From a phage: a DNA stretch of 64,000 nucleotides. The translations under genes were made by a program, and so were the position numbers. The notes beneath the pieces are model-generated. The model worked only from the letters and a program-made list of their open reading frames with translations. It did not search any database and was not told the origin of the DNA. The stretch lies in assembly GCA_036253035.1 (NCBI GenBank), contig GCA_036253035.1_4123.1; one strand, 5' to 3'. This document shows, one piece after another, positions 1 to 64,000 of the stretch (its first letter is position 1; each line of letters starts with the position of its first letter).

Positions 1-310
1 AAAATCTTGTCCCTAGCGTAGTTTAAATCACCCTTGTATAAGTTAGAGTGCGTAACTAACTCACCAGTGTACATCCATGTCCTTGCACAAAATTCATTAT
101 ATTTTATTTCCATCTTAATCTCTACTATAATTAATAAGGTAAACTCCAATATAAGGAGAACGTTCGGCGGCGGGGTATTTTTTGTTTCAGGAAACATGAA
201 CTGTACTCTGAAAAACACAATATAAAACTTTATATTAAACATATACCTTAGCATGTTTTTCAGCGGAAATTTTTTTGACCCCCCCTGCGGCCTGTCAAAA
301 TGAAACGTCT

Positions 311-547
311 CTATTTATTCAGCCTAGAAACCTTGATTTCTTCAATCCTTTTCATTGCACAAAGCCTTCGACTCGTCCTCTCGTATATATTCAATACTCG
401 CTGTAATGCATTGTCCTGATATTCCCTCACTGTTGCACGCTCAGGATTGTGTACTAAACACGAACTCTTCAAAATCGAATCCATCATGAATTCAAAACCT
501 TTCATCGTATATGGACTCATTGTTTCTGGTTCTTCAAACGTAATCAT
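311..547 (-). CDS. hypothetical protein (78 aa)
   Basis: Track ORF; co-oriented and tightly packed with neighbouring minus-strand genes; no recognisable motif. Confidence 0.45.
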   Translation of the reverse strand: MITFEEPETMSPYTMKGFEFMMDSILKSSCLVHNPERATVREYQDNALQRVLNIYERTSRRLCAMKRIEEIKVSRLNK

Positions 548-737
548 TATACCAATCCCCTATTCCCTCTAACCTTCTAAGATATCTTGCGTAAATTATT
601 TCGAAATATCTGTGCAACGAAATTACGGATTGCTCATAATCATCATTCCTGTACATTGTGCATGTCAGAAAATCATTTAACCCAAAATCTAAACTGCACT
701 TGAACTTCTCCTTAGCAACATCTCTAAAATTATTCAT
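534..737 (-). CDS. hypothetical protein (67 aa)
   Basis: Track ORF; start ATG overlaps stop of upstream small ORF (coupled). Confidence 0.45.
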   Translation of the reverse strand: MNNFRDVAKEKFKCSLDFGLNDFLTCTMYRNDDYEQSVISLHRYFEIIYARYLRRLEGIGDWYNDYV

Positions 738-891
738 AATATGTCCTCTGTACAGCGTAGGTGTACTGTGAACTCAGCACCACCAATAGGTAATCAATAT
801 TGTAAGCACGATTTCCTCGTTGACTGGCACGACTGGAATAAAGAATATTATCCACATATGTATTGAACTGATCTTCAAATAACTCTTTCAT
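730..891 (-). CDS. hypothetical small protein (53 aa, below track cutoff)
   Basis: Manually translated ATG..TAA ORF filling the 737-913 gap; stop overlaps start of 534..737; weak GGGA RBS. Confidence 0.3.
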   Translation of the reverse strand: MKELFEDQFNTYVDNILYSSRASQRGNRAYNIDYLLVVLSSQYTYAVQRTYYE

Positions 892-912
892 TAGCATCAT
901 CCCATCACAAAA

Positions 913-1455
913 TCATACATTAACAACTTTATCGATGTAATCTTCTAACATATCAATATATATGGTATTGGTTCTAACTAAAAGGTATGCAAATCCAGAG
1001 AACTCCTGTGTATAATGCTTTACAGCGTACATACAACGAAGCTTATCATTGTCATACATTGTACTGTACTGAAACAAACTCTCGTCTGATAGCTCTAATA
1101 ACGCTTGGGCTTCACTTCTCGTGAACTTCATAGGGTCATGTACTGCATCACAAAAACAAACCTGTGTCTCGCTATTGAAACCCTGTGATAGATATATACC
1201 TTCACACTCGGAACGCACCGATACGGCATTATAACTATGTGTTGCCCCCATCATATCTGAACTCAAAACTAAAATCAACCCATTTTTATTTTTAATCAAC
1301 AAATCTGACTTAAGGGATTTGATCTCCGTATGGGAAATATCACCAAATCTTCCGGGAACCTCAAACTTATCAACGTTGTATACAATCTTTTGTACTTGCT
1401 CTTTTAAACGCTTAATTGCACTTCTGTCTTTTTCTAATGTATCTAATAAACTCAT
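913..1455 (-). CDS. hypothetical protein, EEFFQ-motif paralog family
   Basis: Motif ESLFQYSTMYDND; start moved to internal ATG (MSLLDT) preceded by AAGGAAAG, which removes overlap with upstream gene. Confidence 0.55.
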   Translation of the reverse strand: MSLLDTLEKDRSAIKRLKEQVQKIVYNVDKFEVPGRFGDISHTEIKSLKSDLLIKNKNGLILVLSSDMMGATHSYNAVSVRSECEGIYLSQGFNSETQVCFCDAVHDPMKFTRSEAQALLELSDESLFQYSTMYDNDKLRCMYAVKHYTQEFSGFAYLLVRTNTIYIDMLEDYIDKVVNV

Positions 1456-1465
1456 TGTACTTTCC

Positions 1466-1807
1466 TTACATATTTGTATCGAACAATACGGAACTGCGAA
1501 CGTCATTGATCGACAATTCATGTACATATATATTTTGTCTGAACAAAGGAACTAATTGAACTAAACTTTGTTGCATAATAATATGCATATGTACATTGTC
1601 ATATGCCGTTTCGTATTGGAAACGTGCTGCTTCATCTTCTATGAAATTAGGAACTTGGACTGGATTTTCAAAATTTGTTCTTGAACTGAACTGCACATCA
1701 TTGTCCTGTACTTTAATACCATATGCATTATCATCATCATATACATCTAATTCAATTAAACTACCATCACTTTTTATGTTTACCACACAAACCGAAAATC
1801 GACTCAT
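1466..1807 (-). CDS. hypothetical protein, EEFFQ-motif family (divergent)
   Basis: Track ORF; motif ARFQYETAYDN resembles family core. Confidence 0.5.
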   Translation of the reverse strand: MSRFSVCVVNIKSDGSLIELDVYDDDNAYGIKVQDNDVQFSSRTNFENPVQVPNFIEDEAARFQYETAYDNVHMHIIMQQSLVQLVPLFRQNIYVHELSINDVRSSVLFDTNM

Positions 1808-2319
1808 AAACCTATTTCCTCTAAATCTTTGACAAATGTATCATAATCCGATAATGACAAAAATATGTCTGTACTGATGTTCTGACGTAATGTATTAAAC
1901 AAATTATGTACCTGTAATAAATCAGGTGAATAAATCAGGGATTGCTGGAAATACGATTCTTCTGTATCTAATATATCCCTGCACTCAATTTCACGAACTC
2001 GTTGGTATATTGAATTTAATAATACATTTTCATCTTTGAGCATTGGAAGGTATCGGATGTACATGTTCTCCATCAACTCATCTTGGATTGAACCCCTGAA
2101 CTGCAACACGTATTCAAAACACATCACTACATCTTGTAGGTAATTGGCACTGTACTGATTACTATACACGATTTTATGACAACTGAACTCGGAATCATTT
2201 CTGAACCAATTGTTACCCTCTTTCCTGTACTTATGACTAAGCTTCCCATCCTCCAACGCTCGAATAAACTTCATAATGTTAATTGCAAAATCATATGAAT
2301 GATGCTTGTGTTGATGCAT
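1804..2319 (-). CDS. hypothetical protein, EEFFQ-motif family
   Basis: Motif EESYFQQSLIYSPD; 4-nt overlap with downstream gene. Confidence 0.6.
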   Translation of the reverse strand: MHQHKHHSYDFAINIMKFIRALEDGKLSHKYRKEGNNWFRNDSEFSCHKIVYSNQYSANYLQDVVMCFEYVLQFRGSIQDELMENMYIRYLPMLKDENVLLNSIYQRVREIECRDILDTEESYFQQSLIYSPDLLQVHNLFNTLRQNISTDIFLSLSDYDTFVKDLEEIGL

Positions 2320-2327
2320 TTTTTACC

Positions 2328-2522
2328 TCAATTCTGTCCGAAAAAATAACCAAAATGTTTAAAGCAAGAAAGCATTACTATGTTCATCACTCTATCATCA
2401 AATTCATCTTGTGTTTCTGCACATAATGTTTCACTGATATTCATATGTAATAATTCAAGCTGGAAACTATCGGTGAACCAATCAAACTTACGGTATTTTT
2501 GTTTAATATCAATTATAAGCAT
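2328..2522 (-). CDS. hypothetical protein (64 aa)
   Basis: Track ORF fitting gap between flanking genes. Confidence 0.4.
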   Translation of the reverse strand: MLIIDIKQKYRKFDWFTDSFQLELLHMNISETLCAETQDEFDDRVMNIVMLSCFKHFGYFFGQN

Positions 2523-2523
2523 A

Positions 2524-3147
2524 CTATATATCCAACCCTTTTACAACATCTACGAAATGTTCAAACACTTCTTTTGAAAAATAACCTCCTTCACAAAAAA
2601 GCATACTAAACGGTGGCAGCATGTCCGATAACTCTTTAGCTAAATTGATTTCTGCTCTTAACTCTTGAACATCAATGATATCATGTACTAAAGATAATTG
2701 AAACATGAATGCATCTACATCTTCATTCATTTCTGAATTGTAATATAACTCTTCAGGGAATTTGTCGGTTTCGTAATAATAAAAAACTTTATTGTTGAAC
2801 ACACCACTAATAGGAACATCATTTTCATCTTTCTTTGAAATGTTTGTTTCCCATGACTCGATGTTATTAGGAACAAAAAAATCATAGGCTGATTTAGAAC
2901 CCTGTACTGAATCCAACTTTATTCCATAATATTCCGTATCCATGTATTTCTGCTGCAATGTAATACCACGTGTACTGACATTCACTTGGAATATATCATC
3001 TTTATCTGGAACACTAAATGGAATACATAACACTGAATTCTCAGGGTATTTGGCAATGAATGCATCCAGCACTTTATTAAGCACTGGAATGGCAATTTTA
3101 CTGTACTGCATCAAATCATACATTTTAATTCTGGTCATATCATTCAC
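2524..3147 (-). CDS. hypothetical protein, EEFFQ-motif family
   Basis: Motif MFQLSLVHDIIDV. Confidence 0.6.
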   Translation of the reverse strand: MNDMTRIKMYDLMQYSKIAIPVLNKVLDAFIAKYPENSVLCIPFSVPDKDDIFQVNVSTRGITLQQKYMDTEYYGIKLDSVQGSKSAYDFFVPNNIESWETNISKKDENDVPISGVFNNKVFYYYETDKFPEELYYNSEMNEDVDAFMFQLSLVHDIIDVQELRAEINLAKELSDMLPPFSMLFCEGGYFSKEVFEHFVDVVKGLDI

Positions 3148-3667
3148 CTGTGTATGTTTTCACCCTTAGCGATTCAAAATCCCATACATCACTGATTGTA
3201 CCATTGTGCCTGTAATCATAATATTCTACTAATACATTATACAATAACTTCAACGATACAAATTCATGATTCCACGGAGCTTTATTCTCATGAACACATT
3301 TGGTGATATAAGGTATAATATATAAACTAAACAACACTAATGGTGAATGTATACATTGCATTTGAAAATATTCTTCTTCTTGCATACAATGTTCAGGAAT
3401 AATTAGATCATAATGTGTCTCAAATAAATGTAAACCTATTGTGGTTTTTTTCGTATCACATGCGTACCATATTGTACTATCCGAAATAAATGGAATGATA
3501 CCATTATTGTTTGCAATGTACATCATATGGTAAGAGCGATTTGTCTTGTTAAATATCTCGATACTTTCGATATTACTACAAATCATGTATTCAAGACAAT
3601 CAATGATCTTATCTTTAAATGCACCAATTTCATTGAATGTCATTGATTTCTGCACGTCACTGCTCAT
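3140..3667 (-). CDS. hypothetical protein, EEFFQ-motif family
   Basis: Motif EEEYFQMQCIHSPL. Confidence 0.6.
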   Translation of the reverse strand: MSSDVQKSMTFNEIGAFKDKIIDCLEYMICSNIESIEIFNKTNRSYHMMYIANNNGIIPFISDSTIWYACDTKKTTIGLHLFETHYDLIIPEHCMQEEEYFQMQCIHSPLVLFSLYIIPYITKCVHENKAPWNHEFVSLKLLYNVLVEYYDYRHNGTISDVWDFESLRVKTYTGE

Positions 3668-4206
3668 ATGTTCTCCTTAAAAAAATTCAAATACTCTTCA
3701 TTGAAAGCATATGTATCATCTTTTTTGTTATGCACCACATAATCATAAAGAGCTATGAATGCAGGGATTATGATCTTACATGATTTATTATTGTATTTGT
3801 ACTGCTCCAAATCAACGGTATTCAATTTAGCAATAAGCATAGCAACAAAGATATCTTCATGGCGGTGTACTGTACTGTACTGAAAATATTCATCCTCTCC
3901 AATATCAGGATGATATAACGGTATATCCAAATTATTACGAATTGACATTTTATATTTTTGTAATGCAGCTAAATGCATGAACCACAATCTATCTTCATTG
4001 AAATATGGAAAAATAATTTGGTCTGTGCTAACAAAAATTTCCTCATTTTTATCGTATTCCACAAGAGGTGCATACATTTTATTTTTTGCAGATCTAATAA
4101 TTAAATTAAAAATATAATGAATCTTATGAACTGCACTTGATGCATCTTCGTATGTACTTGGGATTATGAAACTCACTATATGTTCTCCTTTAAAATGATT
4201 ACACAT
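3664..4206 (-). CDS. hypothetical protein, EEFFQ-motif family
   Basis: Motif EDEYFQYSTVHRHE; start moved to internal ATG (MCNHF) to avoid 80-nt overlap; alternative GTG start with AAAGGAG RBS 30 nt further downstream. Confidence 0.5.
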   Translation of the reverse strand: MCNHFKGEHIVSFIIPSTYEDASSAVHKIHYIFNLIIRSAKNKMYAPLVEYDKNEEIFVSTDQIIFPYFNEDRLWFMHLAALQKYKMSIRNNLDIPLYHPDIGEDEYFQYSTVHRHEDIFVAMLIAKLNTVDLEQYKYNNKSCKIIIPAFIALYDYVVHNKKDDTYAFNEEYLNFFKENI

Positions 4207-4258
4207 GATAACAGCTTTGCACTTCTTTGTCAATACCAAAACGAAAAAAGCCCATATC

Positions 4259-4765
4259 TTACGATACAGGCGTGCTGGGAATGTTGATTTGGATTTCATT
4301 GTACAAATCATCAATATATAGACATGAAAAAAACACACTATCTTTTAATATATTGTTGTGATAAAGCATTTTAAATACTACATAAAAAAATAAATCAATA
4401 TCATCATGGACTAAATTCTGTTGAAACCACCACTCTTCCGTTAAATCTTCGGCATTAAAATCATCAGGAACTACAAGGGATGACATATCACCATCTTTTG
4501 TGTAATCAAACCACATGTCGTCATTCGGATAACGTTCATGCTTCTCTGGGTAACAATTGCTGGGATTAAATGTTAAAATATTAAACCCCGTAGAGCAACG
4601 TTCTTTGTTTAGAAATGTATTATTCCATACCTGATATTTTTCACCAACATCAAGCTCTTCTGTTACTGATTTTATTGCACATAATGTACTGTATATTGTT
4701 TCTATCTTGTGAACAAATTTAAAGGCAGCATCTAAGCTGAACTCTAAATCATACATGTACTGCAT
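4259..4765 (-). CDS. hypothetical protein, EEFFQ-motif family
   Basis: Motif TEEWWFQQNLVHDDIDL. Confidence 0.6.
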   Translation of the reverse strand: MQYMYDLEFSLDAAFKFVHKIETIYSTLCAIKSVTEELDVGEKYQVWNNTFLNKERCSTGFNILTFNPSNCYPEKHERYPNDDMWFDYTKDGDMSSLVVPDDFNAEDLTEEWWFQQNLVHDDIDLFFYVVFKMLYHNNILKDSVFFSCLYIDDLYNEIQINIPSTPVS

Positions 4766-5085
4766 AAAATTACCTCAACTAAAGCAAGGACTGTATTGAA
4801 TTCCAAATTACTTGTAATTCCTTGAAGGTACATATACTTTGCTACTACATATTTCTGTACTAAATTATAATTATTAAATTCCTCAAAATTGTAATTTAGA
4901 ACAAAATCTGTACTCAAAAATAACTTATGCATCTCTAATGCACTTTGATAATACGCGTACAACTCACTGATATCAATACTGGTTAAATTATATTGTTCAT
5001 ATCTATGATATGGGATGGCTTCAATTTCAATACTATAAAACCATTCTCTTAACTTATTAATATCAAATGTATTATTCAGCTTCAT
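4744..5085 (-). CDS. hypothetical protein
   Basis: Track ORF; partial family resemblance (YNFEEFNNYNLV). Confidence 0.5.
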   Translation of the reverse strand: MKLNNTFDINKLREWFYSIEIEAIPYHRYEQYNLTSIDISELYAYYQSALEMHKLFLSTDFVLNYNFEEFNNYNLVQKYVVAKYMYLQGITSNLEFNTVLALVEVILCSTCMI

Positions 5086-5629
5086 AACTCAATACCTCCA
5101 TTAAACACTCATACACACCATCAATCGCATAAGCACAAAAATTGAAATTAATTTTGTGATTCTTGTGTAATGGACTATTGTGTACTGTACTAATAAGGAC
5201 ATTATAAAACAACAAACGCACTGGCACAAGCAATGAACCTTGGAAAAATTCTTCCTCTGATTTATATGTATTGTACTCTATTGTTTTATTCGTTTCTGTA
5301 TCATATTTTACCATTACTAACGGGGCATTTTTATTATACCATGTGTACTCTAAATCATTCTTTCCAATAACAGCACCAGGTGCGAAATCCAAAAGACCAA
5401 TAACACTACTGGCATTTGGGGTATCAGGTGTATTGAATCGTTTATCAAAATGACTCGTGCACGCAATATATGTATTGTACTTCGATGGAATAATACCAAT
5501 ACATTTGTGAATATGACGCTTGTAATCTTTCTGTGCATTATATAAGGCTGCAACAATACAAGCTAACTTTTGTCCCATAAGGATTGCATTAGCGTAGGTG
5601 TACTGAATTTCATTGTACTTCCAGATCAT
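5072..5629 (-). CDS. hypothetical protein, EEFFQ-motif family
   Basis: Motif SEEEFFQGSLLVPV. Confidence 0.6.
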   Translation of the reverse strand: MIWKYNEIQYTYANAILMGQKLACIVAALYNAQKDYKRHIHKCIGIIPSKYNTYIACTSHFDKRFNTPDTPNASSVIGLLDFAPGAVIGKNDLEYTWYNKNAPLVMVKYDTETNKTIEYNTYKSEEEFFQGSLLVPVRLLFYNVLISTVHNSPLHKNHKINFNFCAYAIDGVYECLMEVLSYEAE

Positions 5630-5927
5630 GGAACATCCCCATTTTACCTGAATTATTTTGGATTATGAATTCATTAACCGCTTTCTGAATATTCCTTAAT
5701 AATAGCAAATCAAATCCATTTGTATCAAGCACAAATTGCATTTGGAAAAATTCTTCTTCTGATAATGTATTAAAATCGACAAAATTATCTATTATTACGT
5801 CATTATCCAAATGTGCCATGTACCATGTATTTCTATCGTGTCGTTTAATAAAATTCCATCCATCTGAATAATCGGATTCTAATTCTACATATACCCCTGA
5901 TACTGTATTAAGCATTTTATACTTCAT
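5610..5927 (-). CDS. hypothetical protein, EEFFQ-motif family
   Basis: Motif LSEEEFFQMQFVLD. Confidence 0.6.
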   Translation of the reverse strand: MKYKMLNTVSGVYVELESDYSDGWNFIKRHDRNTWYMAHLDNDVIIDNFVDFNTLSEEEFFQMQFVLDTNGFDLLLLRNIQKAVNEFIIQNNSGKMGMFHDLEVQ

Positions 5928-6462
5928 AACTATATCCTTGCATTAATAAATCATAAACTACATGGACTAAATTCAATTGAATATAAAATTTTAAACCTTT
6001 AATTAATGGATTCAAATGCATTGTACTGAATAACATTAGATACATCATCTCATGCGGTTTTGTGATTAATGATTTTTGAAATACTTCAGCTTCATCATAA
6101 GGGTCTATGAACTGAAATTTGTCTTCATCATAATTTGTATTGGAATGCTGATATATAAAATAATCATCATTGGTATTGTACCACAAATACCCTTCGAATC
6201 CTGTACTAACACCTTTGGTCAATGGGGATGCTGATACTGGATTTGAACTGATTAATGCACCTACATCAACCTTTCCTGATGCATCACTGTTCTCGATTTC
6301 AATATCAATGTAATTCCTTGCGATAACCTCTGTTAATGTCAAATATAAACTACCACCTGTCCTCTGACTCAGGATTCCATCTATCTGCGATATAGGATGG
6401 TTGTTATTTAGGATAAGCATTATTGTACTAATCTTGTGTGCTAATAATTCTATCTCATTCAT
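5917..6462 (-). CDS. hypothetical protein, EEFFQ-motif family
   Basis: Motif DEAEVFQKSLITKP. Confidence 0.6.
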   Translation of the reverse strand: MNEIELLAHKISTIMLILNNNHPISQIDGILSQRTGGSLYLTLTEVIARNYIDIEIENSDASGKVDVGALISSNPVSASPLTKGVSTGFEGYLWYNTNDDYFIYQHSNTNYDEDKFQFIDPYDEAEVFQKSLITKPHEMMYLMLFSTMHLNPLIKGLKFYIQLNLVHVVYDLLMQGYSYEV

Positions 6463-6470
6463 AATTCGCC

Positions 6471-6662
6471 TTATGGATTCGGGTGCAATAAATGATCTTG
6501 GTATATTAAATGCTCTTGCGATATTGTACTCAAATAATAACTAAAATTTTCAATACCACCATTTAAATGAATTTTATAATATAAATTTATACTCACCAAT
6601 AAAGAATCATTTAAAACATTTATCGTTTTTGTATTTTTGTGCTCTTTGTGCGGTGTGTGCAT
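6471..6662 (-). CDS. hypothetical protein (63 aa), uncertain
   Basis: Track ORF in AT-rich gap; ATG preceded by AAGAGAAG; low-complexity composition. Confidence 0.3.
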   Translation of the reverse strand: MHTPHKEHKNTKTINVLNDSLLVSINLYYKIHLNGGIENFSYYLSTISQEHLIYQDHLLHPNP

Positions 6663-6810
6663 TAATGTTCTTCTCTTAAAAAGCGTTTGATGGCATAATC
6701 TAAATAAAATTCATAACACATACTATCTCTGTTCTTTATCCATATTTTGTAATCGGATTTTATATTACGCAACAAATAATTTGTATTAATTGTGTAATAA
6801 TCTAATCGCC

Positions 6811-7197
6811 CTAATCGTTCCATTTAATAGGATACTCCTTTCCTTGTACTATGTACGACAAAATCCATCCGTAATGAATAGGATGATTTTTGTCTGAATC
6901 AGGAATAAAATATAAAGCTGTACTTGGATTATGACTGAATAAATCTTTATTGTCAAATGTAAAATGTGATAATATAATTTTCCTTGTAATTGGACGAATA
7001 ACATTCTTAACACTGAACTCTGATCCTTTGTATTTTTCCGATAATTCAAATAATGCATCTGTAATTAAATCACTGAACTCTTGAATTACAAAATTCTGAT
7101 AAAATGCATTAATCTCTTTAAACTCTGTATACATTTCACTTCTTGTATTCAAAAGGAATATTACTTGTTTAAGATCCTGTACTATTGTTGGGTTCAT
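6811..7197 (-). CDS. hypothetical protein (128 aa)
   Basis: Track ORF; preferred over alternate-frame 6849..7058. Confidence 0.5.
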   Translation of the reverse strand: MNPTIVQDLKQVIFLLNTRSEMYTEFKEINAFYQNFVIQEFSDLITDALFELSEKYKGSEFSVKNVIRPITRKIILSHFTFDNKDLFSHNPSTALYFIPDSDKNHPIHYGWILSYIVQGKEYPIKWND

Positions 7198-7435
7198 ATT
7201 TGTTTATCTCATTATGTACCTTAAGCATCAAAATTTGCATATGAATTTTTTGTTCAAGGTGCTTGATAAATTTCTGTGCCATTTCTTCTTGTTCCGATGT
7301 ACCAAGATAAAATAACAGATTAAATTCTGATAATCGCAAAGAAAAATCTTCATCACCACCCTTTAAACAAAAATCCCTGTACTTTGTAGCGTACAAATAT
7401 TGGTTTACTTTTTTATAATACCCTGTGTTTTGCAT
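7169..7435 (-). CDS. small protein, LGTNYQE-family outlier
   Basis: Motif FYLGTSEQEEMAQKFIKHL matches the 9.8-15.4 kb array family. Confidence 0.5.
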   Translation of the reverse strand: MQNTGYYKKVNQYLYATKYRDFCLKGGDEDFSLRLSEFNLLFYLGTSEQEEMAQKFIKHLEQKIHMQILMLKVHNEINKYEPNNSTGS

Positions 7436-7620
7436 ACGATCTCCGTTCGCAATGAACTTATATAATAATGAATGTATTGTTCCTGTGAACGTGTTCCAAG
7501 AAAAATAAACATATCAAACTCTGTTCTTTTTAAATTCAATGCATCTTTTGTTAAACTAGTACTGAATTCCCTGTACTTTTGGGTCTTCCATTCTTGATTA
7601 ATTGTCTTGTACATTGACAT
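7405..7620 (-). CDS. small protein, LGTNYQE-family outlier
   Basis: Motif IFLGTRSQEQYIHYYISSL. Confidence 0.5.
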   Translation of the reverse strand: MSMYKTINQEWKTQKYREFSTSLTKDALNLKRTEFDMFIFLGTRSQEQYIHYYISSLRTEIVCKTQGIIKK

Positions 7621-7918
7621 ATATGGTTCTTCCTTGTGTGCCTTGTATTAGCCTATCAAACACATCGAGCATCACTTTTTGAATATTAATTAGTACTGGC
7701 ATCGTGCAAATATCAATGTCATATACTAAGCTGTACTGGAATAATTCATCTTCCTGCATTTGTACTAAATTAGGTAAAGGATAATTGTCTGCCTCTTCAT
7801 CCTGGTACTTGAAATGCATAACACCATCCTTTTTGTACAATAGAATGTCAAGATCACCTAACTCATCAGCATAACCAAATATACATACATTAGATGTTTT
7901 TGCTATATTAAATTTCAT
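7598..7918 (-). CDS. hypothetical protein, EEFFQ-motif family
   Basis: Motif QEDELFQYSLVYDIDI. Confidence 0.55.
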   Translation of the reverse strand: MKFNIAKTSNVCIFGYADELGDLDILLYKKDGVMHFKYQDEEADNYPLPNLVQMQEDELFQYSLVYDIDICTMPVLINIQKVMLDVFDRLIQGTQGRTIYVNVQDN

Positions 7919-8724
7919 GATTTATATTGTTCCTTAAAAACACCACAATGATAATTTTTATTGTATTGTGTAATACTATAATCACACGGCATTGTCCCGC
8001 ACGAAGCTCTGTGTTTTAAACGTTCCAATACCTTATCGTAATCTTTACTGAAAATGCCATTTTCATTAGGCGTAGCAATCATTAATGCTTGCTCATATAA
8101 ATCTTTTGTTCTTGTTGAACCATGCGAATGTTTGTTAAAATAAAATACATATTCAACTTCCCAATTACTTCTTAAATAGGATATTCCGTAATTGGTAATC
8201 ATATAATAATGTAAATCCTTGTAATAATTGAATGTCTTATCTGTATTAATCAAAATATATGAAGAACTATCATTGTCCTTAATAACAAATAAACGACCAA
8301 TCTTATTTTCTTTATCTTTAACTAATTGTCTAATTTCATCACCTTCTTCAAATTTACGATGCACTTCAATTACAGATTTAGCAATCCCAGTCTGTACTAA
8401 AGATTCATATGCTGCGTACATAAAATCACTTACATGACCTAAACCAACATCTTCTTTTCTTGGTGTCTCTGTTGTATTGACAAACATATTCAATAACTTT
8501 TCAATTGAAAAATCAGTACTGCAATCTTTATTAATTTTAATTTTTTCTCGAATCTCTTCCTTTAATGCATTAATATATTGCTCTTGTGCTGCTTCCTGAT
8601 AATTTGTACCAAGATATAAACTCAAGGCAACTGAACCTTTGTAAGATGCTGATTTCTTTAAATCACCAGAACTAAATTTTTTCATAATCAAATTGGTTGC
8701 TTCAGATTCTGTTAAAAATTTCAT
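7915..8724 (-). CDS. hypothetical protein with N-terminal LGTNYQE-family module fused to larger C-terminal domain
   Basis: N-terminal 60 aa contains LYLGTNYQEAAQEQYINALKEEI; 269 aa total. Confidence 0.6.
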   Translation of the reverse strand: MKFLTESEATNLIMKKFSSGDLKKSASYKGSVALSLYLGTNYQEAAQEQYINALKEEIREKIKINKDCSTDFSIEKLLNMFVNTTETPRKEDVGLGHVSDFMYAAYESLVQTGIAKSVIEVHRKFEEGDEIRQLVKDKENKIGRLFVIKDNDSSSYILINTDKTFNYYKDLHYYMITNYGISYLRSNWEVEYVFYFNKHSHGSTRTKDLYEQALMIATPNENGIFSKDYDKVLERLKHRASCGTMPCDYSITQYNKNYHCGVFKEQYKS

Positions 8725-8832
8725 ATCATTGTACCTTATCTTAAAATTGAATAGGTAAACATGTTAACACTATTCAAATGGAGTGTCAACATTGATCTTC
8801 ATTCTGTGAATATTAAATTTCATATTCTTCTC

Positions 8833-9183
8833 TTATATGTGGAATTCACATACGTGTTGAACAAAATTCTTTGGAAGATGACAATGTGCAATCATCTGCT
8901 GTTGCACTTTCTTCATATCTTCTAATGTAAAACCTAAAGAATCATCGTGTACTAACATGTACTGAAACTCTTCTTCTTCAGAGATAGAACATAAATTCGG
9001 TACTGAAATTGTATTTGTTTTTCTTGCACCTAATTTCCAATGAAAAGAATTATTACATTTTCTGTACTCAAATATCTTCAACCCAGAACCCGTATTAAAA
9101 TCAGCTACTACAATGTAACATGAATTCTTACGTACAATACAATTGAATTTACGCATTATCTCCACCTCACTCCGTCTGTACAA
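8833..9183 (-). CDS. hypothetical protein, EEFFQ-motif family
   Basis: Motif SEEEEFQYMLVHDDSL. Confidence 0.55.
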   Translation of the reverse strand: MYRRSEVEIMRKFNCIVRKNSCYIVVADFNTGSGLKIFEYRKCNNSFHWKLGARKTNTISVPNLCSISEEEEFQYMLVHDDSLGFTLEDMKKVQQQMIAHCHLPKNFVQHVCEFHI

Positions 9184-9401
9184 GAGTACTGGTACGTTGT
9201 CGTTAGGGTAGGGACCATGTTCGTAATTGGCATGTTGTTAACAATAACCGTAACAGGCATAAGAATCGTCTCTACTCTACTCTGTCCTGTCCTTGTGCAA
9301 TTCATCTTCTGCATTTCATCTGAATCCATGAAATACAATACAAATGGTGCAATCCCAAGAACAATACACAAGACGATAAGGAAATTTAAAAAATTCAACA
9401 T
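9156..9401 (-). CDS. hypothetical protein with hydrophobic N-terminus
   Basis: ATG start; own promoter-like TTGACA-N17-TATAGT just upstream; N-terminal MLNFLNFLIVLCIVLGIAPFVLYF. Confidence 0.45.
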   Translation of the reverse strand: MLNFLNFLIVLCIVLGIAPFVLYFMDSDEMQKMNCTRTGQSRVETILMPVTVIVNNMPITNMVPTLTTTYQYSCTDGVRWR

Positions 9402-9430
9402 AATCTGTACCCTATGATTAACGTTGGTGC

Positions 9431-9459
9431 ACTATATCAGTAATGAAAAGTACTGTCAA
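9431..9459 (-). promoter_or_regulatory. sigma70-like promoter (TTGACA-N17-TATAGT)
   Basis: Minus-strand -35 at 9454-9459 and -10 at 9431-9436, upstream of gene 9156..9401. Confidence 0.45.
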
Positions 9460-9491
9460 GAACATTTGTACTCTCAGTACTATCAGAACTC

Positions 9492-9833
9492 TTAATACTC
9501 AATAATGTGTTCTTCATAATCACCATTAGGCTCCTGTTTAGATTCTTTCATTAGTACTATCATCTTATGTACTAATGGCATAGGGAACTCTAAATCCCAT
9601 ACTAATGATTCCTGGAAGTATTCCTCTGGTGATAAAGTACTTAAATCTTCAATGTCAATGTGTTCGTACATATTATTTTCGTAATTAGCAAAAGAGATAT
9701 ATAAACCTCCTGTTAAACTGTAAGTAACTGTGAATGGTTTACCTTTGTAGTCCATTACATCTTTACATAGACTACTTTTAACGTATATATTTTCATACGA
9801 TATGTATACCCTGAGTTGAATTTTAGTTTTCAT
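9492..9833 (-). CDS. hypothetical protein, EEFFQ-motif family
   Basis: Motif SPEEYFQESLVWDLEF; start abuts stop of last array gene. Confidence 0.55.
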   Translation of the reverse strand: MKTKIQLRVYISYENIYVKSSLCKDVMDYKGKPFTVTYSLTGGLYISFANYENNMYEHIDIEDLSTLSPEEYFQESLVWDLEFPMPLVHKMIVLMKESKQEPNGDYEEHIIEY

Positions 9834-10083
9834 TTTTATATTTCTTCGCTTTCTGAGTTTTGGAATTAATCAATTCAATTAAAGTAATTAAGTACAACTT
9901 CAAATAATAATCTTGTTCATTCGTACCTAATGATACAAATAACTTATGCTCATAAATTAATACCTGTTTCACTACAAAGGGACACTTAATCCTCTGTATA
10001 GGTTTAAGTAAATGATAGTACTTATTAAATCTATGATACATTTCTAATTCTGTCAGTACTTTCATATTAAACACATACTCCAT
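9823..10083 (-). CDS. LGTNYQE-family small protein
   Basis: Core VSLGTNEQDYY; tandem array member. Confidence 0.6.
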   Translation of the reverse strand: MEYVFNMKVLTELEMYHRFNKYYHLLKPIQRIKCPFVVKQVLIYEHKLFVSLGTNEQDYYLKLYLITLIELINSKTQKAKKYKNEN

Positions 10084-10288
10084 TAGCAGTAGCAGTACTT
10101 AAAGCACTCAAATACCTCTGTACGGCTTGCTCTTGATGATCTGTACCTAAAAGTATATACACCCATAATTCATTGTAGTGTACATCTTCTGTATAAGGGT
10201 TGTTGTAACTTTTTGATAATATAGCATCAAATTCAGATGCATAATCCCTTGTGAACTTAAACATATCTTGTTGTGTTATGATTCTCAT
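10067..10288 (-). CDS. LGTNYQE-family small protein
   Basis: Core LLGTDHQEQ; start overlaps upstream stop. Confidence 0.65.
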   Translation of the reverse strand: MRIITQQDMFKFTRDYASEFDAILSKSYNNPYTEDVHYNELWVYILLGTDHQEQAVQRYLSALSTATANGVCV

Positions 10289-10500
10289 AACTTTTCCTGT
10301 ATAAGCTTCTTAAGTATTTCTATGTGTGAATTAACAGTTCTTTCTTGATGCTGTGTTCCTAAGAGTGTCAGTACTATCATCTCTGAACGCAAAAGATTTT
10401 TTTCAAGTTCACTTATATCAGTTCTTGAATCAAGTGCCATATATTTGTGATTATTCTTCCTGAATAGTGCCAAGTACTCTTGATTTGATATTATCTTCAT
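10285..10500 (-). CDS. LGTNYQE-family small protein
   Basis: Core LLGTQHQER; 4-nt start/stop overlaps both sides. Confidence 0.65.
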   Translation of the reverse strand: MKIISNQEYLALFRKNNHKYMALDSRTDISELEKNLLRSEMIVLTLLGTQHQERTVNSHIEILKKLIQEKL

Positions 10501-10712
10501 AGTTTACTTTGAATTTCCATTAAAAGTGCTCTAATATGCTCATTGACAAATCTCTCTTGGGAATCTGTGTCTAGGGTGAGAAGCATTCTTAATTCTGAAC
10601 CTCTGATGGTATATTCTAAATCATTCTTTGATTCTCGCATAAGTTTCTGAAAGGATGAGAAGTGTAATCCCATGAGTTCAATGTATTCTGCTGTTCCTAG
10701 TGGTTTTGGCAT
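10497..10712 (-). CDS. LGTNYQE-family small protein
   Basis: Core TLDTDSQER; coupled. Confidence 0.65.
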   Translation of the reverse strand: MPKPLGTAEYIELMGLHFSSFQKLMRESKNDLEYTIRGSELRMLLTLDTDSQERFVNEHIRALLMEIQSKL

Positions 10713-10924
10713 TTTAGTTCAATCGCTCGTTTAAGTGTATTAATATAATCATTAATATTGCATTCTTGATAGTTAGTCCCTAGTGTAGCTTGAACATAGA
10801 TTTCATTTCTCTTAATAATTTTATCCATATCTGGTATATCTGATGTGTTAATAACAAACAACTTCAAAAACAATCCATTTATAATTGTTAGGTATTCTTC
10901 GTCGGTAATCATTCGCATTTGCAT
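10697..10924 (-). CDS. LGTNYQE-family small protein
   Basis: Core TLGTNYQEC; coupled. Confidence 0.65.
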   Translation of the reverse strand: MQMRMITDEEYLTIINGLFLKLFVINTSDIPDMDKIIKRNEIYVQATLGTNYQECNINDYINTLKRAIELKCQNH

Positions 10925-11130
10925 CTTCTCAGTACTGATTCTTTAAGTTCATCAATGTAGTACTCTACATATTCTTCTTGTAGGTTTGTTCCGAGATGTA
11001 ACAGTACTCTTAAATCTGCTCTCAGTACTTCTTTATCATCTTCATCTATATCAGACAGTGTTATGTTTAAGAATTTACTTGAACTCTCTATAAGTAATAT
11101 TACTGAATCACCTTTGCTTAAAATTTTCAT
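10909..11130 (-). CDS. LGTNYQE-family small protein
   Basis: Core HLGTNLQEE; coupled. Confidence 0.65.
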   Translation of the reverse strand: MKILSKGDSVILLIESSSKFLNITLSDIDEDDKEVLRADLRVLLHLGTNLQEEYVEYYIDELKESVLRRCKCE

Positions 11131-11338
11131 AATCTCTTTTTGCTTTCCTCGCCAAAAGGTACATATACGATTCTTCGTATTGTGCTTGGTAGTTTGTGTT
11201 TAAGAGTCGAAACAACTTCTGTTCTGCTAGAACTAGTTGCTTATCTTCATAACAACGATAGCGTATCAACTTTTTGTATTCGATGTTGATTACATCCATT
11301 ACTATAAGCCCATGTTCATCATCTGTCAAGTGTTTCAT
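11108..11338 (-). CDS. LGTNYQE-family small protein
   Basis: Core LLNTNYQAQ; coupled. Confidence 0.6.
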   Translation of the reverse strand: MKHLTDDEHGLIVMDVINIEYKKLIRYRCYEDKQLVLAEQKLFRLLNTNYQAQYEESYMYLLARKAKRDYENFKQR

Positions 11339-11564
11339 GTATCTTTTCCTTAATAGTGATTTTAAGAGATTTAATTATACGTTCAACGTGATACTCCTGC
11401 CTATCAGTTCCAAGAAGGTATGGTAGTGCTTGGAATAGAGCTTCCGCATTCTTTTCCTCTGGGGTTTGGTTTGGGTTGTGAGGAAGTTGATTTGTATATC
11501 TCTTGGCACTAACTAATCTCTCGACGTATTCATTATATGTTAAGTATATCATTTCATTTTGCAT
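11319..11564 (-). CDS. LGTNYQE-family small protein
   Basis: Core LLGTDRQEY; N-terminus MQNEMIY identical to next copy. Confidence 0.65.
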   Translation of the reverse strand: MQNEMIYLTYNEYVERLVSAKRYTNQLPHNPNQTPEEKNAEALFQALPYLLGTDRQEYHVERIIKSLKITIKEKIHETLDR

Positions 11565-11784
11565 TTACTTTTTCCTTAATACTCATCATAAGATGTTCAA
11601 TCATATTTTGAACCATAAATTCTTGTTTATCAGTTCCAAGAACGTATGGTAACTTCTGAAACAATACATTTGCAGATACTTCATATATTGATTGATTTGG
11701 AACGAACTTAAGATTAATGTTTTTTGTTTTTAACATCTTCTCTTGAAATTCTTCATTCGTTATGTATATCATTTCATTTTGCAT
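11554..11784 (-). CDS. LGTNYQE-family small protein
   Basis: Core VLGTDKQEF; N-terminus MQNEMIY. Confidence 0.65.
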   Translation of the reverse strand: MQNEMIYITNEEFQEKMLKTKNINLKFVPNQSIYEVSANVLFQKLPYVLGTDKQEFMVQNMIEHLMMSIKEKVNAK

Positions 11785-12000
11785 TTACATTCTCTCATAT
11801 ATATTTTGGGTTAAAAGGTCAATCCAGATTTCCACATATCGTTGTTGGTGTTGCGTCCCTAACAGTACACCCAACTTAGCTTCACACTCTAATAACAATC
11901 TGGTTTTGTATGGTAGACTTTGAAATCCTATTGTAGCATCTAATTTGGAAATTGCATAGTTGATGCGTATGAACCTTTCTTGTAATGTGATGTTAATCAT
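11785..12000 (-). CDS. LGTNYQE-family small protein
   Basis: Core LLGTQHQQR. Confidence 0.65.
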   Translation of the reverse strand: MINITLQERFIRINYAISKLDATIGFQSLPYKTRLLLECEAKLGVLLGTQHQQRYVEIWIDLLTQNIYERM

Positions 12001-12259
12001 TCCTAGTACACCTTAGTGGGCGGGTCATTTGATGAAAGTACAGCTTACCTCTGATTTCCATTAGTAATTCATTTAATACGAGTTGTACCTCTTGTTCTTG
12101 ATAGTTAGTTCCTAGCATAGCACCCATTATCAACTCACGTATCATAATCATCTTCTTGTCGTGTTTGATTTCTTCGCTGTAATAGATTTCGGTGCGTTTA
12201 GTTGAGATTTTTGCACGTCGCTCGTTATATTCATCTTTACTTAAATTGATCATTTTCAT
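11993..12259 (-). CDS. LGTNYQE-family small protein
   Basis: Core MLGTNYQEQ; start moved to ATG of MKMINLSKDEY (track start is TTG within upstream gene). Confidence 0.6.
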   Translation of the reverse strand: MKMINLSKDEYNERRAKISTKRTEIYYSEEIKHDKKMIMIRELIMGAMLGTNYQEQEVQLVLNELLMEIRGKLYFHQMTRPLRCTRND

Positions 12260-12260
12260 G

Positions 12261-12491
12261 TTAATTACCCTTACATTTATTTTCAATACTATTCATGAGT
12301 TCTTTAAGATAGTTTTTTACCTTACCTGCCTGATAGTTCGTCCCTAGAAAGTTGCACAACTCTGCTTCTATGATTTTGATTTTCCTGATATCAGGCTTCA
12401 ATCTTTTGTTATTGAATATTTGAATCCTTATATCTCTGGATGCATTTAAACGTTTTTGATATTCATGGTAAGTTAAATTAATCATTTTCAT
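12261..12491 (-). CDS. LGTNYQE-family small protein
   Basis: Core FLGTNYQAG; N-terminus MKMINL. Confidence 0.65.
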   Translation of the reverse strand: MKMINLTYHEYQKRLNASRDIRIQIFNNKRLKPDIRKIKIIEAELCNFLGTNYQAGKVKNYLKELMNSIENKCKGN

Positions 12492-12706
12492 TTACGTTTA
12501 ACCTCTCGCTGGAGGGAATCAATTAACATCAGTACCGCATTCTCTTGATAGTTTGTTCCTAAGACTGAAAGCATCTTTATCTCATTTACTAAAATCAACT
12601 TCTTTGAGGGTTCAATAATGTGACTATCATAAACGGCCTTACGTGCTGGATAAGTTTTCGCCAGTATAACATAAAATTCGTCTTTACTTAAATTAATCAT
12701 TTGCAT
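12488..12706 (-). CDS. LGTNYQE-family small protein
   Basis: Core VLGTNYQEN; N-terminus MQMINL. Confidence 0.65.
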   Translation of the reverse strand: MQMINLSKDEFYVILAKTYPARKAVYDSHIIEPSKKLILVNEIKMLSVLGTNYQENAVLMLIDSLQREVKRK

Positions 12707-12915
12707 TTACTTTTAACCTCTTTCTGTAGTGCATCGATCCATAGGTCTACATAAGTGTGTTGATAGTTTGTGCCTAAGAGTGTTAAGACATAAAGTTCAG
12801 TTATCATTATATACTTTCGTTCTTCGGCAATTTTTTTATCCTTTTGAATCATTCTCCTTCTGATTCCACAGGTTTGTAGAAGCTTAACATATTCGAAACC
12901 TATTAATTTTCTCAT
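12697..12915 (-). CDS. LGTNYQE-family small protein
   Basis: Core LLGTNYQHT; start moved to ATG of MRKLIGFEY abutting upstream stop. Confidence 0.6.
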   Translation of the reverse strand: MRKLIGFEYVKLLQTCGIRRRMIQKDKKIAEERKYIMITELYVLTLLGTNYQHTYVDLWIDALQKEVKSKCK

Positions 12916-13127
12916 TTTAAACTCACCGACTTCAGACGTAAGCTGCTTAACCATGCGTCTATGTAGATACTTTGATAGTTTGTCCCAATGAAGAGTAATA
13001 GCTTCATTTCAGCTATTATAACACATCGGTCCGCTTCTGCAATAGAATTATCTAAAAAAGTCCACGAGACTTTTCCTTGTATAGTTCTTAACCTATTGTA
13101 ATACTCATGCTCAGTCAGGATTTTCAT
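12912..13127 (-). CDS. LGTNYQE-family small protein
   Basis: Core FIGTNYQSI; start moved to ATG of MKILTEHEY, preceded by GGAGA. Confidence 0.6.
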   Translation of the reverse strand: MKILTEHEYYNRLRTIQGKVSWTFLDNSIAEADRCVIIAEMKLLLFIGTNYQSIYIDAWLSSLRLKSVSLK

Positions 13128-13374
13128 TCTCACGTCTCCATATCTCGGTTCTAATGTGTTGGCAGTGTGCATCGATGAACATATCTATAGATTTGGTAAT
13201 TGCTGTTTTATCAGTGCCTGTCATCAGTACAAGCATCTCTGCCTCACTATGAATTAAACGCATGATATCATAGGGTAATATTTCAGATACTGTATCATAG
13301 TGTTTTTGTCCTAGATTCTGTAATAGTTTAAAATACATTTTGTGATTTAGTCTTTGTTGCATTGTCTCTTCCAT
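13111..13374 (-). CDS. LGTNYQE-family small protein (divergent)
   Basis: Same size and position in array; core degenerated to LMTGTDKTA; start uncertain. Confidence 0.5.
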   Translation of the reverse strand: MEETMQQRLNHKMYFKLLQNLGQKHYDTVSEILPYDIMRLIHSEAEMLVLMTGTDKTAITKSIDMFIDAHCQHIRTEIWRRENENPD

Positions 13375-13598
13375 TCTCTTTGGGCTTGGCGGGTTTTATC
13401 TGATATTTCGTTTCTCAGTGCAGAGATATATCGTTGAGTGAACAGTTCTTGATAGTTTGTTCCAATGAATTTCATAAGATAAACATCACCGTTGATAACA
13501 TCCAATTCAGGTGCACCATGTAATGCATAGTTTTTTCTAAGGGTGTTAAGAAGAGAGAAGAGGGCAGTCTGATACTCAGTGCTTGATAAAGTCTTCAT
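13347..13598 (-). CDS. LGTNYQE-family small protein
   Basis: Core FIGTNYQEL; start moved to ATG of MKTLSSTEY. Confidence 0.55.
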   Translation of the reverse strand: MKTLSSTEYQTALFSLLNTLRKNYALHGAPELDVINGDVYLMKFIGTNYQELFTQRYISALRNEISDKTRQAQREWKRQCNKD

Positions 13599-13833
13599 AT
13601 TTTTCCACAATTCGTTCATTTAGTTTTATCTGTATAAGATCCATTAGTTGTTCAAGATAATCGGTACAATATTTCTCTTGATATTGGGTTCCCACAAAGT
13701 ACAGCAACCATAGCTCATGAACTTTAACTTTCATCTCGTTCCATGAAAGTTCACCGTCATCGTAGATTAGTCTTGCTTCTGGGGTGAGCTTTCGAATTCT
13801 AAGTGAATATTCATCGTTCGTCAAGTGTTTCAT
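13576..13833 (-). CDS. LGTNYQE-family small protein
   Basis: Core FVGTQYQEK; N-terminus MKHLTNDEY. Confidence 0.65.
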   Translation of the reverse strand: MKHLTNDEYSLRIRKLTPEARLIYDDGELSWNEMKVKVHELWLLYFVGTQYQEKYCTDYLEQLMDLIQIKLNERIVEKYEDFIKH

Positions 13834-13988
13834 TTACATTTATCCCTTATTAGATTTGTGAGTGCAACTATGTGTTCATGGACATAAAAATTCTGATGAG
13901 AAGTTCCAAGAAAGTACAGCATCCATCCCTCACTCTGCTCGACTTTTAGTTTAGTATCGAGTTGGTCAGATATGTTAATGAAAACCAT
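13830..13988 (-). CDS. LGTNYQE-family small protein, N-terminally shortened (52 aa, below track cutoff)
   Basis: Manually translated MVFINISDQLDTKLKVEQSEGWMLYFLGTSHQNFYVHEHIVALTNLIRDKCK; start and stop overlap both neighbours. Confidence 0.5.
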   Translation of the reverse strand: MVFINISDQLDTKLKVEQSEGWMLYFLGTSHQNFYVHEHIVALTNLIRDKCK

Positions 13989-14212
13989 TAGTTCTTTTCC
14001 TTTCTTTCTATTTGTTTCATAAGAACATTGATATACTCACCCGCAAACCTATTCTGATACTGCGTCCCCATGAATTCCAACATCCATACTTCAGCAACCT
14101 TTTCTTCAATTTCAGTCCATTGTAAGTACATCATAGTGAAGTAAATGGTGTTCTCTTTTTTTCTGGCACTCTTAGCACGGGCCTCGTATTCAAAGTTATT
14201 AATGATGTTCAT
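13988..14212 (-). CDS. LGTNYQE-family small protein
   Basis: Core FMGTQYQNR. Confidence 0.65.
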   Translation of the reverse strand: MNIINNFEYEARAKSARKKENTIYFTMMYLQWTEIEEKVAEVWMLEFMGTQYQNRFAGEYINVLMKQIERKEKN

Positions 14213-14426
14213 TACATTTGTCCATTATGTAATTAGTGAGTGCAACGATGTGCTCATGAACATAGCCTTCTTGGAAGTTAGTCCCCAGTACAGCCAACAT
14301 GCGAATCTCGGTGGTGTTTATCCTGTGTTCCCTTATAGATAAACATTCTTTTTGTGGAAGTGTAAAATATTTGTTTATTACAGCAATGATAATTTTATTC
14401 TTCTCTATATTACTTAAATGTTTCAT
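14199..14426 (-). CDS. LGTNYQE-family small protein
   Basis: Core VLGTNFQEG. Confidence 0.65.
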   Translation of the reverse strand: MKHLSNIEKNKIIIAVINKYFTLPQKECLSIREHRINTTEIRMLAVLGTNFQEGYVHEHIVALTNYIMDKCNEHH

Positions 14427-14638
14427 AGTTTGCTCCTGACGTATTTCTCAAGAGATGACAAATACTTTTCCTCATAATACTCCTGATAGTCTGTTCCCAA
14501 GAATGCACCCAAAAGTATTTCATTTTCCAATACCTCGGCTAAGTTTAAATCAGAAGTCTCTTCGTATATTATGAGGATTTCAAGTTGTCTGGCAGCGATG
14601 CGTTCAGTATATTGATATGATTTTTCTAGAATAATCAT
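14423..14638 (-). CDS. LGTNYQE-family small protein
   Basis: Core FLGTDYQEY; near-duplicate of next copy (MIIL...). Confidence 0.65.
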   Translation of the reverse strand: MIILEKSYQYTERIAARQLEILIIYEETSDLNLAEVLENEILLGAFLGTDYQEYYEEKYLSSLEKYVRSKL

Positions 14639-14847
14639 AGTTTACTCTTAATGTGGTTCTGAAGTGCAATAAAGTATTCTCCTACATAATACTCCTGAAA
14701 GTCTGTATCCAAAAATGCACCCATAAGTAAATCCTTCTCCATTACCCTTGATAAGTTAAGATCTGCATTTGAAAGGTATATAAGTAATATTTCAGCCTGG
14801 ACAGATTTAAAACGTTTCTTATATTCTTCAGGTGTTAATATAATCAT
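14635..14847 (-). CDS. LGTNYQE-family small protein
   Basis: Core FLDTDFQEY. Confidence 0.65.
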   Translation of the reverse strand: MIILTPEEYKKRFKSVQAEILLIYLSNADLNLSRVMEKDLLMGAFLDTDFQEYYVGEYFIALQNHIKSKL

Positions 14848-15053
14848 AGTTTACTCTTAATATCTTCTATTAAAAATCGAATCCAATCTTGAACATACTC
14901 TTCCTGATGGTTTGTGTTCAGTACAGCCAACATACGGATCTCTGCTCTTGCAACTTCAATTTCAGTTTTAGGAAGGTCTTTGCTGATATCCACCATTAAG
15001 TCCATGTATTTCAAGATAAGACCGTATGATTGGGTTCGTGTTATAGTTTTCAT
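14844..15053 (-). CDS. LGTNYQE-family small protein
   Basis: Core VLNTNHQEE. Confidence 0.65.
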   Translation of the reverse strand: MKTITRTQSYGLILKYMDLMVDISKDLPKTEIEVARAEIRMLAVLNTNHQEEYVQDWIRFLIEDIKSKL

Positions 15054-15250
15054 TGTTTCCTCGTGGACAAAATTTCATTTTTCAATGTATCCACATATTT
15101 CGTTACCCATGCATCCTGATAGTTAGTTCCCAATGTAATCAAAAGGTATAACTCCATTCGTTCTACGTGTGAGTCTGTATTATAAATCTTTGTGAAGTTT
15201 TTACGTAACAGTGCTTGATATTCTTTTTCGGTTAATTTACGCATTTTCAT
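15050..15250 (-). CDS. LGTNYQE-family small protein
   Basis: Core TLGTNYQDA. Confidence 0.65.
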   Translation of the reverse strand: MKMRKLTEKEYQALLRKNFTKIYNTDSHVERMELYLLITLGTNYQDAWVTKYVDTLKNEILSTRKQ

Positions 15251-15444
15251 AGTTTACTCGTTACATCTTCAATTAAATACCAAATCCAATCCTTGACATA
15301 CCTTTCCTGATAGTTAGTCCCAATGAATAGTGCCATAATTAATTCACGCTTATAGGCAATACCACGGTCATGTGACTTATACATTATCATAGCCATGTTA
15401 TTGATAAGTCTTTCGTGGTGTTCTGCTTGAGTTAAAATACGCAT
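15247..15444 (-). CDS. LGTNYQE-family small protein (first gene of array)
   Basis: Core FIGTNYQER; start moved to ATG of MRILTQAEH with AAGGGAG RBS 5 nt upstream; track start lies inside the promoter. Confidence 0.6.
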   Translation of the reverse strand: MRILTQAEHHERLINNMAMIMYKSHDRGIAYKRELIMALFIGTNYQERYVKDWIWYLIEDVTSKL

Positions 15445-15474
15445 AGGGACTCCCTTGAAAATAATATCAATCAT

Positions 15475-15502
15475 ATAATATATGAATTGTATAAAAAGTC
15501 AA
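15475..15502 (-). promoter_or_regulatory. sigma70-like promoter for the LGTNYQE array (TTGACT-N16-TATTAT)
   Basis: Minus-strand -35 at 15497-15502, -10 at 15475-15480; only promoter-like site upstream of the 26-gene array. Confidence 0.5.
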
Positions 15503-15693
15503 TAACATTTTATTCGTAATACCCCTTTATCGAAGTCGCTAAGGTTACCCGCCCTTTAGCCCCCTACGCATTTTGCCATAGTCCAATCCCTTTTATTTTA
15601 AAAAAGTCAAGGGATTACCTATGCATTTTTTTAACGCATTATTTTAAAAACGCCTTGACTTTTTTCTGAATCAGTACTAGATCCCTTTACGCA

Positions 15694-15903
15694 TTAATCC
15701 TTCGTTACGCTAACGATTATCTGTGTATCCCCGTAGTCCTGCCATACTTCCACGCCATCCGTCGCCCTGGTTAGTCGTGCTGTCATCTGCTTAACAGTCT
15801 TAGGCTTTAGTGGAACCTGTTGCAGTACTGTACGCATAGCATCACTGACGTTATCATGTACGCCAGCAATAGTACCTAGAACGCTGTATACTGTATAGAA
15901 CAT
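15694..15903 (-). CDS. hypothetical protein (69 aa)
   Basis: ATG with AGGAGG RBS 8 nt upstream. Confidence 0.6.
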   Translation of the reverse strand: MFYTVYSVLGTIAGVHDNVSDAMRTVLQQVPLKPKTVKQMTARLTRATDGVEVWQDYGDTQIIVSVTKD

Positions 15904-15971
15904 ATGTATGCCCTCCTGATATAGTTAAGGCCGCTAGAGAGCGGCCTATGATGTTTGGTGATGTGTAATGC

Positions 15972-16373
15972 TTACAGCCCTAAGATAGTGCGTGCTTCGT
16001 TACGTTCCGTCCATAGCTGCATGATGTGAGCAAGTAAGTCCTTACTAATGTATCCGGTGTTCATAGCTTCACGGATAGATACATCATAAGCACCGAACCC
16101 CGTGCGAACGATACGCACATCATTTAGGTTAGTGTTATAGATACCGCCAAGATCAACGGCTTCGAATACTGCATCAACTGAATACTCATTGTTACCATCG
16201 TTGAAGTTTTCTAGTGCAATAGTATTGGATACCGCCCAACGTTTGCAGTTTCCAATGATGCGGCATTGTTCCGGTTGGAGAGTGCCATTACTTACAGCGT
16301 ACTCCAGTGCATCTTTACCAAAAGTCCGAGCCAGTACTAAAACGTCAGCGAAGGAAGTGATTGAGAAGGTCAT
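15972..16373 (-). CDS. hypothetical protein (133 aa)
   Basis: Start moved to ATG of MTFSITSF with AAGGAG RBS; track N-terminal extension runs through 5' hairpin. Confidence 0.6.
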   Translation of the reverse strand: MTFSITSFADVLVLARTFGKDALEYAVSNGTLQPEQCRIIGNCKRWAVSNTIALENFNDGNNEYSVDAVFEAVDLGGIYNTNLNDVRIVRTGFGAYDVSIREAMNTGYISKDLLAHIMQLWTERNEARTILGL

Positions 16374-16462
16374 GATAAAACTCCTTAATTTAGGAGGGAG
16401 AACCATTTCCCCCTCTCTATGTAAAACATTATACTTGATTCTAAGTACAATGCAAGTACTTT

Positions 16463-16789
16463 TTACATTTTAATTCCTGGATTCAGGTAACGATGTGATC
16501 CGTATTCTGGATCGGTTTCGGTCCAGTACTGTAAATCGATAGTACCTTTAGCGTTAATCTTGTCTACCAGCTTATTCATCTTACTGTAGACTACTTCGCT
16601 AGGGATGTAGTGTAATCCTTTATTATAGAAGTAGTGGTTAGCTTCACTATCGTTTAAGATATAGCGTGCACCGTTTGCGGTTTGTGCAACAATGAAAGAG
16701 TATTCTACTTCCCGATCATTACCATCAACAGTAATGCGGTCGAAATTGGTACGGATGAAAGCTTTAACGATAGCGATTGAAGTACTCAT
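16463..16789 (-). CDS. hypothetical protein (108 aa)
   Basis: ATG with AGGAG RBS; upstream GC hairpin and TTGACA promoter. Confidence 0.6.
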   Translation of the reverse strand: MSTSIAIVKAFIRTNFDRITVDGNDREVEYSFIVAQTANGARYILNDSEANHYFYNKGLHYIPSEVVYSKMNKLVDKINAKGTIDLQYWTETDPEYGSHRYLNPGIKM

Positions 16790-16889
16790 GGTGAATCTCC
16801 TAACTTTGTGGGCCGTCGCACCATTGCCGCCCTACGAGATACATTATTGCAGTACTGATATACTTTGTCAATACTTTTTCTATTAAAAT

Positions 16890-17105
16890 TTATTTACAGA
16901 ACTGTAGCCCGACTGTGTTCGGATAGTACACACATCTTTCACGCTTACCGCTAAACGCAGATATCCAGGATAATTTGTATGCCACTGGTTCCGGTGCAAG
17001 AGGATTATTTGAATAATCGAGAACTTTAACAATTAAACGGTCCCCAACATACCAGCCAGTTGACTCTTTGATACGGTCGATAATTTCTTGTTTGGTTAAC
17101 GCCAT
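16890..17105 (-). CDS. hypothetical protein (71 aa)
   Basis: Start moved to ATG of MALTKQEI; track GTG start lies inside 5' hairpin. Confidence 0.5.
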   Translation of the reverse strand: MALTKQEIIDRIKESTGWYVGDRLIVKVLDYSNNPLAPEPVAYKLSWISAFSGKRERCVYYPNTVGLQFCK

Positions 17106-17322
17106 TTTATATCTCGCTCTTTTGGAGGTGGGCTGCACTATTGCCGCCCTACGAGATACATTATCTCAGTACTGATATACTTTGTCAATACTTTTTTTGA
17201 AATAGTTTTGAGTACTGGCATTACATCCACCAGCAGATAGTTACTCACCGTTATTAACTATCTTATAGATACTTCTCTGCACCCTGTGGGCTAGTTTTTG
17301 TCTATGCGTATATAATAGCAAA

Positions 17323-17352
17323 GGGACTGACCGGAGTCAATCCCTTTTTTTT
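17323..17352. terminator. intrinsic terminator hairpin (GGGACTGACCGGAGTCAATCCC + T8) with embedded minus-strand TTGACT-N17-TATTAT
   Basis: 9-bp stem with one mismatch, CGGA loop, T-run on plus side; member of 6-copy element family. Confidence 0.55.
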
Positions 17353-17363
17353 ATTCTTTTTTG

Positions 17364-17564
17364 TTAGATGATTCTCCAATCTTCTACCAGGATTTTAATA
17401 TACCGTACCAGTGATTCGAGTGATTCCACTTCCCGATAATCGGTAGCCGTTTGCACTGTACAAGTACAGCCGATCAAGCCATTGCCAAGCTCTTTGATCT
17501 GTACATCGATGCAGTTGGCTTTTGCTTCATTCAGTACTGCAACCAATTCGTTAGCGATTGACAT
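17364..17564 (-). CDS. hypothetical protein (66 aa)
   Basis: ATG with AGGAG RBS; 5' hairpin GCGGGAGAACTATTCCCCCGC and promoter upstream. Confidence 0.6.
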   Translation of the reverse strand: MSIANELVAVLNEAKANCIDVQIKELGNGLIGCTCTVQTATDYREVESLESLVRYIKILVEDWRII

Positions 17565-17652
17565 AATGTTTTACTCCTAAAGGTGCGGGAGAACTATTCC
17601 CCCGCTCTATGTAAAACATTATACATTATCTTGTAGTACTGTCAAATAGTTT

Positions 17653-17910
17653 TTATGAAATATCTTCGATATAGTCGGCCCATGTCATTTGTTCAGTACT
17701 ATCTAGTGCACCAGGATTATTTGGATCAAACCATTCGCCATCCCCTAAGTACATTGCAGCCGCTACCGCTTTATAGCCATTATAGGCGTTATTCCACTGC
17801 ATAGCACGATAGATACGGCCTTTGATTGGTGTCTGTACTGGTAATGTTTTATGGTCTTCTACGTAGGCCATAGCTTGAGGATTTACCCGATATTGTGTGA
17901 ACTGTTCCAT
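17653..17910 (-). CDS. hypothetical protein (85 aa)
   Basis: Start moved to ATG of MEQFTQYRV with AAGGGGA RBS; TTGACA-N17-TGTAAT upstream. Confidence 0.55.
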   Translation of the reverse strand: MEQFTQYRVNPQAMAYVEDHKTLPVQTPIKGRIYRAMQWNNAYNGYKAVAAAMYLGDGEWFDPNNPGALDSTEQMTWADYIEDIS

Positions 17911-17985
17911 TATGTTTCCCCTTGTAGTTAGTAAAGTTATTACATCAGTACTATCACGCATTGTCAATAGTACTGAAATAAAACT

Positions 17986-18210
17986 TTAGATTAGATTATT
18001 GATGCCGTTGATGGTAGACTCGCTTTCTTCTTTCTCCCATTGGCGGTAATACTTCCATGCTTCATGATAGGTGGCGATCAGTTCATCTTTTTGATCCTGA
18101 GTACATGCCAGTACTGAATCACTGTAAGCGGTGTTATAGATAGAATCAAATGATTTCTTCTCTTCTGCCAGGGTAGCTACTTCCCGCATCAGTTCATCAA
18201 AGTTAGCCAT
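17986..18210 (-). CDS. hypothetical protein (74 aa)
   Basis: ATG with AAGGAG RBS; 5' hairpin GGGGGAGGATATCTCCCCC. Confidence 0.6.
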   Translation of the reverse strand: MANFDELMREVATLAEEKKSFDSIYNTAYSDSVLACTQDQKDELIATYHEAWKYYRQWEKEESESTINGINNLI

Positions 18211-18293
18211 TTTAGTACTCCTTATTAGTGGGGGAGGATATCTCCCCCTATGTAAAACATTATACTTTGTTTTACTTACAATGCAAGTACTTT

Positions 18294-18485
18294 TTAAATT
18301 TTATTTCCGATATAGTCCGGCCTGTTCTTTTCGGTCATACGCTTAAGCATTTTTTGCATATGGCTTATTGCTTGTAGTGTATCCTCTTCCAGCGATGAAT
18401 CAAGATAATCAGGATCATTCTTCACCTTACAATGATTATGATAGCGTAGTACTGCCAGTACTTTTTTAACTTCTTCTACTGTCAT
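18294..18485 (-). CDS. hypothetical protein (63 aa)
   Basis: Start overlaps stop of upstream gene (ATGA). Confidence 0.5.
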   Translation of the reverse strand: MTVEEVKKVLAVLRYHNHCKVKNDPDYLDSSLEEDTLQAISHMQKMLKRMTEKNRPDYIGNKI

Positions 18486-18754
18486 AATAAGTATTCCACT
18501 TCGTTTGCTTTCAGGTTAGTATCAATCATCAGTGGTTTTTTGTAGTCCACAAAACGATTAGTTTTCTCGATAGCGAAGCCCATATAATCCAGTTTGCTTA
18601 CAGTACATTCATTCTTAAAAACTTCTTTCGCTGCATTGATGGCTGATTCAATTGATAACCGCCCATCTAAATTAATGTTACCAAATGATCCACCAGCAGA
18701 AGTAGGATTACCGTTCATATCTTTAATAATCATAGTAGCGGAGTAGCTGGACAT
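18482..18754 (-). CDS. hypothetical protein (90 aa)
   Basis: ATG downstream of promoter and hairpin. Confidence 0.6.
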   Translation of the reverse strand: MSSYSATMIIKDMNGNPTSAGGSFGNINLDGRLSIESAINAAKEVFKNECTVSKLDYMGFAIEKTNRFVDYKKPLMIDTNLKANEVEYLL

Positions 18755-18776
18755 AATTTTGTTTCCTTTTATTGGT

Positions 18777-18836
18777 GGGGAGAGCTATTCTCCCCTTGAT
18801 GTAAACTATTATACAGTACTGATATACTTTGTCAAT
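18777..18836 (-). promoter_or_regulatory. early-type promoter (TTGACA-N16-TATAAT) plus 5'-proximal GC stem-loop
   Basis: -35 at 18831-18836, -10 at 18809-18814, hairpin GGGGAGAGCTATTCTCCCC at 18777-18795 about 7 nt after predicted TSS; no U tract follows. Confidence 0.6.
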
Positions 18837-18838
18837 AC

Positions 18839-19060
18839 TTAATTACGTTTAAAATGATATGTACCGTTATCATCCTGTACGCCCCATACTGATTTACCAT
18901 CAACACCAGTGAAGCCGGATTGTAATTCAATATGGAAACCGTTAGCATCAACGACGAAAACTTTTTTATTTTCATCCCGATAGCATTGATATTCTTCACC
19001 TGCTTTAAATGCTGCATCATTCAGAAGATTTGAAGCGTGAACGCAGGTCATAGTAGTCAT
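18839..19060 (-). CDS. hypothetical protein (73 aa)
   Basis: Start moved to ATG of MTTMTCVHAS with AAAAGGA RBS; track extension runs through hairpin. Confidence 0.55.
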   Translation of the reverse strand: MTTMTCVHASNLLNDAAFKAGEEYQCYRDENKKVFVVDANGFHIELQSGFTGVDGKSVWGVQDDNGTYHFKRN

Positions 19061-19248
19061 CGTCTTGATTCCTTTTAGTACCAGGGAGAACCATTTCCCC
19101 CTCTCGATATAAAACATTATACGCTCATTGAGATAGTTTGCAAGTACTTTTTATAAAATAGTTTTCAGTACTGAATACTTATATAATAGATACACTTCCG
19201 CACCCTATGGGTCAGTGAGTTATCTCTCAATGAATATATAATAGCAAA

Positions 19249-19276
19249 GGGACTGACTGGAGTCAATCCCTTTTTT
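19249..19276. terminator. intrinsic terminator hairpin with embedded minus-strand promoter
   Basis: GGGACTGACTGGAGTCAATCCC + T6; same element family as 17323. Confidence 0.5.
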
Positions 19277-19284
19277 AATCTTTT

Positions 19285-19869
19285 TTATCGTGTTATAGTT
19301 ATCGCGTTAACATCACGTTTTTTATAGTACTGATTCCAGATATTGCGGGTTAAACCGTAATCAAGTACTTTAATCAAGCCGTTGCGATCCTGGCCGATAT
19401 TCTGTTTTCTGATATCTCTTATCGTTAGTGTGGATAATGTATCATCAACGTGATTGAGAGCATCAGCGAAATGGTGATGGCGTTCTACCGTATTACGTTT
19501 AATATTGTACTTTAACTCATTGCACGCGTTTACATGCTTTACACTGCCTTTGCTTGCAGTACTCAAACGATCCATAACAATAAACAGATTATCAGGATCG
19601 CATAAATGCATATGCACTTTAGCAAAGTACTGTTTAAGGTGCGGACGGTCATAATCTAAAAAATTCCATACCTTACATTCAGTTTCATTTTGTTCTACAC
19701 CCGCATCACAATTCGCGACCTTAATCACTAACCGATCATTTAAAGCGAATACAATACGGGAAGAACCCGCACCGACGATCTCCAGTCCAGCTAACCGACA
19801 AGCTGAAAGGATCTCTTTGTTGGTTTCCATTGCATGAAGTGAACGGATGAATTTAGTATAGTTACGCAT
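19285..19869 (-). CDS. putative protein kinase-like protein (194 aa)
   Basis: Gly-rich loop GAGSSRIVF, VIKVA lysine, catalytic-loop-like IRDIRKQNI, DFG-like VLDYGL; start moved to ATG of MRNYTKF with AAGGAG RBS. Confidence 0.55.
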   Translation of the reverse strand: MRNYTKFIRSLHAMETNKEILSACRLAGLEIVGAGSSRIVFALNDRLVIKVANCDAGVEQNETECKVWNFLDYDRPHLKQYFAKVHMHLCDPDNLFIVMDRLSTASKGSVKHVNACNELKYNIKRNTVERHHHFADALNHVDDTLSTLTIRDIRKQNIGQDRNGLIKVLDYGLTRNIWNQYYKKRDVNAITITR

Positions 19870-19900
19870 TGTGTTGACTCCTTGAGTTAATGAAACTATA

Positions 19901-20143
19901 TTACAGTACTTTACTATCAATGGCAACTACTTTTTTTACTTGAACTGCGTGGAATACTTCACGCGTATTTTTAGTACTGAATACTTTTGCCGTACCTTGT
20001 TCGACCGCAATACGATAGCGACCGTTAACGTCCACCATATTGATAAAGTCCGGTGTACTGAATGGAGTTACCCGGCATTTAAGAACGGTTAACAGTTCCA
20101 CCAGCGTTGTAGTCTCTTTGATACGTTTTTCTAAAGTAATCAT
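19901..20143 (-). CDS. hypothetical protein (80 aa)
   Basis: Start moved to ATG of MITLEKRI downstream of TTGACA-N17-TACTAT; track extension reads through the promoter. Confidence 0.55.
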   Translation of the reverse strand: MITLEKRIKETTTLVELLTVLKCRVTPFSTPDFINMVDVNGRYRIAVEQGTAKVFSTKNTREVFHAVQVKKVVAIDSKVL

Positions 20144-20196
20144 TTTGTTTTCCCCGTGTTGGTATGCATTCATAGTACTAAAACATTTGAGTACTG

Positions 20197-20451
20197 TCAA
20201 CGTGATATTAGTTTTATTTTTTTATTGTATTGTTGGTGTTCATATAGATTAATTTTTCCAGTACTCTCGATCACTATTCTATTGTTAGTGTCTACATCGA
20301 TAACACGTAGTTTCCCGTTGCTTAACTTCCTGGGTAATAGACTACCATTAATAAACTCATTAGCAAGCTGTACGGCCTTTGTGATGATTCTCTGTGGGGC
20401 TTTATAGTGTACCCGTAATACATTATCGTTTGATAGTTGAACCTTAATCAT
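20197..20451 (-). CDS. hypothetical protein (84 aa)
   Basis: ATG immediately downstream of terminator hairpin. Confidence 0.5.
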   Translation of the reverse strand: MIKVQLSNDNVLRVHYKAPQRIITKAVQLANEFINGSLLPRKLSNGKLRVIDVDTNNRIVIESTGKINLYEHQQYNKKIKLISR

Positions 20452-20463
20452 TTTGTTTATCCT

Positions 20464-20490
20464 ATAAAAAAGGCGGGAACTATTCCCGCC
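20464..20490 (-). terminator. rho-independent terminator (minus strand)
   Basis: GGCGGGAACTATTCCCGCC followed on minus strand by U6; downstream of gene 20514..20909. Confidence 0.6.
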
Positions 20491-20513
20491 GTGTTGTTAG
20501 TACTGCAAAGTTA

Positions 20514-20909
20514 TTAGATAACCTGGCGGCGTTTACTGTATACTGTTACACGGTTTCCTTTACGGTCATGACGGATCTCTTTCTGGTTACGAATCAGTTC
20601 ACTTGGACGCTTAAGGTTTGCCAGGTGATCCGCGTGAGTCCATGCATTTGCGTTAACTGTAACTTCAATATCAGAACCTTTCAAAAAGTCATCTTGAGCG
20701 TTCAGTACTTCAGCCAGTTCTTGAGCTTGCTTTAGTTCTGCTGCTGTAAGTACAGGCTCAGGTGAATTCACAATATCAGAGATCTCTTTGAACTGTACCG
20801 CCCAGCGTTGTCCTTTCGGTGCATCTTTGCCCATGTCTTTAAATGTTTCACCTTCTTCACGGGCAACGATGCGAGCTTGTTCACGGGTAGCGAAGAATTT
20901 AGTAATCAT
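20514..20909 (-). CDS. hypothetical protein; paralog of 33264..33530
   Basis: Shares FATRExARIxAR..TFKDMG..RWAV and C-terminal HDRKGNRVTVYS with 33264 gene; TTGACA-N17-TATAAT upstream. Confidence 0.65.
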   Translation of the reverse strand: MITKFFATREQARIVAREEGETFKDMGKDAPKGQRWAVQFKEISDIVNSPEPVLTAAELKQAQELAEVLNAQDDFLKGSDIEVTVNANAWTHADHLANLKRPSELIRNQKEIRHDRKGNRVTVYSKRRQVI

Positions 20910-21008
20910 GGTGTACATCCTATTAGTTAAGTTAATTAGTACTACAAGTTAGAGTCTATTATAAAGTACTATCTGGGCAATGTCAAATAGTACTTTAAAT
21001 GGATTCTA

Positions 21009-21332
21009 TTACATGTCTTTCTTACGTTTTACATCGTAGTAGCGAACTGTAATTTCTTTGTTGATCTCTTCCTCGATGCGGTGAATAACTTTTTCTTTCG
21101 GGTTGAAACCTATTACAGTTTCTTTAATGATCTCCAAGCCCGTGTATTCGCCTTGTGTACCGTAACCGTAAGTAAAGGTTTCATGTCCCAGGTCTTCCCA
21201 GCGGTCACCAATCAATGCAGACACGTAGCATGAGTGGTAAGTATTGCCGTGGCTATCAGTCCACCGATTAACTTTAATGTCAAAGGAAGTTACAATTTTC
21301 ATTTCTACTTTCTGGGTAAGGATCATAGTCAT
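21009..21332 (-). CDS. hypothetical protein; paralog of 28216..28560
   Basis: Shares GNTY(H/F)S, YGYG and C-terminal DVKRKKD with 28216 gene; AGAGAG RBS. Confidence 0.65.
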   Translation of the reverse strand: MTMILTQKVEMKIVTSFDIKVNRWTDSHGNTYHSCYVSALIGDRWEDLGHETFTYGYGTQGEYTGLEIIKETVIGFNPKEKVIHRIEEEINKEITVRYYDVKRKKDM

Positions 21333-21419
21333 TTTAATTTCTCTCTTTTAGTTAGGAGGGGAACCATTCCCCTGCCTTGATGTAAACTATTATACAGTAC
21401 TAAGATACTTTGTCAATAC

Positions 21420-21695
21420 TTAAGTATTGTAAATGTCGTGAATAGTGATAAAGTTTTTACGACCGTAAACATGTAAATCAGTATCAATGTAGTGCTTATC
21501 AAGTACATCCTCGACGCTTAAAGCCGTGTCGTGAATATCTTCATAGAATTGTGGATCTACAATCTTACTTAAATCATCCGGCGTTAACTTATCATTGAGC
21601 CATTGCACCGCCTGGATATCTGCATCACGTTTCCAGTCTTCCAGGTTAGTAGTCAGTACTTGCTCGATTTCGTTAGCTGTCAGTAGAATCCGCAT
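21420..21695 (-). CDS. hypothetical protein (91 aa)
   Basis: ATG with AAGAGAG RBS; 5' hairpin GTGGGGAACTATTCCCCAC. Confidence 0.6.
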   Translation of the reverse strand: MRILLTANEIEQVLTTNLEDWKRDADIQAVQWLNDKLTPDDLSKIVDPQFYEDIHDTALSVEDVLDKHYIDTDLHVYGRKNFITIHDIYNT

Positions 21696-21784
21696 TTTAA
21701 TTTCTCTCTTTGTTAGGTGGGGAACTATTCCCCACTTGATGTAAAATATTATACAGTACTAAAAACTATTGTCAAACTATTTTA

Positions 21785-21985
21785 TCAAATTGTTTCCCAT
21801 TTCATGTTACCCGCTTTACGCTGTGAAACAGGAATAAACATGTTATTAATGTTACTAATATAACCGACCTGTAAGTCACGCTGTGAACCATACGCCCGAC
21901 TTGCTGCATTTTTAGCACCGCGTTCTGATTTATAAACGCCGCTGGATACTGTAAAGCCTACTACACCGAAAGTAAAATGTTTCAT
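21785..21985 (-). CDS. hypothetical protein (66 aa)
   Basis: ATG with AGAGGA RBS; TTGACA-N16-TATAAT upstream. Confidence 0.6.
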   Translation of the reverse strand: MKHFTFGVVGFTVSSGVYKSERGAKNAASRAYGSQRDLQVGYISNINNMFIPVSQRKAGNMKWETI

Positions 21986-22270
21986 TTTGTATTCCTCTTT
22001 GTGGTTGATGTAAGTATTATACTCGTTTAATTTCTATTGTCAAACTATTTTATCAGGGGAGGTTTTCGTATGTCTTACTCCTGGACTACTTAACGGGGTT
22101 ACTTATTTCGTTCCCCGTCCTGATGTAAAACATTATACTTGATTCTAAGTACAATGCAAGTACTTTTTAAAAATAGTTTTCAGTACTTGATAGTACTAGC
22201 CACCAGCATATAATAGATACATTTATGCACCCTGTGGGTTAGATTGTTTCTATGCATATATAATAGCAAA

Positions 22271-22298
22271 GGGACTGACCGGAGTCAATCCCTTTTTT
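22271..22298. terminator. intrinsic terminator hairpin with embedded minus-strand promoter
   Basis: GGGACTGACCGGAGTCAATCCC + T6. Confidence 0.5.
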
Positions 22299-22306
22299 AA
22301 ATCTTT

Positions 22307-22456
22307 TTAAACTTGTTTTGGGTTGCGATATGTGATAGCGTTCGGGTACATTTGTTTAATGTTATTCCATGCCTGGTTAACATTGTAACCACTTGATCGA
22401 ATCAGTTGGTTACTTCCTACGCCCTGGAACACTACTTCGAATAAGAATTCTTTCAT
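22307..22456 (-). CDS. hypothetical small protein (49 aa, below track cutoff)
   Basis: Manually translated MKEFLFEVVFQG...; start overlaps stop of upstream small ORF. Confidence 0.4.
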   Translation of the reverse strand: MKEFLFEVVFQGVGSNQLIRSSGYNVNQAWNNIKQMYPNAITYRNPKQV

Positions 22457-22623
22457 GCTGCAATCCCCTCTGATTTACCTTTACGCCAGGCGTTAGCCAG
22501 TTCATTACGTTGCCATACATCCAATGCAATGTATAGTTTAGCAGTATCCCCTTTAGGGTATTCGCCAGTAGTGCCTAACCGATAAAACAGATCTTTCAGT
22601 ACTGATAATTCTACTTGGATCAT
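22453..22623 (-). CDS. hypothetical small protein (56 aa, below track cutoff)
   Basis: Manually translated MIQVELSVLKDLFYRLG...; ATGA overlaps on both sides. Confidence 0.4.
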   Translation of the reverse strand: MIQVELSVLKDLFYRLGTTGEYPKGDTAKLYIALDVWQRNELANAWRKGKSEGIAA

Positions 22624-22712
22624 TGTATTACTCCTGATTGTGTTAGTACTTCTACGATGGCATGAATGATCATAAGTACAGCTAACACAACAATCATCGG
22701 ATTCATTTGCAT
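22620..22712 (-). CDS. hypothetical hydrophobic peptide (30 aa)
   Basis: MQMNPMIVVLAVLMIIHAIVEVLTQSGVIQ; AAGGAG RBS 8 nt upstream. Confidence 0.35.
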   Translation of the reverse strand: MQMNPMIVVLAVLMIIHAIVEVLTQSGVIQ

Positions 22713-22729
22713 AAGCTGTACTCCTTCTA

Positions 22730-22942
22730 TTAATCTTTCAGCCAATGATCTTGAATGAATTTTTCACAGAATCCCTGTTTCATAGATTCTAACAGGCGTT
22801 CACGGTGAGCGGCGGCATATTGCTCAGTACTATGCGTTACGCCAGGTTGATAACGTGAAACACCGTCCGGTCCGATATATTGAACATCCCACGGTTTTTC
22901 GTTAGTATCAGACCATTTACGAACGATTAGTTGACCTTGCAT
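22730..22942 (-). CDS. hypothetical protein (70 aa)
   Basis: ATG with AGAGGAAA RBS; 5' hairpin with 8-bp stem; TTGACA-N16-TATAAT. Confidence 0.6.
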   Translation of the reverse strand: MQGQLIVRKWSDTNEKPWDVQYIGPDGVSRYQPGVTHSTEQYAAAHRERLLESMKQGFCEKFIQDHWLKD

Positions 22943-23025
22943 GTTTCTTTCCTCTTAGTGGGGAGAATCATTTCTCCCCTTCATGTAAACTATTATACAG
23001 TACTAGATTACATTGTCAATAGTTT

Positions 23026-23349
23026 TTATTCACCTTGTTTGAATTTAGTTTTCTCCATTGATTCCATGATTGCAACCAATACAGCATGGATCTCACTTAA
23101 CGCGGCATCACTAAAAGCATTAATGAATAGGCAATCATTCTCGCGAATATTTTTAATGTACTTATCAGCAGTGGTTGCGAATTCATTCAACGGCAGATCA
23201 AATGCTTTATCCCATAATGGATGGCGTAACTGTAACAGTACTGGATTATCACGGTCACCAGGTGAGAAAGTGCCTGTAATGAAACATACACCAGGGATAC
23301 TTTCGAATTGACAACGAACTTCTTTTGTGATAGTAGTATGAATATACAT
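23026..23349 (-). CDS. hypothetical protein (107 aa)
   Basis: ATG with AGAGGA RBS. Confidence 0.55.
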   Translation of the reverse strand: MYIHTTITKEVRCQFESIPGVCFITGTFSPGDRDNPVLLQLRHPLWDKAFDLPLNEFATTADKYIKNIRENDCLFINAFSDAALSEIHAVLVAIMESMEKTKFKQGE

Positions 23350-23376
23350 TTATTTTTATCCTCTATTAAATTAATA

Positions 23377-23565
23377 TTACAGTTTATGAATCAATTCTTT
23401 ATCTAAGCGATAGCGAACATTATTGATTGTAACTGCATTGTTTTTAATGCTACGCTGTACAGGTCCACCAGCAATAACAAACGTTGCCTTATTGCCCCGA
23501 ACGATGATAGCACTTCCAGGATTACCAAAATCATCTTGTACTAAAATACTTGATAAGTTTTGCAT
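23377..23565 (-). CDS. hypothetical protein (62 aa)
   Basis: ATG with AAGGAAA RBS; hairpin; TTGCAT-N16-TATAAT. Confidence 0.6.
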   Translation of the reverse strand: MQNLSSILVQDDFGNPGSAIIVRGNKATFVIAGGPVQRSIKNNAVTINNVRYRLDKELIHKL

Positions 23566-23644
23566 TTGTCTTTCCTTGTAGTGGGGAGAACTATTCTCCC
23601 CTTCATGTAAACTATTATACAGTACTTAAAACTAAATGCAAGTA

Positions 23645-24001
23645 CTAGGATAAAATCATTATAGGATATTCACAGTTAATCAGTACTTCAAAACCAAAAC
23701 TTTCATACCATTCTTTAAGATTAAACTCGTTATCTTCTCCCGTATCGCATTCTAAGATGATACAATCTGAATCATCGGCGGCATCAATAAAGGCATTCAT
23801 TAATTCAGTACCTTCACCGTTACCGCGATTATCGGGATCAACATAAAGAGAATCAATAAACGCTACACGATCATAATCAAGATCCGGTGCAACAATGCCA
23901 CGTTTAACAAACCAGTACTGCAATTGTGCTACTTTGCCTTGTACTTGATAGCCAGTGATCTCACCATTGTCTGTAGTACGCGTGATATGTTGTATACCCA
24001 T
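23645..24001 (-). CDS. putative GNAT-family N-acetyltransferase
   Basis: Motif-A-like SLYVDPDNRGNGEGTELMNAFIDAA; TTGACA-N16-TATAAT upstream. Confidence 0.5.
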   Translation of the reverse strand: MGIQHITRTTDNGEITGYQVQGKVAQLQYWFVKRGIVAPDLDYDRVAFIDSLYVDPDNRGNGEGTELMNAFIDAADDSDCIILECDTGEDNEFNLKEWYESFGFEVLINCEYPIMILS

Positions 24002-24064
24002 GATTTCAATCCTCAGTTAAGATATAAAATATTATACACTAACTAACAGCACTGTCAATACTTT

Positions 24065-24322
24065 TTATCTCATAGATCTATGCCAACAATTACGGGGATT
24101 GCGTTTGAATATGCTATCATGATCAGCCTGGCAAGTGATGCAGTACTTACACCCCTTAACGGCCAGGCGGCGATTCTCAGGGATTTTATCGCCGCAGTCG
24201 AGGCAATGTATCAGTGATTCTATTTGTGCGTTAATTTGCGTTCTAGCGTGGTTTACAGCGGCCTGAATCACTGCGTTAATCTCGTCTTGCTCGGCCCCGT
24301 CCTTCGCGAATCCAACAGCCAT
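24065..24322 (-). CDS. DksA/TraR-family C4 zinc finger protein
   Basis: CLDCGDKIPENRRLAVKGCKYCITCQ = C-x2-C-x17-C-x2-C with IP..RR signature. Confidence 0.65.
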   Translation of the reverse strand: MAVGFAKDGAEQDEINAVIQAAVNHARTQINAQIESLIHCLDCGDKIPENRRLAVKGCKYCITCQADHDSIFKRNPRNCWHRSMR

Positions 24323-24485
24323 TATTTTAACCTCATTATAAAAATACTATAGTACTGTAATGCTACAATAATACTACTAGTACTGATTTTATTCAAACCG
24401 TATGATACTACATATTCCCCAGCATTACCACGAATGGTAACGCCTTTGTACTTTCTATATAATTTCAACTACGTTTATTGCCTTT

Positions 24486-24556
24486 GATCAAGATTTGATC
24501 AGAATTATACGCCTTATGCTAAATTGATCCAGTACTTTTTTGATCATTTATTGATC
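24486..24556. promoter_or_regulatory. GATC cluster (5 sites in 71 bp) in long 5' leader
   Basis: GATC at 24486, 24497, 24526, 24542, 24553; two embedded in TGATCA palindromes. Confidence 0.5.
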
Positions 24557-24618
24557 GATATTATATAGTTACATTTGTGCACCCTATGGGTTAGTGACGT
24601 TCTCGTCTTGATGTAAGT

Positions 24619-24647
24619 ATTATGCCAGTACTGGCATAATTTGTCAA
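24619..24647 (-). promoter_or_regulatory. sigma70-like promoter (TTGACA-N17-CATAAT)
   Basis: -35 at 24642-24647, -10 at 24619-24624; leader contains conserved dyad ACCCATAGGGTGC. Confidence 0.5.
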
Positions 24648-24651
24648 TAGA

Positions 24652-24849
24652 TTATTTTAACTTTTTTCTGTCATTGATTAATGCTTTCAGTACTATACTA
24701 ATGATCTGCAATGATTCATCAATGACTATAAAATTATTTTCTTTCATTAGATGATAGTTACCATTGATTGTATATTCTAAGGAGTACTGTTTACGTTTAA
24801 TTTTTGATAATGTTTCTATTTGTTTTTGTACTGATTTCATGCTAATCAT
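24652..24849 (-). CDS. hypothetical protein (66 aa)
   Basis: Start moved to ATG of MISMKSVQ. Confidence 0.45.
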   Translation of the reverse strand: MISMKSVQKQIETLSKIKRKQYSLEYTINGNYHLMKENNFIVIDESLQIISIVLKALINDRKKLK

Positions 24850-24943
24850 TGTTAAACGTCCTGTAACGCATTCTAACGAGTTAAACGGTTTAGTACTGGC
24901 TAAAGGATTAAAGCCCACCAGCGTTAACCAGTGGGCTATAATC

Positions 24944-25087
24944 TTACATCTTGCGGATAATCTTAACAGTATCTTTCACCGATTTACCGTCTTGCTGACA
25001 TTGTTCGATCATCGCGTATTGTTCTGCGGTCAGATCCTCGCCAGTTTTTGCCAGTACTGCGTCGATGAATGAATCCAGTGCGATCAT
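24944..25087 (-). CDS. hypothetical small protein (47 aa, below track cutoff)
   Basis: Manually translated MIALDSFIDAVLAKTGEDL...; AGAGAG RBS; TTGACA-N16-TATAAT upstream. Confidence 0.4.
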   Translation of the reverse strand: MIALDSFIDAVLAKTGEDLTAEQYAMIEQCQQDGKSVKDTVKIIRKM

Positions 25088-25186
25088 TTTGTTTCTCTCT
25101 TAGGTTAAGTTAACTACTGTTTATAAAACTTATTATACAGTACTATCAAACTATGTCAATATCTTTAATAGTACTGGTAATATATT

Positions 25187-25366
25187 TTAGCGGTAGTCGT
25201 CGTATGCTTTATTCACCTGGCGAATGTAACTTTCAAAGGCTTCGTCTACCGTTTCATACTCCCGAACATAATCACCATAGGAAACTACATACATCCCTTT
25301 TTGATCTTCAAACGTCATGATGATAGAATCCAGGCCGATGATTTCAGTTTTTGCGATAATAGCCAT
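25187..25366 (-). CDS. hypothetical small protein (59 aa, below track cutoff)
   Basis: Manually translated MAIIAKTEIIGLDSII...; AAGGAA RBS; promoter upstream. Confidence 0.45.
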   Translation of the reverse strand: MAIIAKTEIIGLDSIIMTFEDQKGMYVVSYGDYVREYETVDEAFESYIRQVNKAYDDYR

Positions 25367-25449
25367 TTTAGTATTCCTTAGTAGTGTAGTTGATAAAAGT
25401 TATTATGCCAGTACTATCAATCATTGTCAATAGTACTGTGATAATATTT

Positions 25450-25662
25450 TTAGTTAATGATAGTCAGTGTAAAATTGTAATCCCCTGCCTGGTATAGTAC
25501 TTTGTCGCCGAATGTACCAACACGTTTCATATTGCAATAGATACCCATAACACTTTTTACATCTTTGATATTCCGAACGCCTGTGATATCCTTGTTGAAA
25601 TTTTCATGATCAGAAAATAAAACTTGTTTTGCATTTTTCAGTACAGTGCAGATATTAGCCAT
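25450..25662 (-). CDS. hypothetical protein (70 aa)
   Basis: ATG with AGAGAG RBS; 5' hairpin GGGGAGAACTATTCTCCCC; TTGACA-N16-TATAAT. Confidence 0.6.
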   Translation of the reverse strand: MANICTVLKNAKQVLFSDHENFNKDITGVRNIKDVKSVMGIYCNMKRVGTFGDKVLYQAGDYNFTLTIIN

Positions 25663-25755
25663 TTTGATTTCTCTCTGTTTGTGGGGAGAACTATTCTCCC
25701 CTTGATGTAACTTATTATACAGTACTATAATCTATTGTCAAACTATTTTTTAATA

Positions 25756-26097
25756 TTATTCAAAATCTTCTGGACCGGACTGATAATCATCTTCACCGTA
25801 TGCACTTTCTAACTTCTCGCCAGTGTGATCATCAGTTAGTGAGTCATCCTCATAGTTCACGTCTACGCCTACAATGTAAAACTGGCTATCGTCTGGATCA
25901 TTGAAATTAATTTTCTGAATGTTTACAATAACGGTATTGATGCCCAGGACACCGCCATCAGCAGTTACAAAGTACTGATATTTTTCACAACCGCCTGAAT
26001 TGAAACCGTAATTAATTTCGGCCCGACCATCATTTAAACGCAGTGCCTGGGCGATGATTTCATTTTCAAAGTTAGATTGAGCAATTGAGATAGTCAT
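25756..26097 (-). CDS. hypothetical protein with strongly acidic C-terminal tail
   Basis: C-terminus rich in D/E (DDDSLTDDHTGEKLESAYGEDDYQSGPEDFE); ATG with AAGGAAA RBS; hairpin. Confidence 0.6.
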   Translation of the reverse strand: MTISIAQSNFENEIIAQALRLNDGRAEINYGFNSGGCEKYQYFVTADGGVLGINTVIVNIQKINFNDPDDSQFYIVGVDVNYEDDSLTDDHTGEKLESAYGEDDYQSGPEDFE

Positions 26098-26281
26098 GAT
26101 TTGTTTCCTTATTACCAGGGGAAACCGTTTCCCCTTTCGATGTAAAACATTATACGCTTATTGAGATAGTTTGCAAGTACTTTTTAAAAATAGTTTTCAG
26201 TACTCAAACATTATATAATAGATACACTTATGCACCCTGTGGGCTAGTGAGCTATCTCTCAATGAATATATAATAGCAAAA

Positions 26282-26309
26282 TGGCTGACCGGAGTCAACC
26301 ACTTTTTTC
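26282..26309. terminator. intrinsic terminator hairpin (element family variant)
   Basis: GGCTGACCGGAGTCAACC + T6. Confidence 0.45.
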
Positions 26310-26537
26310 ATTTATTTTTAGCTTTTAGAATCGCCGCCTTTCGCGTCATGCCTTGCTTGATGTATTCCTGTACTTTCGCTTTACGTGCATTCGCTTTATT
26401 TGCTTTCGTAAACGCCGAACAACTTTTATAATTTAAGCCTGTTGGATTCATTTAAATCACCATAAAGAATAGATAGGTTACTAACAATGCCGCGATCAAT
26501 GCACCGACCAGGGCCGAACTATAGTAAGCTAATGATT

Positions 26538-26690
26538 TCATTTTTTAGCCTGAAAGTAATGTTTAATTTGTGCGGCGGTCAGTGCACAATTACGCAGGAA
26601 GTTTTCTGTATAACTGCGGCGAGTACTGAAAGAGAATTGACCTTTGCCGTTACCGATAGTAACATCAAACCGAGCGTTGTATTGTTTCAT
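26538..26690 (-). CDS. hypothetical small protein (50 aa)
   Basis: Start moved to ATG of MKQYNARF with AGGAGA RBS; track extension runs through hairpin. Confidence 0.5.
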   Translation of the reverse strand: MKQYNARFDVTIGNGKGQFSFSTRRSYTENFLRNCALTAAQIKHYFQAKK

Positions 26691-26776
26691 TTTGATTCTC
26701 CTGTTATTGGGGAGAACCATTTCTCCCCTCTATGTAAAACATTATACGCGTTTAAAAACTAATTGCAAGTATTATT

Positions 26777-27028
26777 TTAAACTTTGTATTTTAAACTTTG
26801 TGCGACTAATTTCGCACGGTCAATCATATTCTGCCATTTTTGGATCTCTTCTGGTAGAAAACGATATTCACCAATTACAATAGTGATACACTGGTCAGCC
26901 TTGTCGATGTATGTGGTATCAATCTCTACTTGAACGGGTACACGTTCGCCGTACTCAGTCCCTGGGATAATGCAATCATTATCATAAGTTACAGTAGTAG
27001 CAGTGTCTTTGATTAAAATTGTTTCCAT
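26777..27028 (-). CDS. hypothetical protein (83 aa)
   Basis: ATG with GAGGAAAG RBS; 5' hairpin AGGGGAACGTTTTCCCCT. Confidence 0.6.
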   Translation of the reverse strand: METILIKDTATTVTYDNDCIIPGTEYGERVPVQVEIDTTYIDKADQCITIVIGEYRFLPEEIQKWQNMIDRAKLVAQSLKYKV

Positions 27029-27110
27029 TATACTTTCCTCGTTAGGTGTAAGGGGAACGTTTTCCCCTTCATGTAAACTATTATACAGTACTAAAAACTA
27101 ATTGCAAGTA

Positions 27111-27257
27111 CTATTTTTTAGATTTACGCAAACTTTCTACCATCTCAGGAGTAAGGCCAGGCGGGTAGGAAACCACTTCATCAACGAAACGTAAAGGGAA
27201 TACCCCAGCGAAAGGTGAACGTGCTTTCTTAGTATTACTCTTTTTTGATGCTTTCAT
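27111..27257 (-). CDS. hypothetical basic small protein (48 aa, below track cutoff)
   Basis: Manually translated MKASKKSNTKKARSPF...; hairpin and TTGCAA-type promoter upstream. Confidence 0.45.
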   Translation of the reverse strand: MKASKKSNTKKARSPFAGVFPLRFVDEVVSYPPGLTPEMVESLRKSKK

Positions 27258-27326
27258 TTCATATTCCTTAATTAGTGGGGAGAATCATTTCTCCCCTTCA
27301 TGTAAAACATTATACGCGTTTAAAAA

Positions 27327-27536
27327 CTAATTGCAAGTACTATTTGAAAGTAAATGCTCATACGCTGCATTAACTACGTTTTCAATAACCGACTGTACAG
27401 AAAGATCCCCCACGTCCTGGCTATAGTAGAAATCGCTTACAGTGGTGTCATCGTATGCAAATACTTTACCAGGTACTGCATCAATCACATACATATTAAC
27501 CTTTAAGATGTCGATCTTATCCTGTACAGTAAGCAT
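27327..27536 (-). CDS. hypothetical protein (69 aa)
   Basis: ATG with AAAGGT RBS, adjacent to upstream stop. Confidence 0.5.
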   Translation of the reverse strand: MLTVQDKIDILKVNMYVIDAVPGKVFAYDDTTVSDFYYSQDVGDLSVQSVIENVVNAAYEHLLSNSTCN

Positions 27537-27541
27537 ATTAA

Positions 27542-27814
27542 TTAACCTTTTAAGTACTGGCTTAAGTAGTCTTGTTGATCTTCGGTGATTGCAGCCATCT
27601 TCCCTAGTACTGGATTGATGATATAATCCCCTGTAACGTCCTGTAACGCATTCTCAGGCGGTTTAACGGCTGGGGTAGCCATAGCCATTGCCTGGACTTG
27701 TTCGACGCTGTAACGCTCATAAAGGCGGCATTCTTCCGGTGTTAACATAGCATCAGTACGCTTCATCGGTTTAATGATGCTTTCGATCTCATTCAGTACT
27801 TGATTAACGTTCAT
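27542..27814 (-). CDS. hypothetical protein (90 aa)
   Basis: ATG with GGGGA RBS. Confidence 0.55.
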   Translation of the reverse strand: MNVNQVLNEIESIIKPMKRTDAMLTPEECRLYERYSVEQVQAMAMATPAVKPPENALQDVTGDYIINPVLGKMAAITEDQQDYLSQYLKG

Positions 27815-27865
27815 GGTATAATCCCCAATATAAGCGGCCTAAATCGACCGCTAACGATGTTTTGA

Positions 27866-28135
27866 TTAATAGGTGTATGGTTGACGCTCAAACAATGATT
27901 GCACGTTGTACGCCCCGCTAATGGGCTTTGCTGGCAAATCAATTTTATATTGTTCACGCTTAAAAATAATAAAACGGCAATTGTTTTTAACATCAAAATT
28001 GATTGAACGTTCCAATAGCTTTCCTTCGTGTACAAATACAAGATAACCGCTTGCTACTTGTTTTGTAGTACTGGTTGCAACCATTGACCGACGAACATGA
28101 GTACCTGCATCGATTAAAGTACTGATATTTTTCAT
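27866..28135 (-). CDS. hypothetical protein (89 aa)
   Basis: ATG with AGAGGA RBS; preferred over overlapping alternate-frame 27811..28041. Confidence 0.55.
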   Translation of the reverse strand: MKNISTLIDAGTHVRRSMVATSTTKQVASGYLVFVHEGKLLERSINFDVKNNCRFIIFKREQYKIDLPAKPISGAYNVQSLFERQPYTY

Positions 28136-28215
28136 TTTACTATCCTCTTAATTTGATTTAATTTCTTTCCCCTATGCAGACACTATATCAAAGTATCTGC
28201 ATAAAGTAAAGCTAA

Positions 28216-28560
28216 TTAAAGATCTTTTTTGCGTTTAACATCAGTTACCGAACTGTAAACAGTGATATTATTGTCACGGCAAAAACGGGAAAGATAAGAA
28301 CCGCGTAAAAACTCTTTATCTTCCATATTAATAACCTTGCTAAATTCTTCCATTGCTACAGTGTCAAAGTGATCCCCGTATCCATATTGGAACGGCACGT
28401 TTACTACTTCAATAAAATTACCATCAATTTCTACGTCTACACTTAAAGAGAAATAAGTGTTACCATATGAAGCCTGGAACCAACGCCGAGCGGCAATATG
28501 TACAACTTCAACAGAAGACAGGTTGATATTTTGTGCTGAGATAGTGTTGATGTTAGCCAT
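28216..28560 (-). CDS. hypothetical protein; paralog of 21009..21332
   Basis: Shared GNTY(H/F)S, YGYG, DVKRKKD; AGAGGAAA RBS; TTGACA-N17-CATAAT. Confidence 0.65.
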   Translation of the reverse strand: MANINTISAQNINLSSVEVVHIAARRWFQASYGNTYFSLSVDVEIDGNFIEVVNVPFQYGYGDHFDTVAMEEFSKVINMEDKEFLRGSYLSRFCRDNNITVYSSVTDVKRKKDL

Positions 28561-28641
28561 TTTAATTTCCTCTTAGTTGTCTTGATAAAATCTATTATGC
28601 CAGTACTATCAATCTATGTCAATAGTACTGTGATAATAATT

Positions 28642-28854
28642 TTACTTACTTTGCTTTGATGCTTTATGTTGTGCAACTGCCATCACTACATCAGTACGAA
28701 CAAAGTTAGCAACCGTATCAGTATAATATTTGATTGCATCGTCAATATCTGCGAACATCCGATACATTCCGCACCATGATACTTTATAACCCGCTTTCAC
28801 TTGTTCAAGTTTAACCAGTGAATTGTTTACTTTGATTTTTGTAATGATAGCCAT
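28642..28854 (-). CDS. hypothetical protein (70 aa)
   Basis: ATG with AGAGGAAA RBS; promoter/UTR is ~85-bp direct duplicate of the one upstream of 28216..28560. Confidence 0.6.
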   Translation of the reverse strand: MAIITKIKVNNSLVKLEQVKAGYKVSWCGMYRMFADIDDAIKYYTDTVANFVRTDVVMAVAQHKASKQSK

Positions 28855-28936
28855 TTTCTTTTTCCTCTTAGTTGTCTTGATAAAATCTATTATGCCAGTA
28901 CTATCAATCTATGTCAATAGTACTGTGATAATAATT

Positions 28937-29080
28937 TTACTTACTTTTTGCTTTCTTTACAGCTTCCACCTGGTCGGCCCACTCTTTACCCCATACTTGA
29001 GCGTTATAGTGATACTGACAAAGAGCAACGCCCCGTTTCAAACCAGTGATAGATTTTTTACCACATTGACAAGTTTTCAT
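28937..29080 (-). CDS. hypothetical Cys-containing small protein (47 aa, below track cutoff)
   Basis: Manually translated MKTCQCGKKSITGLKRGVALCQYHYN...; 5' hairpin and promoter upstream. Confidence 0.45.
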   Translation of the reverse strand: MKTCQCGKKSITGLKRGVALCQYHYNAQVWGKEWADQVEAVKKAKSK

Positions 29081-29166
29081 TTTTAGTTTCCTCTTAGTGG
29101 GGAGAATCATTTCTCCCCTTGATGTAATGTATTATACTTTATCTGATTTACTTTGCAAGTACTTTT

Positions 29167-29394
29167 TTAATTTAATTCATCCAGGCAAAGGATACGATCT
29201 ACACCTAAATCAGTTAAGCTAATAGACGGCACTTGATAGGTTTCAATGTATTCTACACTAGCCCACTGACCGAACTCATTCACCGCCCAGGTATTCATTG
29301 CAAAATGTAATTCCGCACCTTTCTTATTAGTAATTACAGCAACAGTGCTAGAAGTGCCAGTAGTGCCAGATACGTAAGTAATGATGATAGCCAT
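29167..29394 (-). CDS. hypothetical protein (75 aa)
   Basis: ATG with AGAAGGA RBS; TTGACA-N16-TATAAT. Confidence 0.6.
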   Translation of the reverse strand: MAIIITYVSGTTGTSSTVAVITNKKGAELHFAMNTWAVNEFGQWASVEYIETYQVPSISLTDLGVDRILCLDELN

Positions 29395-29463
29395 TTTTTA
29401 AATCCTTCTCAGTAGTTGATGTAAAATATTATACAGTACTTAAAACTATTGTCAAACTATTTT

Positions 29464-29616
29464 TTAAAGACTATCTACGATAGCTGCCGTTTCAATAATA
29501 GACTTACCTTTTTTTGAACATGCAATAACTGCTTTAAATTCCTTTGATGACCAATCTTTCTTGCTGCATACTGACATTACTTGTAACGTGAAACAATCCA
29601 GTTCATAAGTATTCAT
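29464..29616 (-). CDS. hypothetical small protein (50 aa, below track cutoff)
   Basis: Manually translated MNTYELDCFTLQVMSVCSKK...; GAGGA RBS; TTGCAC-N16-TATAAT. Confidence 0.45.
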   Translation of the reverse strand: MNTYELDCFTLQVMSVCSKKDWSSKEFKAVIACSKKGKSIIETAAIVDSL

Positions 29617-29848
29617 CTTTAAATCCTCAGTTAGTTAAGGTGTCTTGCCTTGATGTAACTAATTATACGCCTTTCTCTTAATCGTGCAAGTACTTTTTAT
29701 TACTTTTTGCAAAATACTTTAAACGCTCTCAATCGCATTCTAACGGCCTTAACTCCACCAGCTAGGGCGATGCATCAGATAATCAGTTTAATGCGTTAGA
29801 ATCGATTCTATGAGGTGCTGACGGCATGGAATACTATAGACACAAAAA

Positions 29849-29869
29849 AGCCCACTGTATAAGTGGGCT
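29849..29869 (-). terminator. rho-independent terminator (minus strand)
   Basis: AGCCCACTTATACAGTGGGCT followed on minus strand by U6; downstream of gene 29891..30373. Confidence 0.65.
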
Positions 29870-29890
29870 AGTGATTCAGTACTTTAAATG

Positions 29891-30373
29891 TTATGCTTCA
29901 ATTTTGCGGTGAGATTCGATCCATTCCTCGCGAGTCATACCGCTTTCTTTGATTGCATCCAGTACTACCGCAATGCAGTTACCGCGTACAGGAATCAAAT
30001 GTTCTTCCCCGTTATCAAGGACAACAGTAACACGTTCTTGAATCCATTTTTTAGGCTTAGATTCCGGCTTATCTTCACCGTACTTAACCGCCAGGGCTTT
30101 ATGTGCCATTTCAATAACCACTTCCAGATCTAAACCAGACACCGCCGCCTGAATACTTTCTATTGTTGCTTGCAGTTCTGCTTCACGGGCTTTTTTCTGT
30201 TCTTCCAGTTCTGCTACCTTTTTGGCTTGTAGTTCTTTCGCTTCACTGTAAGCAATGTTAAAATTGTTGCGTACTGCTTTCATGGTATCATTATCCAGGT
30301 CAGCCAGCAATTCAGCAGCAATAACAGTATCGTTAGAAATCAGTGCTTTCAGAAATGATTTTACATTAGCCAT
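29891..30373 (-). CDS. hypothetical coiled-coil-rich protein (160 aa)
   Basis: Start moved to ATG of MANVKSFL with GAGGA RBS; long conserved leader upstream. Confidence 0.6.
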   Translation of the reverse strand: MANVKSFLKALISNDTVIAAELLADLDNDTMKAVRNNFNIAYSEAKELQAKKVAELEEQKKAREAELQATIESIQAAVSGLDLEVVIEMAHKALAVKYGEDKPESKPKKWIQERVTVVLDNGEEHLIPVRGNCIAVVLDAIKESGMTREEWIESHRKIEA

Positions 30374-30574
30374 TTTATAAATCCTCAATTAAAGTTTAAG
30401 TTAGTTTATCAAAGTTTGTTTGACGTGTCCAGTTTTTCATTCGACTTACTGGCGGTCTACTTAATGTTCCCCGTCTTGATGTAATACATTCTACGCTTTT
30501 CCCTGGTAATGTCAACTACTTTTTTAAAACTATTTTCAAAGTATACCAGTACTACGATACTACAAAAACAAAAA

Positions 30575-30595
30575 AGCCCACTGTATAAGTGGGCT
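30575..30595 (-). terminator. rho-independent terminator (minus strand)
   Basis: Identical hairpin to 29849 copy, U-run on minus strand; downstream of gene 30613..30912. Confidence 0.65.
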
Positions 30596-30612
30596 AGTGA
30601 TTCAGTACTATA

Positions 30613-30912
30613 TTATAAACAATTAATTACGCCAGTGAATGTAACTTTCTCTGTATCCATTACAGTGACAGAACCGCGTTTACTTTTTGCATCGTAATAG
30701 ATGGTCGTGCTACCCTGATCATCTTCTTCATGGTACGGGCCATTAGCAAACATTGCAGGGGCCAGTTCCAGGGATTTGGTAACGATCTCAGCCGTTTCCT
30801 CGTTAGTCATTGCAACAGTGCACTGAATGAATTTTTCTTTCGGTACATCAACGGAAGCGTTAACAGCGAAAGAGGAAACAGATAAAGCCAGGGCGATGAT
30901 TGCAGTTTTCAT
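30613..30912 (-). CDS. putative secreted/periplasmic protein with N-terminal signal peptide
   Basis: MKTAIIALALSVSSFAVNA = basic n-region, hydrophobic core, AxA-like cleavage site; TTGATA-N16-TATAAT. Confidence 0.6.
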   Translation of the reverse strand: MKTAIIALALSVSSFAVNASVDVPKEKFIQCTVAMTNEETAEIVTKSLELAPAMFANGPYHEEDDQGSTTIYYDAKSKRGSVTVMDTEKVTFTGVINCL

Positions 30913-31024
30913 TTGTATATCCTTTGTTAGTACTAGGGAGTATTCCCGATTAGATGTAAAACATTATACGCATTTAAAAACTATTATCAAGTACTTTAAT
31001 ATAAAAGTATTTGAAAAAAAAGTC

Positions 31025-31053
31025 TTGACAACTGCATCCAGTACTGGCATAAT
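31025..31053 (+). promoter_or_regulatory. plus-strand sigma70-like promoter (TTGACA-N17-CATAAT)
   Basis: -35 at 31025-31030, -10 at 31048-31053; downstream transcript would carry dyad ACCCACAGGGTGC and end at hairpin 31134-31151. Confidence 0.5.
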
Positions 31054-31059
31054 ACTTAC

Positions 31060-31160
31060 ATAAAGACGAGATAGTCACTAACCCACAGGGTGCATAGATC
31101 CGTCTATTAAATGATTCAGTACTGCAAAATAAAGGGGATCGTTTGATCCCCTCTGTATTA
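31060..31160 (+). ncRNA. candidate small non-coding RNA (~100 nt)
   Basis: Region between plus-strand promoter and hairpin/U-rich tract; no ORF; contains family dyad motif. Confidence 0.3.
31134..31151. terminator. bidirectional terminator hairpin
   Basis: GGGGATCGTTTGATCCCC flanked by A/T-rich tracts on both sides; downstream of minus gene 31158..31379. Confidence 0.5.
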
Positions 31161-31379
31161 CTTAGTAAGATATAAACAAAAATCACCTTTCTTTGCTACG
31201 CCGCCAGTGTAACGCGATGAATAGTTAGAAACGTCTTGCACTTCTGCAATGACGAGCGTATCATCATTTATTTCGTCGCAAAAACATACTGCGGGATCTT
31301 CTACGCCAATATTGTCAGCATGTGCCCGCATAGATTTAACCAGTGCTTCAAGCTGGGAAAGAGTAGTGATATTAGCCAT
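31158..31379 (-). CDS. hypothetical protein (73 aa)
   Basis: ATG with AAGGAG RBS; hairpin; TTGCAA-N16-TATAAT. Confidence 0.6.
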   Translation of the reverse strand: MANITTLSQLEALVKSMRAHADNIGVEDPAVCFCDEINDDTLVIAEVQDVSNYSSRYTGGVAKKGDFCLYLTK

Positions 31380-31466
31380 TGTAAAACTCCTTATTAGTGG
31401 GGAGAACCATTTCTCCCCTTGATGTAAACTATTATACAGTACTGGAAACTAATTGCAAGTACTTTT

Positions 31467-31670
31467 TTAATTTAATTGCTTTAAAACATAATCAAAGACA
31501 CCACGCACATCATTGATCATCGCCTGGCGGTTAGCAGGTAACGCATCAGGATCGCCACTATCCCAGGCATTAATGAAGCCACCTAAATCATGGAATACTT
31601 TATTCCGTAACCCGATCAACTGCAATTCTTTTTCTTCAAGCTCTTTGATACGTTTAATTAAATCACTCAT
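31467..31670 (-). CDS. hypothetical protein (67 aa)
   Basis: Start moved to ATG of MSDLIKRI with GAGGA RBS. Confidence 0.55.
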   Translation of the reverse strand: MSDLIKRIKELEEKELQLIGLRNKVFHDLGGFINAWDSGDPDALPANRQAMINDVRGVFDYVLKQLN

Positions 31671-31687
31671 TAGATAATCCTCAGTAC

Positions 31688-31972
31688 TCAATTGTAAGAT
31701 CCGCAACGGTCGCAGTAGTGCCCGTCCTCGTCATCTTCTACCACTTGCCCGATGAAATGATCTACTTTCGCTTTCAGGTTATTATAATCGTTTTCTACTT
31801 CCTTTAAACGCTTCTGGTAGTATTCCAGTGCTTTAAGATATGCCGCATCAGTAGTTTTCTCCTGCATAGCTAAATTCATGCCACGCGTTTCATCGTACAG
31901 CCAAAAACCATCGGTGCACTCACTTATAGACAATGACTTGCTTAACACATTGTACTTTATTACTTTACTCAT
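31688..31972 (-). CDS. hypothetical protein with C-terminal CxxC (94 aa)
   Basis: ATG with GAGGA RBS; ends ...HYCDRCGSYN. Confidence 0.6.
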   Translation of the reverse strand: MSKVIKYNVLSKSLSISECTDGFWLYDETRGMNLAMQEKTTDAAYLKALEYYQKRLKEVENDYNNLKAKVDHFIGQVVEDDEDGHYCDRCGSYN

Positions 31973-32057
31973 TAGATAATCCTCAGTAAAGGCGGGAACT
32001 ATTCCCGCTCTCGATATAAAGTATTATACGTTAATCTAATTACTTTGCAAGTACTTT

Positions 32058-32294
32058 TTAGTGCTTTTTATAAAACATCTCAGCGGTGATATTTTTACCC
32101 GTTGGTTGTACTTTATCCAGGATCTTTTGGTGTGCACTACGCCCGAAAGAATAAGAACCGTAAACCGTTAGCCAGTAGTCGCCATTTTGGTTTACATGTA
32201 CCGCACAATAGGGAACGCCCCGCGAATCGTCACCAATGAAGTGTGATACTGTACCCGTTACGTTTGGTGTTGTAGTTTTGATTTGTTCGATCAT
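32058..32294 (-). CDS. hypothetical protein (78 aa)
   Basis: Start moved to ATG of MIEQIKTT with AGGAG RBS. Confidence 0.55.
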   Translation of the reverse strand: MIEQIKTTTPNVTGTVSHFIGDDSRGVPYCAVHVNQNGDYWLTVYGSYSFGRSAHQKILDKVQPTGKNITAEMFYKKH

Positions 32295-32352
32295 TTCTCT
32301 TACTCCTGGGATATAGGCGGGAACCATTCCCCGCCATTGATTCAGTACTGAA

Positions 32353-32964
32353 TTAATATGCGATAGATTCTACTACATCGTCGATAACGTTAAATTGATA
32401 TTCGTTACCCTCGATCAGTGCTACAATGTTTTCAGTAGTAAACTGGTCTTCATAAGCATTTTCTAAATCACGGTACAGCTTACAAGATAATTCTCGGATA
32501 GTATCAGTCAGTAAGTTTTCCAGATCCTCAGCTAATGCAGCCTGTTTTACAGTTAAATCAGTGTAGCGAGTATCAACGCAACCGCCTACCGTGTTTTCGT
32601 GTGCATAACGCGATTGGGAACGTTCTACACTCATTTCCAAATCATCTTCGTTCAACAGGTGACGGATGGAACGATATTTCGTTAACGCCTTAACCTTGCG
32701 TAAAAACTTCTCAGCGTCAACGTGGTCAGTACTGATTGATGCACCGTCACCTTGCGACCAAAAACCACTGTATTGCAATTCAGCTTCATCTATGCCGTAT
32801 TCTGGTAGTACTGTTTCTTTATAGTATTCCAGTACTGATTCAGCAAAGAAATTATCCTCACTTGCACGTTCCCGATCCCGAACCAGTTCGATAGCCGCCG
32901 TTTGTTGTTCTGCGTTCAGTTCAGAAAAAGCCATAACAAAAGTAGTAGTAGTGATAGTTTTCAT
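32353..32964 (-). CDS. hypothetical acidic protein (203 aa)
   Basis: Start moved to ATG of MKTITTTT with GAGGGT RBS; D/E-rich; conserved long leader upstream. Confidence 0.6.
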   Translation of the reverse strand: MKTITTTTFVMAFSELNAEQQTAAIELVRDRERASEDNFFAESVLEYYKETVLPEYGIDEAELQYSGFWSQGDGASISTDHVDAEKFLRKVKALTKYRSIRHLLNEDDLEMSVERSQSRYAHENTVGGCVDTRYTDLTVKQAALAEDLENLLTDTIRELSCKLYRDLENAYEDQFTTENIVALIEGNEYQFNVIDDVVESIAY

Positions 32965-33263
32965 TTTGTAACCCTCATTCATTAGTTGATGTAAGTATTA
33001 TACGCTTTTACTTTCTATTGTCAAACTATTTTATCAGGGGAGTTTTTCATACGTCTTACTCCTGGACTACTTAACAGGGAGTTACTTATTTCATTCCCCG
33101 TCCTGATGTAAAACATTATACGCCTTTAAACATAGTTTGCAAGTACTTTTTGAAAATAGTTTTTAGTACTTTCCTATAGATACACTCCCGCACCCTATGG
33201 GCTATCGCCTTGTGTCCGGCTTGTAAGTATTATCTCACTAAGCCGGATAACGGTCAAGTACTT

Positions 33264-33530
33264 TTATTCAAGTACTGCAATCTTTTTAGTACTGTACACT
33301 GTAACGCGGTTGCCCTTGCGGTCGTGCTTTATTTCTACCACGCGACGCGATACACTATCAGGACGCTTTAAAGCAGATAGCCAGTACTGAATTGATCGGG
33401 CTGTACTTTGCTTTACTACGGCCCAACGTTTACCACGTTCAGATTGTACGCCCATATCTTTAAACGTCGCCCCGTCCTGGCGTGCGGCAATCCGAGCAAG
33501 TTCACGCGTTGCAAAGTATATAATATTCAT
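33264..33530 (-). CDS. hypothetical protein; paralog of 20514..20909
   Basis: Start moved to ATG of MNIIYFATREL; shares FATRE..ATFKDMG..HDRKGNRVTVYS. Confidence 0.6.
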   Translation of the reverse strand: MNIIYFATRELARIAARQDGATFKDMGVQSERGKRWAVVKQSTARSIQYWLSALKRPDSVSRRVVEIKHDRKGNRVTVYSTKKIAVLE

Positions 33531-33612
33531 GCTGTTACCCCTATCGTTGTTGTATAAAAGAAATCTATTATAAAGTACTATCACCGTGCAATAGTACTTT
33601 TAATCTATTCTC

Positions 33613-33852
33613 TTACATTCCAACCATCGCCGCACGGATCGCAGTAGTGCTATACTTAAAGCCGTCCGGTGTTTTATCTTGTCCAGTCTGTTCTAAAAAT
33701 AGCATCATATGACGGGCCGCATCATTACGATTAGTGTTAGCGGCAATAAAGTCCTGGGCCAACCGGTATAATGATTCGTCGTTATTAATCCAAAGGCTTA
33801 CATTCCATTGAGTTTTGTTTTTGTGACCTAAGAACATTTTTGATTTAGCCAT
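33613..33852 (-). CDS. hypothetical protein (79 aa)
   Basis: Start moved to ATG of MAKSKMFLG with AGAGGA RBS. Confidence 0.55.
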   Translation of the reverse strand: MAKSKMFLGHKNKTQWNVSLWINNDESLYRLAQDFIAANTNRNDAARHMMLFLEQTGQDKTPDGFKYSTTAIRAAMVGM

Positions 33853-33945
33853 TTTTTTAATCCTCTTATATAGTGGGGAACTATTCCCCACCTGATGTAA
33901 AACATTATACGCTTTTAAACTTAGTTTGCAAGTACTTTATTAAAC

Positions 33946-34308
33946 TTATTCGTAAATCTTTCCACTATCAGCCCATACCAGGAAACGAGGCATATTATCC
34001 CATGCATCTTGTTTTAAGTTTAAGCCGTGCAATACTTCTGTACTTTCCATTCCTGGTACTGGCTTGCTATACACTGCAAACATTTCGCCCATGTACTGAT
34101 AAGCCATCGTTAAATCAGTCTGGATCATCTTATGTATCATTGCGTCCAGCATTGCAGTAGCTGCATACTGTTCACGCTTAAGCGGTAACATTGCAATCAA
34201 TTCCCGATAAGCTGCAATGTGAATCCGTACAGTCTCAGCGGGAAGATCTTTCATCTCTTCACGGAAAGAAACCAGGTTAAGCATGATAGTATTGATTTGA
34301 GTCGCCAT
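33946..34308 (-). CDS. hypothetical protein (120 aa); first gene of early minus-strand block
   Basis: ATG with AAGAGA RBS; hairpin CGGGAGCGTATCCCCCG; TTGCAA-N16-TAGAAT. Confidence 0.6.
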   Translation of the reverse strand: MATQINTIMLNLVSFREEMKDLPAETVRIHIAAYRELIAMLPLKREQYAATAMLDAMIHKMIQTDLTMAYQYMGEMFAVYSKPVPGMESTEVLHGLNLKQDAWDNMPRFLVWADSGKIYE

Positions 34309-34618
34309 CGTTTTAATCTCTTTTAAAAGTGAGTCGGGAGCGTATCCCCCGTCTCGATGTAAAACATTCTACACCTTTCCCAATACTTTGCAAGTACTTT
34401 CTACAAATACTTTTAAAATAGTTTTCTTTCTATATAGGGGAACTATCTTTCAGTACTGAATCAACCAAATCACTACTATACACCCCATAAAACGGCCTCA
34501 GCCGCTTTCTAACGCATTAATACACCTAAGCTATACATTTGCACCGCCACCAGCTAACCAGGGCTTTACGGGCCGTTTAAACGCGTTAAATTATTTTCAA
34601 TTATTTTGTTTTTAGCTA

Positions 34619-34646
34619 TTGACTCAGCACCGAAAAAGCGTATAAT
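34619..34646 (+). promoter_or_regulatory. plus-strand sigma70-like promoter (TTGACT-N16-TATAAT)
   Basis: -35 at 34619-34624, -10 at 34641-34646; reads into non-coding hub carrying family leader motifs. Confidence 0.5.
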
Positions 34647-35086
34647 TACTACATAGACGCGAGAAAGCGGATACCCCTGGGGGGTGCGGAATTACGCCCA
34701 AAATTCATATAATTTAAAAAGGATACACTCCCGCACCTTAGCAGGTCATAGCACTTTCTCAGTACTGAATAATAGTATCATAGTACGCCCCAGGATGGCA
34801 AGCAAATTAATTAAAACTTTTTGCGTTTAGGGTATTGCTTTATTTTTTCAGTACTGCTATAATATTTTCATCAAGTCGAGAAAGACTCAAGCCCACCGGG
34901 TGCATAGTTACGCCCAAAATTCAGTACTGAAAAAAATTTTAAAAATATCCGTCCAGGCCGTTGACATTGCCCCCAGTTTATAAGATAATGATTCCAGATT
35001 CAGAAAAATCTAACTCCAGATACTGCGGGGAAACTATCCCCACGCGGTAGGGGAACTATTGGAAAAAACAAAATAAAATTTTGATT

Positions 35087-35200
35087 TAGCCGTCTATACT
35101 TCCAGACGTGTAACCATCTAGCCGTTTAGCCGTCCAAACGTCTAGCCATCCAGCCATCCAGAAATCTAGCCGTCTAGCCGTCTAGATGGATAGCCATCTT
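35087..35200. repeat. iteron-like direct repeats, ~10 copies of TAGCC(G/A)TC
   Basis: ttagccgtctat / ctagccgtttagccgtcc / tctagccatccagccatccag / ctagccgtctagccgtctagatggatagccatc. Confidence 0.6.
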
Positions 35201-36051
35201 TACTTCCAGACTTCTGGAGGGCTAGACATATCTACGTCCAAAATCCATCCAGGGTAACTACGCCCAAAATCCGTCAGTACTATACCATAGATCTATCTTG
35301 TGAAAGGAGTATTCAGTACTGCCATCATAGCCCTCACTATGTTACCCTAGGAGGATGAAGACTATCATGTAGTACTGAATACTGTTAGAGGGAATCCACC
35401 AGCACAAGCTGGTGGCATAATGCTTTAGATTAAAATCAGTACTGACACCATTCTGTTAATATCAGTACTGTTATTACGATTTTCATATGAGGTTCAAAAA
35501 GATGTACCACCACAGGAGGAACTATCTTTTCTGTACTGTCTCACGACAGGAGGTAGAGTAAATGAATTGTTGGCAGCAACTCATCTCTCTATGTAGAACA
35601 TTATACAGTACTGAATCATAATGTCAATAACTTTCTTTCATTATTCAGTACTGATATTCTTGAGAACTACCCGTCTACAAACATCATTATATCCCACAAA
35701 TCATAAACGTCCCAACGTAAATTTCAACTTTCGAAGATCCAACTTTTATTTCATAGGTACTCCAAAATTTTTAGGATCGAGATTTAGGATGGAGTACTAA
35801 CCAACTTTTTGCTGGAGCCTCAAGGGGTAATGGAATTTTACCCCGAAGGGTAAAAGGGTAATTGTAATTAAGGTGAAAGTAATAATTCAGTACTAATCAT
35901 TGCGTGATTACTTTTGATTACATTTGATGTAATTTGCAAAATGGAAAAGGAGCTTGGAAACTACAAAGTACGGCAGACTTCCTCTGCCTACTTAGTGGCA
36001 TATCAGTACTGCTACGTTCTTGATTAAACGTGAACATTCCTGTACTCTAGT

Positions 36052-36140
36052 ACTCACTACTGATCACTACTGATCACTACAGTGATTATAAATGATTACT
36101 TAAATGTTTATATATGATTACTTATGACTACCTATGATTA
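36052..36140. repeat. short tandem direct repeats (CACTACTGAT x3; ATGATTAC x3)
   Basis: ctcactactgatcactactgatcactacagtgattataaatgattacttaaatgtttatatatgattacttatgactacctatgattac. Confidence 0.55.
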
Positions 36141-36255
36141 CGGGGTTTAGCCTGGGGAGAATCCTAGTGATCGCATTTGTCCAGGCTGAATTTTAACAAT
36201 TCGCCTGTACATAAAGGTTGTTCACTAGGAGCTTCCCCTGTCTACTTGTGTTTAA

Positions 36256-36447
36256 TTACTTCCTATATATAAGCATTAAGATATAGTAGTACTGATTATA
36301 CTGTACATTCTCTTTAATATTATAAGGGTCTATAGCAATCTCGGTACATCTGTTAAATGCATATCTATTAAATGCCAGTGGAATTATAGATCTAATCCAT
36401 ACTTGTTCATTTTCTTTTAGTTTACTTATATAGAAGTTTTTATACAT
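36256..36447 (-). CDS. MHKEYY-family small protein
   Basis: MYKNFYISKL...ILMLIYRK; last gene of tandem array. Confidence 0.55.
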   Translation of the reverse strand: MYKNFYISKLKENEQVWIRSIIPLAFNRYAFNRCTEIAIDPYNIKENVQYNQYYYILMLIYRK

Positions 36448-36462
36448 AGTATTCTCTATTAA

Positions 36463-36645
36463 TTAATATGATAGTACTAGTGTTAGTACTGAGCACAATT
36501 GTTCTTTATAGTTCTTAGGGTATATAGAATCTTTTATGCACTCATTGAAGTGCCATAGGTATAATCTTGGGTCGCATTCTTTATATATTCTTACGGGGAC
36601 GAATGTTAGTTTTCTTATATAGAATTCTTTATGTTCTTTATTCAT
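36463..36645 (-). CDS. MHKEYY-family small protein
   Basis: MNKEHKEFYIRKL... Confidence 0.55.
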   Translation of the reverse strand: MNKEHKEFYIRKLTFVPVRIYKECDPRLYLWHFNECIKDSIYPKNYKEQLCSVLTLVLSY

Positions 36646-36650
36646 ATTAG

Positions 36651-36836
36651 TTAGTGTCTGTATATAAGTAATAGTAAGAATACGTACTGCACATCTTCAT
36701 CTTTAGTATTGAGTACTGTACGTATTGCGTCATTAAACAAGAATATAGTACTTGGGTCATGAGAATTTAAAGGGGTTCTGGGTACGGCATGTTTGTAGTT
36801 CCCTTTAACAAATTGTGTGTAGTATTCTCTATGCAT
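36651..36836 (-). CDS. MHKEYY-family small protein
   Basis: MHREYYTQFVKGNYKH...LLLLIYRH. Confidence 0.6.
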   Translation of the reverse strand: MHREYYTQFVKGNYKHAVPRTPLNSHDPSTIFLFNDAIRTVLNTKDEDVQYVFLLLLIYRH

Positions 36837-36837
36837 A

Positions 36838-37023
36838 TTAGTACCTATATATTAGGGCGAGAATGTAGTACAATTCATATGGAATGTAATTTGGGGTGAT
36901 CGCACACTGTGTATGGTAAATGAATTGTTCGGTATTTTTCTTATCCTTGATATCTATTGGGATTAGTGGTATAAGCATTTGGGAGTTTAGATCCAGATGG
37001 CTTAAGTAGAATTCTTTATGCAT
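36838..37023 (-). CDS. MHKEYY-family small protein
   Basis: MHKEFYLSHL...ILALIYRY. Confidence 0.6.
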   Translation of the reverse strand: MHKEFYLSHLDLNSQMLIPLIPIDIKDKKNTEQFIYHTQCAITPNYIPYELYYILALIYRY

Positions 37024-37032
37024 ATTGTTCTC

Positions 37033-37221
37033 TTAGAATACGAAAGCTAGGTACAGGGTATGATACAGTACTCGATGATAGCTGTCAAAATCTAGTATAC
37101 ATGCTTTAGTGCACATAGTAAAATACACTTTATCATTTTGTGCATTGATACCGCGAGGTTTATCTAATAGATTAGTTCTGAGGTACATTGGGAAATATTT
37201 TGTGTAGTATTCTTTATGCAT
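37033..37221 (-). CDS. MHKEYY-family small protein
   Basis: Start moved to ATG of MHKEYYTKYFPMYL abutting upstream stop. Confidence 0.55.
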   Translation of the reverse strand: MHKEYYTKYFPMYLRTNLLDKPRGINAQNDKVYFTMCTKACILDFDSYHRVLYHTLYLAFVF

Positions 37222-37222
37222 G

Positions 37223-37405
37223 TTAGTACCTGAATATAAGTAGGATAGTGTTATATAGCTGGTCATAACTACTACTATTTTCTATACTTCGTTCTATGCA
37301 GTTATTGAATCCCAGTACTGCCAAATCGTTATCCAGGGGGACTTTGTATCTGGCGTAGTGTTCAAAAATGCTGGGGAGAAATTGTGTGTAGTATTCTTTG
37401 TGCAT
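37223..37405 (-). CDS. MHKEYY-family small protein
   Basis: MHKEYYTQFLPSIFEHY...ILLIFRY. Confidence 0.6.
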   Translation of the reverse strand: MHKEYYTQFLPSIFEHYARYKVPLDNDLAVLGFNNCIERSIENSSSYDQLYNTILLIFRY

Positions 37406-37406
37406 A

Positions 37407-37592
37407 TTAGTACCTATATATTAGTAAAAGGATGTGATACAGTACTCGATTATAGTCTTCAATATATATCGAGGATTTAGTGCACTGAATGAAGTAGTCT
37501 TTTTCGTAGTTTTTTTCTATACCCAATGGTTCTGTTGGTACAAGGTGTTGGAGATACATTGGGAGTTTCTCTATGTAGTATTCTTTATACAT
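37407..37592 (-). CDS. MHKEYY-family small protein
   Basis: MYKEYYIEKLPMYLQHLVPTEPLGI...LLLIYRY. Confidence 0.6.
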   Translation of the reverse strand: MYKEYYIEKLPMYLQHLVPTEPLGIEKNYEKDYFIQCTKSSIYIEDYNRVLYHILLLIYRY

Positions 37593-37593
37593 G

Positions 37594-37776
37594 TTAGTAC
37601 CTGAATGTTAACATTACTACGTAGTACAGCATATATGGATTATCATCGTATATGAGCGTGTACTTAGTACATTGTTGAAACATTATCTTTGCGTGATCTT
37701 TTATTCCTATTGGTTCTGTTGGTATATGGTGCTGGAGATGCATTGGGAGATGTTCCCTGTAGTATTCTTTATACAT
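37594..37776 (-). CDS. MHKEYY-family small protein
   Basis: Start moved to ATG of MYKEYYREHLPMHLQHHIPTEPIGI. Confidence 0.55.
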   Translation of the reverse strand: MYKEYYREHLPMHLQHHIPTEPIGIKDHAKIMFQQCTKYTLIYDDNPYMLYYVVMLTFRY

Positions 37777-38440
37777 AGTTTGTAATATACGTAATGAGGT
37801 GATGCATTTTCTTATTAGTACTGATAAGTTCCTGTACATGTTTTGTCAGATTGTACGCGTTTTTATAGAGTACTGGATTATCGATTACAGTACTGTACAT
37901 GAATAGTTCTTCTTCCTGTAGTTCTTTGTGTTCTAGTTCTTTGAGGAATTGTAGTACTGTATCAGTTTCTTCTGTACGTTGTGCTTGCCAGAAGTGCATA
38001 TTCTCGTGTACTTTTTCTGCATCAGTAGAGTATATGCCACCCATTTGGAATTGTGCTGTATTGACATCGTGGGAGGTGTTACAATTCCCGAAGAAGTATG
38101 TATTCCCGAAGTATAGCATTAAAGTGCACGGGGTATTATCCAACTGCATATTGATGATGAAGGATGCGTTCTTTAGTACCTTTGTGCTCGTATTAGTACT
38201 CAATACTTTTAAATCAGTATTATAGATATTCATATAATGAACAGCTATATTATTTTTCTTCATGTACAATTCAAGGTTCTTTGATACGTTAACTCCATTT
38301 GTACTGGATTTTTCCTTTTTATTTCGTTTCTTTAGTACATTCGGGTGATACGTATATGCAGATGTAACTGATTCTGCCTGAATACTATTGAGGTACTTAA
38401 AGTGCTTAAGGTATTGTTTGCTGTGTGCATTAAGTTTCAT
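37769..38440 (-). CDS. hypothetical protein, EEFFQ-motif family (dispersed copy)
   Basis: Motif EEELFMYSTVIDNPVLY inside the MHKEYY array. Confidence 0.55.
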   Translation of the reverse strand: MKLNAHSKQYLKHFKYLNSIQAESVTSAYTYHPNVLKKRNKKEKSSTNGVNVSKNLELYMKKNNIAVHYMNIYNTDLKVLSTNTSTKVLKNASFIINMQLDNTPCTLMLYFGNTYFFGNCNTSHDVNTAQFQMGGIYSTDAEKVHENMHFWQAQRTEETDTVLQFLKELEHKELQEEELFMYSTVIDNPVLYKNAYNLTKHVQELISTNKKMHHLITYITNYV

Positions 38441-38450
38441 TTGGTTTCCT

Positions 38451-38630
38451 TTATATAGATGCCAGGGCGAGGATTTCCCTGTAGGGATTATCTTGTGTTA
38501 GTACAGCATAAATGCAGCTATTGAGATTAATATTTTTAGTACTTTTTGTTCCTAGTTTGTAGTACTTCACGAAGGTGTCGTACATGAAACGGTCTTTTAT
38601 GGTTATACGTTCTCTATAGAATTGTTGCAT
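38451..38630 (-). CDS. MHKEYY-family small protein (59 aa, below track cutoff)
   Basis: Manually translated MQQFYRERITIKDRFMYDTF...; AAGGAA RBS. Confidence 0.45.
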   Translation of the reverse strand: MQQFYRERITIKDRFMYDTFVKYYKLGTKSTKNINLNSCIYAVLTQDNPYREILALASI

Positions 38631-38638
38631 AGTATTCC

Positions 38639-38821
38639 TTAAATAGCGATTAGTTTCATTACTTCTCTGTATGTGTACTTTTCGTTTTGTGCATCTCTTG
38701 TGACGACATATAGGAAGGTGTGTTTATCTTTTTTGTTCCCGCAATTGTAGAAAATATTGAACTTATTGAAGTTGAATCTTTCGGCGTGTTGTAGTTTAGT
38801 TAAATAGAATTCTATGTTCAT
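38639..38821 (-). CDS. MHKEYY-family small protein
   Basis: MNIEFYLTKL...KYTYREVMKLIAI. Confidence 0.55.
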   Translation of the reverse strand: MNIEFYLTKLQHAERFNFNKFNIFYNCGNKKDKHTFLYVVTRDAQNEKYTYREVMKLIAI

Positions 38822-38829
38822 TTTCTTCC

Positions 38830-39015
38830 TTACATTTCAATAAGTTTAATTACTGCTCGGTACGTGTACTTAGTTGTCAGTGCTTCTTTAATAGAAATAC
38901 AGAAGTAATGTTGTTTGTCTCTTATACTGCCGCGTTTGTAGTACCACACATGGGAGTTGTGACTGTACTTGTCTCTGTCGGATAGTTGTTGGTAGTAGTA
39001 GCTTATATGATTCAT
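38830..39015 (-). CDS. MHKEYY-family small protein
   Basis: MNHISYYYQQL...KYTYRAVIKLIEM. Confidence 0.55.
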   Translation of the reverse strand: MNHISYYYQQLSDRDKYSHNSHVWYYKRGSIRDKQHYFCISIKEALTTKYTYRAVIKLIEM

Positions 39016-39067
39016 TATAATGTAATTAGCCTTACTATATTAAAGTACTCAGTTCCTGTTGCACCTT

Positions 39068-39262
39068 TTAGAACTTAAAGATGAGGTTCAGGATAGAGCG
39101 GTACTTAGTTTCAGGGAACGTATGTTCTATTGCATAACGTGTCACCATCCTGAAATCGTAATTATAATACAGATTATCCTTTCTCATAGGTGGTGCTAAA
39201 GAGAATGATAGCTGTTCTTGTTTGGGTAGTTTACTACAATAGAAATCTTTATGATTATTCAT
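39068..39262 (-). CDS. MHKEYY-family small protein
   Basis: MNNHKDFYCSKL... Confidence 0.55.
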   Translation of the reverse strand: MNNHKDFYCSKLPKQEQLSFSLAPPMRKDNLYYNYDFRMVTRYAIEHTFPETKYRSILNLIFKF

Positions 39263-39464
39263 AGAAATATATTAGTCCTATTAAACCTGAGTACATAATA
39301 TTTTTGTTATTACATTCGATTGCTTCTAGAGTACTACGTATACAATTATTAAAGCAATCTCTGGCGTGTGGTGTATCTATACTTAAAGGTGATACACTCC
39401 TTAGAAACAATTGTTCTTCGTTGCTAAGGTATTTGGTGTAGAATTCTTTATGTTCAGTATTCAT
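39255..39464 (-). CDS. MHKEYY-family small protein
   Basis: MNTEHKEFYTKYL... Confidence 0.55.
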   Translation of the reverse strand: MNTEHKEFYTKYLSNEEQLFLRSVSPLSIDTPHARDCFNNCIRSTLEAIECNNKNIMYSGLIGLIYFYE

Positions 39465-39465
39465 A

Positions 39466-39669
39466 TTAGTACTCGATTAAAAGGGCAAGGATATAATAGT
39501 ATTGCATACTTTCTGCCCCTTGTAAAGCATTTCTTATGATATTACTCCTGTACGAGTTCAGGAGTTTAGGACAACGTTTGTAGTGTATAAAAGTATTTTG
39601 TGTATACAGTAGGCTTTCTCGTAGACCTTTTGTTGGTAGTGCATCGATGTAGTACTGTTCAATGTTCAT
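39466..39669 (-). CDS. MHKEYY-family small protein
   Basis: MNIEQYYIDAL... Confidence 0.5.
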   Translation of the reverse strand: MNIEQYYIDALPTKGLRESLLYTQNTFIHYKRCPKLLNSYRSNIIRNALQGAESMQYYYILALLIEY

Positions 39670-39893
39670 ATAGATAGCAGTACTAAGATTTTTGATAATT
39701 GTTTATTGCTATCCCCGCAGATGTTGCTGTGTAAAATACTCACAATGAGGGTATCAATTGCATTGTTCATCATAAGGGTGCATCCTGGACTATTATAATT
39801 TTTTAGCTCAATTAGCCACGAACTATCCGAGAGAAATTCCCCGTACTCTAGTTCATTTAGAGTATTGAGGTAGTACTTAAGAGTATTTGTCAT
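39666..39893 (-). CDS. small protein, first gene of MHKEYY array
   Basis: MTNTLKYYLNTL...; ATG with AAGGAGAA RBS downstream of promoter. Confidence 0.5.
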   Translation of the reverse strand: MTNTLKYYLNTLNELEYGEFLSDSSWLIELKNYNSPGCTLMMNNAIDTLIVSILHSNICGDSNKQLSKILVLLSI

Positions 39894-39918
39894 GTGTAGT
39901 TCTCCTTATATTCCTTCT

Positions 39919-39947
39919 ATAGTACACCAGTACTGAAAGGATGTCAA
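39919..39947 (-). promoter_or_regulatory. sigma70-like promoter (TTGACA-N17-TACTAT) for MHKEYY array
   Basis: -35 at 39942-39947, -10 at 39919-39924; divergent from plus-strand array promoter. Confidence 0.5.
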
Positions 39948-39959
39948 GGGTTTTCTTTT

Positions 39960-39995
39960 TGTATTAAATATAGTATAATGAATAAGGAGGGATTT
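39960..39995 (+). promoter_or_regulatory. plus-array promoter-like box (ATAGTATAATGAATAA) plus AGGAGG SD
   Basis: TATAAT at 39974-39979, no convincing -35; same module as between all downstream array genes. Confidence 0.5.
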
Positions 39996-41198
39996 ATGTT
40001 ACCTTTTGGAAGAATGATTAAGTACGCAAATATTGCACCAGGTCCAGAACCTGTAGAGTTCTCAGATGTTTTACAACAACATTATACAAACTGTATGTAT
40101 CTACATAACCCAACTAATACTTTATATGGTTATGGTAGTAATAACATGTATCAATTTGGTCTTGGGAATTCAGCAGCAGTTTCGTCATTTACAGTACTTG
40201 CAAGGAACTGTGCAGCCTTTTGGCTTGGTGTTCAAGGTTCATTGATGATTGATTTGGATAATAAAATATACTACACTGGGTCGGTTGGTGCATTTTCTGA
40301 TTATGGAGATGCAACACCTGTTAATGGTTATTTGACAACATGGACTGATGTTACTGTTGCATTTAATAAAATAGGTGTTATGGCTAATATGATCAAGAGT
40401 GTATATATAGGTGAAAGTACTAGAATATTATTAACCGATGGTAGAGTAATTGCGTGTGGAAGAAATACTAATGGTGAATGTGGCTCTGGTAATAAAAATT
40501 CCATCCCTACACTCACAGTTATGACTAATATGGGTGAAGTTACACATATGGCATGTTCATTACAAGGAACGCACTATATCAAATCAAATAAAGATGCATG
40601 GTTTTGTGGTAAGGATAACTTTGGTGAAAGTGGATGTGGTGGTAGTTCTGTTGTATATTTGAACAAATTCGTGATTAGTAATGTAGAACATATTAGTACT
40701 ACATACGATGTTACTTGGTGGTTTACTACTGGTGGGTCTGTATATTATAGCGGGGTTAACAGTACTGGACAAGCTGGTAATGGTACGACTACATCGGTAA
40801 ATCAGCTAACACCAATTAGGAACACATCGGTCACGGTTGATGTAAGTAAGTACAGTACTTTTATTTGTCCAAGTAATATGGGAAATGCATCAATTGGTGC
40901 ACCTATGGCACAATACGCACCATATGTTAGAAGTAGTGGTGCTAACTCATATGGTCAAGAAGGTAATGGAACTAATACATTAGTTAGAACTTGGAATATT
41001 TTTAATCTTAGTGCAATAAGTGGTGGTTATGACAATGTTCTTATGGCATCTAAAGATTGGAGCAGAACCATAATAATTACTAAAGATTATAAATTATATG
41101 CATGTGGTGGCTGGAATGGAAATGGTGGTAGATTGCCAGATGGCACTTATAGTATTACTACACTAACATTAATGCCAACGCAGTTATGGCAACAATAG
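39996..41198 (+). CDS. RCC1-like beta-propeller repeat protein with conserved N-terminal leader
   Basis: Starts MLPFGRMIKYANIAPGP; repeated G-x-N-x-x-G-Q/E-x-G-x-G motifs; AGGAGG RBS. Confidence 0.8.
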   Translation: MLPFGRMIKYANIAPGPEPVEFSDVLQQHYTNCMYLHNPTNTLYGYGSNNMYQFGLGNSAAVSSFTVLARNCAAFWLGVQGSLMIDLDNKIYYTGSVGAFSDYGDATPVNGYLTTWTDVTVAFNKIGVMANMIKSVYIGESTRILLTDGRVIACGRNTNGECGSGNKNSIPTLTVMTNMGEVTHMACSLQGTHYIKSNKDAWFCGKDNFGESGCGGSSVVYLNKFVISNVEHISTTYDVTWWFTTGGSVYYSGVNSTGQAGNGTTTSVNQLTPIRNTSVTVDVSKYSTFICPSNMGNASIGAPMAQYAPYVRSSGANSYGQEGNGTNTLVRTWNIFNLSAISGGYDNVLMASKDWSRTIIITKDYKLYACGGWNGNGGRLPDGTYSITTLTLMPTQLWQQ

Positions 41199-41206
41199 GA
41201 GGGAAT

Positions 41207-42316
41207 ATGTTACCTTTTGGAAGAATGATTAGGTATGGAAATATTGTCCCTGGTCCTAAAAAAATAATTAAAGTTGGTGCTTCTACCCAAGGCCAATTCT
41301 TATTGACTGATTCACATGATTTATATTACATAGGTAGAAATCAAGGTGGTGAATCTGGAAATGGTAATACCAACACGGTGTCTTCGTGGACATTAGTAAG
41401 TGCAGATGTTTCTAATTTTTTCGTGGGTGATCGTACACTTGTTATTATTAAAAATGATAATACGATATGGACATCAGGTCAAACGTACTGGTTCTCATCT
41501 TCTACAACTACTTCTTACAGTACTGTATTAGTTGAAAGAACTAATTGGTTTACCAATGCTATACCAGTAAGTGAAATTGCTAATATTGTATGTACAAATG
41601 GTTTAATATTTGTACTTAGCACTAATTCAGTACTCTATGGTGCAGGAGATAATGGATATCGTGGTTCTTTGGGTATTGGTTCCTCATCAATTTACACATT
41701 AACTCAATGTGCTACGAACGTTCGTAAAGTAATGACCAATGCGAATGATAGTATGTATCTTACATTAGATAATAAGCTATATAGTTCTGGATGGAATAGT
41801 AGTGGGCAGCATGGTACGGGGAACCAAACACAAATTAACACTTGGGGATTGCGTAGTTCTGGTGTAATCGATGCAGCCATTGGTGGTAATGCATTAAATT
41901 ACTATAATGGTACATCATATTTCGTATGTGGTCAAACTCCAAACTTTCTTAGTTCAGGCACGACTACATTCCGTGCCGTTCCTGTAAGTACTTTGCCTAA
42001 TAGTTCTCCGTTGTTTATGACGAATTCACCTGCCTTAAATACTGCTACACAAATGGTAATTACTAGTACATATCAGAAGGGTGTTGGGGCGAACCGTGGT
42101 TTGGGATTAAACAATTCTCAAACTGGTGCTATATATAGTGCTACCAATTTACAATTACCCGTTGAAGTTAGTGAGATTAGGGATGTTCTTTTTAGTGATG
42201 GTTTGACATCGATATTAACCAAAAATGGAGATGTGTATAGTACTGGATCGTATTACGCCATTCCAGGTGCAATCGAGGATGTTGCAGTCTTTACTAAAAT
42301 TGATTTACCAAAATAA
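41207..42316 (+). CDS. beta-propeller-like repeat protein with conserved N-terminal leader
   Basis: Starts MLPFGRMIRYGNIVPGP; Gly/Ser/Thr/Asn-rich repeats; coupled to upstream gene. Confidence 0.8.
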   Translation: MLPFGRMIRYGNIVPGPKKIIKVGASTQGQFLLTDSHDLYYIGRNQGGESGNGNTNTVSSWTLVSADVSNFFVGDRTLVIIKNDNTIWTSGQTYWFSSSTTTSYSTVLVERTNWFTNAIPVSEIANIVCTNGLIFVLSTNSVLYGAGDNGYRGSLGIGSSSIYTLTQCATNVRKVMTNANDSMYLTLDNKLYSSGWNSSGQHGTGNQTQINTWGLRSSGVIDAAIGGNALNYYNGTSYFVCGQTPNFLSSGTTTFRAVPVSTLPNSSPLFMTNSPALNTATQMVITSTYQKGVGANRGLGLNNSQTGAIYSATNLQLPVEVSEIRDVLFSDGLTSILTKNGDVYSTGSYYAIPGAIEDVAVFTKIDLPK

Positions 42317-42387
42317 CATAATGCCAGTACAGAGTACTGGCTTTCTTATTTGTATTAAATATAGTATAATGAATAAAGGAGGGAAAT
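42317..42387 (+). promoter_or_regulatory. intergenic module: terminator hairpin, T-run, TATAAT box, AGGAGG
   Basis: Hairpin GCCAGTACAGAGTACTGGC 42323-42341 + T-run; TATAAT 42365-42370. Confidence 0.6.
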
Positions 42388-43527
42388 ATGTTACCTTTTG
42401 CAAGAATGGTTAAGTACGGGAATATCGCACCTGAACTGATTCTACCTAAAAACAGGTTACAATGTTCTGCTGATGCCAAATTTTATTTACACACAAATGG
42501 CAATCTATATTGGTTTGGTTCTTCAGCATATGGACAAAGTGGTAATGGTTCATTGGACTCTTCAACTGAATGGACTCTTGTCAACTCAAATGTTACACGA
42601 TATTGGGGTGGGGTACAAGGAACAATTGCTATAAAGAAAGATGGTACTATTTGGTACACTGGTAGACGTACTGTTATTCCAATACTATCTTCAAACACTA
42701 ACGGCGTTTGGGTTGATATAACACAGAACTTTACTGATTTCGGTGTCAGTGCAGATGATATTGATAGTGTTGTGATATCTTCGTGTATGCGTGTATTTTT
42801 AAAAAATGGAAAGTGGTTCTACTGTGGTGCTGGTACTGGTGGTGTTTTTGGGAATGGATCAACTTCAAGCGTTTCACGATTCACCTATAGTACAATAGAA
42901 AATGTTATCAGTGCTGGTTGTGCAATATATAGTACTGGATTAGTACTAAATGATGGTTCATATTGGTATGCAGGTAGAACGTTTGTATCAGGAACGACGA
43001 CACAAAACTTGCTCACATTTACACAAGATACTTCGATTAGTAATGCAATTAAAGCAGTCAATACAAATGAAACTTCTTATATATTTCTTAATGATGGTAA
43101 TGTTAAAGTTGCATCTATTAACGACTATGGACAAGCAGGTACAGGAAATAGGTCAGTAGCCCCAATGAGTACATTAATTCCAAATTTATCATTCCAAGGA
43201 GAAGTGGAGTTGGTGGGTGAGCTTGGGACAAACCTTACCGGACCATCCTGTATAATTAATAATAATAATAAGTTATTTTCATGTGGCCTTAATTCAAATG
43301 GTCAATGTGGTATTGGTACAACTGATATGTATATAACATCATTCGCTGAAATGGATCTTACTGCATTAGAAGGTAGTAATCTTAGTAGTTTTTGTAAGAG
43401 CTATTCTTATACGATGTTAGTTGACGAATATAATAATTTATACACATGTGGTGTACCCAATCTTACTGGAATGTCTTCAACTACTGTACCAACAAGGGTT
43501 CCTGATTCACTTCTACCGTGGAAATAA
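42388..43527 (+). CDS. RCC1-like beta-propeller repeat protein with conserved N-terminal leader
   Basis: Starts MLPFARMVKYGNIAP; YGQSGNGS, YGQAGTGN, NGQCGIGT repeats. Confidence 0.8.
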   Translation: MLPFARMVKYGNIAPELILPKNRLQCSADAKFYLHTNGNLYWFGSSAYGQSGNGSLDSSTEWTLVNSNVTRYWGGVQGTIAIKKDGTIWYTGRRTVIPILSSNTNGVWVDITQNFTDFGVSADDIDSVVISSCMRVFLKNGKWFYCGAGTGGVFGNGSTSSVSRFTYSTIENVISAGCAIYSTGLVLNDGSYWYAGRTFVSGTTTQNLLTFTQDTSISNAIKAVNTNETSYIFLNDGNVKVASINDYGQAGTGNRSVAPMSTLIPNLSFQGEVELVGELGTNLTGPSCIINNNNKLFSCGLNSNGQCGIGTTDMYITSFAEMDLTALEGSNLSSFCKSYSYTMLVDEYNNLYTCGVPNLTGMSSTTVPTRVPDSLLPWK

Positions 43528-43598
43528 TATAATGCCAGTACACTGTACTGGCTTTCTTATTTGTATTAAATATAGTATAATGAATAAAGGAGGGAAAT
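43528..43598 (+). promoter_or_regulatory. intergenic terminator/promoter/SD module
   Basis: Hairpin 43534-43552 + T-run; TATAAT 43576-43581; near-identical to 42317 copy. Confidence 0.6.
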
Positions 43599-44747
43599 AT
43601 GTTACCTTTTGCAAGAATGATGAATTATGGGAATATTGCCCCTGGTAAGGATAGGCGTTTTAAAATATATTCAAGTGATTCTATGTATCTCCATGATACT
43701 TATACTAATAAGTTGTATGCATCTTCTGCGACGAATTGGGGTACTGGTACAGGTGTAGCATCGAGTAAATTTATTCTTTGTGCAGAGAATGTTAAACGAG
43801 TTCTATTGGAAGATAACAGTAGTAGTTGTCAAATGTATGAAGAGAAAGGTACTGGAAAAGTTTTTATCACTGGTAACACGAAGGCATTCACTGGTGTAAC
43901 TGATACAAAAACTTTGTGGACGGACTGTACTACGTGGATAACATCAGGTGGTATTAATGTTTCTGATATAAAATACATGAGTAGTTTTAATGATATGAAG
44001 GTGAATTTGATAACAAACGATGGTACGTTGTATTGTTGTGGAGTTAACAATAACTCGAACCTATCATCATTTGGTGATGGTACAAACATTAATTCTTTTA
44101 ACACATTCAAAAGGGTAGATACTATAACTTCGGTTAAAAAGGCAGTTGGTAACATATACCTAAAAGAAGATAATACTTTATGGGGTTGTGGTTTTAACTA
44201 TTACTATCAGTTAGGTACAGGTAATCAAACTTCTATTACTGGGGTGACGATGATTGCTTCAGATGTTATAGATTTTGATGTAAGTTATCAGAGTACATTT
44301 TTTATTAAATCGGATAATAATTTGTACGCTTGTGGTAAACAGTTCGGTGCACAATACGGGAACGAATTTGGCACAGGTGGTACTTCTTCATCTACCGATA
44401 TACAATACAAAACTCCGACATTATTGAGTTCAGGAGTTTATACTCTATATACGTGTGTTAGTAACATGGCATCACATATAGCTAAAGGTGATGAAGTTCT
44501 ATACGCATCTGGGTCGAATGGATTTGGTCAATTAGGTGTTGGTAATAATATTAATCAGTACTCATATACTCCTTCGTATACTTCGTTTAATAGTTCGTGT
44601 AATTTGGTACGCACTCCATCTGGTTCACTTATACTTACGGACACTGAGCAATTATATTATTGTGGGTATGCTATGGTAGTAATGGGGGGAATTGCTGGAC
44701 AAAACATTCTTAGTTATACAGAAGTTGATATGTCATTTATACAATGA
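43599..44747 (+). CDS. RCC1-like beta-propeller repeat protein with conserved N-terminal leader
   Basis: Starts MLPFARMMNYGNIAP; close paralog of 46888..48036. Confidence 0.8.
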   Translation: MLPFARMMNYGNIAPGKDRRFKIYSSDSMYLHDTYTNKLYASSATNWGTGTGVASSKFILCAENVKRVLLEDNSSSCQMYEEKGTGKVFITGNTKAFTGVTDTKTLWTDCTTWITSGGINVSDIKYMSSFNDMKVNLITNDGTLYCCGVNNNSNLSSFGDGTNINSFNTFKRVDTITSVKKAVGNIYLKEDNTLWGCGFNYYYQLGTGNQTSITGVTMIASDVIDFDVSYQSTFFIKSDNNLYACGKQFGAQYGNEFGTGGTSSSTDIQYKTPTLLSSGVYTLYTCVSNMASHIAKGDEVLYASGSNGFGQLGVGNNINQYSYTPSYTSFNSSCNLVRTPSGSLILTDTEQLYYCGYAMVVMGGIAGQNILSYTEVDMSFIQ

Positions 44748-44818
44748 TTTAATGCCAGTACTCTGTACTGGCTTTCTTATTTGTATTAAATATAGTATAA
44801 TGAATAAAGGAGGAATTT
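44748..44818 (+). promoter_or_regulatory. intergenic terminator/promoter/SD module
   Basis: Same ~70-bp module. Confidence 0.6.
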
Positions 44819-46006
44819 ATGTTACCTTTTGCAAGAATGATGAATTATGGGAATATTGCCCCAGTACCACTTCAAATTAAGAAAATAATCCCAACTGATT
44901 TAGATGTTGTGGTTCTGTATACGGATGGTCAACTATATGCACGTGGGAATAATAGTTTTGGGAAATTCGGTAGAGGAAACAACACTGCATTAAAATCATG
45001 GACATTAATTAGAGAAAACGTTAACGATTGCTGGCTTACACAAGGAACTTTATTAGTAAAAGACAATGACTCAAATTATTATTACTGTGGATATGGTAGT
45101 CATATTGGTTTATCAACTAGTACTACTACGTTTTTAAGTTATAACCAATATATTCAAAATTTGTACACACAAAGTTCAAGTACTTCAATTAAACAGATGT
45201 ATGGAGGTACTACGTGGTTTACTGTGTTAATGGATAATAATACAATATGGAGTACAGGGTGGAACAGTGCTAGACAATTCGCAGATGGTACAGGAACTAC
45301 TTATGAAATAACCGATGGTTCATTTGTAAAAGCGGTCACACCTAATGTTGATATTGCACAAATACAGTCAACAAATAACTGTGTATTGTTGTTTGATAAA
45401 CAAAATAATTTATATATTGGTGGTGTTACATCCGGTATAAGTTCCGCGACTACATGGACTTCATATAATGAATATACTTTATATCAACCAAATACAACAT
45501 ACACAAAAACGTTACAATACACAGGATGCTCAACTGGTGCAGTAAGTGCTTTAGTTGAAAATCCAAATACAGGAGCACGTCAGTTCCTTGTCGGTGGGTT
45601 AGCTAATAATGGGGCATGGGGAAATAACACTACATCTAGCTCTGTTAATGGAGTTTTAGGAAATAACAGTACTACGTTACCACCCGGTACTTTGTATTCA
45701 ATTCATACTGGATACCCACCACAATCTAGTATACTAATTACGAGTACTGGTGTATATGCAACTGGTTTAAATGCCAGTAGTTATGCTGGTTCATTGGGTA
45801 TTGGTACTAGTGCAACTGTTGGTAAGTTTACTGCATGTCCAATGCCTACACAAATAACATATTCTATGTATGATAAAATAAAAATATATAGAGGTTCATA
45901 TCGTACATTTCTAACTGATATGAAAAATATATATTCAACCGGAACTTATGATGATGGTGGTCCTAGTACAACTAGATATGTACTAGATACACCCCGACAA
46001 TTATAA
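44819..46006 (+). CDS. beta-propeller-like repeat protein with conserved N-terminal leader
   Basis: Starts MLPFARMMNYGNIAP. Confidence 0.8.
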   Translation: MLPFARMMNYGNIAPVPLQIKKIIPTDLDVVVLYTDGQLYARGNNSFGKFGRGNNTALKSWTLIRENVNDCWLTQGTLLVKDNDSNYYYCGYGSHIGLSTSTTTFLSYNQYIQNLYTQSSSTSIKQMYGGTTWFTVLMDNNTIWSTGWNSARQFADGTGTTYEITDGSFVKAVTPNVDIAQIQSTNNCVLLFDKQNNLYIGGVTSGISSATTWTSYNEYTLYQPNTTYTKTLQYTGCSTGAVSALVENPNTGARQFLVGGLANNGAWGNNTTSSSVNGVLGNNSTTLPPGTLYSIHTGYPPQSSILITSTGVYATGLNASSYAGSLGIGTSATVGKFTACPMPTQITYSMYDKIKIYRGSYRTFLTDMKNIYSTGTYDDGGPSTTRYVLDTPRQL

Positions 46007-46078
46007 TATAATAGCCAGTACTCAGTACTGGCTTTTCTTTTTGTATTAAATATATTATAATGAATAAAGGAGGGAATT
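46007..46078 (+). promoter_or_regulatory. intergenic terminator/promoter/SD module
   Basis: Same module (variant). Confidence 0.55.
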
Positions 46079-46816
46079 ATGTTACCTTTTGGAAGAATGA
46101 TTAAGTACGGGAATGAAATTGAATATAAGCCACATGGTGAACAATTAATCACGACAATAGGAACAACACAATTTACAGTTCCTGCTGGCGTTACCGAAAT
46201 ATCAGTATGTGTTATTTCGCCGGGTGGTCAACGTGGTGCTGGCGGCGGCTTATCGTGGCGTAATAATATTCCGGTTACTAGTGGTGAGTACTTAAGTGTT
46301 TCTCTTACACATCCCAACACTACTACAGCAGTTGAAAACGGTTTATATCGTGGAACTGAAAAACTATGTGTTAGCTTCACTGGTGAATATAGGGTTGGTG
46401 GACTAGGTGGGAAAGCTGCTAACGCTATTAATGATGGTGGTGGTAATGGGGGCAACGCTGGTGTAAGTGGTGGTGCAGTCATTGGTGGTGGTGCTGGTGG
46501 CTACACTGGTAAAGGTGGTAACGGAGATGCAATCACTGGTGAAAATGGTGCTGGCGGCGGCGGTGGTGGTGGTGCATTCTATAATACCTCGTTCATTGGT
46601 ACGGGTGGTGGTACTGGTATCATTGTTCAAGGTGCTAATGGTATTGGCGGTAGATACGATGGTTCATATAATGGTGGTGCTGGTAGTGGTGGTGCTGGTA
46701 AGATGTATGGTGGTGGTGGTAGTATATGGGATAATTTTTCTTATACGGCTGCTGGTGGTGGTGCTGTGCGAATAATATGGGGACGTGGGAGATATTATCC
46801 TAACAATTCAGTCTAA
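46079..46816 (+). CDS. glycine-rich repeat protein with conserved N-terminal leader
   Basis: Starts MLPFGRMIKYGN; C-terminal two-thirds dominated by GGxGG/GGAGG repeats. Confidence 0.75.
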   Translation: MLPFGRMIKYGNEIEYKPHGEQLITTIGTTQFTVPAGVTEISVCVISPGGQRGAGGGLSWRNNIPVTSGEYLSVSLTHPNTTTAVENGLYRGTEKLCVSFTGEYRVGGLGGKAANAINDGGGNGGNAGVSGGAVIGGGAGGYTGKGGNGDAITGENGAGGGGGGGAFYNTSFIGTGGGTGIIVQGANGIGGRYDGSYNGGAGSGGAGKMYGGGGSIWDNFSYTAAGGGAVRIIWGRGRYYPNNSV

Positions 46817-46887
46817 AATATAGGCCAGTACTTGATACTAGCATTCTTATTTGTATTAAATATAGTATAATGAATAAGGAGGGAAAT
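46817..46887 (+). promoter_or_regulatory. intergenic terminator/promoter/SD module
   Basis: Same module. Confidence 0.55.
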
Positions 46888-48036
46888 ATGTTACCTTTTG
46901 TTAGAATGATTAAGTACGGGAATATTGCACCTAACCCGCCTGATCCTAGTACACGTTTTAAAATATATTCCGGCGGTAGTGCTATGTATTTTCATGATAC
47001 ATACACGAAAAATTTGTATGCATCAGCGGCAGTCAGTCAGGGTACTGGAACTGGTGTTTCGTCGAGTAAATTTATTCTTAGTGCGACTAATGTTAAAAGA
47101 GTCCTTTTGGAAAATAACAGTAGTGGTTGTCAATTATATGAAGAAGACGGTACTGGAAAAGTGTTTATAACTGGAAGTCCGAGTGCGTTTTCTGGTTCAG
47201 GTGCATATTATAACACGTGGACAGATTGTACTTCATGGATAACATCCAGTGGTATTAATGTTTCTGATATAAAATACATGAGTAGTTACAGTGATCTTAA
47301 AGTGAATTTGATAACAACTGATGGTACTTTATATTGCTGCGGAACAAACAGCACATCAACCAGATCATCTTTTGGTAATGGCACAAATACAAATTCATTT
47401 AACGCCTTTGTTAAGATTGAAGCCATATCATCGGTAAAAAAAGCTGTTGGTAACATATACCTAAAAGAAGATAATACATTATGGGGTTGTGGTATTAACA
47501 CTTACTATCAGTTAGGGACAGGCAATCAAACTGCTAGTACTGGAGTTGTTAGAATACAGACTAATGTTATAGATGTCGATGTAAGTTATCAGAGTACATT
47601 TTTTATTAAAGATGATAATAAATTGTACGCTTGTGGTACACAATATGGACTATCATATGGTAATGAATTCGGCACAGGCACAACACTTAAGCAATACACA
47701 ACACCAACTTTATTGAATTCGGATGTACAGAATATATACTGTTGTGTTGGTAATATGGCTTCACATATTCTCAGATTTGGGACTACAATATTTGCAACTG
47801 GGGTTAACACTGGTGGGCAATTGGGTGTTGGTAATCTTACAAATCAGTTCTATTATACCAAGTCTTATGAAAATTTTAATAGTTCTTACAGTTTAGTACT
47901 GAATAACATCGGTAGTTTGATTCTCACAGATGAAGGTAAGTTATTTTATACTGGTTTTTCCAATCTAGTAATGGGTGGAAGTTCTGGGCAGTACACTACA
48001 AGATATACCGAAGTTGATATGTCATTTATACAATGA
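46888..48036 (+). CDS. RCC1-like beta-propeller repeat protein with conserved N-terminal leader
   Basis: Starts MLPFVRMIKYGNIAP; paralog of 43599..44747 (both end ...YTEVDMSFIQ). Confidence 0.8.
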   Translation: MLPFVRMIKYGNIAPNPPDPSTRFKIYSGGSAMYFHDTYTKNLYASAAVSQGTGTGVSSSKFILSATNVKRVLLENNSSGCQLYEEDGTGKVFITGSPSAFSGSGAYYNTWTDCTSWITSSGINVSDIKYMSSYSDLKVNLITTDGTLYCCGTNSTSTRSSFGNGTNTNSFNAFVKIEAISSVKKAVGNIYLKEDNTLWGCGINTYYQLGTGNQTASTGVVRIQTNVIDVDVSYQSTFFIKDDNKLYACGTQYGLSYGNEFGTGTTLKQYTTPTLLNSDVQNIYCCVGNMASHILRFGTTIFATGVNTGGQLGVGNLTNQFYYTKSYENFNSSYSLVLNNIGSLILTDEGKLFYTGFSNLVMGGSSGQYTTRYTEVDMSFIQ

Positions 48037-48107
48037 ATTAAAGCCAGTACTTGATACTGGCATTTCTTTTTGTATTAAATATAGTATAATGAATAAAGGA
48101 GGGAATT
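48037..48107 (+). promoter_or_regulatory. intergenic terminator/promoter/SD module
   Basis: Same module. Confidence 0.55.
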
Positions 48108-49271
48108 ATGTTACCTTTTGCAAGAATGGTTAAGTACGGGAATATAGCACCAGCACCACCGAAATTTAAAAAAATACTCGCCAATAACTACAACGTTGCA
48201 GTTTTAACAAGCAGTGGGGATTTATATGTACGTGGTCAGAATTCAAATGGTCTTTTGGGTTTAGGTCACAAAGAAACCGTTACTACATGGACGTTAAGTA
48301 CTTCTGGTGTTGAAGATTTTTGGTTAAGTACCACTTCTTTGGTTATTAAGAAATTCAACAATGAAATATGGTACAGTGGTTCGTCAACTACTGTTGGTAT
48401 GACAGGGGCAGCCGTATCAGTGTGGACTTCTGCTATGCCAACATTCAATACATTAACATTACCAATATTAGATATGGCAGTTAGTAATCAGACTACAAGT
48501 GTATTACTTTCAGATCGAACAATATGGAGTACTGGGGCAGGGGCAGAAGGTCAGTTAGGTAATGGGACAACAACTAACAACGTTAATACTAAATTCGTCC
48601 AGAGCACAGTCTCTACTGAAGAAGACCAATTACCATTTAAATTGTTTGCAAGTAATCTAATGCATGGTTATGTTACTGCTAACGGTTGGTTATACTATAC
48701 AGGCCGTGTCAATGCAATTAGCACTAGTGGTACTTCTCTATATACAGTATACACTAGTGCTCCTACGAGTCTAAGGAGTGTAATTAATATCGAGTACTAT
48801 GTAAATAATAACAATTCAATGGCGATGGCTATTGGTACTGATCCAAATGGAAAAACCATAATTGCCAATGGTGGGGCGAAAAGATTTGGTGCACAGGCAG
48901 ATGGAGTGAATAGTACTGATATAAGAGCATTTGCTGTTCAAACTGCTTCCCTAATGCCACCAGGTGATGTACTCAGTATGGCCCATAATACTTCATATTA
49001 TAACCAAGTTATTGCTACAACAGATGGTATATATTGTTGTGGCTACAACCAATCAACACAAGCTGGTATGTTAGGTGTTGGTACATCTACTAACGCATTA
49101 GTATATACCAAAGCAATCGTACCTGATGGTTTTGATTATAGTAAATCACAAATGTCAGGTGGGTATAACCGTACTTATATAACTGATGGTAATTTTGTAT
49201 ATAGTACTGGGGCTGATGTCACATATGGTGGTATTAATAGCTTAGTATTTGTAATAGATTCACCATTTTAA
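48108..49271 (+). CDS. RCC1-like beta-propeller repeat protein with conserved N-terminal leader
   Basis: Starts MLPFARMVKYGNIAP; ends ...SLVFVIDSPF like the frameshifted copy. Confidence 0.8.
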   Translation: MLPFARMVKYGNIAPAPPKFKKILANNYNVAVLTSSGDLYVRGQNSNGLLGLGHKETVTTWTLSTSGVEDFWLSTTSLVIKKFNNEIWYSGSSTTVGMTGAAVSVWTSAMPTFNTLTLPILDMAVSNQTTSVLLSDRTIWSTGAGAEGQLGNGTTTNNVNTKFVQSTVSTEEDQLPFKLFASNLMHGYVTANGWLYYTGRVNAISTSGTSLYTVYTSAPTSLRSVINIEYYVNNNNSMAMAIGTDPNGKTIIANGGAKRFGAQADGVNSTDIRAFAVQTASLMPPGDVLSMAHNTSYYNQVIATTDGIYCCGYNQSTQAGMLGVGTSTNALVYTKAIVPDGFDYSKSQMSGGYNRTYITDGNFVYSTGADVTYGGINSLVFVIDSPF

Positions 49272-49342
49272 AAAGAATGCCAGTACTTGATACTGGCTTT
49301 CTTATTTGTATTAAATATAGTATAATGAATAAGGAGGGAATT
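49272..49342 (+). promoter_or_regulatory. intergenic terminator/promoter/SD module
   Basis: Same module; track ORF start lies inside it. Confidence 0.55.
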
Positions 49343-50494
49343 ATGTTACCTTTTGGAAGAATGGTTAAGTACGGGAATATTGCACCAGTTCCGGTAGTTC
49401 CTACAATAAAAGATTTTAAGATTGGCTTTTCACATGAAGTGTTATTGGACAGTGAAGGTGATGTGTGGGGTATTGGATATAATACCGCTGGTCAGTTGGG
49501 ATTTCTGGACGCTAACACAAATTCAATAGGAATGTGGTCTAAGATACATGAGAATGTTAGATTAATTGGCGTTACTACCAATTATACTGTAGTTGTTACA
49601 AATGATAATAGAATACTTTACGCCGGAAATAACTTAATTTCTAGTACTACAACGCTTGGGTGGAACGATATAACGTCTAGTATGGGAGCGGTTGTAGTGG
49701 ATAGCATCGATGCATTATATTGCACAGATGGCATGATGCATATTAAAACTGCTGATGGTTCTTTATACGCATATGGACGTAATATGAACGCAAACGCTGG
49801 AGTTACTGGTGTTTCTGGAGTTATTAGTGTTGCAACTAAAGTTAGTGGTTTACCATCGGCTGTGAAAGATATACGATATACGTTTAGTTATGGTACAATA
49901 CTATGTCAATTAGATACCACCTCGGTATATGGATGGGGAAGAAATGTCAATGGTGAATTAGGTCAGGGGAACGCAGCCGCAGTTCCTACCCCATCCCAAA
50001 GGGCGGGTGCTTCTATTGCTATAGGTACTTCGTATAATGCTACTGCAATTGTTTCCGGTACTGCATCGTTGGTTACATGTGGTGGACAAAATGATGGTCA
50101 GTTAGGTAATGGTATTACTACTGCTGGTAATGTATACACATATGGTGCTAGAGCATACCCAAGCGATCTTAATAATATAAGAAGTCCAGTGGATTGCAGT
50201 ACAACTTATACATCTGCATTTATGAGTCCAGATGGCATATATTACACGGGTTCGAACCGAAGTGTGTTTGGTGGTCCGAGCGGGGCTGCCACTGTTGCAT
50301 TATATACCAAATGTAGTGATTTACCAATATTATATTCTAATATAACACAGTGGTGTAGTGGTACTATTGGTGGTGCGATATGTAGCAGTACTGAATTATA
50401 TCAGTGTGGGACCGGTAGATACATTGCCGGAGATGGGCAGAACGCAACTAGGTATGGGTTTAGAAAGACACCATTACCTTGGGATGTTTATTGA
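49343..50494 (+). CDS. RCC1-like beta-propeller repeat protein with conserved N-terminal leader
   Basis: Start moved to MLPFGRMVKYGNIAP after AGGAGG. Confidence 0.8.
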   Translation: MLPFGRMVKYGNIAPVPVVPTIKDFKIGFSHEVLLDSEGDVWGIGYNTAGQLGFLDANTNSIGMWSKIHENVRLIGVTTNYTVVVTNDNRILYAGNNLISSTTTLGWNDITSSMGAVVVDSIDALYCTDGMMHIKTADGSLYAYGRNMNANAGVTGVSGVISVATKVSGLPSAVKDIRYTFSYGTILCQLDTTSVYGWGRNVNGELGQGNAAAVPTPSQRAGASIAIGTSYNATAIVSGTASLVTCGGQNDGQLGNGITTAGNVYTYGARAYPSDLNNIRSPVDCSTTYTSAFMSPDGIYYTGSNRSVFGGPSGAATVALYTKCSDLPILYSNITQWCSGTIGGAICSSTELYQCGTGRYIAGDGQNATRYGFRKTPLPWDVY

Positions 50495-50566
50495 CATAAA
50501 GCCAGTACTCAAGTACTGGCATTTCTTTTTGTATTAAATATAGTATAATGAATAAAGGAGGAATTT
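50495..50566 (+). promoter_or_regulatory. intergenic terminator/promoter/SD module
   Basis: Same module. Confidence 0.55.
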
Positions 50567-51742
50567 ATGTTACCTTTTGCAAGAATGGTTAAGTACGGGA
50601 ATGTTAAACCAGCACCTTCGGGTGTACTGAAGATTGCTACATCTACAACACATGTGGGTATGTTGTTCGATAGTGGCAATTTATATCTACGTGGTAATGG
50701 TGCACAATATAGGCTAGGAAATGATAGTACTGCGTATTTACAAAATGGATGGATACAGTGTCCATATAAAGTTGCTAATGTTTGGTGTTTATCCGCAGGG
50801 ACCATTATACTTACGACTGAAGGAGAATTTTACTTAGCAGGACAAATGGGATACCTTGGTGTGGTCAAATCGCCTGTTCCAGGATGGACAAATATTACAT
50901 CAATATTGTCTACAATACCAAGCCTTACTACAGTTCAAGATATAGCTTCTACTGAGACTGTCGCTTCAAATGGTACTTTATTAATTATGTTAAGCAATGG
51001 TGATTTATACGGGATAGGTAGTAATACTGGAGGTGAACTGGGTGTTTCTGGTGCAAAAGCGACACCGATTAAGATTGATACTGGTGTTACTATGATTGCT
51101 GGTACACACTTTGGTGGTGCTTTACATTATGTTAAAAATGGTCAATATTACAGATGTGGTAATAACGCAAGTTATAACCTAGGTACAAGTGCATCTAAAC
51201 TATCCACATTTACAGTAAGTACTGATATATCTGGAACAGTTATTGGTATTTCATGTACTAATTTGACGACTTCAGTACTTACATCGAATAAGGGTAATAT
51301 TAGAGTATATACTGCTGGGATAAACACTGATTATTGTTTAGGAATTGGGTATGGAGACACGAAGGTTACAATGAGTCCATTTAGTGCTACTCCCGAAATT
51401 AGTGGTATTATACCAGATGCTGGGTCGATGAACAATCACAGTTTGAATTATTTTATAATGGCAATGACACAGAATGGTAAACTTTATACATGTGGTAGTG
51501 GTGTTCCTCTTGGTTGGCCTGTTACTACTGCATCAGAAAGATCTTATTACCACCAGGTACAATATGAGGATATGGATGTTGCACCAGATGTTAATGCATT
51601 TTCAGTTCAAGGTGGTTCTGGTGTGTTATACGCGTTAGTGGGGACTAATGAGGTGTACTGGTGTGGTAACGGGTCTATGTTTCAGGAACAGAGTCCAGGT
51701 ACACAACAAGTTAAAATGAAGAAAATGATTTTACCAGAATAA
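50567..51742 (+). CDS. beta-propeller-like repeat protein with conserved N-terminal leader
   Basis: Starts MLPFARMVKYGNVKP. Confidence 0.8.
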   Translation: MLPFARMVKYGNVKPAPSGVLKIATSTTHVGMLFDSGNLYLRGNGAQYRLGNDSTAYLQNGWIQCPYKVANVWCLSAGTIILTTEGEFYLAGQMGYLGVVKSPVPGWTNITSILSTIPSLTTVQDIASTETVASNGTLLIMLSNGDLYGIGSNTGGELGVSGAKATPIKIDTGVTMIAGTHFGGALHYVKNGQYYRCGNNASYNLGTSASKLSTFTVSTDISGTVIGISCTNLTTSVLTSNKGNIRVYTAGINTDYCLGIGYGDTKVTMSPFSATPEISGIIPDAGSMNNHSLNYFIMAMTQNGKLYTCGSGVPLGWPVTTASERSYYHQVQYEDMDVAPDVNAFSVQGGSGVLYALVGTNEVYWCGNGSMFQEQSPGTQQVKMKKMILPE

Positions 51743-51826
51743 AATGTGAAATACAATGCATGTACTCTGTACTGGCTTTTCTTATTTATATTAAATATAG
51801 TATAATGAATAAAGGGGAGTAAAATT
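51743..51826 (+). promoter_or_regulatory. intergenic terminator/promoter/SD module (variant)
   Basis: Hairpin variant + TATAAT + AAGGGGAG. Confidence 0.5.
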
Positions 51827-53014
51827 ATGTTACCTTTCGGAAGAATGTTTGATTATGGGAATATTAAGCCTGTACCTGAACCTGAAGAGTTTGATGAAGT
51901 TTTACAGCAACAATATTACAATACACTATATTTGCATAAACCCACTAATACATTATATGGGTACGGATTAAACAGTAACAAACAGCTTAGTTTATTAATT
52001 GTACCTACTGAATTTATGGTACTGAGTACTGATTGTAAAAAATATTGGACTGGTGTGTTTGGTACATTGATGGTAAGTCTTTCGAACAAAATATACTACT
52101 GTGGTAGTAGAATTGCGTTCCCACAAGCGACTACCGCATCTAACACCGATGGGTGGAAATATGTAACTGAGTACTTTGACGCTTTAGGTGTAGTTGGTGA
52201 TGATATTAAGAGTGTATATATAGGTGCGAGTACTAGAGTATTATTAAATGATGGTCGAGTTATGTGTTGTGGTAACAATGCTTATGCTGAATGTGGTACG
52301 GGTGTTACTGGAGCAATTAATACTTTACAATTTGTACCACAATTTGGTACTGATGTAAAGAGTATGTATTGTTCGACATATGGTACGCATTATATTAACT
52401 CCAGAAACGAATCATATTTTGTTGGAGAAAATACAAATGGTACTAGTGGTACTGGAACTGCTAATGATTCTATTGTAGCTGCACATACATTAACTGCACG
52501 TAACGTAAAACACATTAGTACTAATTACAATACGACTTGGTGGTTTTTTGAAAATGGTGATATATATTGGTGTGGTCTGAATAATATGGGTCAGGCTGGT
52601 AATAATAGTGTTACTAGTGGGTATACGTTGTTAGCTGTTAAGAATACTGTACTTTCTGGTACAATTGATCTCCCGACATTGAAATCTCCTAGTAGTTTAT
52701 CAACGGGCTATGTGGGAGCACCAATTGCTTCATATTCATCACGAATTAGAAATGGTGGAATAAATGATCTTGGTCAACTAGGGTTGGGTACAATAACACC
52801 GTTCGAACGATCATGGATAGATATGAATATTAGTATTATTGGTACATATGATGATGTATTGACAATATCCAAAGATATTAGATCATCAATGATATTAACA
52901 AAAGATTATAAATTATATGCATGTGGTGGATATAATTCAAATGGTCAATCATTACCTGATGGATCATATGTTACCAGTACATTAAAATTAATGGCAAATA
53001 TGCCGTGGTATTAA
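51827..53014 (+). CDS. RCC1-like beta-propeller repeat protein with conserved N-terminal leader
   Basis: Starts MLPFGRMFDYGNIKP; paralog of first array gene 39996..41198. Confidence 0.8.
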   Translation: MLPFGRMFDYGNIKPVPEPEEFDEVLQQQYYNTLYLHKPTNTLYGYGLNSNKQLSLLIVPTEFMVLSTDCKKYWTGVFGTLMVSLSNKIYYCGSRIAFPQATTASNTDGWKYVTEYFDALGVVGDDIKSVYIGASTRVLLNDGRVMCCGNNAYAECGTGVTGAINTLQFVPQFGTDVKSMYCSTYGTHYINSRNESYFVGENTNGTSGTGTANDSIVAAHTLTARNVKHISTNYNTTWWFFENGDIYWCGLNNMGQAGNNSVTSGYTLLAVKNTVLSGTIDLPTLKSPSSLSTGYVGAPIASYSSRIRNGGINDLGQLGLGTITPFERSWIDMNISIIGTYDDVLTISKDIRSSMILTKDYKLYACGGYNSNGQSLPDGSYVTSTLKLMANMPWY

Positions 53015-53024
53015 GGAGAGAGAT

Positions 53025-64000: not shown

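Follow-up and report, generated by a model that had tools for sequence, protein, structure and literature searches.

A tandem array of diverged small-protein genes in an Asteriusvirus jumbo coliphage and its possible role in host takeover

Introduction

Why does a jumbo phage carry a row of small related genes, set head to tail? The question is raised by positions 36256-39893 of the window, the whole stretch of 64,000 nucleotides of phage DNA analyzed here, whose source is an Asteriusvirus jumbo coliphage (98.4% identity to phage 121Q across the array). On the minus strand, this region holds 15 back-to-back ORFs of 59-75 residues, all of them present where an earlier note had placed a tandem array, together with one unrelated gene of 223 residues (Table 1). 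The array genes are already deposited in GenBank as "hypothetical proteins": the same family and locus are represented by phrog_11711 and by genes of 121Q (gp249-gp265, annotated one for one), PBECO4, G17, phAPEC6, and relatives. We propose, giving the idea an even chance, that the array is an early, translationally coupled operon, transcribed by the host RNA polymerase, for diversified small soluble binders whose function we infer to be host takeover or counter-defence.

Table 1. Features of the array and its flanks, in the order of the predicted transcription.
Feature	Coordinates	Strand	Remarks
Sigma70-type promoter TTGACA-N17-TACTAT	39919..39947	-	predicted transcription start near 39912
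Shine-Dalgarno AAGGAG of first gene	39902..39907	-	8 nt before ATG at 39893; strong, conserved in 8/8 genomes
First operon gene, doubtful family member, 75 aa, acidic (pI 4.7)	39666..39893	-	leave-one-out E 0.62
Family member, 67 aa, divergent subgroup C	39466..39669	-	hhalign vs core; 4-nt overlap (ATGA) with preceding gene
Core family member, 69 aa	39255..39464	-	phrog_11711 E 2.1e-13; leave-one-out E 5e-12
Core family member, 64 aa	39068..39262	-	phrog_11711 E 2.1e-25; 8-nt overlap with preceding gene
Family member, 61 aa, subgroup B	38830..39015	-	leave-one-out E 4e-4; hhalign subgroup B vs core
Family member, 60 aa, subgroup B	38639..38821	-	leave-one-out E 2e-5; hhalign subgroup B vs core
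Family member, 59 aa, subgroup B	38451..38630	-	leave-one-out E 0.026; clusters with other two subgroup B members
Embedded unrelated gene, 223 aa	37769..38440	-	phrog_29152
Core family member, 60 aa	37594..37776	-	phrog_11711 E 7.1e-25; leave-one-out E 2e-13
Core family member, 61 aa, modelled by AF2	37407..37592	-	phrog_11711 E 6.9e-28
Core family member, 60 aa	37223..37405	-	leave-one-out E 2e-11
Core family member, 62 aa	37033..37221	-	phrog_11711 E 5e-28
Core family member, 61 aa	36838..37023	-	leave-one-out E 1e-10
Core family member, 61 aa	36651..36836	-	phrog_11711 E 6.5e-9; leave-one-out E 1e-9
Core family member, 60 aa, divergent	36463..36645	-	phrog_11711 E 1.6e-6; leave-one-out E 9.5e-7
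Last family member, 63 aa	36256..36447	-	phrog_11711 E 7.1e-24
Long hairpin, non-coding, directly 3' of last gene	36154..36238	-	MFE -39.7 kcal/mol, z -3.55
Weak terminator-like hairpin GGCAGAGGAAGTCTGCC, poor T run	35972..35988	-	present in 6/7 aligned genomes

Family membership

An HMM built from the 15 array ORFs matches precisely those 15 among the 739 six-frame ORFs of the window (members, E 2e-13 to 4e-24; best non-member ORF, E 0.007). When each ORF is left out of the HMM in turn, 12 of the 15 are found again at E≤4e-4 and one (38451-38630) at 0.026; 39466-39669 and 39666-39893 are not regained (E about 0.6). The eight core members tested all match phrog_11711 (PHROGs v4, "unknown function"; E 1.6e-6 to 5e-28), and no PHROG is matched by subgroup B (three genes), by 39466-39669, or by 39666-39893. 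Profile-profile tests with hhalign, performed with orthologues and with column shuffles as the null, align the core with subgroup B (38451-39015; 89% probability, E 2.3e-6, 54 columns), with a score of 29.1 as compared with 9.4±2.2 for the shuffles. The core and 39466-39669 align likewise (76% probability, E 2.3e-5, 56 columns; score 28.1, shuffles 9.4±1.9), and the first gene, 39666-39893, reaches E 0.01-0.05 with a score of 15.0 (shuffles 8.5±1.4, maximum 13.7). Of the 15 ORFs, 14 demonstrably form one family, made up of the phrog_11711 core and, joined to it by such profile-profile comparison, two divergent subgroups (B and C). The paralogy claimed in the earlier note for all 15 ORFs holds for these 14 on alignment, HMM, and profile tests, conservation being retained on proper alignment; for the first gene, a distant membership is possible but doubtful. 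This gene shares with the family an N-terminal YY..L motif and a hydrophobic C-terminal helix, has an orthologue in 7/7 close relatives, and is all-helical in a low-confidence AF2 model (pLDDT 53.6). While phrog_11711 covers the core type only, the array here adds subgroup B, 39466-39669, and the doubtful 39666-39893; the joining of subgroup B and 39466-39669 to the phrog_11711-type family was made in this analysis. The family has no relatives in Pfam, the PDB, or viral structures, and is confined to Asteriusvirus-like jumbo phages, whose hosts are E. coli and Salmonella. Of note, the ORF listed for 37033-37221 begins upstream (77 residues), and the start consistent with the family is the ATG at 37221.

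Fold and surface

Structure prediction, a check named in the earlier note, returned a confident all-helical AF2 model for the core member 37407-37592 (pLDDT 92.5, pTM 0.75), with helices at residues 2-7, 12-15, 28-43, and 47-60. Packed against its C-terminal helical hairpin are two short helices from the N-terminus and a loop that contains proline. Across the paralogues, Y6 (100%), L10 (82%), F/Y34 (87%), Y51 (77%), and L57 (90%) are conserved, and so are I/V54, L55, and I58, with helical periodicity. Most remaining columns exceed 3 bits of entropy between paralogues, yet keep at least 0.9 identity inside orthologue groups. A hydrophobic core is common to all paralogues, whereas the other positions are paralogue-specific and conserved within each orthologue group; the surfaces vary over a conserved core. 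The proteins, of about 60 residues, are soluble and tyrosine-rich, and contain no hydrophobic stretch long enough to span a membrane (maximum Kyte-Doolittle 19-residue mean, 1.18). Their pI ranges from 4.7 to 10.

Operon architecture and predicted expression

The sigma70-type promoter that the earlier note had seen at the upstream end is indeed located there. Its -35 hexamer is invariant in eight Asteriusvirus genomes, its -10 is TACTAT or TACAAT, and 6 of the 17 spacer positions vary across the same genomes. It matches at 10 of 12 positions, a quality of match that is not enriched in this AT-rich region (17 vs 24.9 expected). Thirteen perfect TTGACA-N16/17-TATAAT sites occur on the same strand in the adjacent 20 kb. 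The T4-type late motif TATAAATA is found once in the window, as compared with 15.9±4.1 expected, and not in or near the array. An internal promoter-like site at 37088-37060, within 37033-37221, was rejected as probably a chance match, because it is lost in two relatives. No expression data for Asteriusvirus phages were found in the searchable literature. The related jumbo phage PA5oct uses TTGAC/TATAATA promoters dependent on the host RNA polymerase, and its early transcription covers clusters of mostly uncharacterized genes (PMC7318152). From promoter type and this analogy, the array genes are probably expressed early.

A host-type promoter, likely early expression, and small all-helical products would also suit regulators of the phage's own programme, namely RNA polymerase or sigma modifiers, or translation or timing factors (cf. 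T4 AsiA, T7 Gp2), the more so as consensus sigma70 promoters crowd the window and need shutting off at some point. We consider this unlikely: a single task leaves 14-22 maintained, surface-diversified, and partly dispensable paralogues unexplained, and no solved PDB structure of a sigma or RNA polymerase binder resembles these proteins.

The spacers in the window measure -8, -4, 1, 1, 1, 1, 1, 5, 8, 8, 9, and 15 nt, plus a single gap of 52 nt after 39068-39262, where phage G17 holds an extra gene. The range of 1-15 nt given earlier is right for most junctions, but not for the two overlaps and the long gap. Spacers are ≤15 nt at 98 of 113 junctions, and 36 junctions read TAC TAA N ATG. There, in the sequence AGG TAC TAA N ATG, the conserved C-terminal Arg-Tyr codons of one gene also serve as Shine-Dalgarno for the following one. 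Among Arg codons, AGG accounts for 31/40 at the last three codon positions and for 38/289 elsewhere (Fisher p 1e-16; copies not independent). With spacers of 8-9 nt, the Shine-Dalgarno overlaps the stop codon (TAAGGA). Both arrangements would couple translation from gene to gene.

Since these 36 junctions put the next gene at +1 after an SD-like AGG, superficially like the prfB site, one could imagine a long repeat protein fused by frameshifting at the 1-nt junctions, or else chance frames in AT-rich non-coding DNA. Such readings deserve next to no credence: the family signal far exceeds chance, dN/dS is below 1, every unit retains its own ATG and SD, and junctions of -8, -4, 5, 8, 9, 10, and 15 nt set neighbours in all relative frames. 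Moreover, a tRNA-Tyr bound to UAC cannot re-pair on ACU, by the established codon-anticodon rules.

The embedded gene 37769-38440 is assigned to the same operon because 10 nt separate it from the gene before and it shares 8 nt with the gene that follows. It is a genus-restricted ORFan found at the same place in 8/8 genomes examined. It had been described as an unrelated gene of an "EEFFQ" family; unrelated to the array it is, but the family label is not supported, as its similarity to the window's EEFFQ ORFs is not significant (E 0.08 and 0.63) and it belongs to a different PHROG (phrog_29152 vs phrog_19795).

At the other end, the hairpin 36154-36238 (0/200 shuffles fold equally well; no Rfam match) is followed by a block identical in 7/7 compared genomes, and possibly serves the transcript as a 3'-end element, in processing, or as a small RNA. 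The transcription unit may end at the weak hairpin 35972-35988, beyond which lies the next perfect sigma70 promoter (35627-35600).

The divergent neighbour

On the plus strand, the divergent neighbour of the array encodes an RCC1-repeat protein, in agreement with the propeller array reported there. An 84-nt divergent control region is common to both arrays in every genome examined, and the phAPEC6 virion table (62 proteins) includes the neighbouring RCC1-like gp549 and gp551. One may thus ask whether both arrays form one functional module, the small proteins being partners of the RCC1-like proteins or packaged internal or DNA-associated proteins, as the many basic paralogues (pI >8 in 68/120) might suggest. 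This seems rather improbable. None of gp530-gp548 is among the 62 proteins, and the array proteins are, according to this table, not virion-associated; virion mass spectrometry, however, easily misses small proteins. Besides, their charge spans acidic to basic, no DNA-binding fold match was obtained, and a late promoter motif is absent, as seen above.

Copy number and selection

The copy-number comparison suggested earlier gave 14-22 colinear copies per genome in eight related genomes, all intact (120/120 copies in seven genomes and 15/15 in JNE01). They fall into 26 orthologue groups, of which 11 are universal and in colinear order and 15 are missing from at least one genome. Compared with three relatives, the concatenated genes give a dN/dS of 0.36-0.41, and very few substitutions lie behind the few pairs with dN/dS >1. 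The array genes are real, and purifying selection acts on them. A dN/dS of about 0.4 does not show the diversifying selection that an active arms race might leave, a point against the binder panel proposed here. Paralogues are 13-53% identical and orthologues 85-99% identical at the nucleotide level, so that distinct copies have been maintained in the long term; between array units, no DNA-level similarity is detectable. Two variants in the databases combine neighbouring units into chimeras: P0002 carries the N-terminus of the 37594-type on a 37407-type body, and P0005 a 37407-type body with a 37033-type C-terminus. The array is old, and single units are still gained, lost, and fused.

It has been proposed that tandem duplication enlarged the jumbo genomes of 121Q and phage G (PMC5646251; PMC7247149). 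Under the ratchet model (Hua et al. 2017), the copies would mostly be redundant filling for an enlarged capsid, each with little function, and the dispensability of 15/26 groups in at least one genome fits such a view. Its probability is low: all 135 examined copies are intact, dN/dS is well below 1, the universal groups keep a fixed order, and the divergence of paralogues beside conserved orthologues speaks for long-term retention of distinct copies.

Comparison with known systems

Arrays of ">30 very similar genes" have been reported in jumbo phages 121Q and G (Hua et al. 2017, PMC5646251), and Bacillus phage G exhibits a zinc-ribbon expansion of ~35 copies (Iyer et al. 2021, PMC7824862). 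As in these, the array here consists of head-to-tail small paralogues for which tandem duplication is presumed, but its copies are strongly diverged and contain no zinc-ribbon or other known domain. A larger array in the window, at about 9823-15474 (phrog_4148), is unrelated to the small-protein family and is probably the one meant by the 121Q statement.

Small early gene clusters for host takeover include the host-takeover module of Bacillus phage SPO1 and the early genes of T4 and T5. Like these and the PA5oct clusters (PMC7318152), the array lies apart from structural genes and combines many small uncharacterized genes with a host-type promoter and strong ribosome-binding sites. Those clusters are composed of mostly unrelated genes, however, whereas one fold is repeated 14-22 times here, with early expression inferred. 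Large eukaryotic DNA viruses possess multigene families or "genomic accordions", such as the amplified poxvirus K3L and ASFV MGF110/360. There as here, the paralogues are in tandem, their number differs between close strains, and unequal recombination gains, loses, and fuses single units. In contrast to recent amplifications, the array copies are ancient and individually conserved, and the link to immune evasion, established in those viruses, is a hypothesis for the phage. Anti-CRISPR and other anti-defence loci are likewise operons of small (50-150 aa), fast-evolving ORFans, present or absent among relatives. Yet these are usually mixtures of unrelated genes, not one repeated family; no Aca-type helix-turn-helix regulator is recognizable in the array operon, and its proteins show no similarity to solved or predicted viral anti-defence proteins.

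A proposed role against the host and its defences

Small, probably early, diversified proteins that vary among close relatives might also serve competition between phages, for example by excluding superinfecting phages or by interfering with co-infecting ones or with satellites, their targets then not being the host's. We give this little weight, as the membrane segments common in exclusion proteins are lacking.

We favour a single polycistronic operon of 14 diverged paralogues, a doubtful fifteenth, and the unrelated 223-residue ORFan, which host sigma70 RNA polymerase would transcribe leftward from 39947-39919, early in infection. Each paralogue would be a small stoichiometric binder of a separate target. 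These targets would most likely be host proteins or defence factors, and the array may provide Asteriusvirus phages with a panel for host takeover or counter-defence.

Gene content and family membership

There is little doubt that the small genes of the array are real and maintained, that they form a compact operon, and that they belong to a family with a common scaffold and variable surfaces whose units are still being gained and lost. The 15 small minus-strand ORFs and the 223-aa ORF reported among them are all found in the ORF listing where the earlier note had placed them (36256-39893), and the small genes encode 59-75 residues when family-consistent start codons are used. Of the 739 ORFs that the window has in six frames, an HMM built from the 15 matches exactly those 15 (E 2e-13 to 4e-24), and the strongest match elsewhere has E 0.007. 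As this test is circular, it was repeated with each member left out: 12 members still match at E<=4e-4, 38451-38630 does so at E 0.026, and 39466-39669 and 39666-39893 drop out (E about 0.6). Separate profiles were built from database orthologues for the core, for subgroup B and for subgroup C. With the core profile, hhalign reports subgroup B (89% probability, E 2.3e-6, 54 columns) and subgroup C (76% probability, E 2.3e-5, 56 columns) at scores of 29.1 and 28.1, to be compared with 9.4±2.2 and 9.4±1.9, respectively, in 100 column-shuffled controls. The first gene, next to the promoter, scores 15.0 against 8.5±1.4 for its shuffles (maximum 13.7), its confident alignment with the family being limited to the N-terminal YY..L motif, and its AF2 model, computed from 4 near-identical sequences, is all-helical with a pLDDT of 53.6. 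By alignment, HMM and profile tests, the paralogy that the earlier note had claimed for all 15 ORFs holds for 14, and the first gene is a possible, doubtful and distant member.

The profile phrog_11711 of the PHROG collection of phage protein families, annotated as of unknown function, matches eight window genes (E 1.6e-6 to 5e-28, profile positions 1-62), and the core genes 36838-37023 and 37223-37405 cluster with these matches by BLAST and leave-one-out HMM. The subgroup B genes, the subgroup C gene and the first gene return no PHROG match at E<=0.01; it is hhalign alone that ties subgroups B and C to the phrog_11711 family (E 2e-6 and 2e-5). Fourteen genes of supported homology thereby make up a tandem multigene family, defined as at least three such genes adjacent on the same strand. 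A kinship with the other small-gene array of the window, that of phrog_4148, was considered and rejected (hhalign E 0.045 over only 2 columns). Overall, what had been described from the sequence is confirmed, and its interpretation is supported with minor corrections.

One of these corrections concerns the embedded gene. It is indeed unrelated to the array, and its assignment to the EEFFQ family (phrog_19795) is not supported: it belongs to phrog_29152, and BLASTP against the two phrog_19795 proteins of the window returns non-significant E-values of 0.08 and 0.63. In these two matches the C-terminal part of the 223-aa protein (QEEELFMYSTVIDNPVL) is colinear with the EEFFQ region, and a distant kinship with phrog_19795 is conceivable. 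The gene has no recognizable domains and no solved relatives, and is a genus-restricted ORFan. Several of its database homologues (P0081, P0082, P0088, P0089) carry the label 'Escherichia coli' and come from contigs of ~355 kb, which are probably complete Asteriusvirus genomes inside bacterial assemblies.

Features of the array locus and of other elements of the window
Feature	Position	Strand	Remark
Embedded 223-aa gene	37769-38440	-	phrog_29152
Subgroup B, three genes	38451-39015	-	
Subgroup C gene	39466-39669	-	
First gene	39666-39893	-	
Promoter-like TTGACA-N17-TACTAT	39947-39919	-	
RCC1-repeat (beta-propeller) array, 15 paralogues	39978-57290	+	divergent from small-gene array
Second tandem array, at least 23 paralogues of 52-90 aa, motif LGTNYQE..V..YI..L	9823-15474	-	phrog_4148, unknown function
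Further copies of the second array, included in its count	7405-7620, C-terminal part of 7915-8724	-	
EEFFQ family genes	5072-5629, 5917-6462	-	phrog_19795
Perfect sigma70 promoters, 12/12	35627, 33024, 29455, 25741, 25159, 24058, 23019, 22043, 21775, 21416, 20986, 18835, 17645	-	consensus match
Putative host-transcribed region	17618-35627	-	~18 kb
ORF-poor stretch	34310-36255		~1.9 kb
Tandem repeats of 10-22 nt	36054-36141		
Long hairpin	36154-36238	-	MFE -39.7 kcal/mol, z -3.55
Sole TATAAATA copy	51783-51790		antisense to RCC1-like genes

Taxonomic range and genomic context

Megablast of positions 36000-40000 against the phage collection returns 36 records, all from Asteriusvirus jumbo phages of Escherichia or Salmonella, the best match being phage 121Q (98.4% identity, 100% coverage). 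In the 121Q record the genes of this locus are annotated one for one (gp249-gp265, all 'hypothetical protein'), with RCC1-like 'regulator of chromosome condensation' genes divergent from it. The locus is already public as hypothetical proteins, and the core already is a PHROG; no paper on the family, on its structure or on its function came up in literature searches. The family profile retrieves 52 proteins of 41-84 residues in a word-indexed search of 5.8 billion, the named ones all coming from Asteriusvirus-like Escherichia or Salmonella phages, and only 34 clusters, all of 41-75 residues, when 1.84 billion cluster representatives are scanned exhaustively with HMMER. The most divergent clusters are located by tblastn in Escherichia phages JNE01, Turkey5 and the same phage group. 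Since every match that is named or can be located belongs to Asteriusvirus-like phages of Escherichia or Salmonella, the family is, as judged by these searches, a genus-restricted ORFan family devoid of cellular homologues. Pfam reports no match above noise for any array member and no domain in any gene of the operon.

General mention has been made of tandem duplication in 121Q and phAPEC6 (PMC5646251, PMC7247149), and the array is best filed as a lineage-specific tandem expansion of small ORFan genes, of a kind known in jumbo phages. [quoted passage not shown]

The array is divergent from the propeller array, as had been claimed: its neighbour, the first of the 15 paralogues, encodes an RCC1-repeat protein (39978-41198; PF00415, E 1.6e-9, above the cut-off), also hit by PF25390 (E 4.7e-29), though short of the curated cut-off of that family. 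Behind the annotated start of this gene come AAGGAGG and, at codon 7, another ATG, where translation may truly begin. In a rival reading, the small proteins would be packaged, or would partner the products of the RCC1-like array; the virion proteome of phAPEC6 includes the RCC1-like gp549 and gp551 and none of gp530-gp548, small proteins being easily missed there (PMC7247149). On the other side, the ORF-poor stretch follows the array immediately. It contains short tandem repeats and a long hairpin, the block adjoining which is identical in 7 genomes. Rfam reports no match in the window at gathering thresholds and, downstream of the array, one chance-level match; the hairpin stretch may encode a non-coding RNA or serve in processing.

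Transcription and translation signals

The promoter-like sequence that had been noticed upstream of the first gene is found, followed by AAGGAG and ATG. Its -35 hexamer is unchanged in 8 genomes, its -10 hexamer is either TACTAT or TACAAT, and 6 of the 17 spacer positions vary, so that correctly spaced and conserved sigma70-type hexamers precede the first gene, as in an operon read by host RNA polymerase. Promoter-like matches in this AT-rich stretch are not enriched as a class (17 observed, 24.9 expected), and the case for the promoter therefore rests on its position, conservation and context. An internal candidate at 37088-37060 (11/12 match) was rejected, being lost from two relatives through a coding change. 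On the same strand, the 20 kb downstream of the array contain 13 perfect TTGACA-N16/17-TATAAT sites, and the ~18-kb region that they populate, which also has many 11/12 sites and few ORFs of more than 100 residues, has the appearance of an early region that the host transcribes very strongly. Of the T4-type late-promoter motif TATAAATA the 64 kb contain a single copy, against 15.9±4.1 expected, a depletion suggesting that the motif is functional elsewhere in the phage and avoided in the window. PA5oct, a related jumbo phage that relies on the RNA polymerase of its host, has TTGAC/TATAATA promoters, and its early transcripts cover gene clusters that are for the most part uncharacterised (PMC7318152). 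The literature searched yielded no Asteriusvirus transcriptome; by analogy with PA5oct, the operon would be transcribed early and by host RNA polymerase.

The genes are closely packed. Spacers of 1-15 nt had been claimed, and lengths of 1 (five times), 5, 8, 8, 9 and 15 nt agree with this, the exceptions being junctions of -8, -4 and 52 nt; across 7 genomes, 98 of 113 junctions measure 15 nt or less and 17 of 113 are overlaps. Junctions with a 1-nt spacer read AGG TAC TAA N ATG, placing AGGT 7 nt ahead of the next start codon, and in those of 8-9 nt TAAGGA or TAAGAG overlaps the stop codon. Among the 40 Arg codons that fall in the last three codons of a gene, 31 are AGG, versus 38 of 289 elsewhere (Fisher p 1e-16, the copies not being independent). 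From this excess and the form of the junctions, the conserved 'RY' C-terminus is best explained, in part, by dual coding with the putative Shine-Dalgarno sequence of the next gene. Translation would then be coupled between adjoining genes. Read-through or frameshift fusion of the units was rejected, the junction frames being heterogeneous.

Copy number and evolution

The locus was taken from 6 further close relatives and from JNE01, the most divergent, with members called by HMM. The comparison across relatives proposed by the earlier note reveals a family that varies from 14 to 22 copies among the 7 close genomes (14 in UE-S1, 15 in this window and in SD-15_S21, 16 in 121Q, 17 in G17, 21 in E9.1 and 22 in BF17); JNE01 has 15 HMM matches and a first gene that the HMM does not recognize. 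All copies are intact same-strand ORFs, every array is broken at the identical place by a gene of ~220 codons with an RCC1-like gene opposite, and JNE01 shares this layout. Clustering at 65% identity yields 26 orthologue groups, colinear across the 7 close genomes and 11 of them present in all. Some of the database homologues are chimeras of neighbouring units, P0002 joining 37594-type to 37407-type sequence and P0005 joining 37407-type to 37033-type sequence, as would be expected of unequal crossing-over. Tandem Repeats Finder reports no unit-length DNA periodicity in the array and the paralogues are 13-53% identical, indicating that the duplications are old; a recent burst is rejected on the same grounds.

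Concatenated dN/dS ratios (Nei-Gojobori) of the window versus BF17, UE-S1 and E9.1 are 0.41, 0.36 and 0.36, which corresponds to purifying, fairly relaxed selection, and the idea that these are chance ORFs or frameshift fusions is rejected. The columns common to all paralogues are Y5/F, Y6 (100%), L10, P22, F/Y34, T/I38, A41, L/I42, Y51, I/V54, L55, L57 and I58, and their helical periodicity would fit a buried core. Between paralogues the entropy of most remaining columns is above 3 bits, yet inside each orthologue group these columns have an identity of 0.9 or more. This pattern is that of a fixed scaffold bearing paralogue-specific surfaces, each of them maintained. In a rival proposal the duplicates would be 'filler' and in large part redundant, after the capsid-ratchet idea (PMC5646251).

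Predicted structure and possible function

The AF2 model of the 37407-37592 protein, based on a 26-sequence alignment, is confident (pLDDT 92.5, pTM 0.75). It comprises short helices (residues 2-7 and 12-15), an extended proline-containing segment (residues 16-27) and a helical hairpin (residues 28-43 and 47-60). With this model, Foldseek finds nothing in the PDB and, among the predicted viral structures of BFVD, only two proteins, both of the same family; a PDB sequence search with the family profile returns only a designed repeat protein (E 0.02). In 120 proteins the Kyte-Doolittle mean of 19-residue segments peaks at 1.18, short of the ~1.6 customarily taken as the threshold for a membrane span, and small membrane proteins of the holin, exclusion or toxin type are rejected on this basis. 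The hydrophobic C-terminus spans ~12 residues and packs as a helix in the AF2 model. Tyrosine content is 11%, versus 6.5% in the large ORFs of the window, and the pI ranges from 4.7 to 10.0. In another rival reading, the array proteins might be phage-internal regulators. The family does not display the HTH fold of DNA-binding proteins. Nor does it have anti-defence homology or fold in PDB or BFVD or, by Pfam, an Aca-type HTH neighbour, as expected of Acr-like genes, and it is a member of no defined anti-defence or DNA-binding family.

The paralogues could form a panel of small soluble binders with different targets, most likely host factors or defence systems, a role as factors of inter-phage competition being one rival assignment. 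Taken together, early transcription by host polymerase, coupled translation and a binder panel make a functional reading that we hold tentatively, at somewhat short of even confidence. A further-reaching form, a 'mini-binder' repertoire in which a helical scaffold of ~60 residues keeps its core constant, varies in loop and surface and serves one host target per paralogue, is rather unlikely. Each paralogue would then neutralise a different host defence or factor, and gain, loss and fusion of units would track the defence content of the hosts. Still more speculatively, single-hairpin units may assemble non-covalently into a hetero-oligomeric alpha-solenoid. As a binder panel, the array would in its working come closest to the early clusters for host takeover in SPO1, T4 and PA5oct, and in its evolution it most resembles multigene families in large DNA viruses of eukaryotes; a mini-binder array, if true, would be to bacteriophages what the immune-evasion multigene families are to poxviruses and ASFV.

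Jumbo phages devote a large share of their genomes to tandem families of tiny uncharacterised ORFan genes, and this window alone contains three such arrays. The one described here is tractable, having a confidently predicted fold without known relative, a scaffold clearly distinct from the variable surface, a defined promoter, and natural copy-number variants among more than 30 sequenced relatives. Should its paralogues lack separable functions, this would support the view that tandem duplication serves mainly for genome filling in jumbo phages. If they are target-specific inhibitors, they would supply new small protein inhibitors that act on proteins or defence systems of E. coli and Salmonella, and would show how phages build diversified effector repertoires.

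Follow-up and report, generated by a model that had tools for sequence, protein, structure and literature searches.

A stem-loop and late-type promoter repeat with a putative cassette role in the β-propeller gene array of an Asteriusvirus

We analyzed a 64,000-nucleotide stretch of phage DNA (the window; GenBank assembly GCA_036253035.1, contig GCA_036253035.1_4123.1), which we identify as Asteriusvirus, an E. coli jumbo phage with SP27 as its nearest relative. The repeated spacers of its 14-gene array are best explained as cassettes that probably combine a terminator, a late promoter, a ribosome-binding site and a coding leader, and that would insulate late transcription units from one another while supplying the homology for gene shuffling; we give this reading a probability of roughly 0.6. 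It builds on the anatomy of the repeat, its restriction to the array, the invariance of its TAAATA hexamer and the covariation of its stem, together with the presence of a late sigma factor, breakpoints that lie at the modules, and modules that are themselves mosaic.

Anatomy of the array and its repeats

Every gene of the array opens with a conserved 45-nt leader (Table 1), whose 15 codons, MLPFxRMxxYGNIAP, are common to RCC1-like, Kelch and unknown-fold proteins alike. RCC1-like propellers make up 11 of the 14 genes, Kelch propellers are encoded by 53025-53972 and 54048-54938, and the product of 46079-46816 has an unknown fold (PHROG 4474). The propellers are 245-400 aa long, and the proteins of the array share 22-37% identity pairwise. 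The array proteins gp003, gp005, gp006, gp007, gp009, gp010, gp549 and gp551 have been detected in virions of phage phAPEC6 (PMC7247149), at low coverage of 1-5 peptides, and those detected are orthologous to window genes 48108, 49343, 50567 and 54948.

The preliminary description of this DNA reported nine spacers that carry a hairpin, a T-run, a promoter box and an SD, and all nine are present at exactly 42317-51826. Eight are 71-72 nt long and the ninth 84 nt, with a mean pairwise identity of 86.8% (range 74-96), and each stem-loop/promoter composite lies between genes, framed by the stop codon of one gene and the SD and start of the next. The window holds 10-12 copies of the module, and related genomes hold 9-12 each. 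A mechanically called ORF start at 49277, inside module 7, is spurious; the true start is 49343.

Two features of that description need adjustment. It ended the repeat unit at the ATG, but conservation runs 45 nt into the coding sequence, over the leader: the first 45 coding nucleotides are on average 85.4% identical between array genes, and the following 600 nt are 60.0% identical versus 58.0% in a shuffled control. Nucleotide identity over the gene bodies is at the random level, and spacer plus leader form an island of ~86%. It also made each gene an independent transcription unit, which is overstated; the spacers do look like terminator, promoter and SD units, but of the 13 junctions that separate the 14 genes with a leader, 3 lack a module (coupled junctions of 8-10 nt at 41199-41206, 53015-53024 and 54939-54947), and two hairpins have decayed.

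Table 1. Positions of the array, its modules and their elements in the window (hairpin energies in kcal/mol).
Feature	Position	Strand	Hairpin and tract	TAAATA	TATAAT	SD	Remark
Array of 14 genes	39996..56057	+					
45-nt leader, coding start of array genes		+					ATGTTACC(T/A)TT..., encodes MLPFxRMxxYGN
Array leader promoter	39951..39995	+	T-run, no upstream hairpin	39965-39970	39974-39979	39985-39990	before first array gene
Module 1	42317..42387	+	42323-42341 (-12.4), then T-run	42356-42361	42365-42370	42377-42382	
Module 2	43528..43598	+	43534-43552	43567-43572	43576-43581	43588-43593	
Module 3	44748..44818	+	44754-44772	44787-44792	44796-44801	44808-44813	
Module 4	46007..46078	+	46014-46032 (-13.3)	46047-46052	46056-46061	46068-46073	box variant TATATTATAAT
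Module 5	46817..46887	+	46824-46842 (-3.6, z -0.06)	46857-46862	46866-46871	46877-46882	decayed hairpin, GCCAGTACTTGATACTAGC
Module 6	48037..48107	+	48043-48061 (-10.3)	48076-48081	48085-48090	48097-48102	7-bp hairpin
Module 7	49272..49342	+	49279-49297 (-14.5)	49312-49317	49321-49326	49332-49337	
Module 8	50495..50566	+	50501-50520 (-13.5)	50535-50540	50544-50549	50556-50561	4-nt loop
Module 9 (84 nt)	51743..51826	+	51758-51776 (-5.7, z -0.7)	51792-51797	51801-51806	51814-51819, weak, GGGGAG	decayed hairpin, GCATGTAC..GTACTGGC
Divergent 'type 2' module	53973..54047	+	53979-54003 (-16), T6	54013-54018	54022-54027	AGGAGA	outside 42317-51826
Last module	56058..56137	+	56070-56093 (-16.4), T7	56103-56109 (as CTAAATA)	TAACGA instead		10-bp hairpin; outside 42317-51826
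Split gene after last module	56138-56362 + 56394-57290	+					

The promoter box and its predicted reader

Six copies carry the 38-nt box with at most three mismatches, two of them exactly (0 expected), the other three boxes having a 1-nt deletion (AATAAGGAGG) or an altered SD, and its 18-nt core, ATTAAATATAGTATAATG, occurs in 10 copies with 0-1 mismatches. In the complete SP27 genome (347,152 bp), nine copies of the box lie in the array, with one look-alike at 265904, and the hairpin is confined to the array and its flank; the module is thus restricted to the array and is no genome-wide promoter class.

Attention had initially centered on the perfect TATAAT of the box. This hexamer is present, but the invariant element is TAAATA, 3 bp upstream. 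Among 118 junctions in 10 genomes, 101 are real spacers, and TAAATA is exact in all 101, placed 24-45 nt, mostly 31-32, upstream of the start codon, whereas the hexamer that follows is altered in 18 of them (TATAAT 83, TATAAC 8, TAACGA 4, TATGAT 3, TATAAA 2, other 1). This bears on a different assignment, which we consider unlikely, in which TATAAT is a -10-only promoter for host sigma-70 or a phage RpoD-like sigma, TAAATA is incidental, the T-rich tract is UP-like and the array is expressed early/middle or constitutively; in a mixed form, a sigma-70 -10 would overlap a late box, with expression through the whole cycle. The perfect hexamer recurs in type 1 modules, type 2 modules and those of Salmonella phage Munch despite differing flanks, it is the commonest upstream hexamer of early-region genes (26/50), generic SP27 late sites usually have no TATAAT downstream, and an RpoD-like sigma is encoded in the family (PMC5259590; PMC11895373), all of which favor a sigma-70-type reader. 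Set against this are the variants themselves, with TATAAC and TATAAA in ten copies together and four further copies without such a hexamer, while TAAATA is kept throughout. Sigma-70 does not recognize a -10 that has lost T-7. The virion association of the array proteins also speaks against this assignment, as does the phage's own usage, since its sigma-70-type promoters 2-20 kb away show a clear AGTACTTGCAA-N16-TATAAT that the module does not have.

As the preliminary description had noted, there is no usable -35: of the hexamers spaced 16-18 bp from TATAAT, the best matches at 3/6 positions, and our sigma-70 scan passed no module TATAAT. No -35 is conserved between module types, and a TG extended -10 is absent (AG, AT and GA stand there). 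Its suggestion that a phage factor may read the box gains support, the lack of a sigma-70 -35 making such a factor the likelier reader. TATAAT is kept in 83 of the 101 copies, by type 1 and type 2 modules alike and by a second genus, which goes beyond what an AT-rich start region would require, so the hexamer may have a function of its own.

We favor the reading in which TAAATA forms the core of a T4-type late promoter, TATAAATA, whose predicted reader is the host RNA polymerase with a gp55-like late sigma of the phage. Ahead of the structural/replication-region genes of SP27, TAAATA outnumbers every other hexamer (35/77); it is strand-specific (80 occurrences versus 22 for the reverse complement) and peaks 30-45 nt from gene starts. 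Of 57 generic SP27 sites, 47 have a purine 6 nt further downstream, and several such sites have a hairpin and T-run 8-14 nt before them, a layout like that of the module. The preceding base counts against a late reading, being T in type 1 modules and G in type 2, whereas other late sites of SP27 prefer A (31/57, with T in 5/57). In SP27, the closest relative, 320612-321451 (a locus outside the window) encodes a gp55-like sigma, matching a profile of 115 gp55 homologues at E 1.9e-12 and the PHROG 'sigma factor for late transcription' at E 3e-154. For the relatives GAP32 and CBB, a late motif ATAAATA and a gp55-like gene have been reported (PMC5259590), and late promoters of the T4 family have no -35 and tolerate changes at -13/-12 (PMC2988020). 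In the literature searched, we found no transcript 5' or 3' ends, timing or in vitro transcription for any Asteriusvirus.

The module would accordingly place a -35-less promoter 14 nt after the stem, with TAAATA as its essential element. Transcription is predicted to start ~5-8 nt downstream of TAAATA, inside TATAAT, which would leave a leader of ~20 nt that includes a strong SD, AGGAGG, followed by 15 codons for the conserved leader peptide. On this reading the array would consist of late-expressed units, most of one or two cistrons, that make virion-associated propeller proteins.

The hairpin and the exchange of cassettes

A GC-containing stem-loop directly after the stop codon is stable in seven of the nine spacers (-10.3 to -14.5 kcal/mol, z -3.7 to -6.2), the two decayed hairpins, at 46824 and 51758, both having z about 0. 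Five of the nine spacers, and one further copy at 56072, carry the hairpin GCCAGTAC-N3/4-GTACTGGC letter for letter (0 expected in shuffles), and two others of the nine have 7-bp variants (GCCAGTACTTGATACTGGC). The tract 3' of the stem, UUUCUUAUUU, UUUUCUUUUU or AUUUCUUUUU, is T-rich yet interrupted, and passes a simple terminator scan. We suggest that the hairpin CCAGTAC-loop-GTACTGG and its T-rich run end or attenuate the transcript of the upstream gene, and because the U-tract is interrupted, as in UUUCUUAUUU, termination may be partial. In the record of Escherichia phage G17 (MK327931.1) the same hairpins of the orthologous array are annotated as Rho-independent ARNOLD terminators of -10 to -13 kcal/mol; the record annotates terminators only, with no promoter. 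Rfam covariance models run against 39000-58000 gave two sub-threshold chance matches only.

Both sides of the stem have changed in a compensatory manner at four pairs, and the covariation score, to which the inner 5 pairs contribute nothing as they are invariant, is 0.191 versus 0.147 +/- 0.012 in shuffled alignments (0/500 reach it) and 0.02-0.06 in slid controls. Half of the non-compensated changes are wobble-compatible on the opposite strand only, so any strand-specific RNA selection is putative. It is decidedly improbable that the inverted repeat CCAGTAC..GTACTGG is instead a DNA site, whether a protein-binding palindrome or a recombination hotspot on AGTACT, even though AGTACT is 7.8 times as frequent as expected across the genome, whichever reading frame is taken, and is enriched too in the Munch and GAP32 stretches examined. 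The invariance of the inner stem AGTAC/GTACT, with covariation in the outer pairs only, and the clustering of breakpoints at modules would fit such a site. A loop of 3 to 8 nt, awkward for a fixed dimeric binding site, argues for a terminator hairpin, as do the coding-strand T-run after every repeat, the constant position directly 3' of a stop codon, the covariation of the outer pairs and the ARNOLD calls.

That the repeats serve as sites of cassette gain, loss and shuffling, as originally suggested, is strongly supported by a 10-genome comparison, the scan that had been proposed as a check: array content and order differ in all 10 genomes. Collinear blocks between related phages (at least 90% identity over at least 500 nt) have 46 of 46 ends in junction zones (37 modules, 4 leader promoter, 5 coupled junctions), zones that occupy ~11% of the array, with block ends that are non-independent events. 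Selection against broken propellers would likewise place breakpoints between genes. Mosaic modules, in which the 5' flank tracks the upstream gene and the 3' half the downstream gene, indicate crossovers inside the repeat itself. The G|C junction of phage 121Q is identical to the G|B junction of the window, from which it follows that gene B was lost via a crossover in the shared leader.

Because the ~115-nt module plus leader is the only sequence common to cassettes, recombination between homologous copies would delete, duplicate and reorder whole genes, and the same recombination would, in addition to purifying selection, keep the copies similar by concerted evolution. The same data could be ascribed to ordinary expression signals that are alike through recent tandem duplication or passive gene conversion, with breakpoints confined to gene junctions only by selection against chimeric propellers. 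Tandem duplication is indeed the accepted origin of such arrays (PMC7247149), module type tracks genome rather than gene (EJP2 is entirely type 2), as conversion predicts, and some hairpins are decaying. We nevertheless regard this account as very unlikely: the gene bodies are saturated around the 115-nt island, so the duplications must be old, the stems carry compensatory changes, the mosaic modules put crossovers within the repeat, and the same architecture occurs in another genus (best protein match ~40%), beyond the reach of conversion. Arrays of Munch carry hairpin-T6-AATTAAATATAGTATAAT, and the single gene 001 of GAP32 has hairpin-T-run-GGTAAATA and the same leader as the array genes; the module architecture appears to be conserved across genera.

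Comparison with known systems

From its sequence, the module appears to be a late-promoter, locus-restricted variant of two kinds of T4-type element, the PeSLs and the elements of the T-even internal-protein (IP) loci. PeSLs (promoter-early stem-loops) and PmSLs are intergenic cassettes of T4-like phages (Arbiol et al. 2010, PMC2839356; Comeau et al. 2014, PMC4122927), and like the module a PeSL is a composite of stop codon, stem-loop terminator, promoter, SD and start codon, present as near-identical copies in plastic regions where indels, replacements and displacements end in cassettes. PeSLs, however, have a sigma-70-like early -35/-10 at ~17 bp and PmSLs a Mot box, whereas the module has a late-type TAAATA and no -35; PeSLs are scattered (~50 per genome) beside unrelated ORFans, and the module is confined to one paralogue array in a Rak2-like jumbo phage clade, with a shared repeat that extends 45 nt into coding sequence and with putative promoter and terminator activity, which for PeSLs is demonstrated, along with excised mini-circles. 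With the late promoters of T4 (TATAAATA, gp55/gp33/gp45) it shares a -10-region TAAATA core, the absence of a -35, an AT-rich downstream segment, variability at -13/-12 within the family and an encoded gp55-like sigma (PMC2988020). It matches the T4 late consensus octamer at 6/8 positions, and differs from generic late promoters in its conserved TATAAT 3 bp downstream of TAAATA. We found no publication on the repeat or on its link to array rearrangement in the literature searched.

Regulatory cassettes that double as recombination joints, a principle known from the early/middle promoters and ORFans of T4-like phages, would thereby gain an instance in the Rak2-like jumbo phages, with late-type promoters and with virion-borne propellers, whose repertoire differs between every isolate pair examined. 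Transcript starts, transcript ends and the role of the gp55-like sigma are concrete, testable predictions, and module plus leader could be used to engineer array variation or to follow it, and such variation may matter for the host interaction of phages under therapy development. More tentatively, and with considerable doubt, module and coding leader could form a device dedicated to diversification and shared by genera of Rak2-like jumbo phages: the stem-loop cassette with its late promoter, plus an N-terminal address tag of 15 residues, would let any β-propeller (RCC1, Kelch or other) be plugged in, expressed and swapped at one locus and delivered to the virion, as a jumbo-phage equivalent of the IP loci of T-even phages. 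In that case the hairpin built on AGTACT might be a targeted recombination site for a phage protein.

IPs share a short N-terminal leader, which is a capsid-targeting sequence. The T-even IP loci carry PeSL-like elements (Repoila et al. 1994, as cited in PMC2839356), which that account describes as proposed to confine shuffling to the locus. As far as this secondary account goes, the likeness lies in locus-restricted regulatory repeats that flank hypervariable genes with virion-carried products. By the same account, the IP elements contain T4 early promoters and weak AT-rich stems and serve small proteins, whereas the module has a late-type box and the array products are propellers of 245-400 aa.

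The repeated module and its array

The nine spacers that carry the module, a repeated unit of hairpin, T-run, box (TAAATA and TATAAT) and Shine-Dalgarno (SD) sequence, lie at exactly the positions first assigned to them, eight being 71-72 nt long and the ninth 84 nt. The literal hairpin pattern of the preliminary description is exact in five of the nine, and inexact in the other four. The 38-nt box recurs with at most 3 mismatches in 6 copies, the remainder having a 1-nt deletion or an altered SD, and for both hairpin and box matches the expectation from shuffled sequence is 0. Folding energies are -10.3 to -14.5 kcal/mol for seven of the hairpins (z -3.7 to -6.2), while the hairpins at 46824 and 51758 are decayed. 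An Rfam search of the module region returned no family match. Mean nucleotide identity is 86.8% for the spacers and 85.4% for the first 45 coding nt, and drops to 60.0% over the next 600 coding nt and 59.2% over the final 150 nt of the gene upstream, values indistinguishable from the shuffled control (58.0%). The conserved unit is therefore about 115 nt long and spans the coding leader (the first 15 codons), a feature absent from the preliminary description. Each gene had also been proposed to be an independent transcription unit; this fails at three junctions of 8-10 nt (41199, 53015 and 54939) that have no module, and therefore not every gene is its own unit.

Features of the array region outside the nine spacers
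Feature	Position	Strand	Remark
Box alone, before gene 1	39951-39995	+	outside the range first described
PHROG 4474, function unknown	gene at 46079	+	family assignment
Kelch propellers	genes at 53025 and 54048	+	fold assignment
Divergent module copy	53973-54047	+	outside the range first described
Hairpin and TAAATA, without TATAAT	56058-56137	+	outside the range first described
15th array gene, split	56138-56362 and 56394-57290		74-aa ORF with leader and 298-aa RCC1 ORF

By megablast, window positions 39900-52000 match only Asteriusvirus jumbo coliphages (SP27 at 99.0%, PBECO4, 121Q, slurp01, phAPEC6 and others), in which the underlying genes are annotated as [quoted passage not shown]. The array comprises 14 consecutive plus-strand genes (39996-56057), every one starting ATGTTACC(T/A)TT..., which reads MLPFxRMxxYGNIAP, and the majority are RCC1-like propellers. 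Paralogous array proteins share 22-37% identity, the exceptions being two pairs at 49% and 67%. The pair at 67% amino-acid identity, genes 4 (43599-44747) and 7 (46888-48036), is a younger duplicate: nucleotide identity is 78-83% across ~700 nt, and both the C-terminal EVDMSFIQ and the 3' flank are the same in the two. The array therefore continues to gain genes by duplication. The split of the last gene (56138-57290) is repeated in 121Q and its 74-aa leader ORF is also found in PBECO4 and slurp01, while SP27 and phAPEC6 have an intact 389-aa gene of another orthogroup (L) in its place; the split gene is likely a pseudogene or an unrecognised frameshift.

The 15-residue N-terminal leader, MLPFxRMxxYGN(I/V)AP, encoded by the first 45 nt of each of the 14 genes, is common to different folds (RCC1, Kelch and PHROG 4474) and is found as well in Salmonella phage Munch (MIPFARILxYGN) and in GAP32 gene 001 (MLPFSRIIQYGNIAP). 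Because synonymous differences occur, the leader peptide itself appears to be under selection, and it may act as a virion-targeting or attachment tag. Virion mass spectrometry of phAPEC6 listed the array proteins gp003, 005, 006, 007, 009, 010, 549 and 551 (PMC7247149), of which the first six are orthologues or neighbours of the window genes at 48108, 49343, 50567 and 54948. GAP32 Gp1 is likewise a virion protein (PMC5259590).

The module is restricted to the array. When the SP27 genome was assembled in full (347,152 bp) and searched with 3 mismatches allowed in 18 nt, the array contained nine copies of the box and the rest of the genome one, a look-alike (CTAAATAAAGTATAATG) at 265904 in the tail-gene region, where it follows a terminator; the CCAGTA..TACTGG hairpin was confined to the array and its flank. 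A genome-wide promoter class was dropped, this look-alike being the only copy of box or hairpin outside the SP27 array. A scan of IMG/VR with a 19-nt box gave multiple copies only in 121Q, with single chance matches in 13 other contigs.

A candidate late promoter

The array comparison covered 10 genomes (the window, SP27, G17, UE-S1, 121Q, phAPEC6, EJP2, PBECO4, slurp01 and WPEC3). Among their 118 junctions, 17 are coupled or adjoin pseudogene gaps, and the other 101 all contain an exact TAAATA, 24-45 nt and mostly 31-32 nt from the ATG. The hexamer 3 bp 3' of it is TATAAT in 83, TATAAC in 8, TAACGA in 4, TATGAT in 3, TATAAA in 2 and another in 1. Type 1 modules (ATTAAATATAGTATAATGAATAAAGGAGGG) prevail in PBECO4/121Q-like phages, and type 2 modules (hairpin TACCAGTACTGAAATACGTACTGGTA, then T7-GTAAATACATTATAATTATTTTAATTTTGGAGAA) make up every one of the 12 EJP2 copies and also occur once in the window; nothing in the -35 region is conserved between the two types.

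TAAATA also tops the hexamers at -15 to -75 of genes in the SP27 structural/replication region (35 of 77), and the dominant upstream hexamers of the early region are TATAAT and AGTACT. TAAATA precedes the genes for the major capsid protein, sheath, tail fibre and baseplate. Its occurrence in SP27 is strand-specific, with 80 sites against 22 of the reverse complement, and is most frequent 30-45 nt ahead of gene starts. At 47 of 57 sites the base 6 nt downstream is a purine, which is the T4 start-site geometry, and several sites lie 8-14 nt after a hairpin and T-run, as in the module. Late promoters of the T4 family consist of TATAAATA at -13 to -6 without a -35 element, positions -13/-12 being variable in some relatives (PMC2988020), and an ATAAATA late motif together with a gp55-like gene has been reported for the relatives GAP32 and CBB (PMC5259590). 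TAAATA is thus a predicted late-type signal of this SP27-like phage.

A profile built from 115 gp55 homologues matched a single SP27 ORF, 320612-321451 (E 1.9e-12), which also matches PHROG 12791, "sigma factor for late transcription" (E 3e-154), and is a late sigma factor of the gp55 family; the deposited record LC494302.1 names it "histidine ammonia-lyase". A weak tblastn match at 339068-339583 was rejected as gp55, being a tail-fibre assembly protein. Orthologues of gp33 are said to be present in Group 2 jumbo phages (PMC7824862).

We suggest that the module box would serve the gp55-like sigma factor as a late promoter, in which case TATAAT would lie in the transcription start region. The earlier idea of a phage sigma factor is thereby supported, although by way of TAAATA, which had been overlooked. 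The main weakness of the late-promoter reading is that TATAAT, kept in both module types and in the module of phage Munch (hairpin-T6-AATTAAATATAGTATAAT), is more conserved than an AT-rich start region would need, and the hexamer may have a second function with sigma-70 or an RpoD-like sigma. GAP32 has a single such gene, where the order is hairpin-T-run-GGTAAATA and then GATATT; here again it is TAAATA, not TATAAT, that has persisted. For the late-promoter reading, we infer promoter class, start site and timing.

Three other promoter readings were rejected. AGTACT-N21-TATAGT and AGTACT-N21-TATAAT have equal spacing; as a variant of the early promoter, the module leaves the -35 TTGCAA unmatched, and type 2 modules do not keep the spacing. 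On inspection, TTTGTATTA lies 7 bp from the -10, not the 11-13 bp of a T4 MotA box. The divergent "TGAAACG" class of GAP32/CBB gave 8 loose matches in SP27 and none in the array.

The hairpin

In the related G17 record these hairpins are annotated as ARNOLD terminators. Covariation was assessed on the stem arms of 37 distinct copies, Munch included, a placeholder standing in for the loops, which vary from 3 to 8 nt. Both sides change in 4 of 9 stem pairs, for example from G-C to A-U between types, from C-G to U-A in WPEC3, and in Munch from C-G to A-U and U-A. The score for covariation was 0.191, compared with 0.147 +/- 0.012 for shuffles (0 of 500 reached 0.191) and 0.02-0.06 for slid registers; the inner AGTAC/GTACT pairs are invariant, and hence uninformative. 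G-U wobble bias on the sense strand was discarded as proof of an RNA hairpin, counts being equal on both strands. The T-run is interrupted, so the hairpins may be attenuators rather than complete terminators, their strength being predicted from sequence.

Some 20 classical early cassettes resembling the promoter-early stem-loops (PeSLs) of T4-like phages precede small ORFs on the minus strand of the window at ~15600-38000 (for example at 33147, 31463, 27112, 26181 and 22164). They consist of AAAAAGTACTTGCAA-N16-(G)TATAATGTTTTACATCA, a GGGGAGAA..TTCTCCCC stem-loop and an SD. The promoter is strong and of sigma-70 type, the hairpin downstream of it is conserved, and the whole is very unlike the array module. 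Two direct-repeat families in the minus-strand region upstream of the array (36810-37776), D12 (four copies of 63 nt) and D14 (three of 78 nt), are spaced ~184-385 nt apart and fall where related genomes have a series of annotated paralogous mini-genes of ~180 bp.

The palindrome AGTACT occurs at 237 sites in the window, about 12-fold over hexamers of the same composition; it is absent from 1-7557 and 11030-15672 and densest at 15673-40000. SP27 has 912 sites where 118 are expected (7.8-fold, the next palindrome reaching 2.5-fold); these fall in every reading frame as well as in non-coding DNA and are preferentially flanked as C-AGTACT-G. Six GC-rich palindromic hexamers are missing from SP27 (CCATGG, AGGCCT, AGCGCT, CCCGGG, CCGCGG and CGCGCG). 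The examined stretches of Munch (43 against 4.9) and GAP32 (24 in 3 kb against 0.9) are also enriched, and a literature search found no paper on AGTACT enrichment.

Array rearrangement and comparison with known systems

Array content and order differ in every genome compared. With proteins clustered at 75% identity (letters) and junctions between genes written as slashes, the window reads E A/G/B/C/F/R/M/D/H/X Y/Z I/J, SP27 reads N/E A/G/B/C/F/D/H/K..I/L, and 121Q reads B/O/A/G/C/F/R/D/H..K..I/J. Collinear blocks (at least 90% identity over at least 500 nt) that the window array shares with eight others have all 46 of their ends in junction zones (modules account for 37, the leader promoter for 4 and coupled junctions for 5), which occupy ~11% of the array, and none in gene bodies, although the events behind these ends are not independent of one another, and the pattern would owe something to selection against broken propellers. 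The modules themselves are mosaic: bases 5' of the stem match the upstream gene, such as AATATAGG after F (F/R, F/D, F/H and F/C), and SD variants match the downstream gene, such as AATAAGGAGGGAATT before D (M/D, F/D and R/D). The G/C junction of 121Q is identical to the G/B junction of the window, and the leader variant MLPFARMMNYGNIAP is common to B and C, so gene B was lost through a crossover within the repeat. The module type of one and the same orthologue can differ between genomes (type 1 or type 2) and therefore follows the genome, which indicates homogenisation of modules within genomes.

Earlier publications cover the RCC1 arrays, how they arose by tandem duplication, and the finding of their products in virions (PMC5259590, PMC7247149); our literature search found no description of the repeated module or of its link to array rearrangement, and nothing on Asteriusvirus promoters. 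Among known systems the nearest are the PeSLs of T4-like phages, in which a stop codon, stem-loop, promoter, SD and start codon follow one another, promoter and terminator activity have been demonstrated, and modular shuffling is mediated; certain PeSL-like elements, restricted to the T-even internal-protein loci, are also described and flank hypervariable encapsidated proteins there (PMC2839356). Comeau et al. added middle-promoter counterparts (PmSLs), with a late version nowhere mentioned in their paper (PMC4122927). The array module has the structural and comparative features of a PeSL but lacks the defining sigma-70 early promoter, and unlike PeSLs it is limited to one paralogue array and reaches into the coding leader; it is therefore not a PeSL in the strict sense.

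Follow-up and report, generated by a model that had tools for sequence, protein, structure and literature searches.

A glycine-rich protein in a leader-bearing gene array of an Asteriusvirus jumbo phage is predicted to carry a TNF-like and polyglycine-lattice domain

In the cyanophage Pam3, the tail fibre protein gp24 has a helical domain for docking at its N-terminus, next a TNF-like domain, and after that a glycine-rich domain (PMC9608196). The latter contains 49 Gly in 125 residues (39%), with 12 glycine-rich motifs and a four-layer lattice, and the hypervariable distal tip of gp24 has been proposed to bind the host receptor (PMC9608196). Domains of Pam3, Bxb1 gp33/gp29, S16 gp38, and ALK have been classed together as polyproline/polyglycine-II bundles (PMC13243192). 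In Bxb1, the tail "wing brush" gp33 and a subdomain of the tail spike gp29 (PDB 9D93) are glycine-rich bundles of this kind on an external accessory tail structure (PMC13243192); gp33 is linked to the virion by other wing proteins rather than directly, and phages related to Bxb1 are viable without the wing genes (PMC12646305). The T-even adhesin gp38 of Salmonella phage S16 (PDB 6F45) is a receptor-binding tip that pairs polyglycine-II glycine motifs with hypervariable segments (PMC9608196, PMC13243192). In the branched receptor-binding proteins CBA120 TSP1-4 and RaK2 gp526-534, shared N-terminal modules plug differing C-terminal domains, with binding or enzymatic functions, into one virion structure (PMC10253068).

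Here we describe a glycine-rich gene found in the window, by which we mean the whole 64,000-nucleotide stretch of phage DNA that was analyzed. Its product is 98.8% identical to gp243 of phage 121Q, labelled "hypothetical protein" in its record, and the source phage belongs to Asteriusvirus, among the 121Q/PBECO4-like jumbo coliphages within the Rak2-like group. The gene and its leader are as follows:

46079..46816, + strand: glycine-rich coding sequence, 245 aa and stop, with an ATG start; matches PHROG 4474 (E 2e-69)
46079..46114, + strand: leader, residues 1-12, MLPFGRMIKYGN, common to the RCC1-like and Kelch paralogues of the window

The gene belongs to a tandem array of 15 ORFs (39996-56360), all starting MLPF-x-R-M/I, which comprises 12 RCC1-like propellers (a 74-aa fragment included), two Kelch propellers (53025 and 54048), and this single glycine-rich member, flanked on both sides by RCC1-like propellers. 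The preliminary description had presented the protein as a glycine-rich, non-propeller member of a leader-bearing array, and both parts of that account were borne out: Pfam RCC1 domains were found in the neighbours and none in the ORF, and the MLPFGRMIKYGN start is common to the 14 other ORFs, located between 39996 and 56138. The sharing ends abruptly. At the DNA level, identity between the glycine-rich gene and the other cassette-bearing genes is 93% over positions +1 to +36 and 27% (about chance) over +37 to +72, and past codon 12 the protein has no similarity to the neighbouring RCC1-like propellers. The codons of the leader differ synonymously between copies while the peptide is kept. Among the RCC1 paralogues, which are mutually 19-30% identical, nine of the 15 invariant alignment columns fall within the first 15 residues.

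The glycine content of the protein is far above that of its neighbours and far beyond chance: 70 of the 245 residues are Gly (28.6%), compared with 9.8-12.8% in the 13 other array genes tabulated. Within residues 105-235 the proportion rises to 54 of 131 (41%). The protein has the motifs GGLGG, GGNGG, and GGAGG together with a G7 run. The earlier estimate of about 60% Gly over the C-terminal 160 residues was too high; the actual figure is 58 of 160 (36%), and only single 20-residue windows reach the peak of 55%.

To obtain a structural model we ran AlphaFold2 on a 54-sequence family alignment from which the CBB sequence was left out. The model of the 245-aa protein scored pLDDT 94 and pTM 0.90. 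Beta-strands occupy residues 20-100, whereas residues 136-215 are well ordered and, according to DSSP, neither helix nor sheet. A helix is lacking at the N-terminus, where residues 1-19 comprise the leader and short strands, and the sole helix of at least four residues spans 111-114. The predicted parts of the coding sequence are:

46136..46390, + strand: core strands of a TNF-like jelly roll, residues ~20-104, with the family motifs FTVPAGVT and GGGLSWRNNIPVT
46391..46783, + strand: glycine-rich domain, residues ~105-235, for which the predicted structure is a polyglycine-II-type lattice bearing variable loops

Motifs of the glycine-rich domain include INDGGGNGG, GGGAGGYTGKGGNG, GAGGGGGGGA, GTGGGTG, and YGGGG, and in the predicted fold a closing strand, AVRIIWG, returns to the beta-sandwich. 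The model displays a TNF-like beta-sandwich with extended glycine-rich loops, superposable on solved members. When it was compared with solved structures using Foldseek, the Pam3 fibre ranked first (probability 0.97) and the ALK glycine-rich domain third, with low global TM-scores to the PDB matches (0.2-0.3). The family sequence profile matched no chain in the PDB, and the link to Pam3 and ALK rests on predicted structure, the polyglycine-II geometry itself being predicted in silico only. A structure search of the BFVD returned 87 viral proteins at E<=1e-3, most of them "glycine-rich domain-containing protein" of tailed phages and cyanophages, and some of them C-terminal tips of megavirus collagen-repeat proteins. 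Structure prediction had been proposed as a check on the Gly tract; it yielded an ordered model, with pLDDT 90-99 across the region, and the protein is accordingly predicted to be a TNF-like and polyglycine-lattice domain rather than a floppy repeat.

We then looked at the conservation of the protein. It is kept at 93-99% identity in 17 Asteriusvirus records, while an 18th, CMSTMSU (UNVERIFIED), matches at 84%. Across genera it is conserved down to 36-60% identity. A sequence search returned 196 homologues. Most of these are encoded on phage-like contigs and stand alone, with lengths of 240-280 aa, and PF21722 is present in many of the distant ones. An exhaustive profile search extended the family to 5,688 cluster representatives (1,190 at E<=1e-30), many of them very long and bearing the domain either in two to nine copies or at their C-terminal end. 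Pfam gave no match on the query at E<=1, and PF21722 (Gly_rich_2) was matched by 12 of the 54 aligned homologues, with a best E of 3.5e-11. Membership of the query in PF21722 is therefore transitive only, and its sequence suggests a divergent branch of the superfamily lying past the curated model. The motifs FxVPxGVT and GGGAGGY fit those typical of PF21722.

In the 54 homologues, Gly positions within residues 105-235 are 77% conserved compared with 28% for the remaining positions. Insertions are concentrated in loops, after residues 50, 81, 105, 130, 152, 170, 195, and 203. Pam3 gp24 is reported to show this same arrangement, with glycine-rich motifs conserved and tips variable (PMC9608196). 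The glycines are a conserved scaffold and not filler. Two other assignments were set aside. The label "PE-PGRS" that homologues bear in records of Serratia BF, Erwinia pEa_SNUABM, and CMSTMSU reflects compositional similarity only, as there is no PE domain and no Pfam match, and the N-terminus is the leader followed by the beta-sandwich. A collagen-like or antifreeze-type role was likewise discarded, the best matches being TNF-like and glycine-rich-domain proteins.

On balance, we consider it reasonably probable that this is a small, virion-associated surface protein built of two parts, a leader tag and a polyglycine adhesin-type domain. Residues ~13-245 would form the TNF-like beta-sandwich, whose long glycine-rich loops pack into a polyglycine-II-type lattice, and this would be the same type of domain as the Pam3 gp24 tip, the Bxb1 gp33 wing brush, and the ALK glycine-rich domain. 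The conserved glycines would provide the scaffold and the poorly conserved, indel-rich loop tips the ligand-contacting surface, the ligand being, by analogy, most probably a component of the host cell surface. Residues 1-12 (MLPFGRMIKYGN) would be a tag shared by unrelated binding folds, namely RCC1 and Kelch propellers, LamG, and the glycine-rich domain. Such a tag would most likely dock all the leader proteins at a single shared place on the virion, which may be the "hairy" appendages of phAPEC6, fEgEco12, and CBB.

The distribution of the leader is consistent with this role. In CBB it heads, besides CBB_144, the proteins CBB_536, 537, and 548-554 (10 proteins in all), which carry LamG, Kelch, and other folds and of which 8/10 are annotated structural. 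A degenerate pattern of the leader DNA matched, in IMG/VR, only contigs of Rak2-like jumbo phages of 348-378 kb: 121Q, CBB, GAP32, Serratia phage BF, and two metagenomic ones. In Serratia phage BF, the RCC1 array includes two Gly-rich members, and the leader is the variant MLPFPIISNT throughout. Within a single genome, the leader therefore undergoes concerted evolution in folds that are unrelated. In both AlphaFold2 models the leader is the part with the lowest pLDDT (~54 in the glycine-rich protein and <50 in an RCC1 paralogue), and it lies outside the conserved domain, as matches to the family profile begin at query positions 8-20. For the present analysis we defined an "MLPF-leader" set of virion proteins by the leader, its occurrence in Rak2-like jumbo phages, and the detection of members in virions. 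The glycine-rich protein has the corresponding pattern, M-L-P-F-x-[R/I]-hydrophobic...(Y-G/A-N), at its start codon, and MS has found members of the set in CBB, phAPEC6, and Erwinia phages. Since the leader is highly conserved, lies outside the fold, and is common to different binding domains of virion proteins, we infer that it is a peptide by which they all dock to the same partner in the virion. The leader strings MLPFGRM and MLPFARM appeared in no paper of the literature searched, and in that literature and the records searched we found no earlier description either of the annotation given here or of a 12-residue leader that this domain has in common with virion proteins of the propeller and LamG kinds in three genera of jumbo phages.

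The main rival for the leader is a targeting signal such as that of T4 internal proteins, which would direct the protein into the prohead, so that it would be an internal head or "inner body" protein, packaged with the DNA or ejected along with it. An inner body is present in phAPEC6, and the authors who described that phage named the RCC1-like proteins as candidates for it (PMC7247149); the leader, being short, N-terminal, and attached to unrelated cargo domains, resembles a targeting signal; the array genes lie outside the main structural module; and MS shows association with the virion, not location. We nevertheless regard this explanation as unlikely. In the 15 window copies and in those of CBB and BF we found no invariant Glu after the leader, as the T4-type prohead-protease cleavage motif would have, and position 9 of the leader varies among K, N, D, E, S, Q, and A. 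Moreover, the solved structures that come closest belong to external fibres or tail tips and to the extracellular part of a receptor, Kelch, RCC1, and LamG are typical surface-binding modules, and related domains end the collagen-repeat proteins of giant viruses. It is the missing cleavage motif together with the external location of the structural relatives that weakens the rival, and a T4-like capsid-targeting and cleavage signal was set aside on the first of these grounds.

Presence in the virion has been shown by MS for homologues of the protein. CBB_144, a protein of 254 aa that starts MLPFSPLIVYGN, was detected in virions of the Pectobacterium phage CBB with five unique peptides and 34% coverage, and it is one of six structural proteins absent from GAP32 that the authors considered tail-hair candidates (PMC5259590). 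In our family alignment it is 36% identical to the query, with the same MLPF...YGN start. A point against our reading is that GAP32 has leader-bearing proteins, yet hairs are not reported for it. A second homologue, annotated "PE-PGRS family protein" in the Erwinia phages pEa_SNUABM_12/47/50 (Eneladusvirus), was detected in particles by LC-MS/MS (PMC7760394). In phAPEC6 virions, the RCC1-like paralogues gp003, 005, 006, 007, 009, and 010 were detected (PMC7247149), and those flanking the glycine-rich gene are among them. We therefore give little credence to the idea that the protein is a non-structural, intracellular one, for example a binder of host factors, whose detection in virions is carry-over. 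It is true that the homologues of CBB and PVP-SE1 sit among genes of nucleotide metabolism and DNA replication and not among tail genes, and that the virion evidence concerns homologues and not the Asteriusvirus protein itself. Against this stand two independent virion proteomes, the virion proteins encoded next to it in the array, and a Plesiomonas-associated phage contig in which the homologue lies directly upstream of the terminase, portal, and capsid genes.

The preliminary description had also seen in the gene a GGT/GGC-rich tract prone to slippage. The composition stands, as 60 of the 70 Gly codons are GGT or GGC, and the GC content of the ORF is 45% as against 35% in the window. GGT makes up 71% of the Gly codons in this gene and 59% in its neighbours, and is the genome's normal Gly codon. 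The propensity to slip found little footing, the longest perfect trinucleotide run in the gene being (GGT)4 and Tandem Repeats Finder reporting only weak rows (scores 30-58). The sites at which repeats bear on length are:

46553..46573, + strand: G7 run, residues 159-165, (GGC)3(GGT)4, the sole site of a glycine-codon difference between isolates
46467..46477, + strand: 11-nt direct repeat GTGGTGGTGCA, copy 1
46566-46576, + strand: 11-nt direct repeat GTGGTGGTGCA, copy 2

A residue-by-residue alignment gave 245 aa for 121Q, Sharanji, Turkey3, fEgEco12, and the window. Four of the five aligned Asteriusvirus isolate sequences keep this length, the exception being phAPEC6, which has G6 instead of G7 and hence one codon fewer. 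CMSTMSU, in which the gene is split and carries compensating frameshifts, was left out of the length comparison for that reason and as an UNVERIFIED record. In tblastn searches, 16 of the 18 matches spanned 735 nt. A larger change was seen in a Logan metagenome contig (SRR12907740_527, locus L023), which has an exact 99-nt deletion between the GTGGTGGTGCA copies and a further deletion between GGGAAT repeats that removed the start codon and the leader, and so resembles a gene copy in decay rather than a phase variant.

It follows that repeat-mediated changes do occur but that selection holds the length, and that this is not a variable-length locus. A low-complexity Gly tract acting as a flexible or disordered spacer of slippage-variable length, that is, a contingency locus, is very unlikely, although the coding DNA is GGT/GGC-rich and has many 10-11 nt direct repeats, and both the missing codon of phAPEC6 and the precise metagenomic deletion would fit it. 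We found neither the long perfect tandem repeat nor the length polymorphism of a contingency locus; the Gly positions are the most conserved columns among the 54 homologues; and the tract, far from being a slippage-prone low-complexity stretch as first described, provides the conserved scaffold of a confidently predicted fold. Support for slippage is weak and consists of the single-codon change and the 99-nt deletion, the length being otherwise invariant.

Finally, we considered whether the ORF is translated, on which the preliminary description had made its account depend. The elements at the borders of the gene, together with a competing frame, are:

46013..46033, + strand: terminator-like hairpin AGCCAGTACTCAGTACTGGCT and T-run, with a 9-pair stem, closing the upstream RCC1-like gene
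46040..46078, + strand: promoter-like and ribosome-binding cassette TTTGTATTAAATATATTATAATGAATAAAGGAGGGAATT, as read from the sequence
46056-46061, + strand: TATAAT, within that cassette
46067-46073, + strand: Shine-Dalgarno AAGGAGG, 5 nt before the ATG
46824..46842, + strand: weak, degenerate copy of the inter-gene hairpin, GCCAGTACTTGATACTAGC, downstream of the glycine-rich gene
46467..46775, + strand: out-of-frame Val-rich ORF of 102 aa from the ORF list, not a gene but a side effect of the GGT-rich coding frame

The GC-rich upstream hairpin (dG -13.3 kcal/mol, z -5.0) is the first element of a repeated intergenic cassette, and the same GCCAGTACnnnGTACTGGC element precedes most array genes. 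A nearly identical cassette stands ahead of 10 array genes, and the box TATTAAATATAnTATAAT is conserved upstream of the glycine-rich gene and its neighbours. The conserved cassette at 46040..46078 may act as a promoter, and a sigma-70 promoter scan did not flag it as a canonical one. The downstream hairpin is weak (dG -4.2 kcal/mol, z +0.2; listed by the hairpin scan on the minus strand only), so read-through into the next gene is possible. Translation of the glycine-rich ORF is very likely, given the hairpin, promoter-like box, and AAGGAGG cassette as in the neighbours, the 93-99% conservation, and the homologues found in virions. The Val-, Thr-, and Pro-rich ORFs that overlap the gene are artefacts of GGT-rich DNA read in other frames. 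In the phAPEC6 annotation, the equivalent Val-rich ORF appears as gp004 (translation VVQSLVVVLV...) and the real gene is left out, and the published MS of that phage was probably blind to the protein if spectra were searched against the annotated proteome. That the real product is one of the overlapping ORFs, or nothing, is barely credible, for the phAPEC6 annotation and the split gene of CMSTMSU, an UNVERIFIED record with compensating frameshifts, are outweighed by a frame that begins 5 nt after AAGGAGG behind the conserved array cassette, conservation of its protein with thousands of relatives, its high-confidence fold, and the peptide evidence for homologues.

These results provide a fold-level annotation for a protein that the jumbo phage records examined call "hypothetical" or, wrongly, "PE-PGRS", that is missing from the phAPEC6 annotation, and that is not discussed in the genome papers of Sharanji and fEgEco12. 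They also undercut the "DNA condensation" label of the array, as a member with a predicted fold of the fibre-tip adhesin type shares its leader with RCC1 and Kelch proteins, several of them virion proteins, which suggests surface binding rather than chromatin-like roles. The leader system is a more novel lead than the domain. The leader peptide and the small protein set that carries it are candidates for the hairs of CBB and phAPEC6-type phages, and if the leader is a docking tag, foreign binding domains could be displayed on jumbo phage particles. A broader reading, which we hold to be possible though rather doubtful, is that the MLPF leader is a universal plug by which Rak2-like jumbo phages (Asteriusvirus, Mimasvirus, and Eneladusvirus) mount swappable, unrelated binding domains (RCC1 and Kelch propellers, lectin-like LamG domains, and the polyglycine adhesin-type domain) on their hairs, the tandem array with its homogenized promoter-leader cassette being a recombination-ready library of host-binding heads. 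Were this so, the glycine-rich protein would be the sole member with a fold tied to receptor recognition in other phages.

Among the known systems, Pam3 gp24 (PDB 7YPX/7YFW; PMC9608196) is like the modelled protein in its TNF-like sandwich and glycine-rich lattice loops, with 39% Gly as against 41% here, and both have conserved GGGGxGG-type motifs and variable distal tips in proteins of 280 and 245 aa, respectively. Sequence identity between them is ~17%. [quoted passage not shown] An identity as a Pam3-type fibre was set aside for lack of a helical docking domain and an adjacent chaperone. The indirect attachment of Bxb1 gp33 and the viability of relatives without the wing genes fit the accessory decoration role that we propose for the query; Bxb1, however, is a siphovirus of Mycobacterium, it attaches the protein via gp30 and gp31 and not through a shared leader, and there is no detectable sequence relationship. 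The query would share with S16 gp38 a design in which a conserved Gly scaffold carries variable loops. The ALK/LTK glycine-rich domain (PDB 7LIR, 7LRZ, 7LS0, 7NX3) is a structural match of the model at 16-20% identity, but it belongs to the large ectodomain of a metazoan receptor kinase, which binds the cytokines ALKAL/AUG, and neither evolutionary nor functional continuity extends past the fold. The leader would act on the same principle as the modules of CBA120 and RaK2, the latter from the same broad group of phages, but these modules (D1/XD/anchor) are folded units of ~100 residues on trimeric tailspikes, whereas the leader spans 12 residues and sits on proteins that are small and probably globular. 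Judged by its predicted fold, the protein would work like the TNF-like and polyglycine receptor-binding tip of Pam3 gp24 and like the accessory Bxb1 gp33, and judged by its sequence, it appears to be a divergent member of the PF21722 superfamily.

The 12-residue MLPF leader of the tandem array is not tied to one fold. Two array members carry a Kelch-repeat propeller behind it:
53025..53972, plus strand, Kelch-repeat propeller with MLPF leader (Pfam Kelch families, E 5e-16)
54048..54938, plus strand, Kelch-repeat propeller with MLPF leader (Pfam Kelch families, E 7e-14)
The pair is thus not RCC1-like, and three unrelated folds bear the leader within the window. A further pair of reading frames resembles an RCC1 paralogue that has been split or frameshifted, comparable to gp235/gp234 of phage 121Q:
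56138..56359, plus strand, leader-bearing RCC1 fragment of 74 aa
56394..57290, plus strand, 298-aa ORF that follows the fragment

An ATG lies within the conserved cassette preceding array genes, TATAATGAATAAGGAGG, and where a copy has this ATG in frame, mechanical ORF calling adds a spurious MNKEG... extension. For three genes the true start is the ATG 5 nt past the Shine-Dalgarno sequence:
39996, true start (ORF list, 39978)
46888, true start (ORF list, 46870)
49343, true start (ORF list, 49277; an in-frame ATG even further upstream gives the longer extension MPVLDTGFLICIKYSIMNKEGI)
Neither the hairpin nor the promoter-like cassette is found before the array genes at 41207, 53025 and 54948, which retain only a Shine-Dalgarno sequence and begin directly after, or overlap, the preceding gene; the array is thus a mixture of stand-alone units and short operons. 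The inter-gene hairpin at 46824..46842, 3′ of the glycine-rich gene, is degenerate (dG −4.2 kcal/mol, z 0.2), whereas copies elsewhere are strong, and read-through from the glycine-rich gene may reach the RCC1 gene that follows.

In phage phAPEC6 (MK817115), the glycine-rich gene is missing from the annotation:
7325-8056, glycine-rich gene, unannotated
7716-8018, annotated gp004, an out-of-frame Val-rich ORF (VVQSLVVVLV...)
If the spectra were matched to annotated proteins alone, the published virion proteome must have been blind to the true product. In the UNVERIFIED record of Escherichia phage CMSTMSU (MH494197, 3001-3732), the gene contains compensating frameshifts and is entered as two separate CDSs, the note of one citing M. 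tuberculosis PGRS; sequence error is the probable cause. In a metagenomic contig (Logan SRR12907740 contig 527, 1180-1690), compared with window positions 46020-46620, we found two precise repeat-mediated deletions: one removed 99 nt between GTGGTGGTGCA repeats, and the other, between GGGAAT repeats, took the start codon and the leader. The remaining ORF begins at the ATG within the promoter cassette (MNKGGNK...), and this variant is probably a decaying copy.

The RCC1-like array of Serratia phage BF (KY630187), every member of which has the leader variant MLPFPIISNT, includes two glycine-rich paralogues, whose GenBank label of 'PE-PGRS family protein' is a composition-driven misannotation:
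start 6191, minus strand, 265 aa, 25% Gly
start 4180, minus strand, 280 aa, 32% Gly
Distant stand-alone homologues have a conserved N-terminus of their own, M-[LI]-E-[LM]-[LM]. Two adjacent paralogues lie on a Plesiomonas-associated phage contig (JBOFWI010000265), just upstream of terminase, portal and capsid genes:
7176, plus strand, first paralogue
8001, plus strand, second paralogue
The PVP-SE1 homologue, gp19, adjoins DNA replication genes.

Finally, ten proteins of Pectobacterium phage CBB start with the leader, as MLPFxR[LM]xxY[GA]N, ahead of LamG_3, Kelch and unknown folds, and 8 of the ten are annotated as structural from virion MS:
KU574722 318000-356000, leader-bearing CBB_536, 537 and 548-554
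6001-6765 of a second CBB stretch (L002), leader-bearing CBB_144
CBB lacks an RCC1 array, and the leader is therefore a general tag across these Rak2-like jumbo phages.
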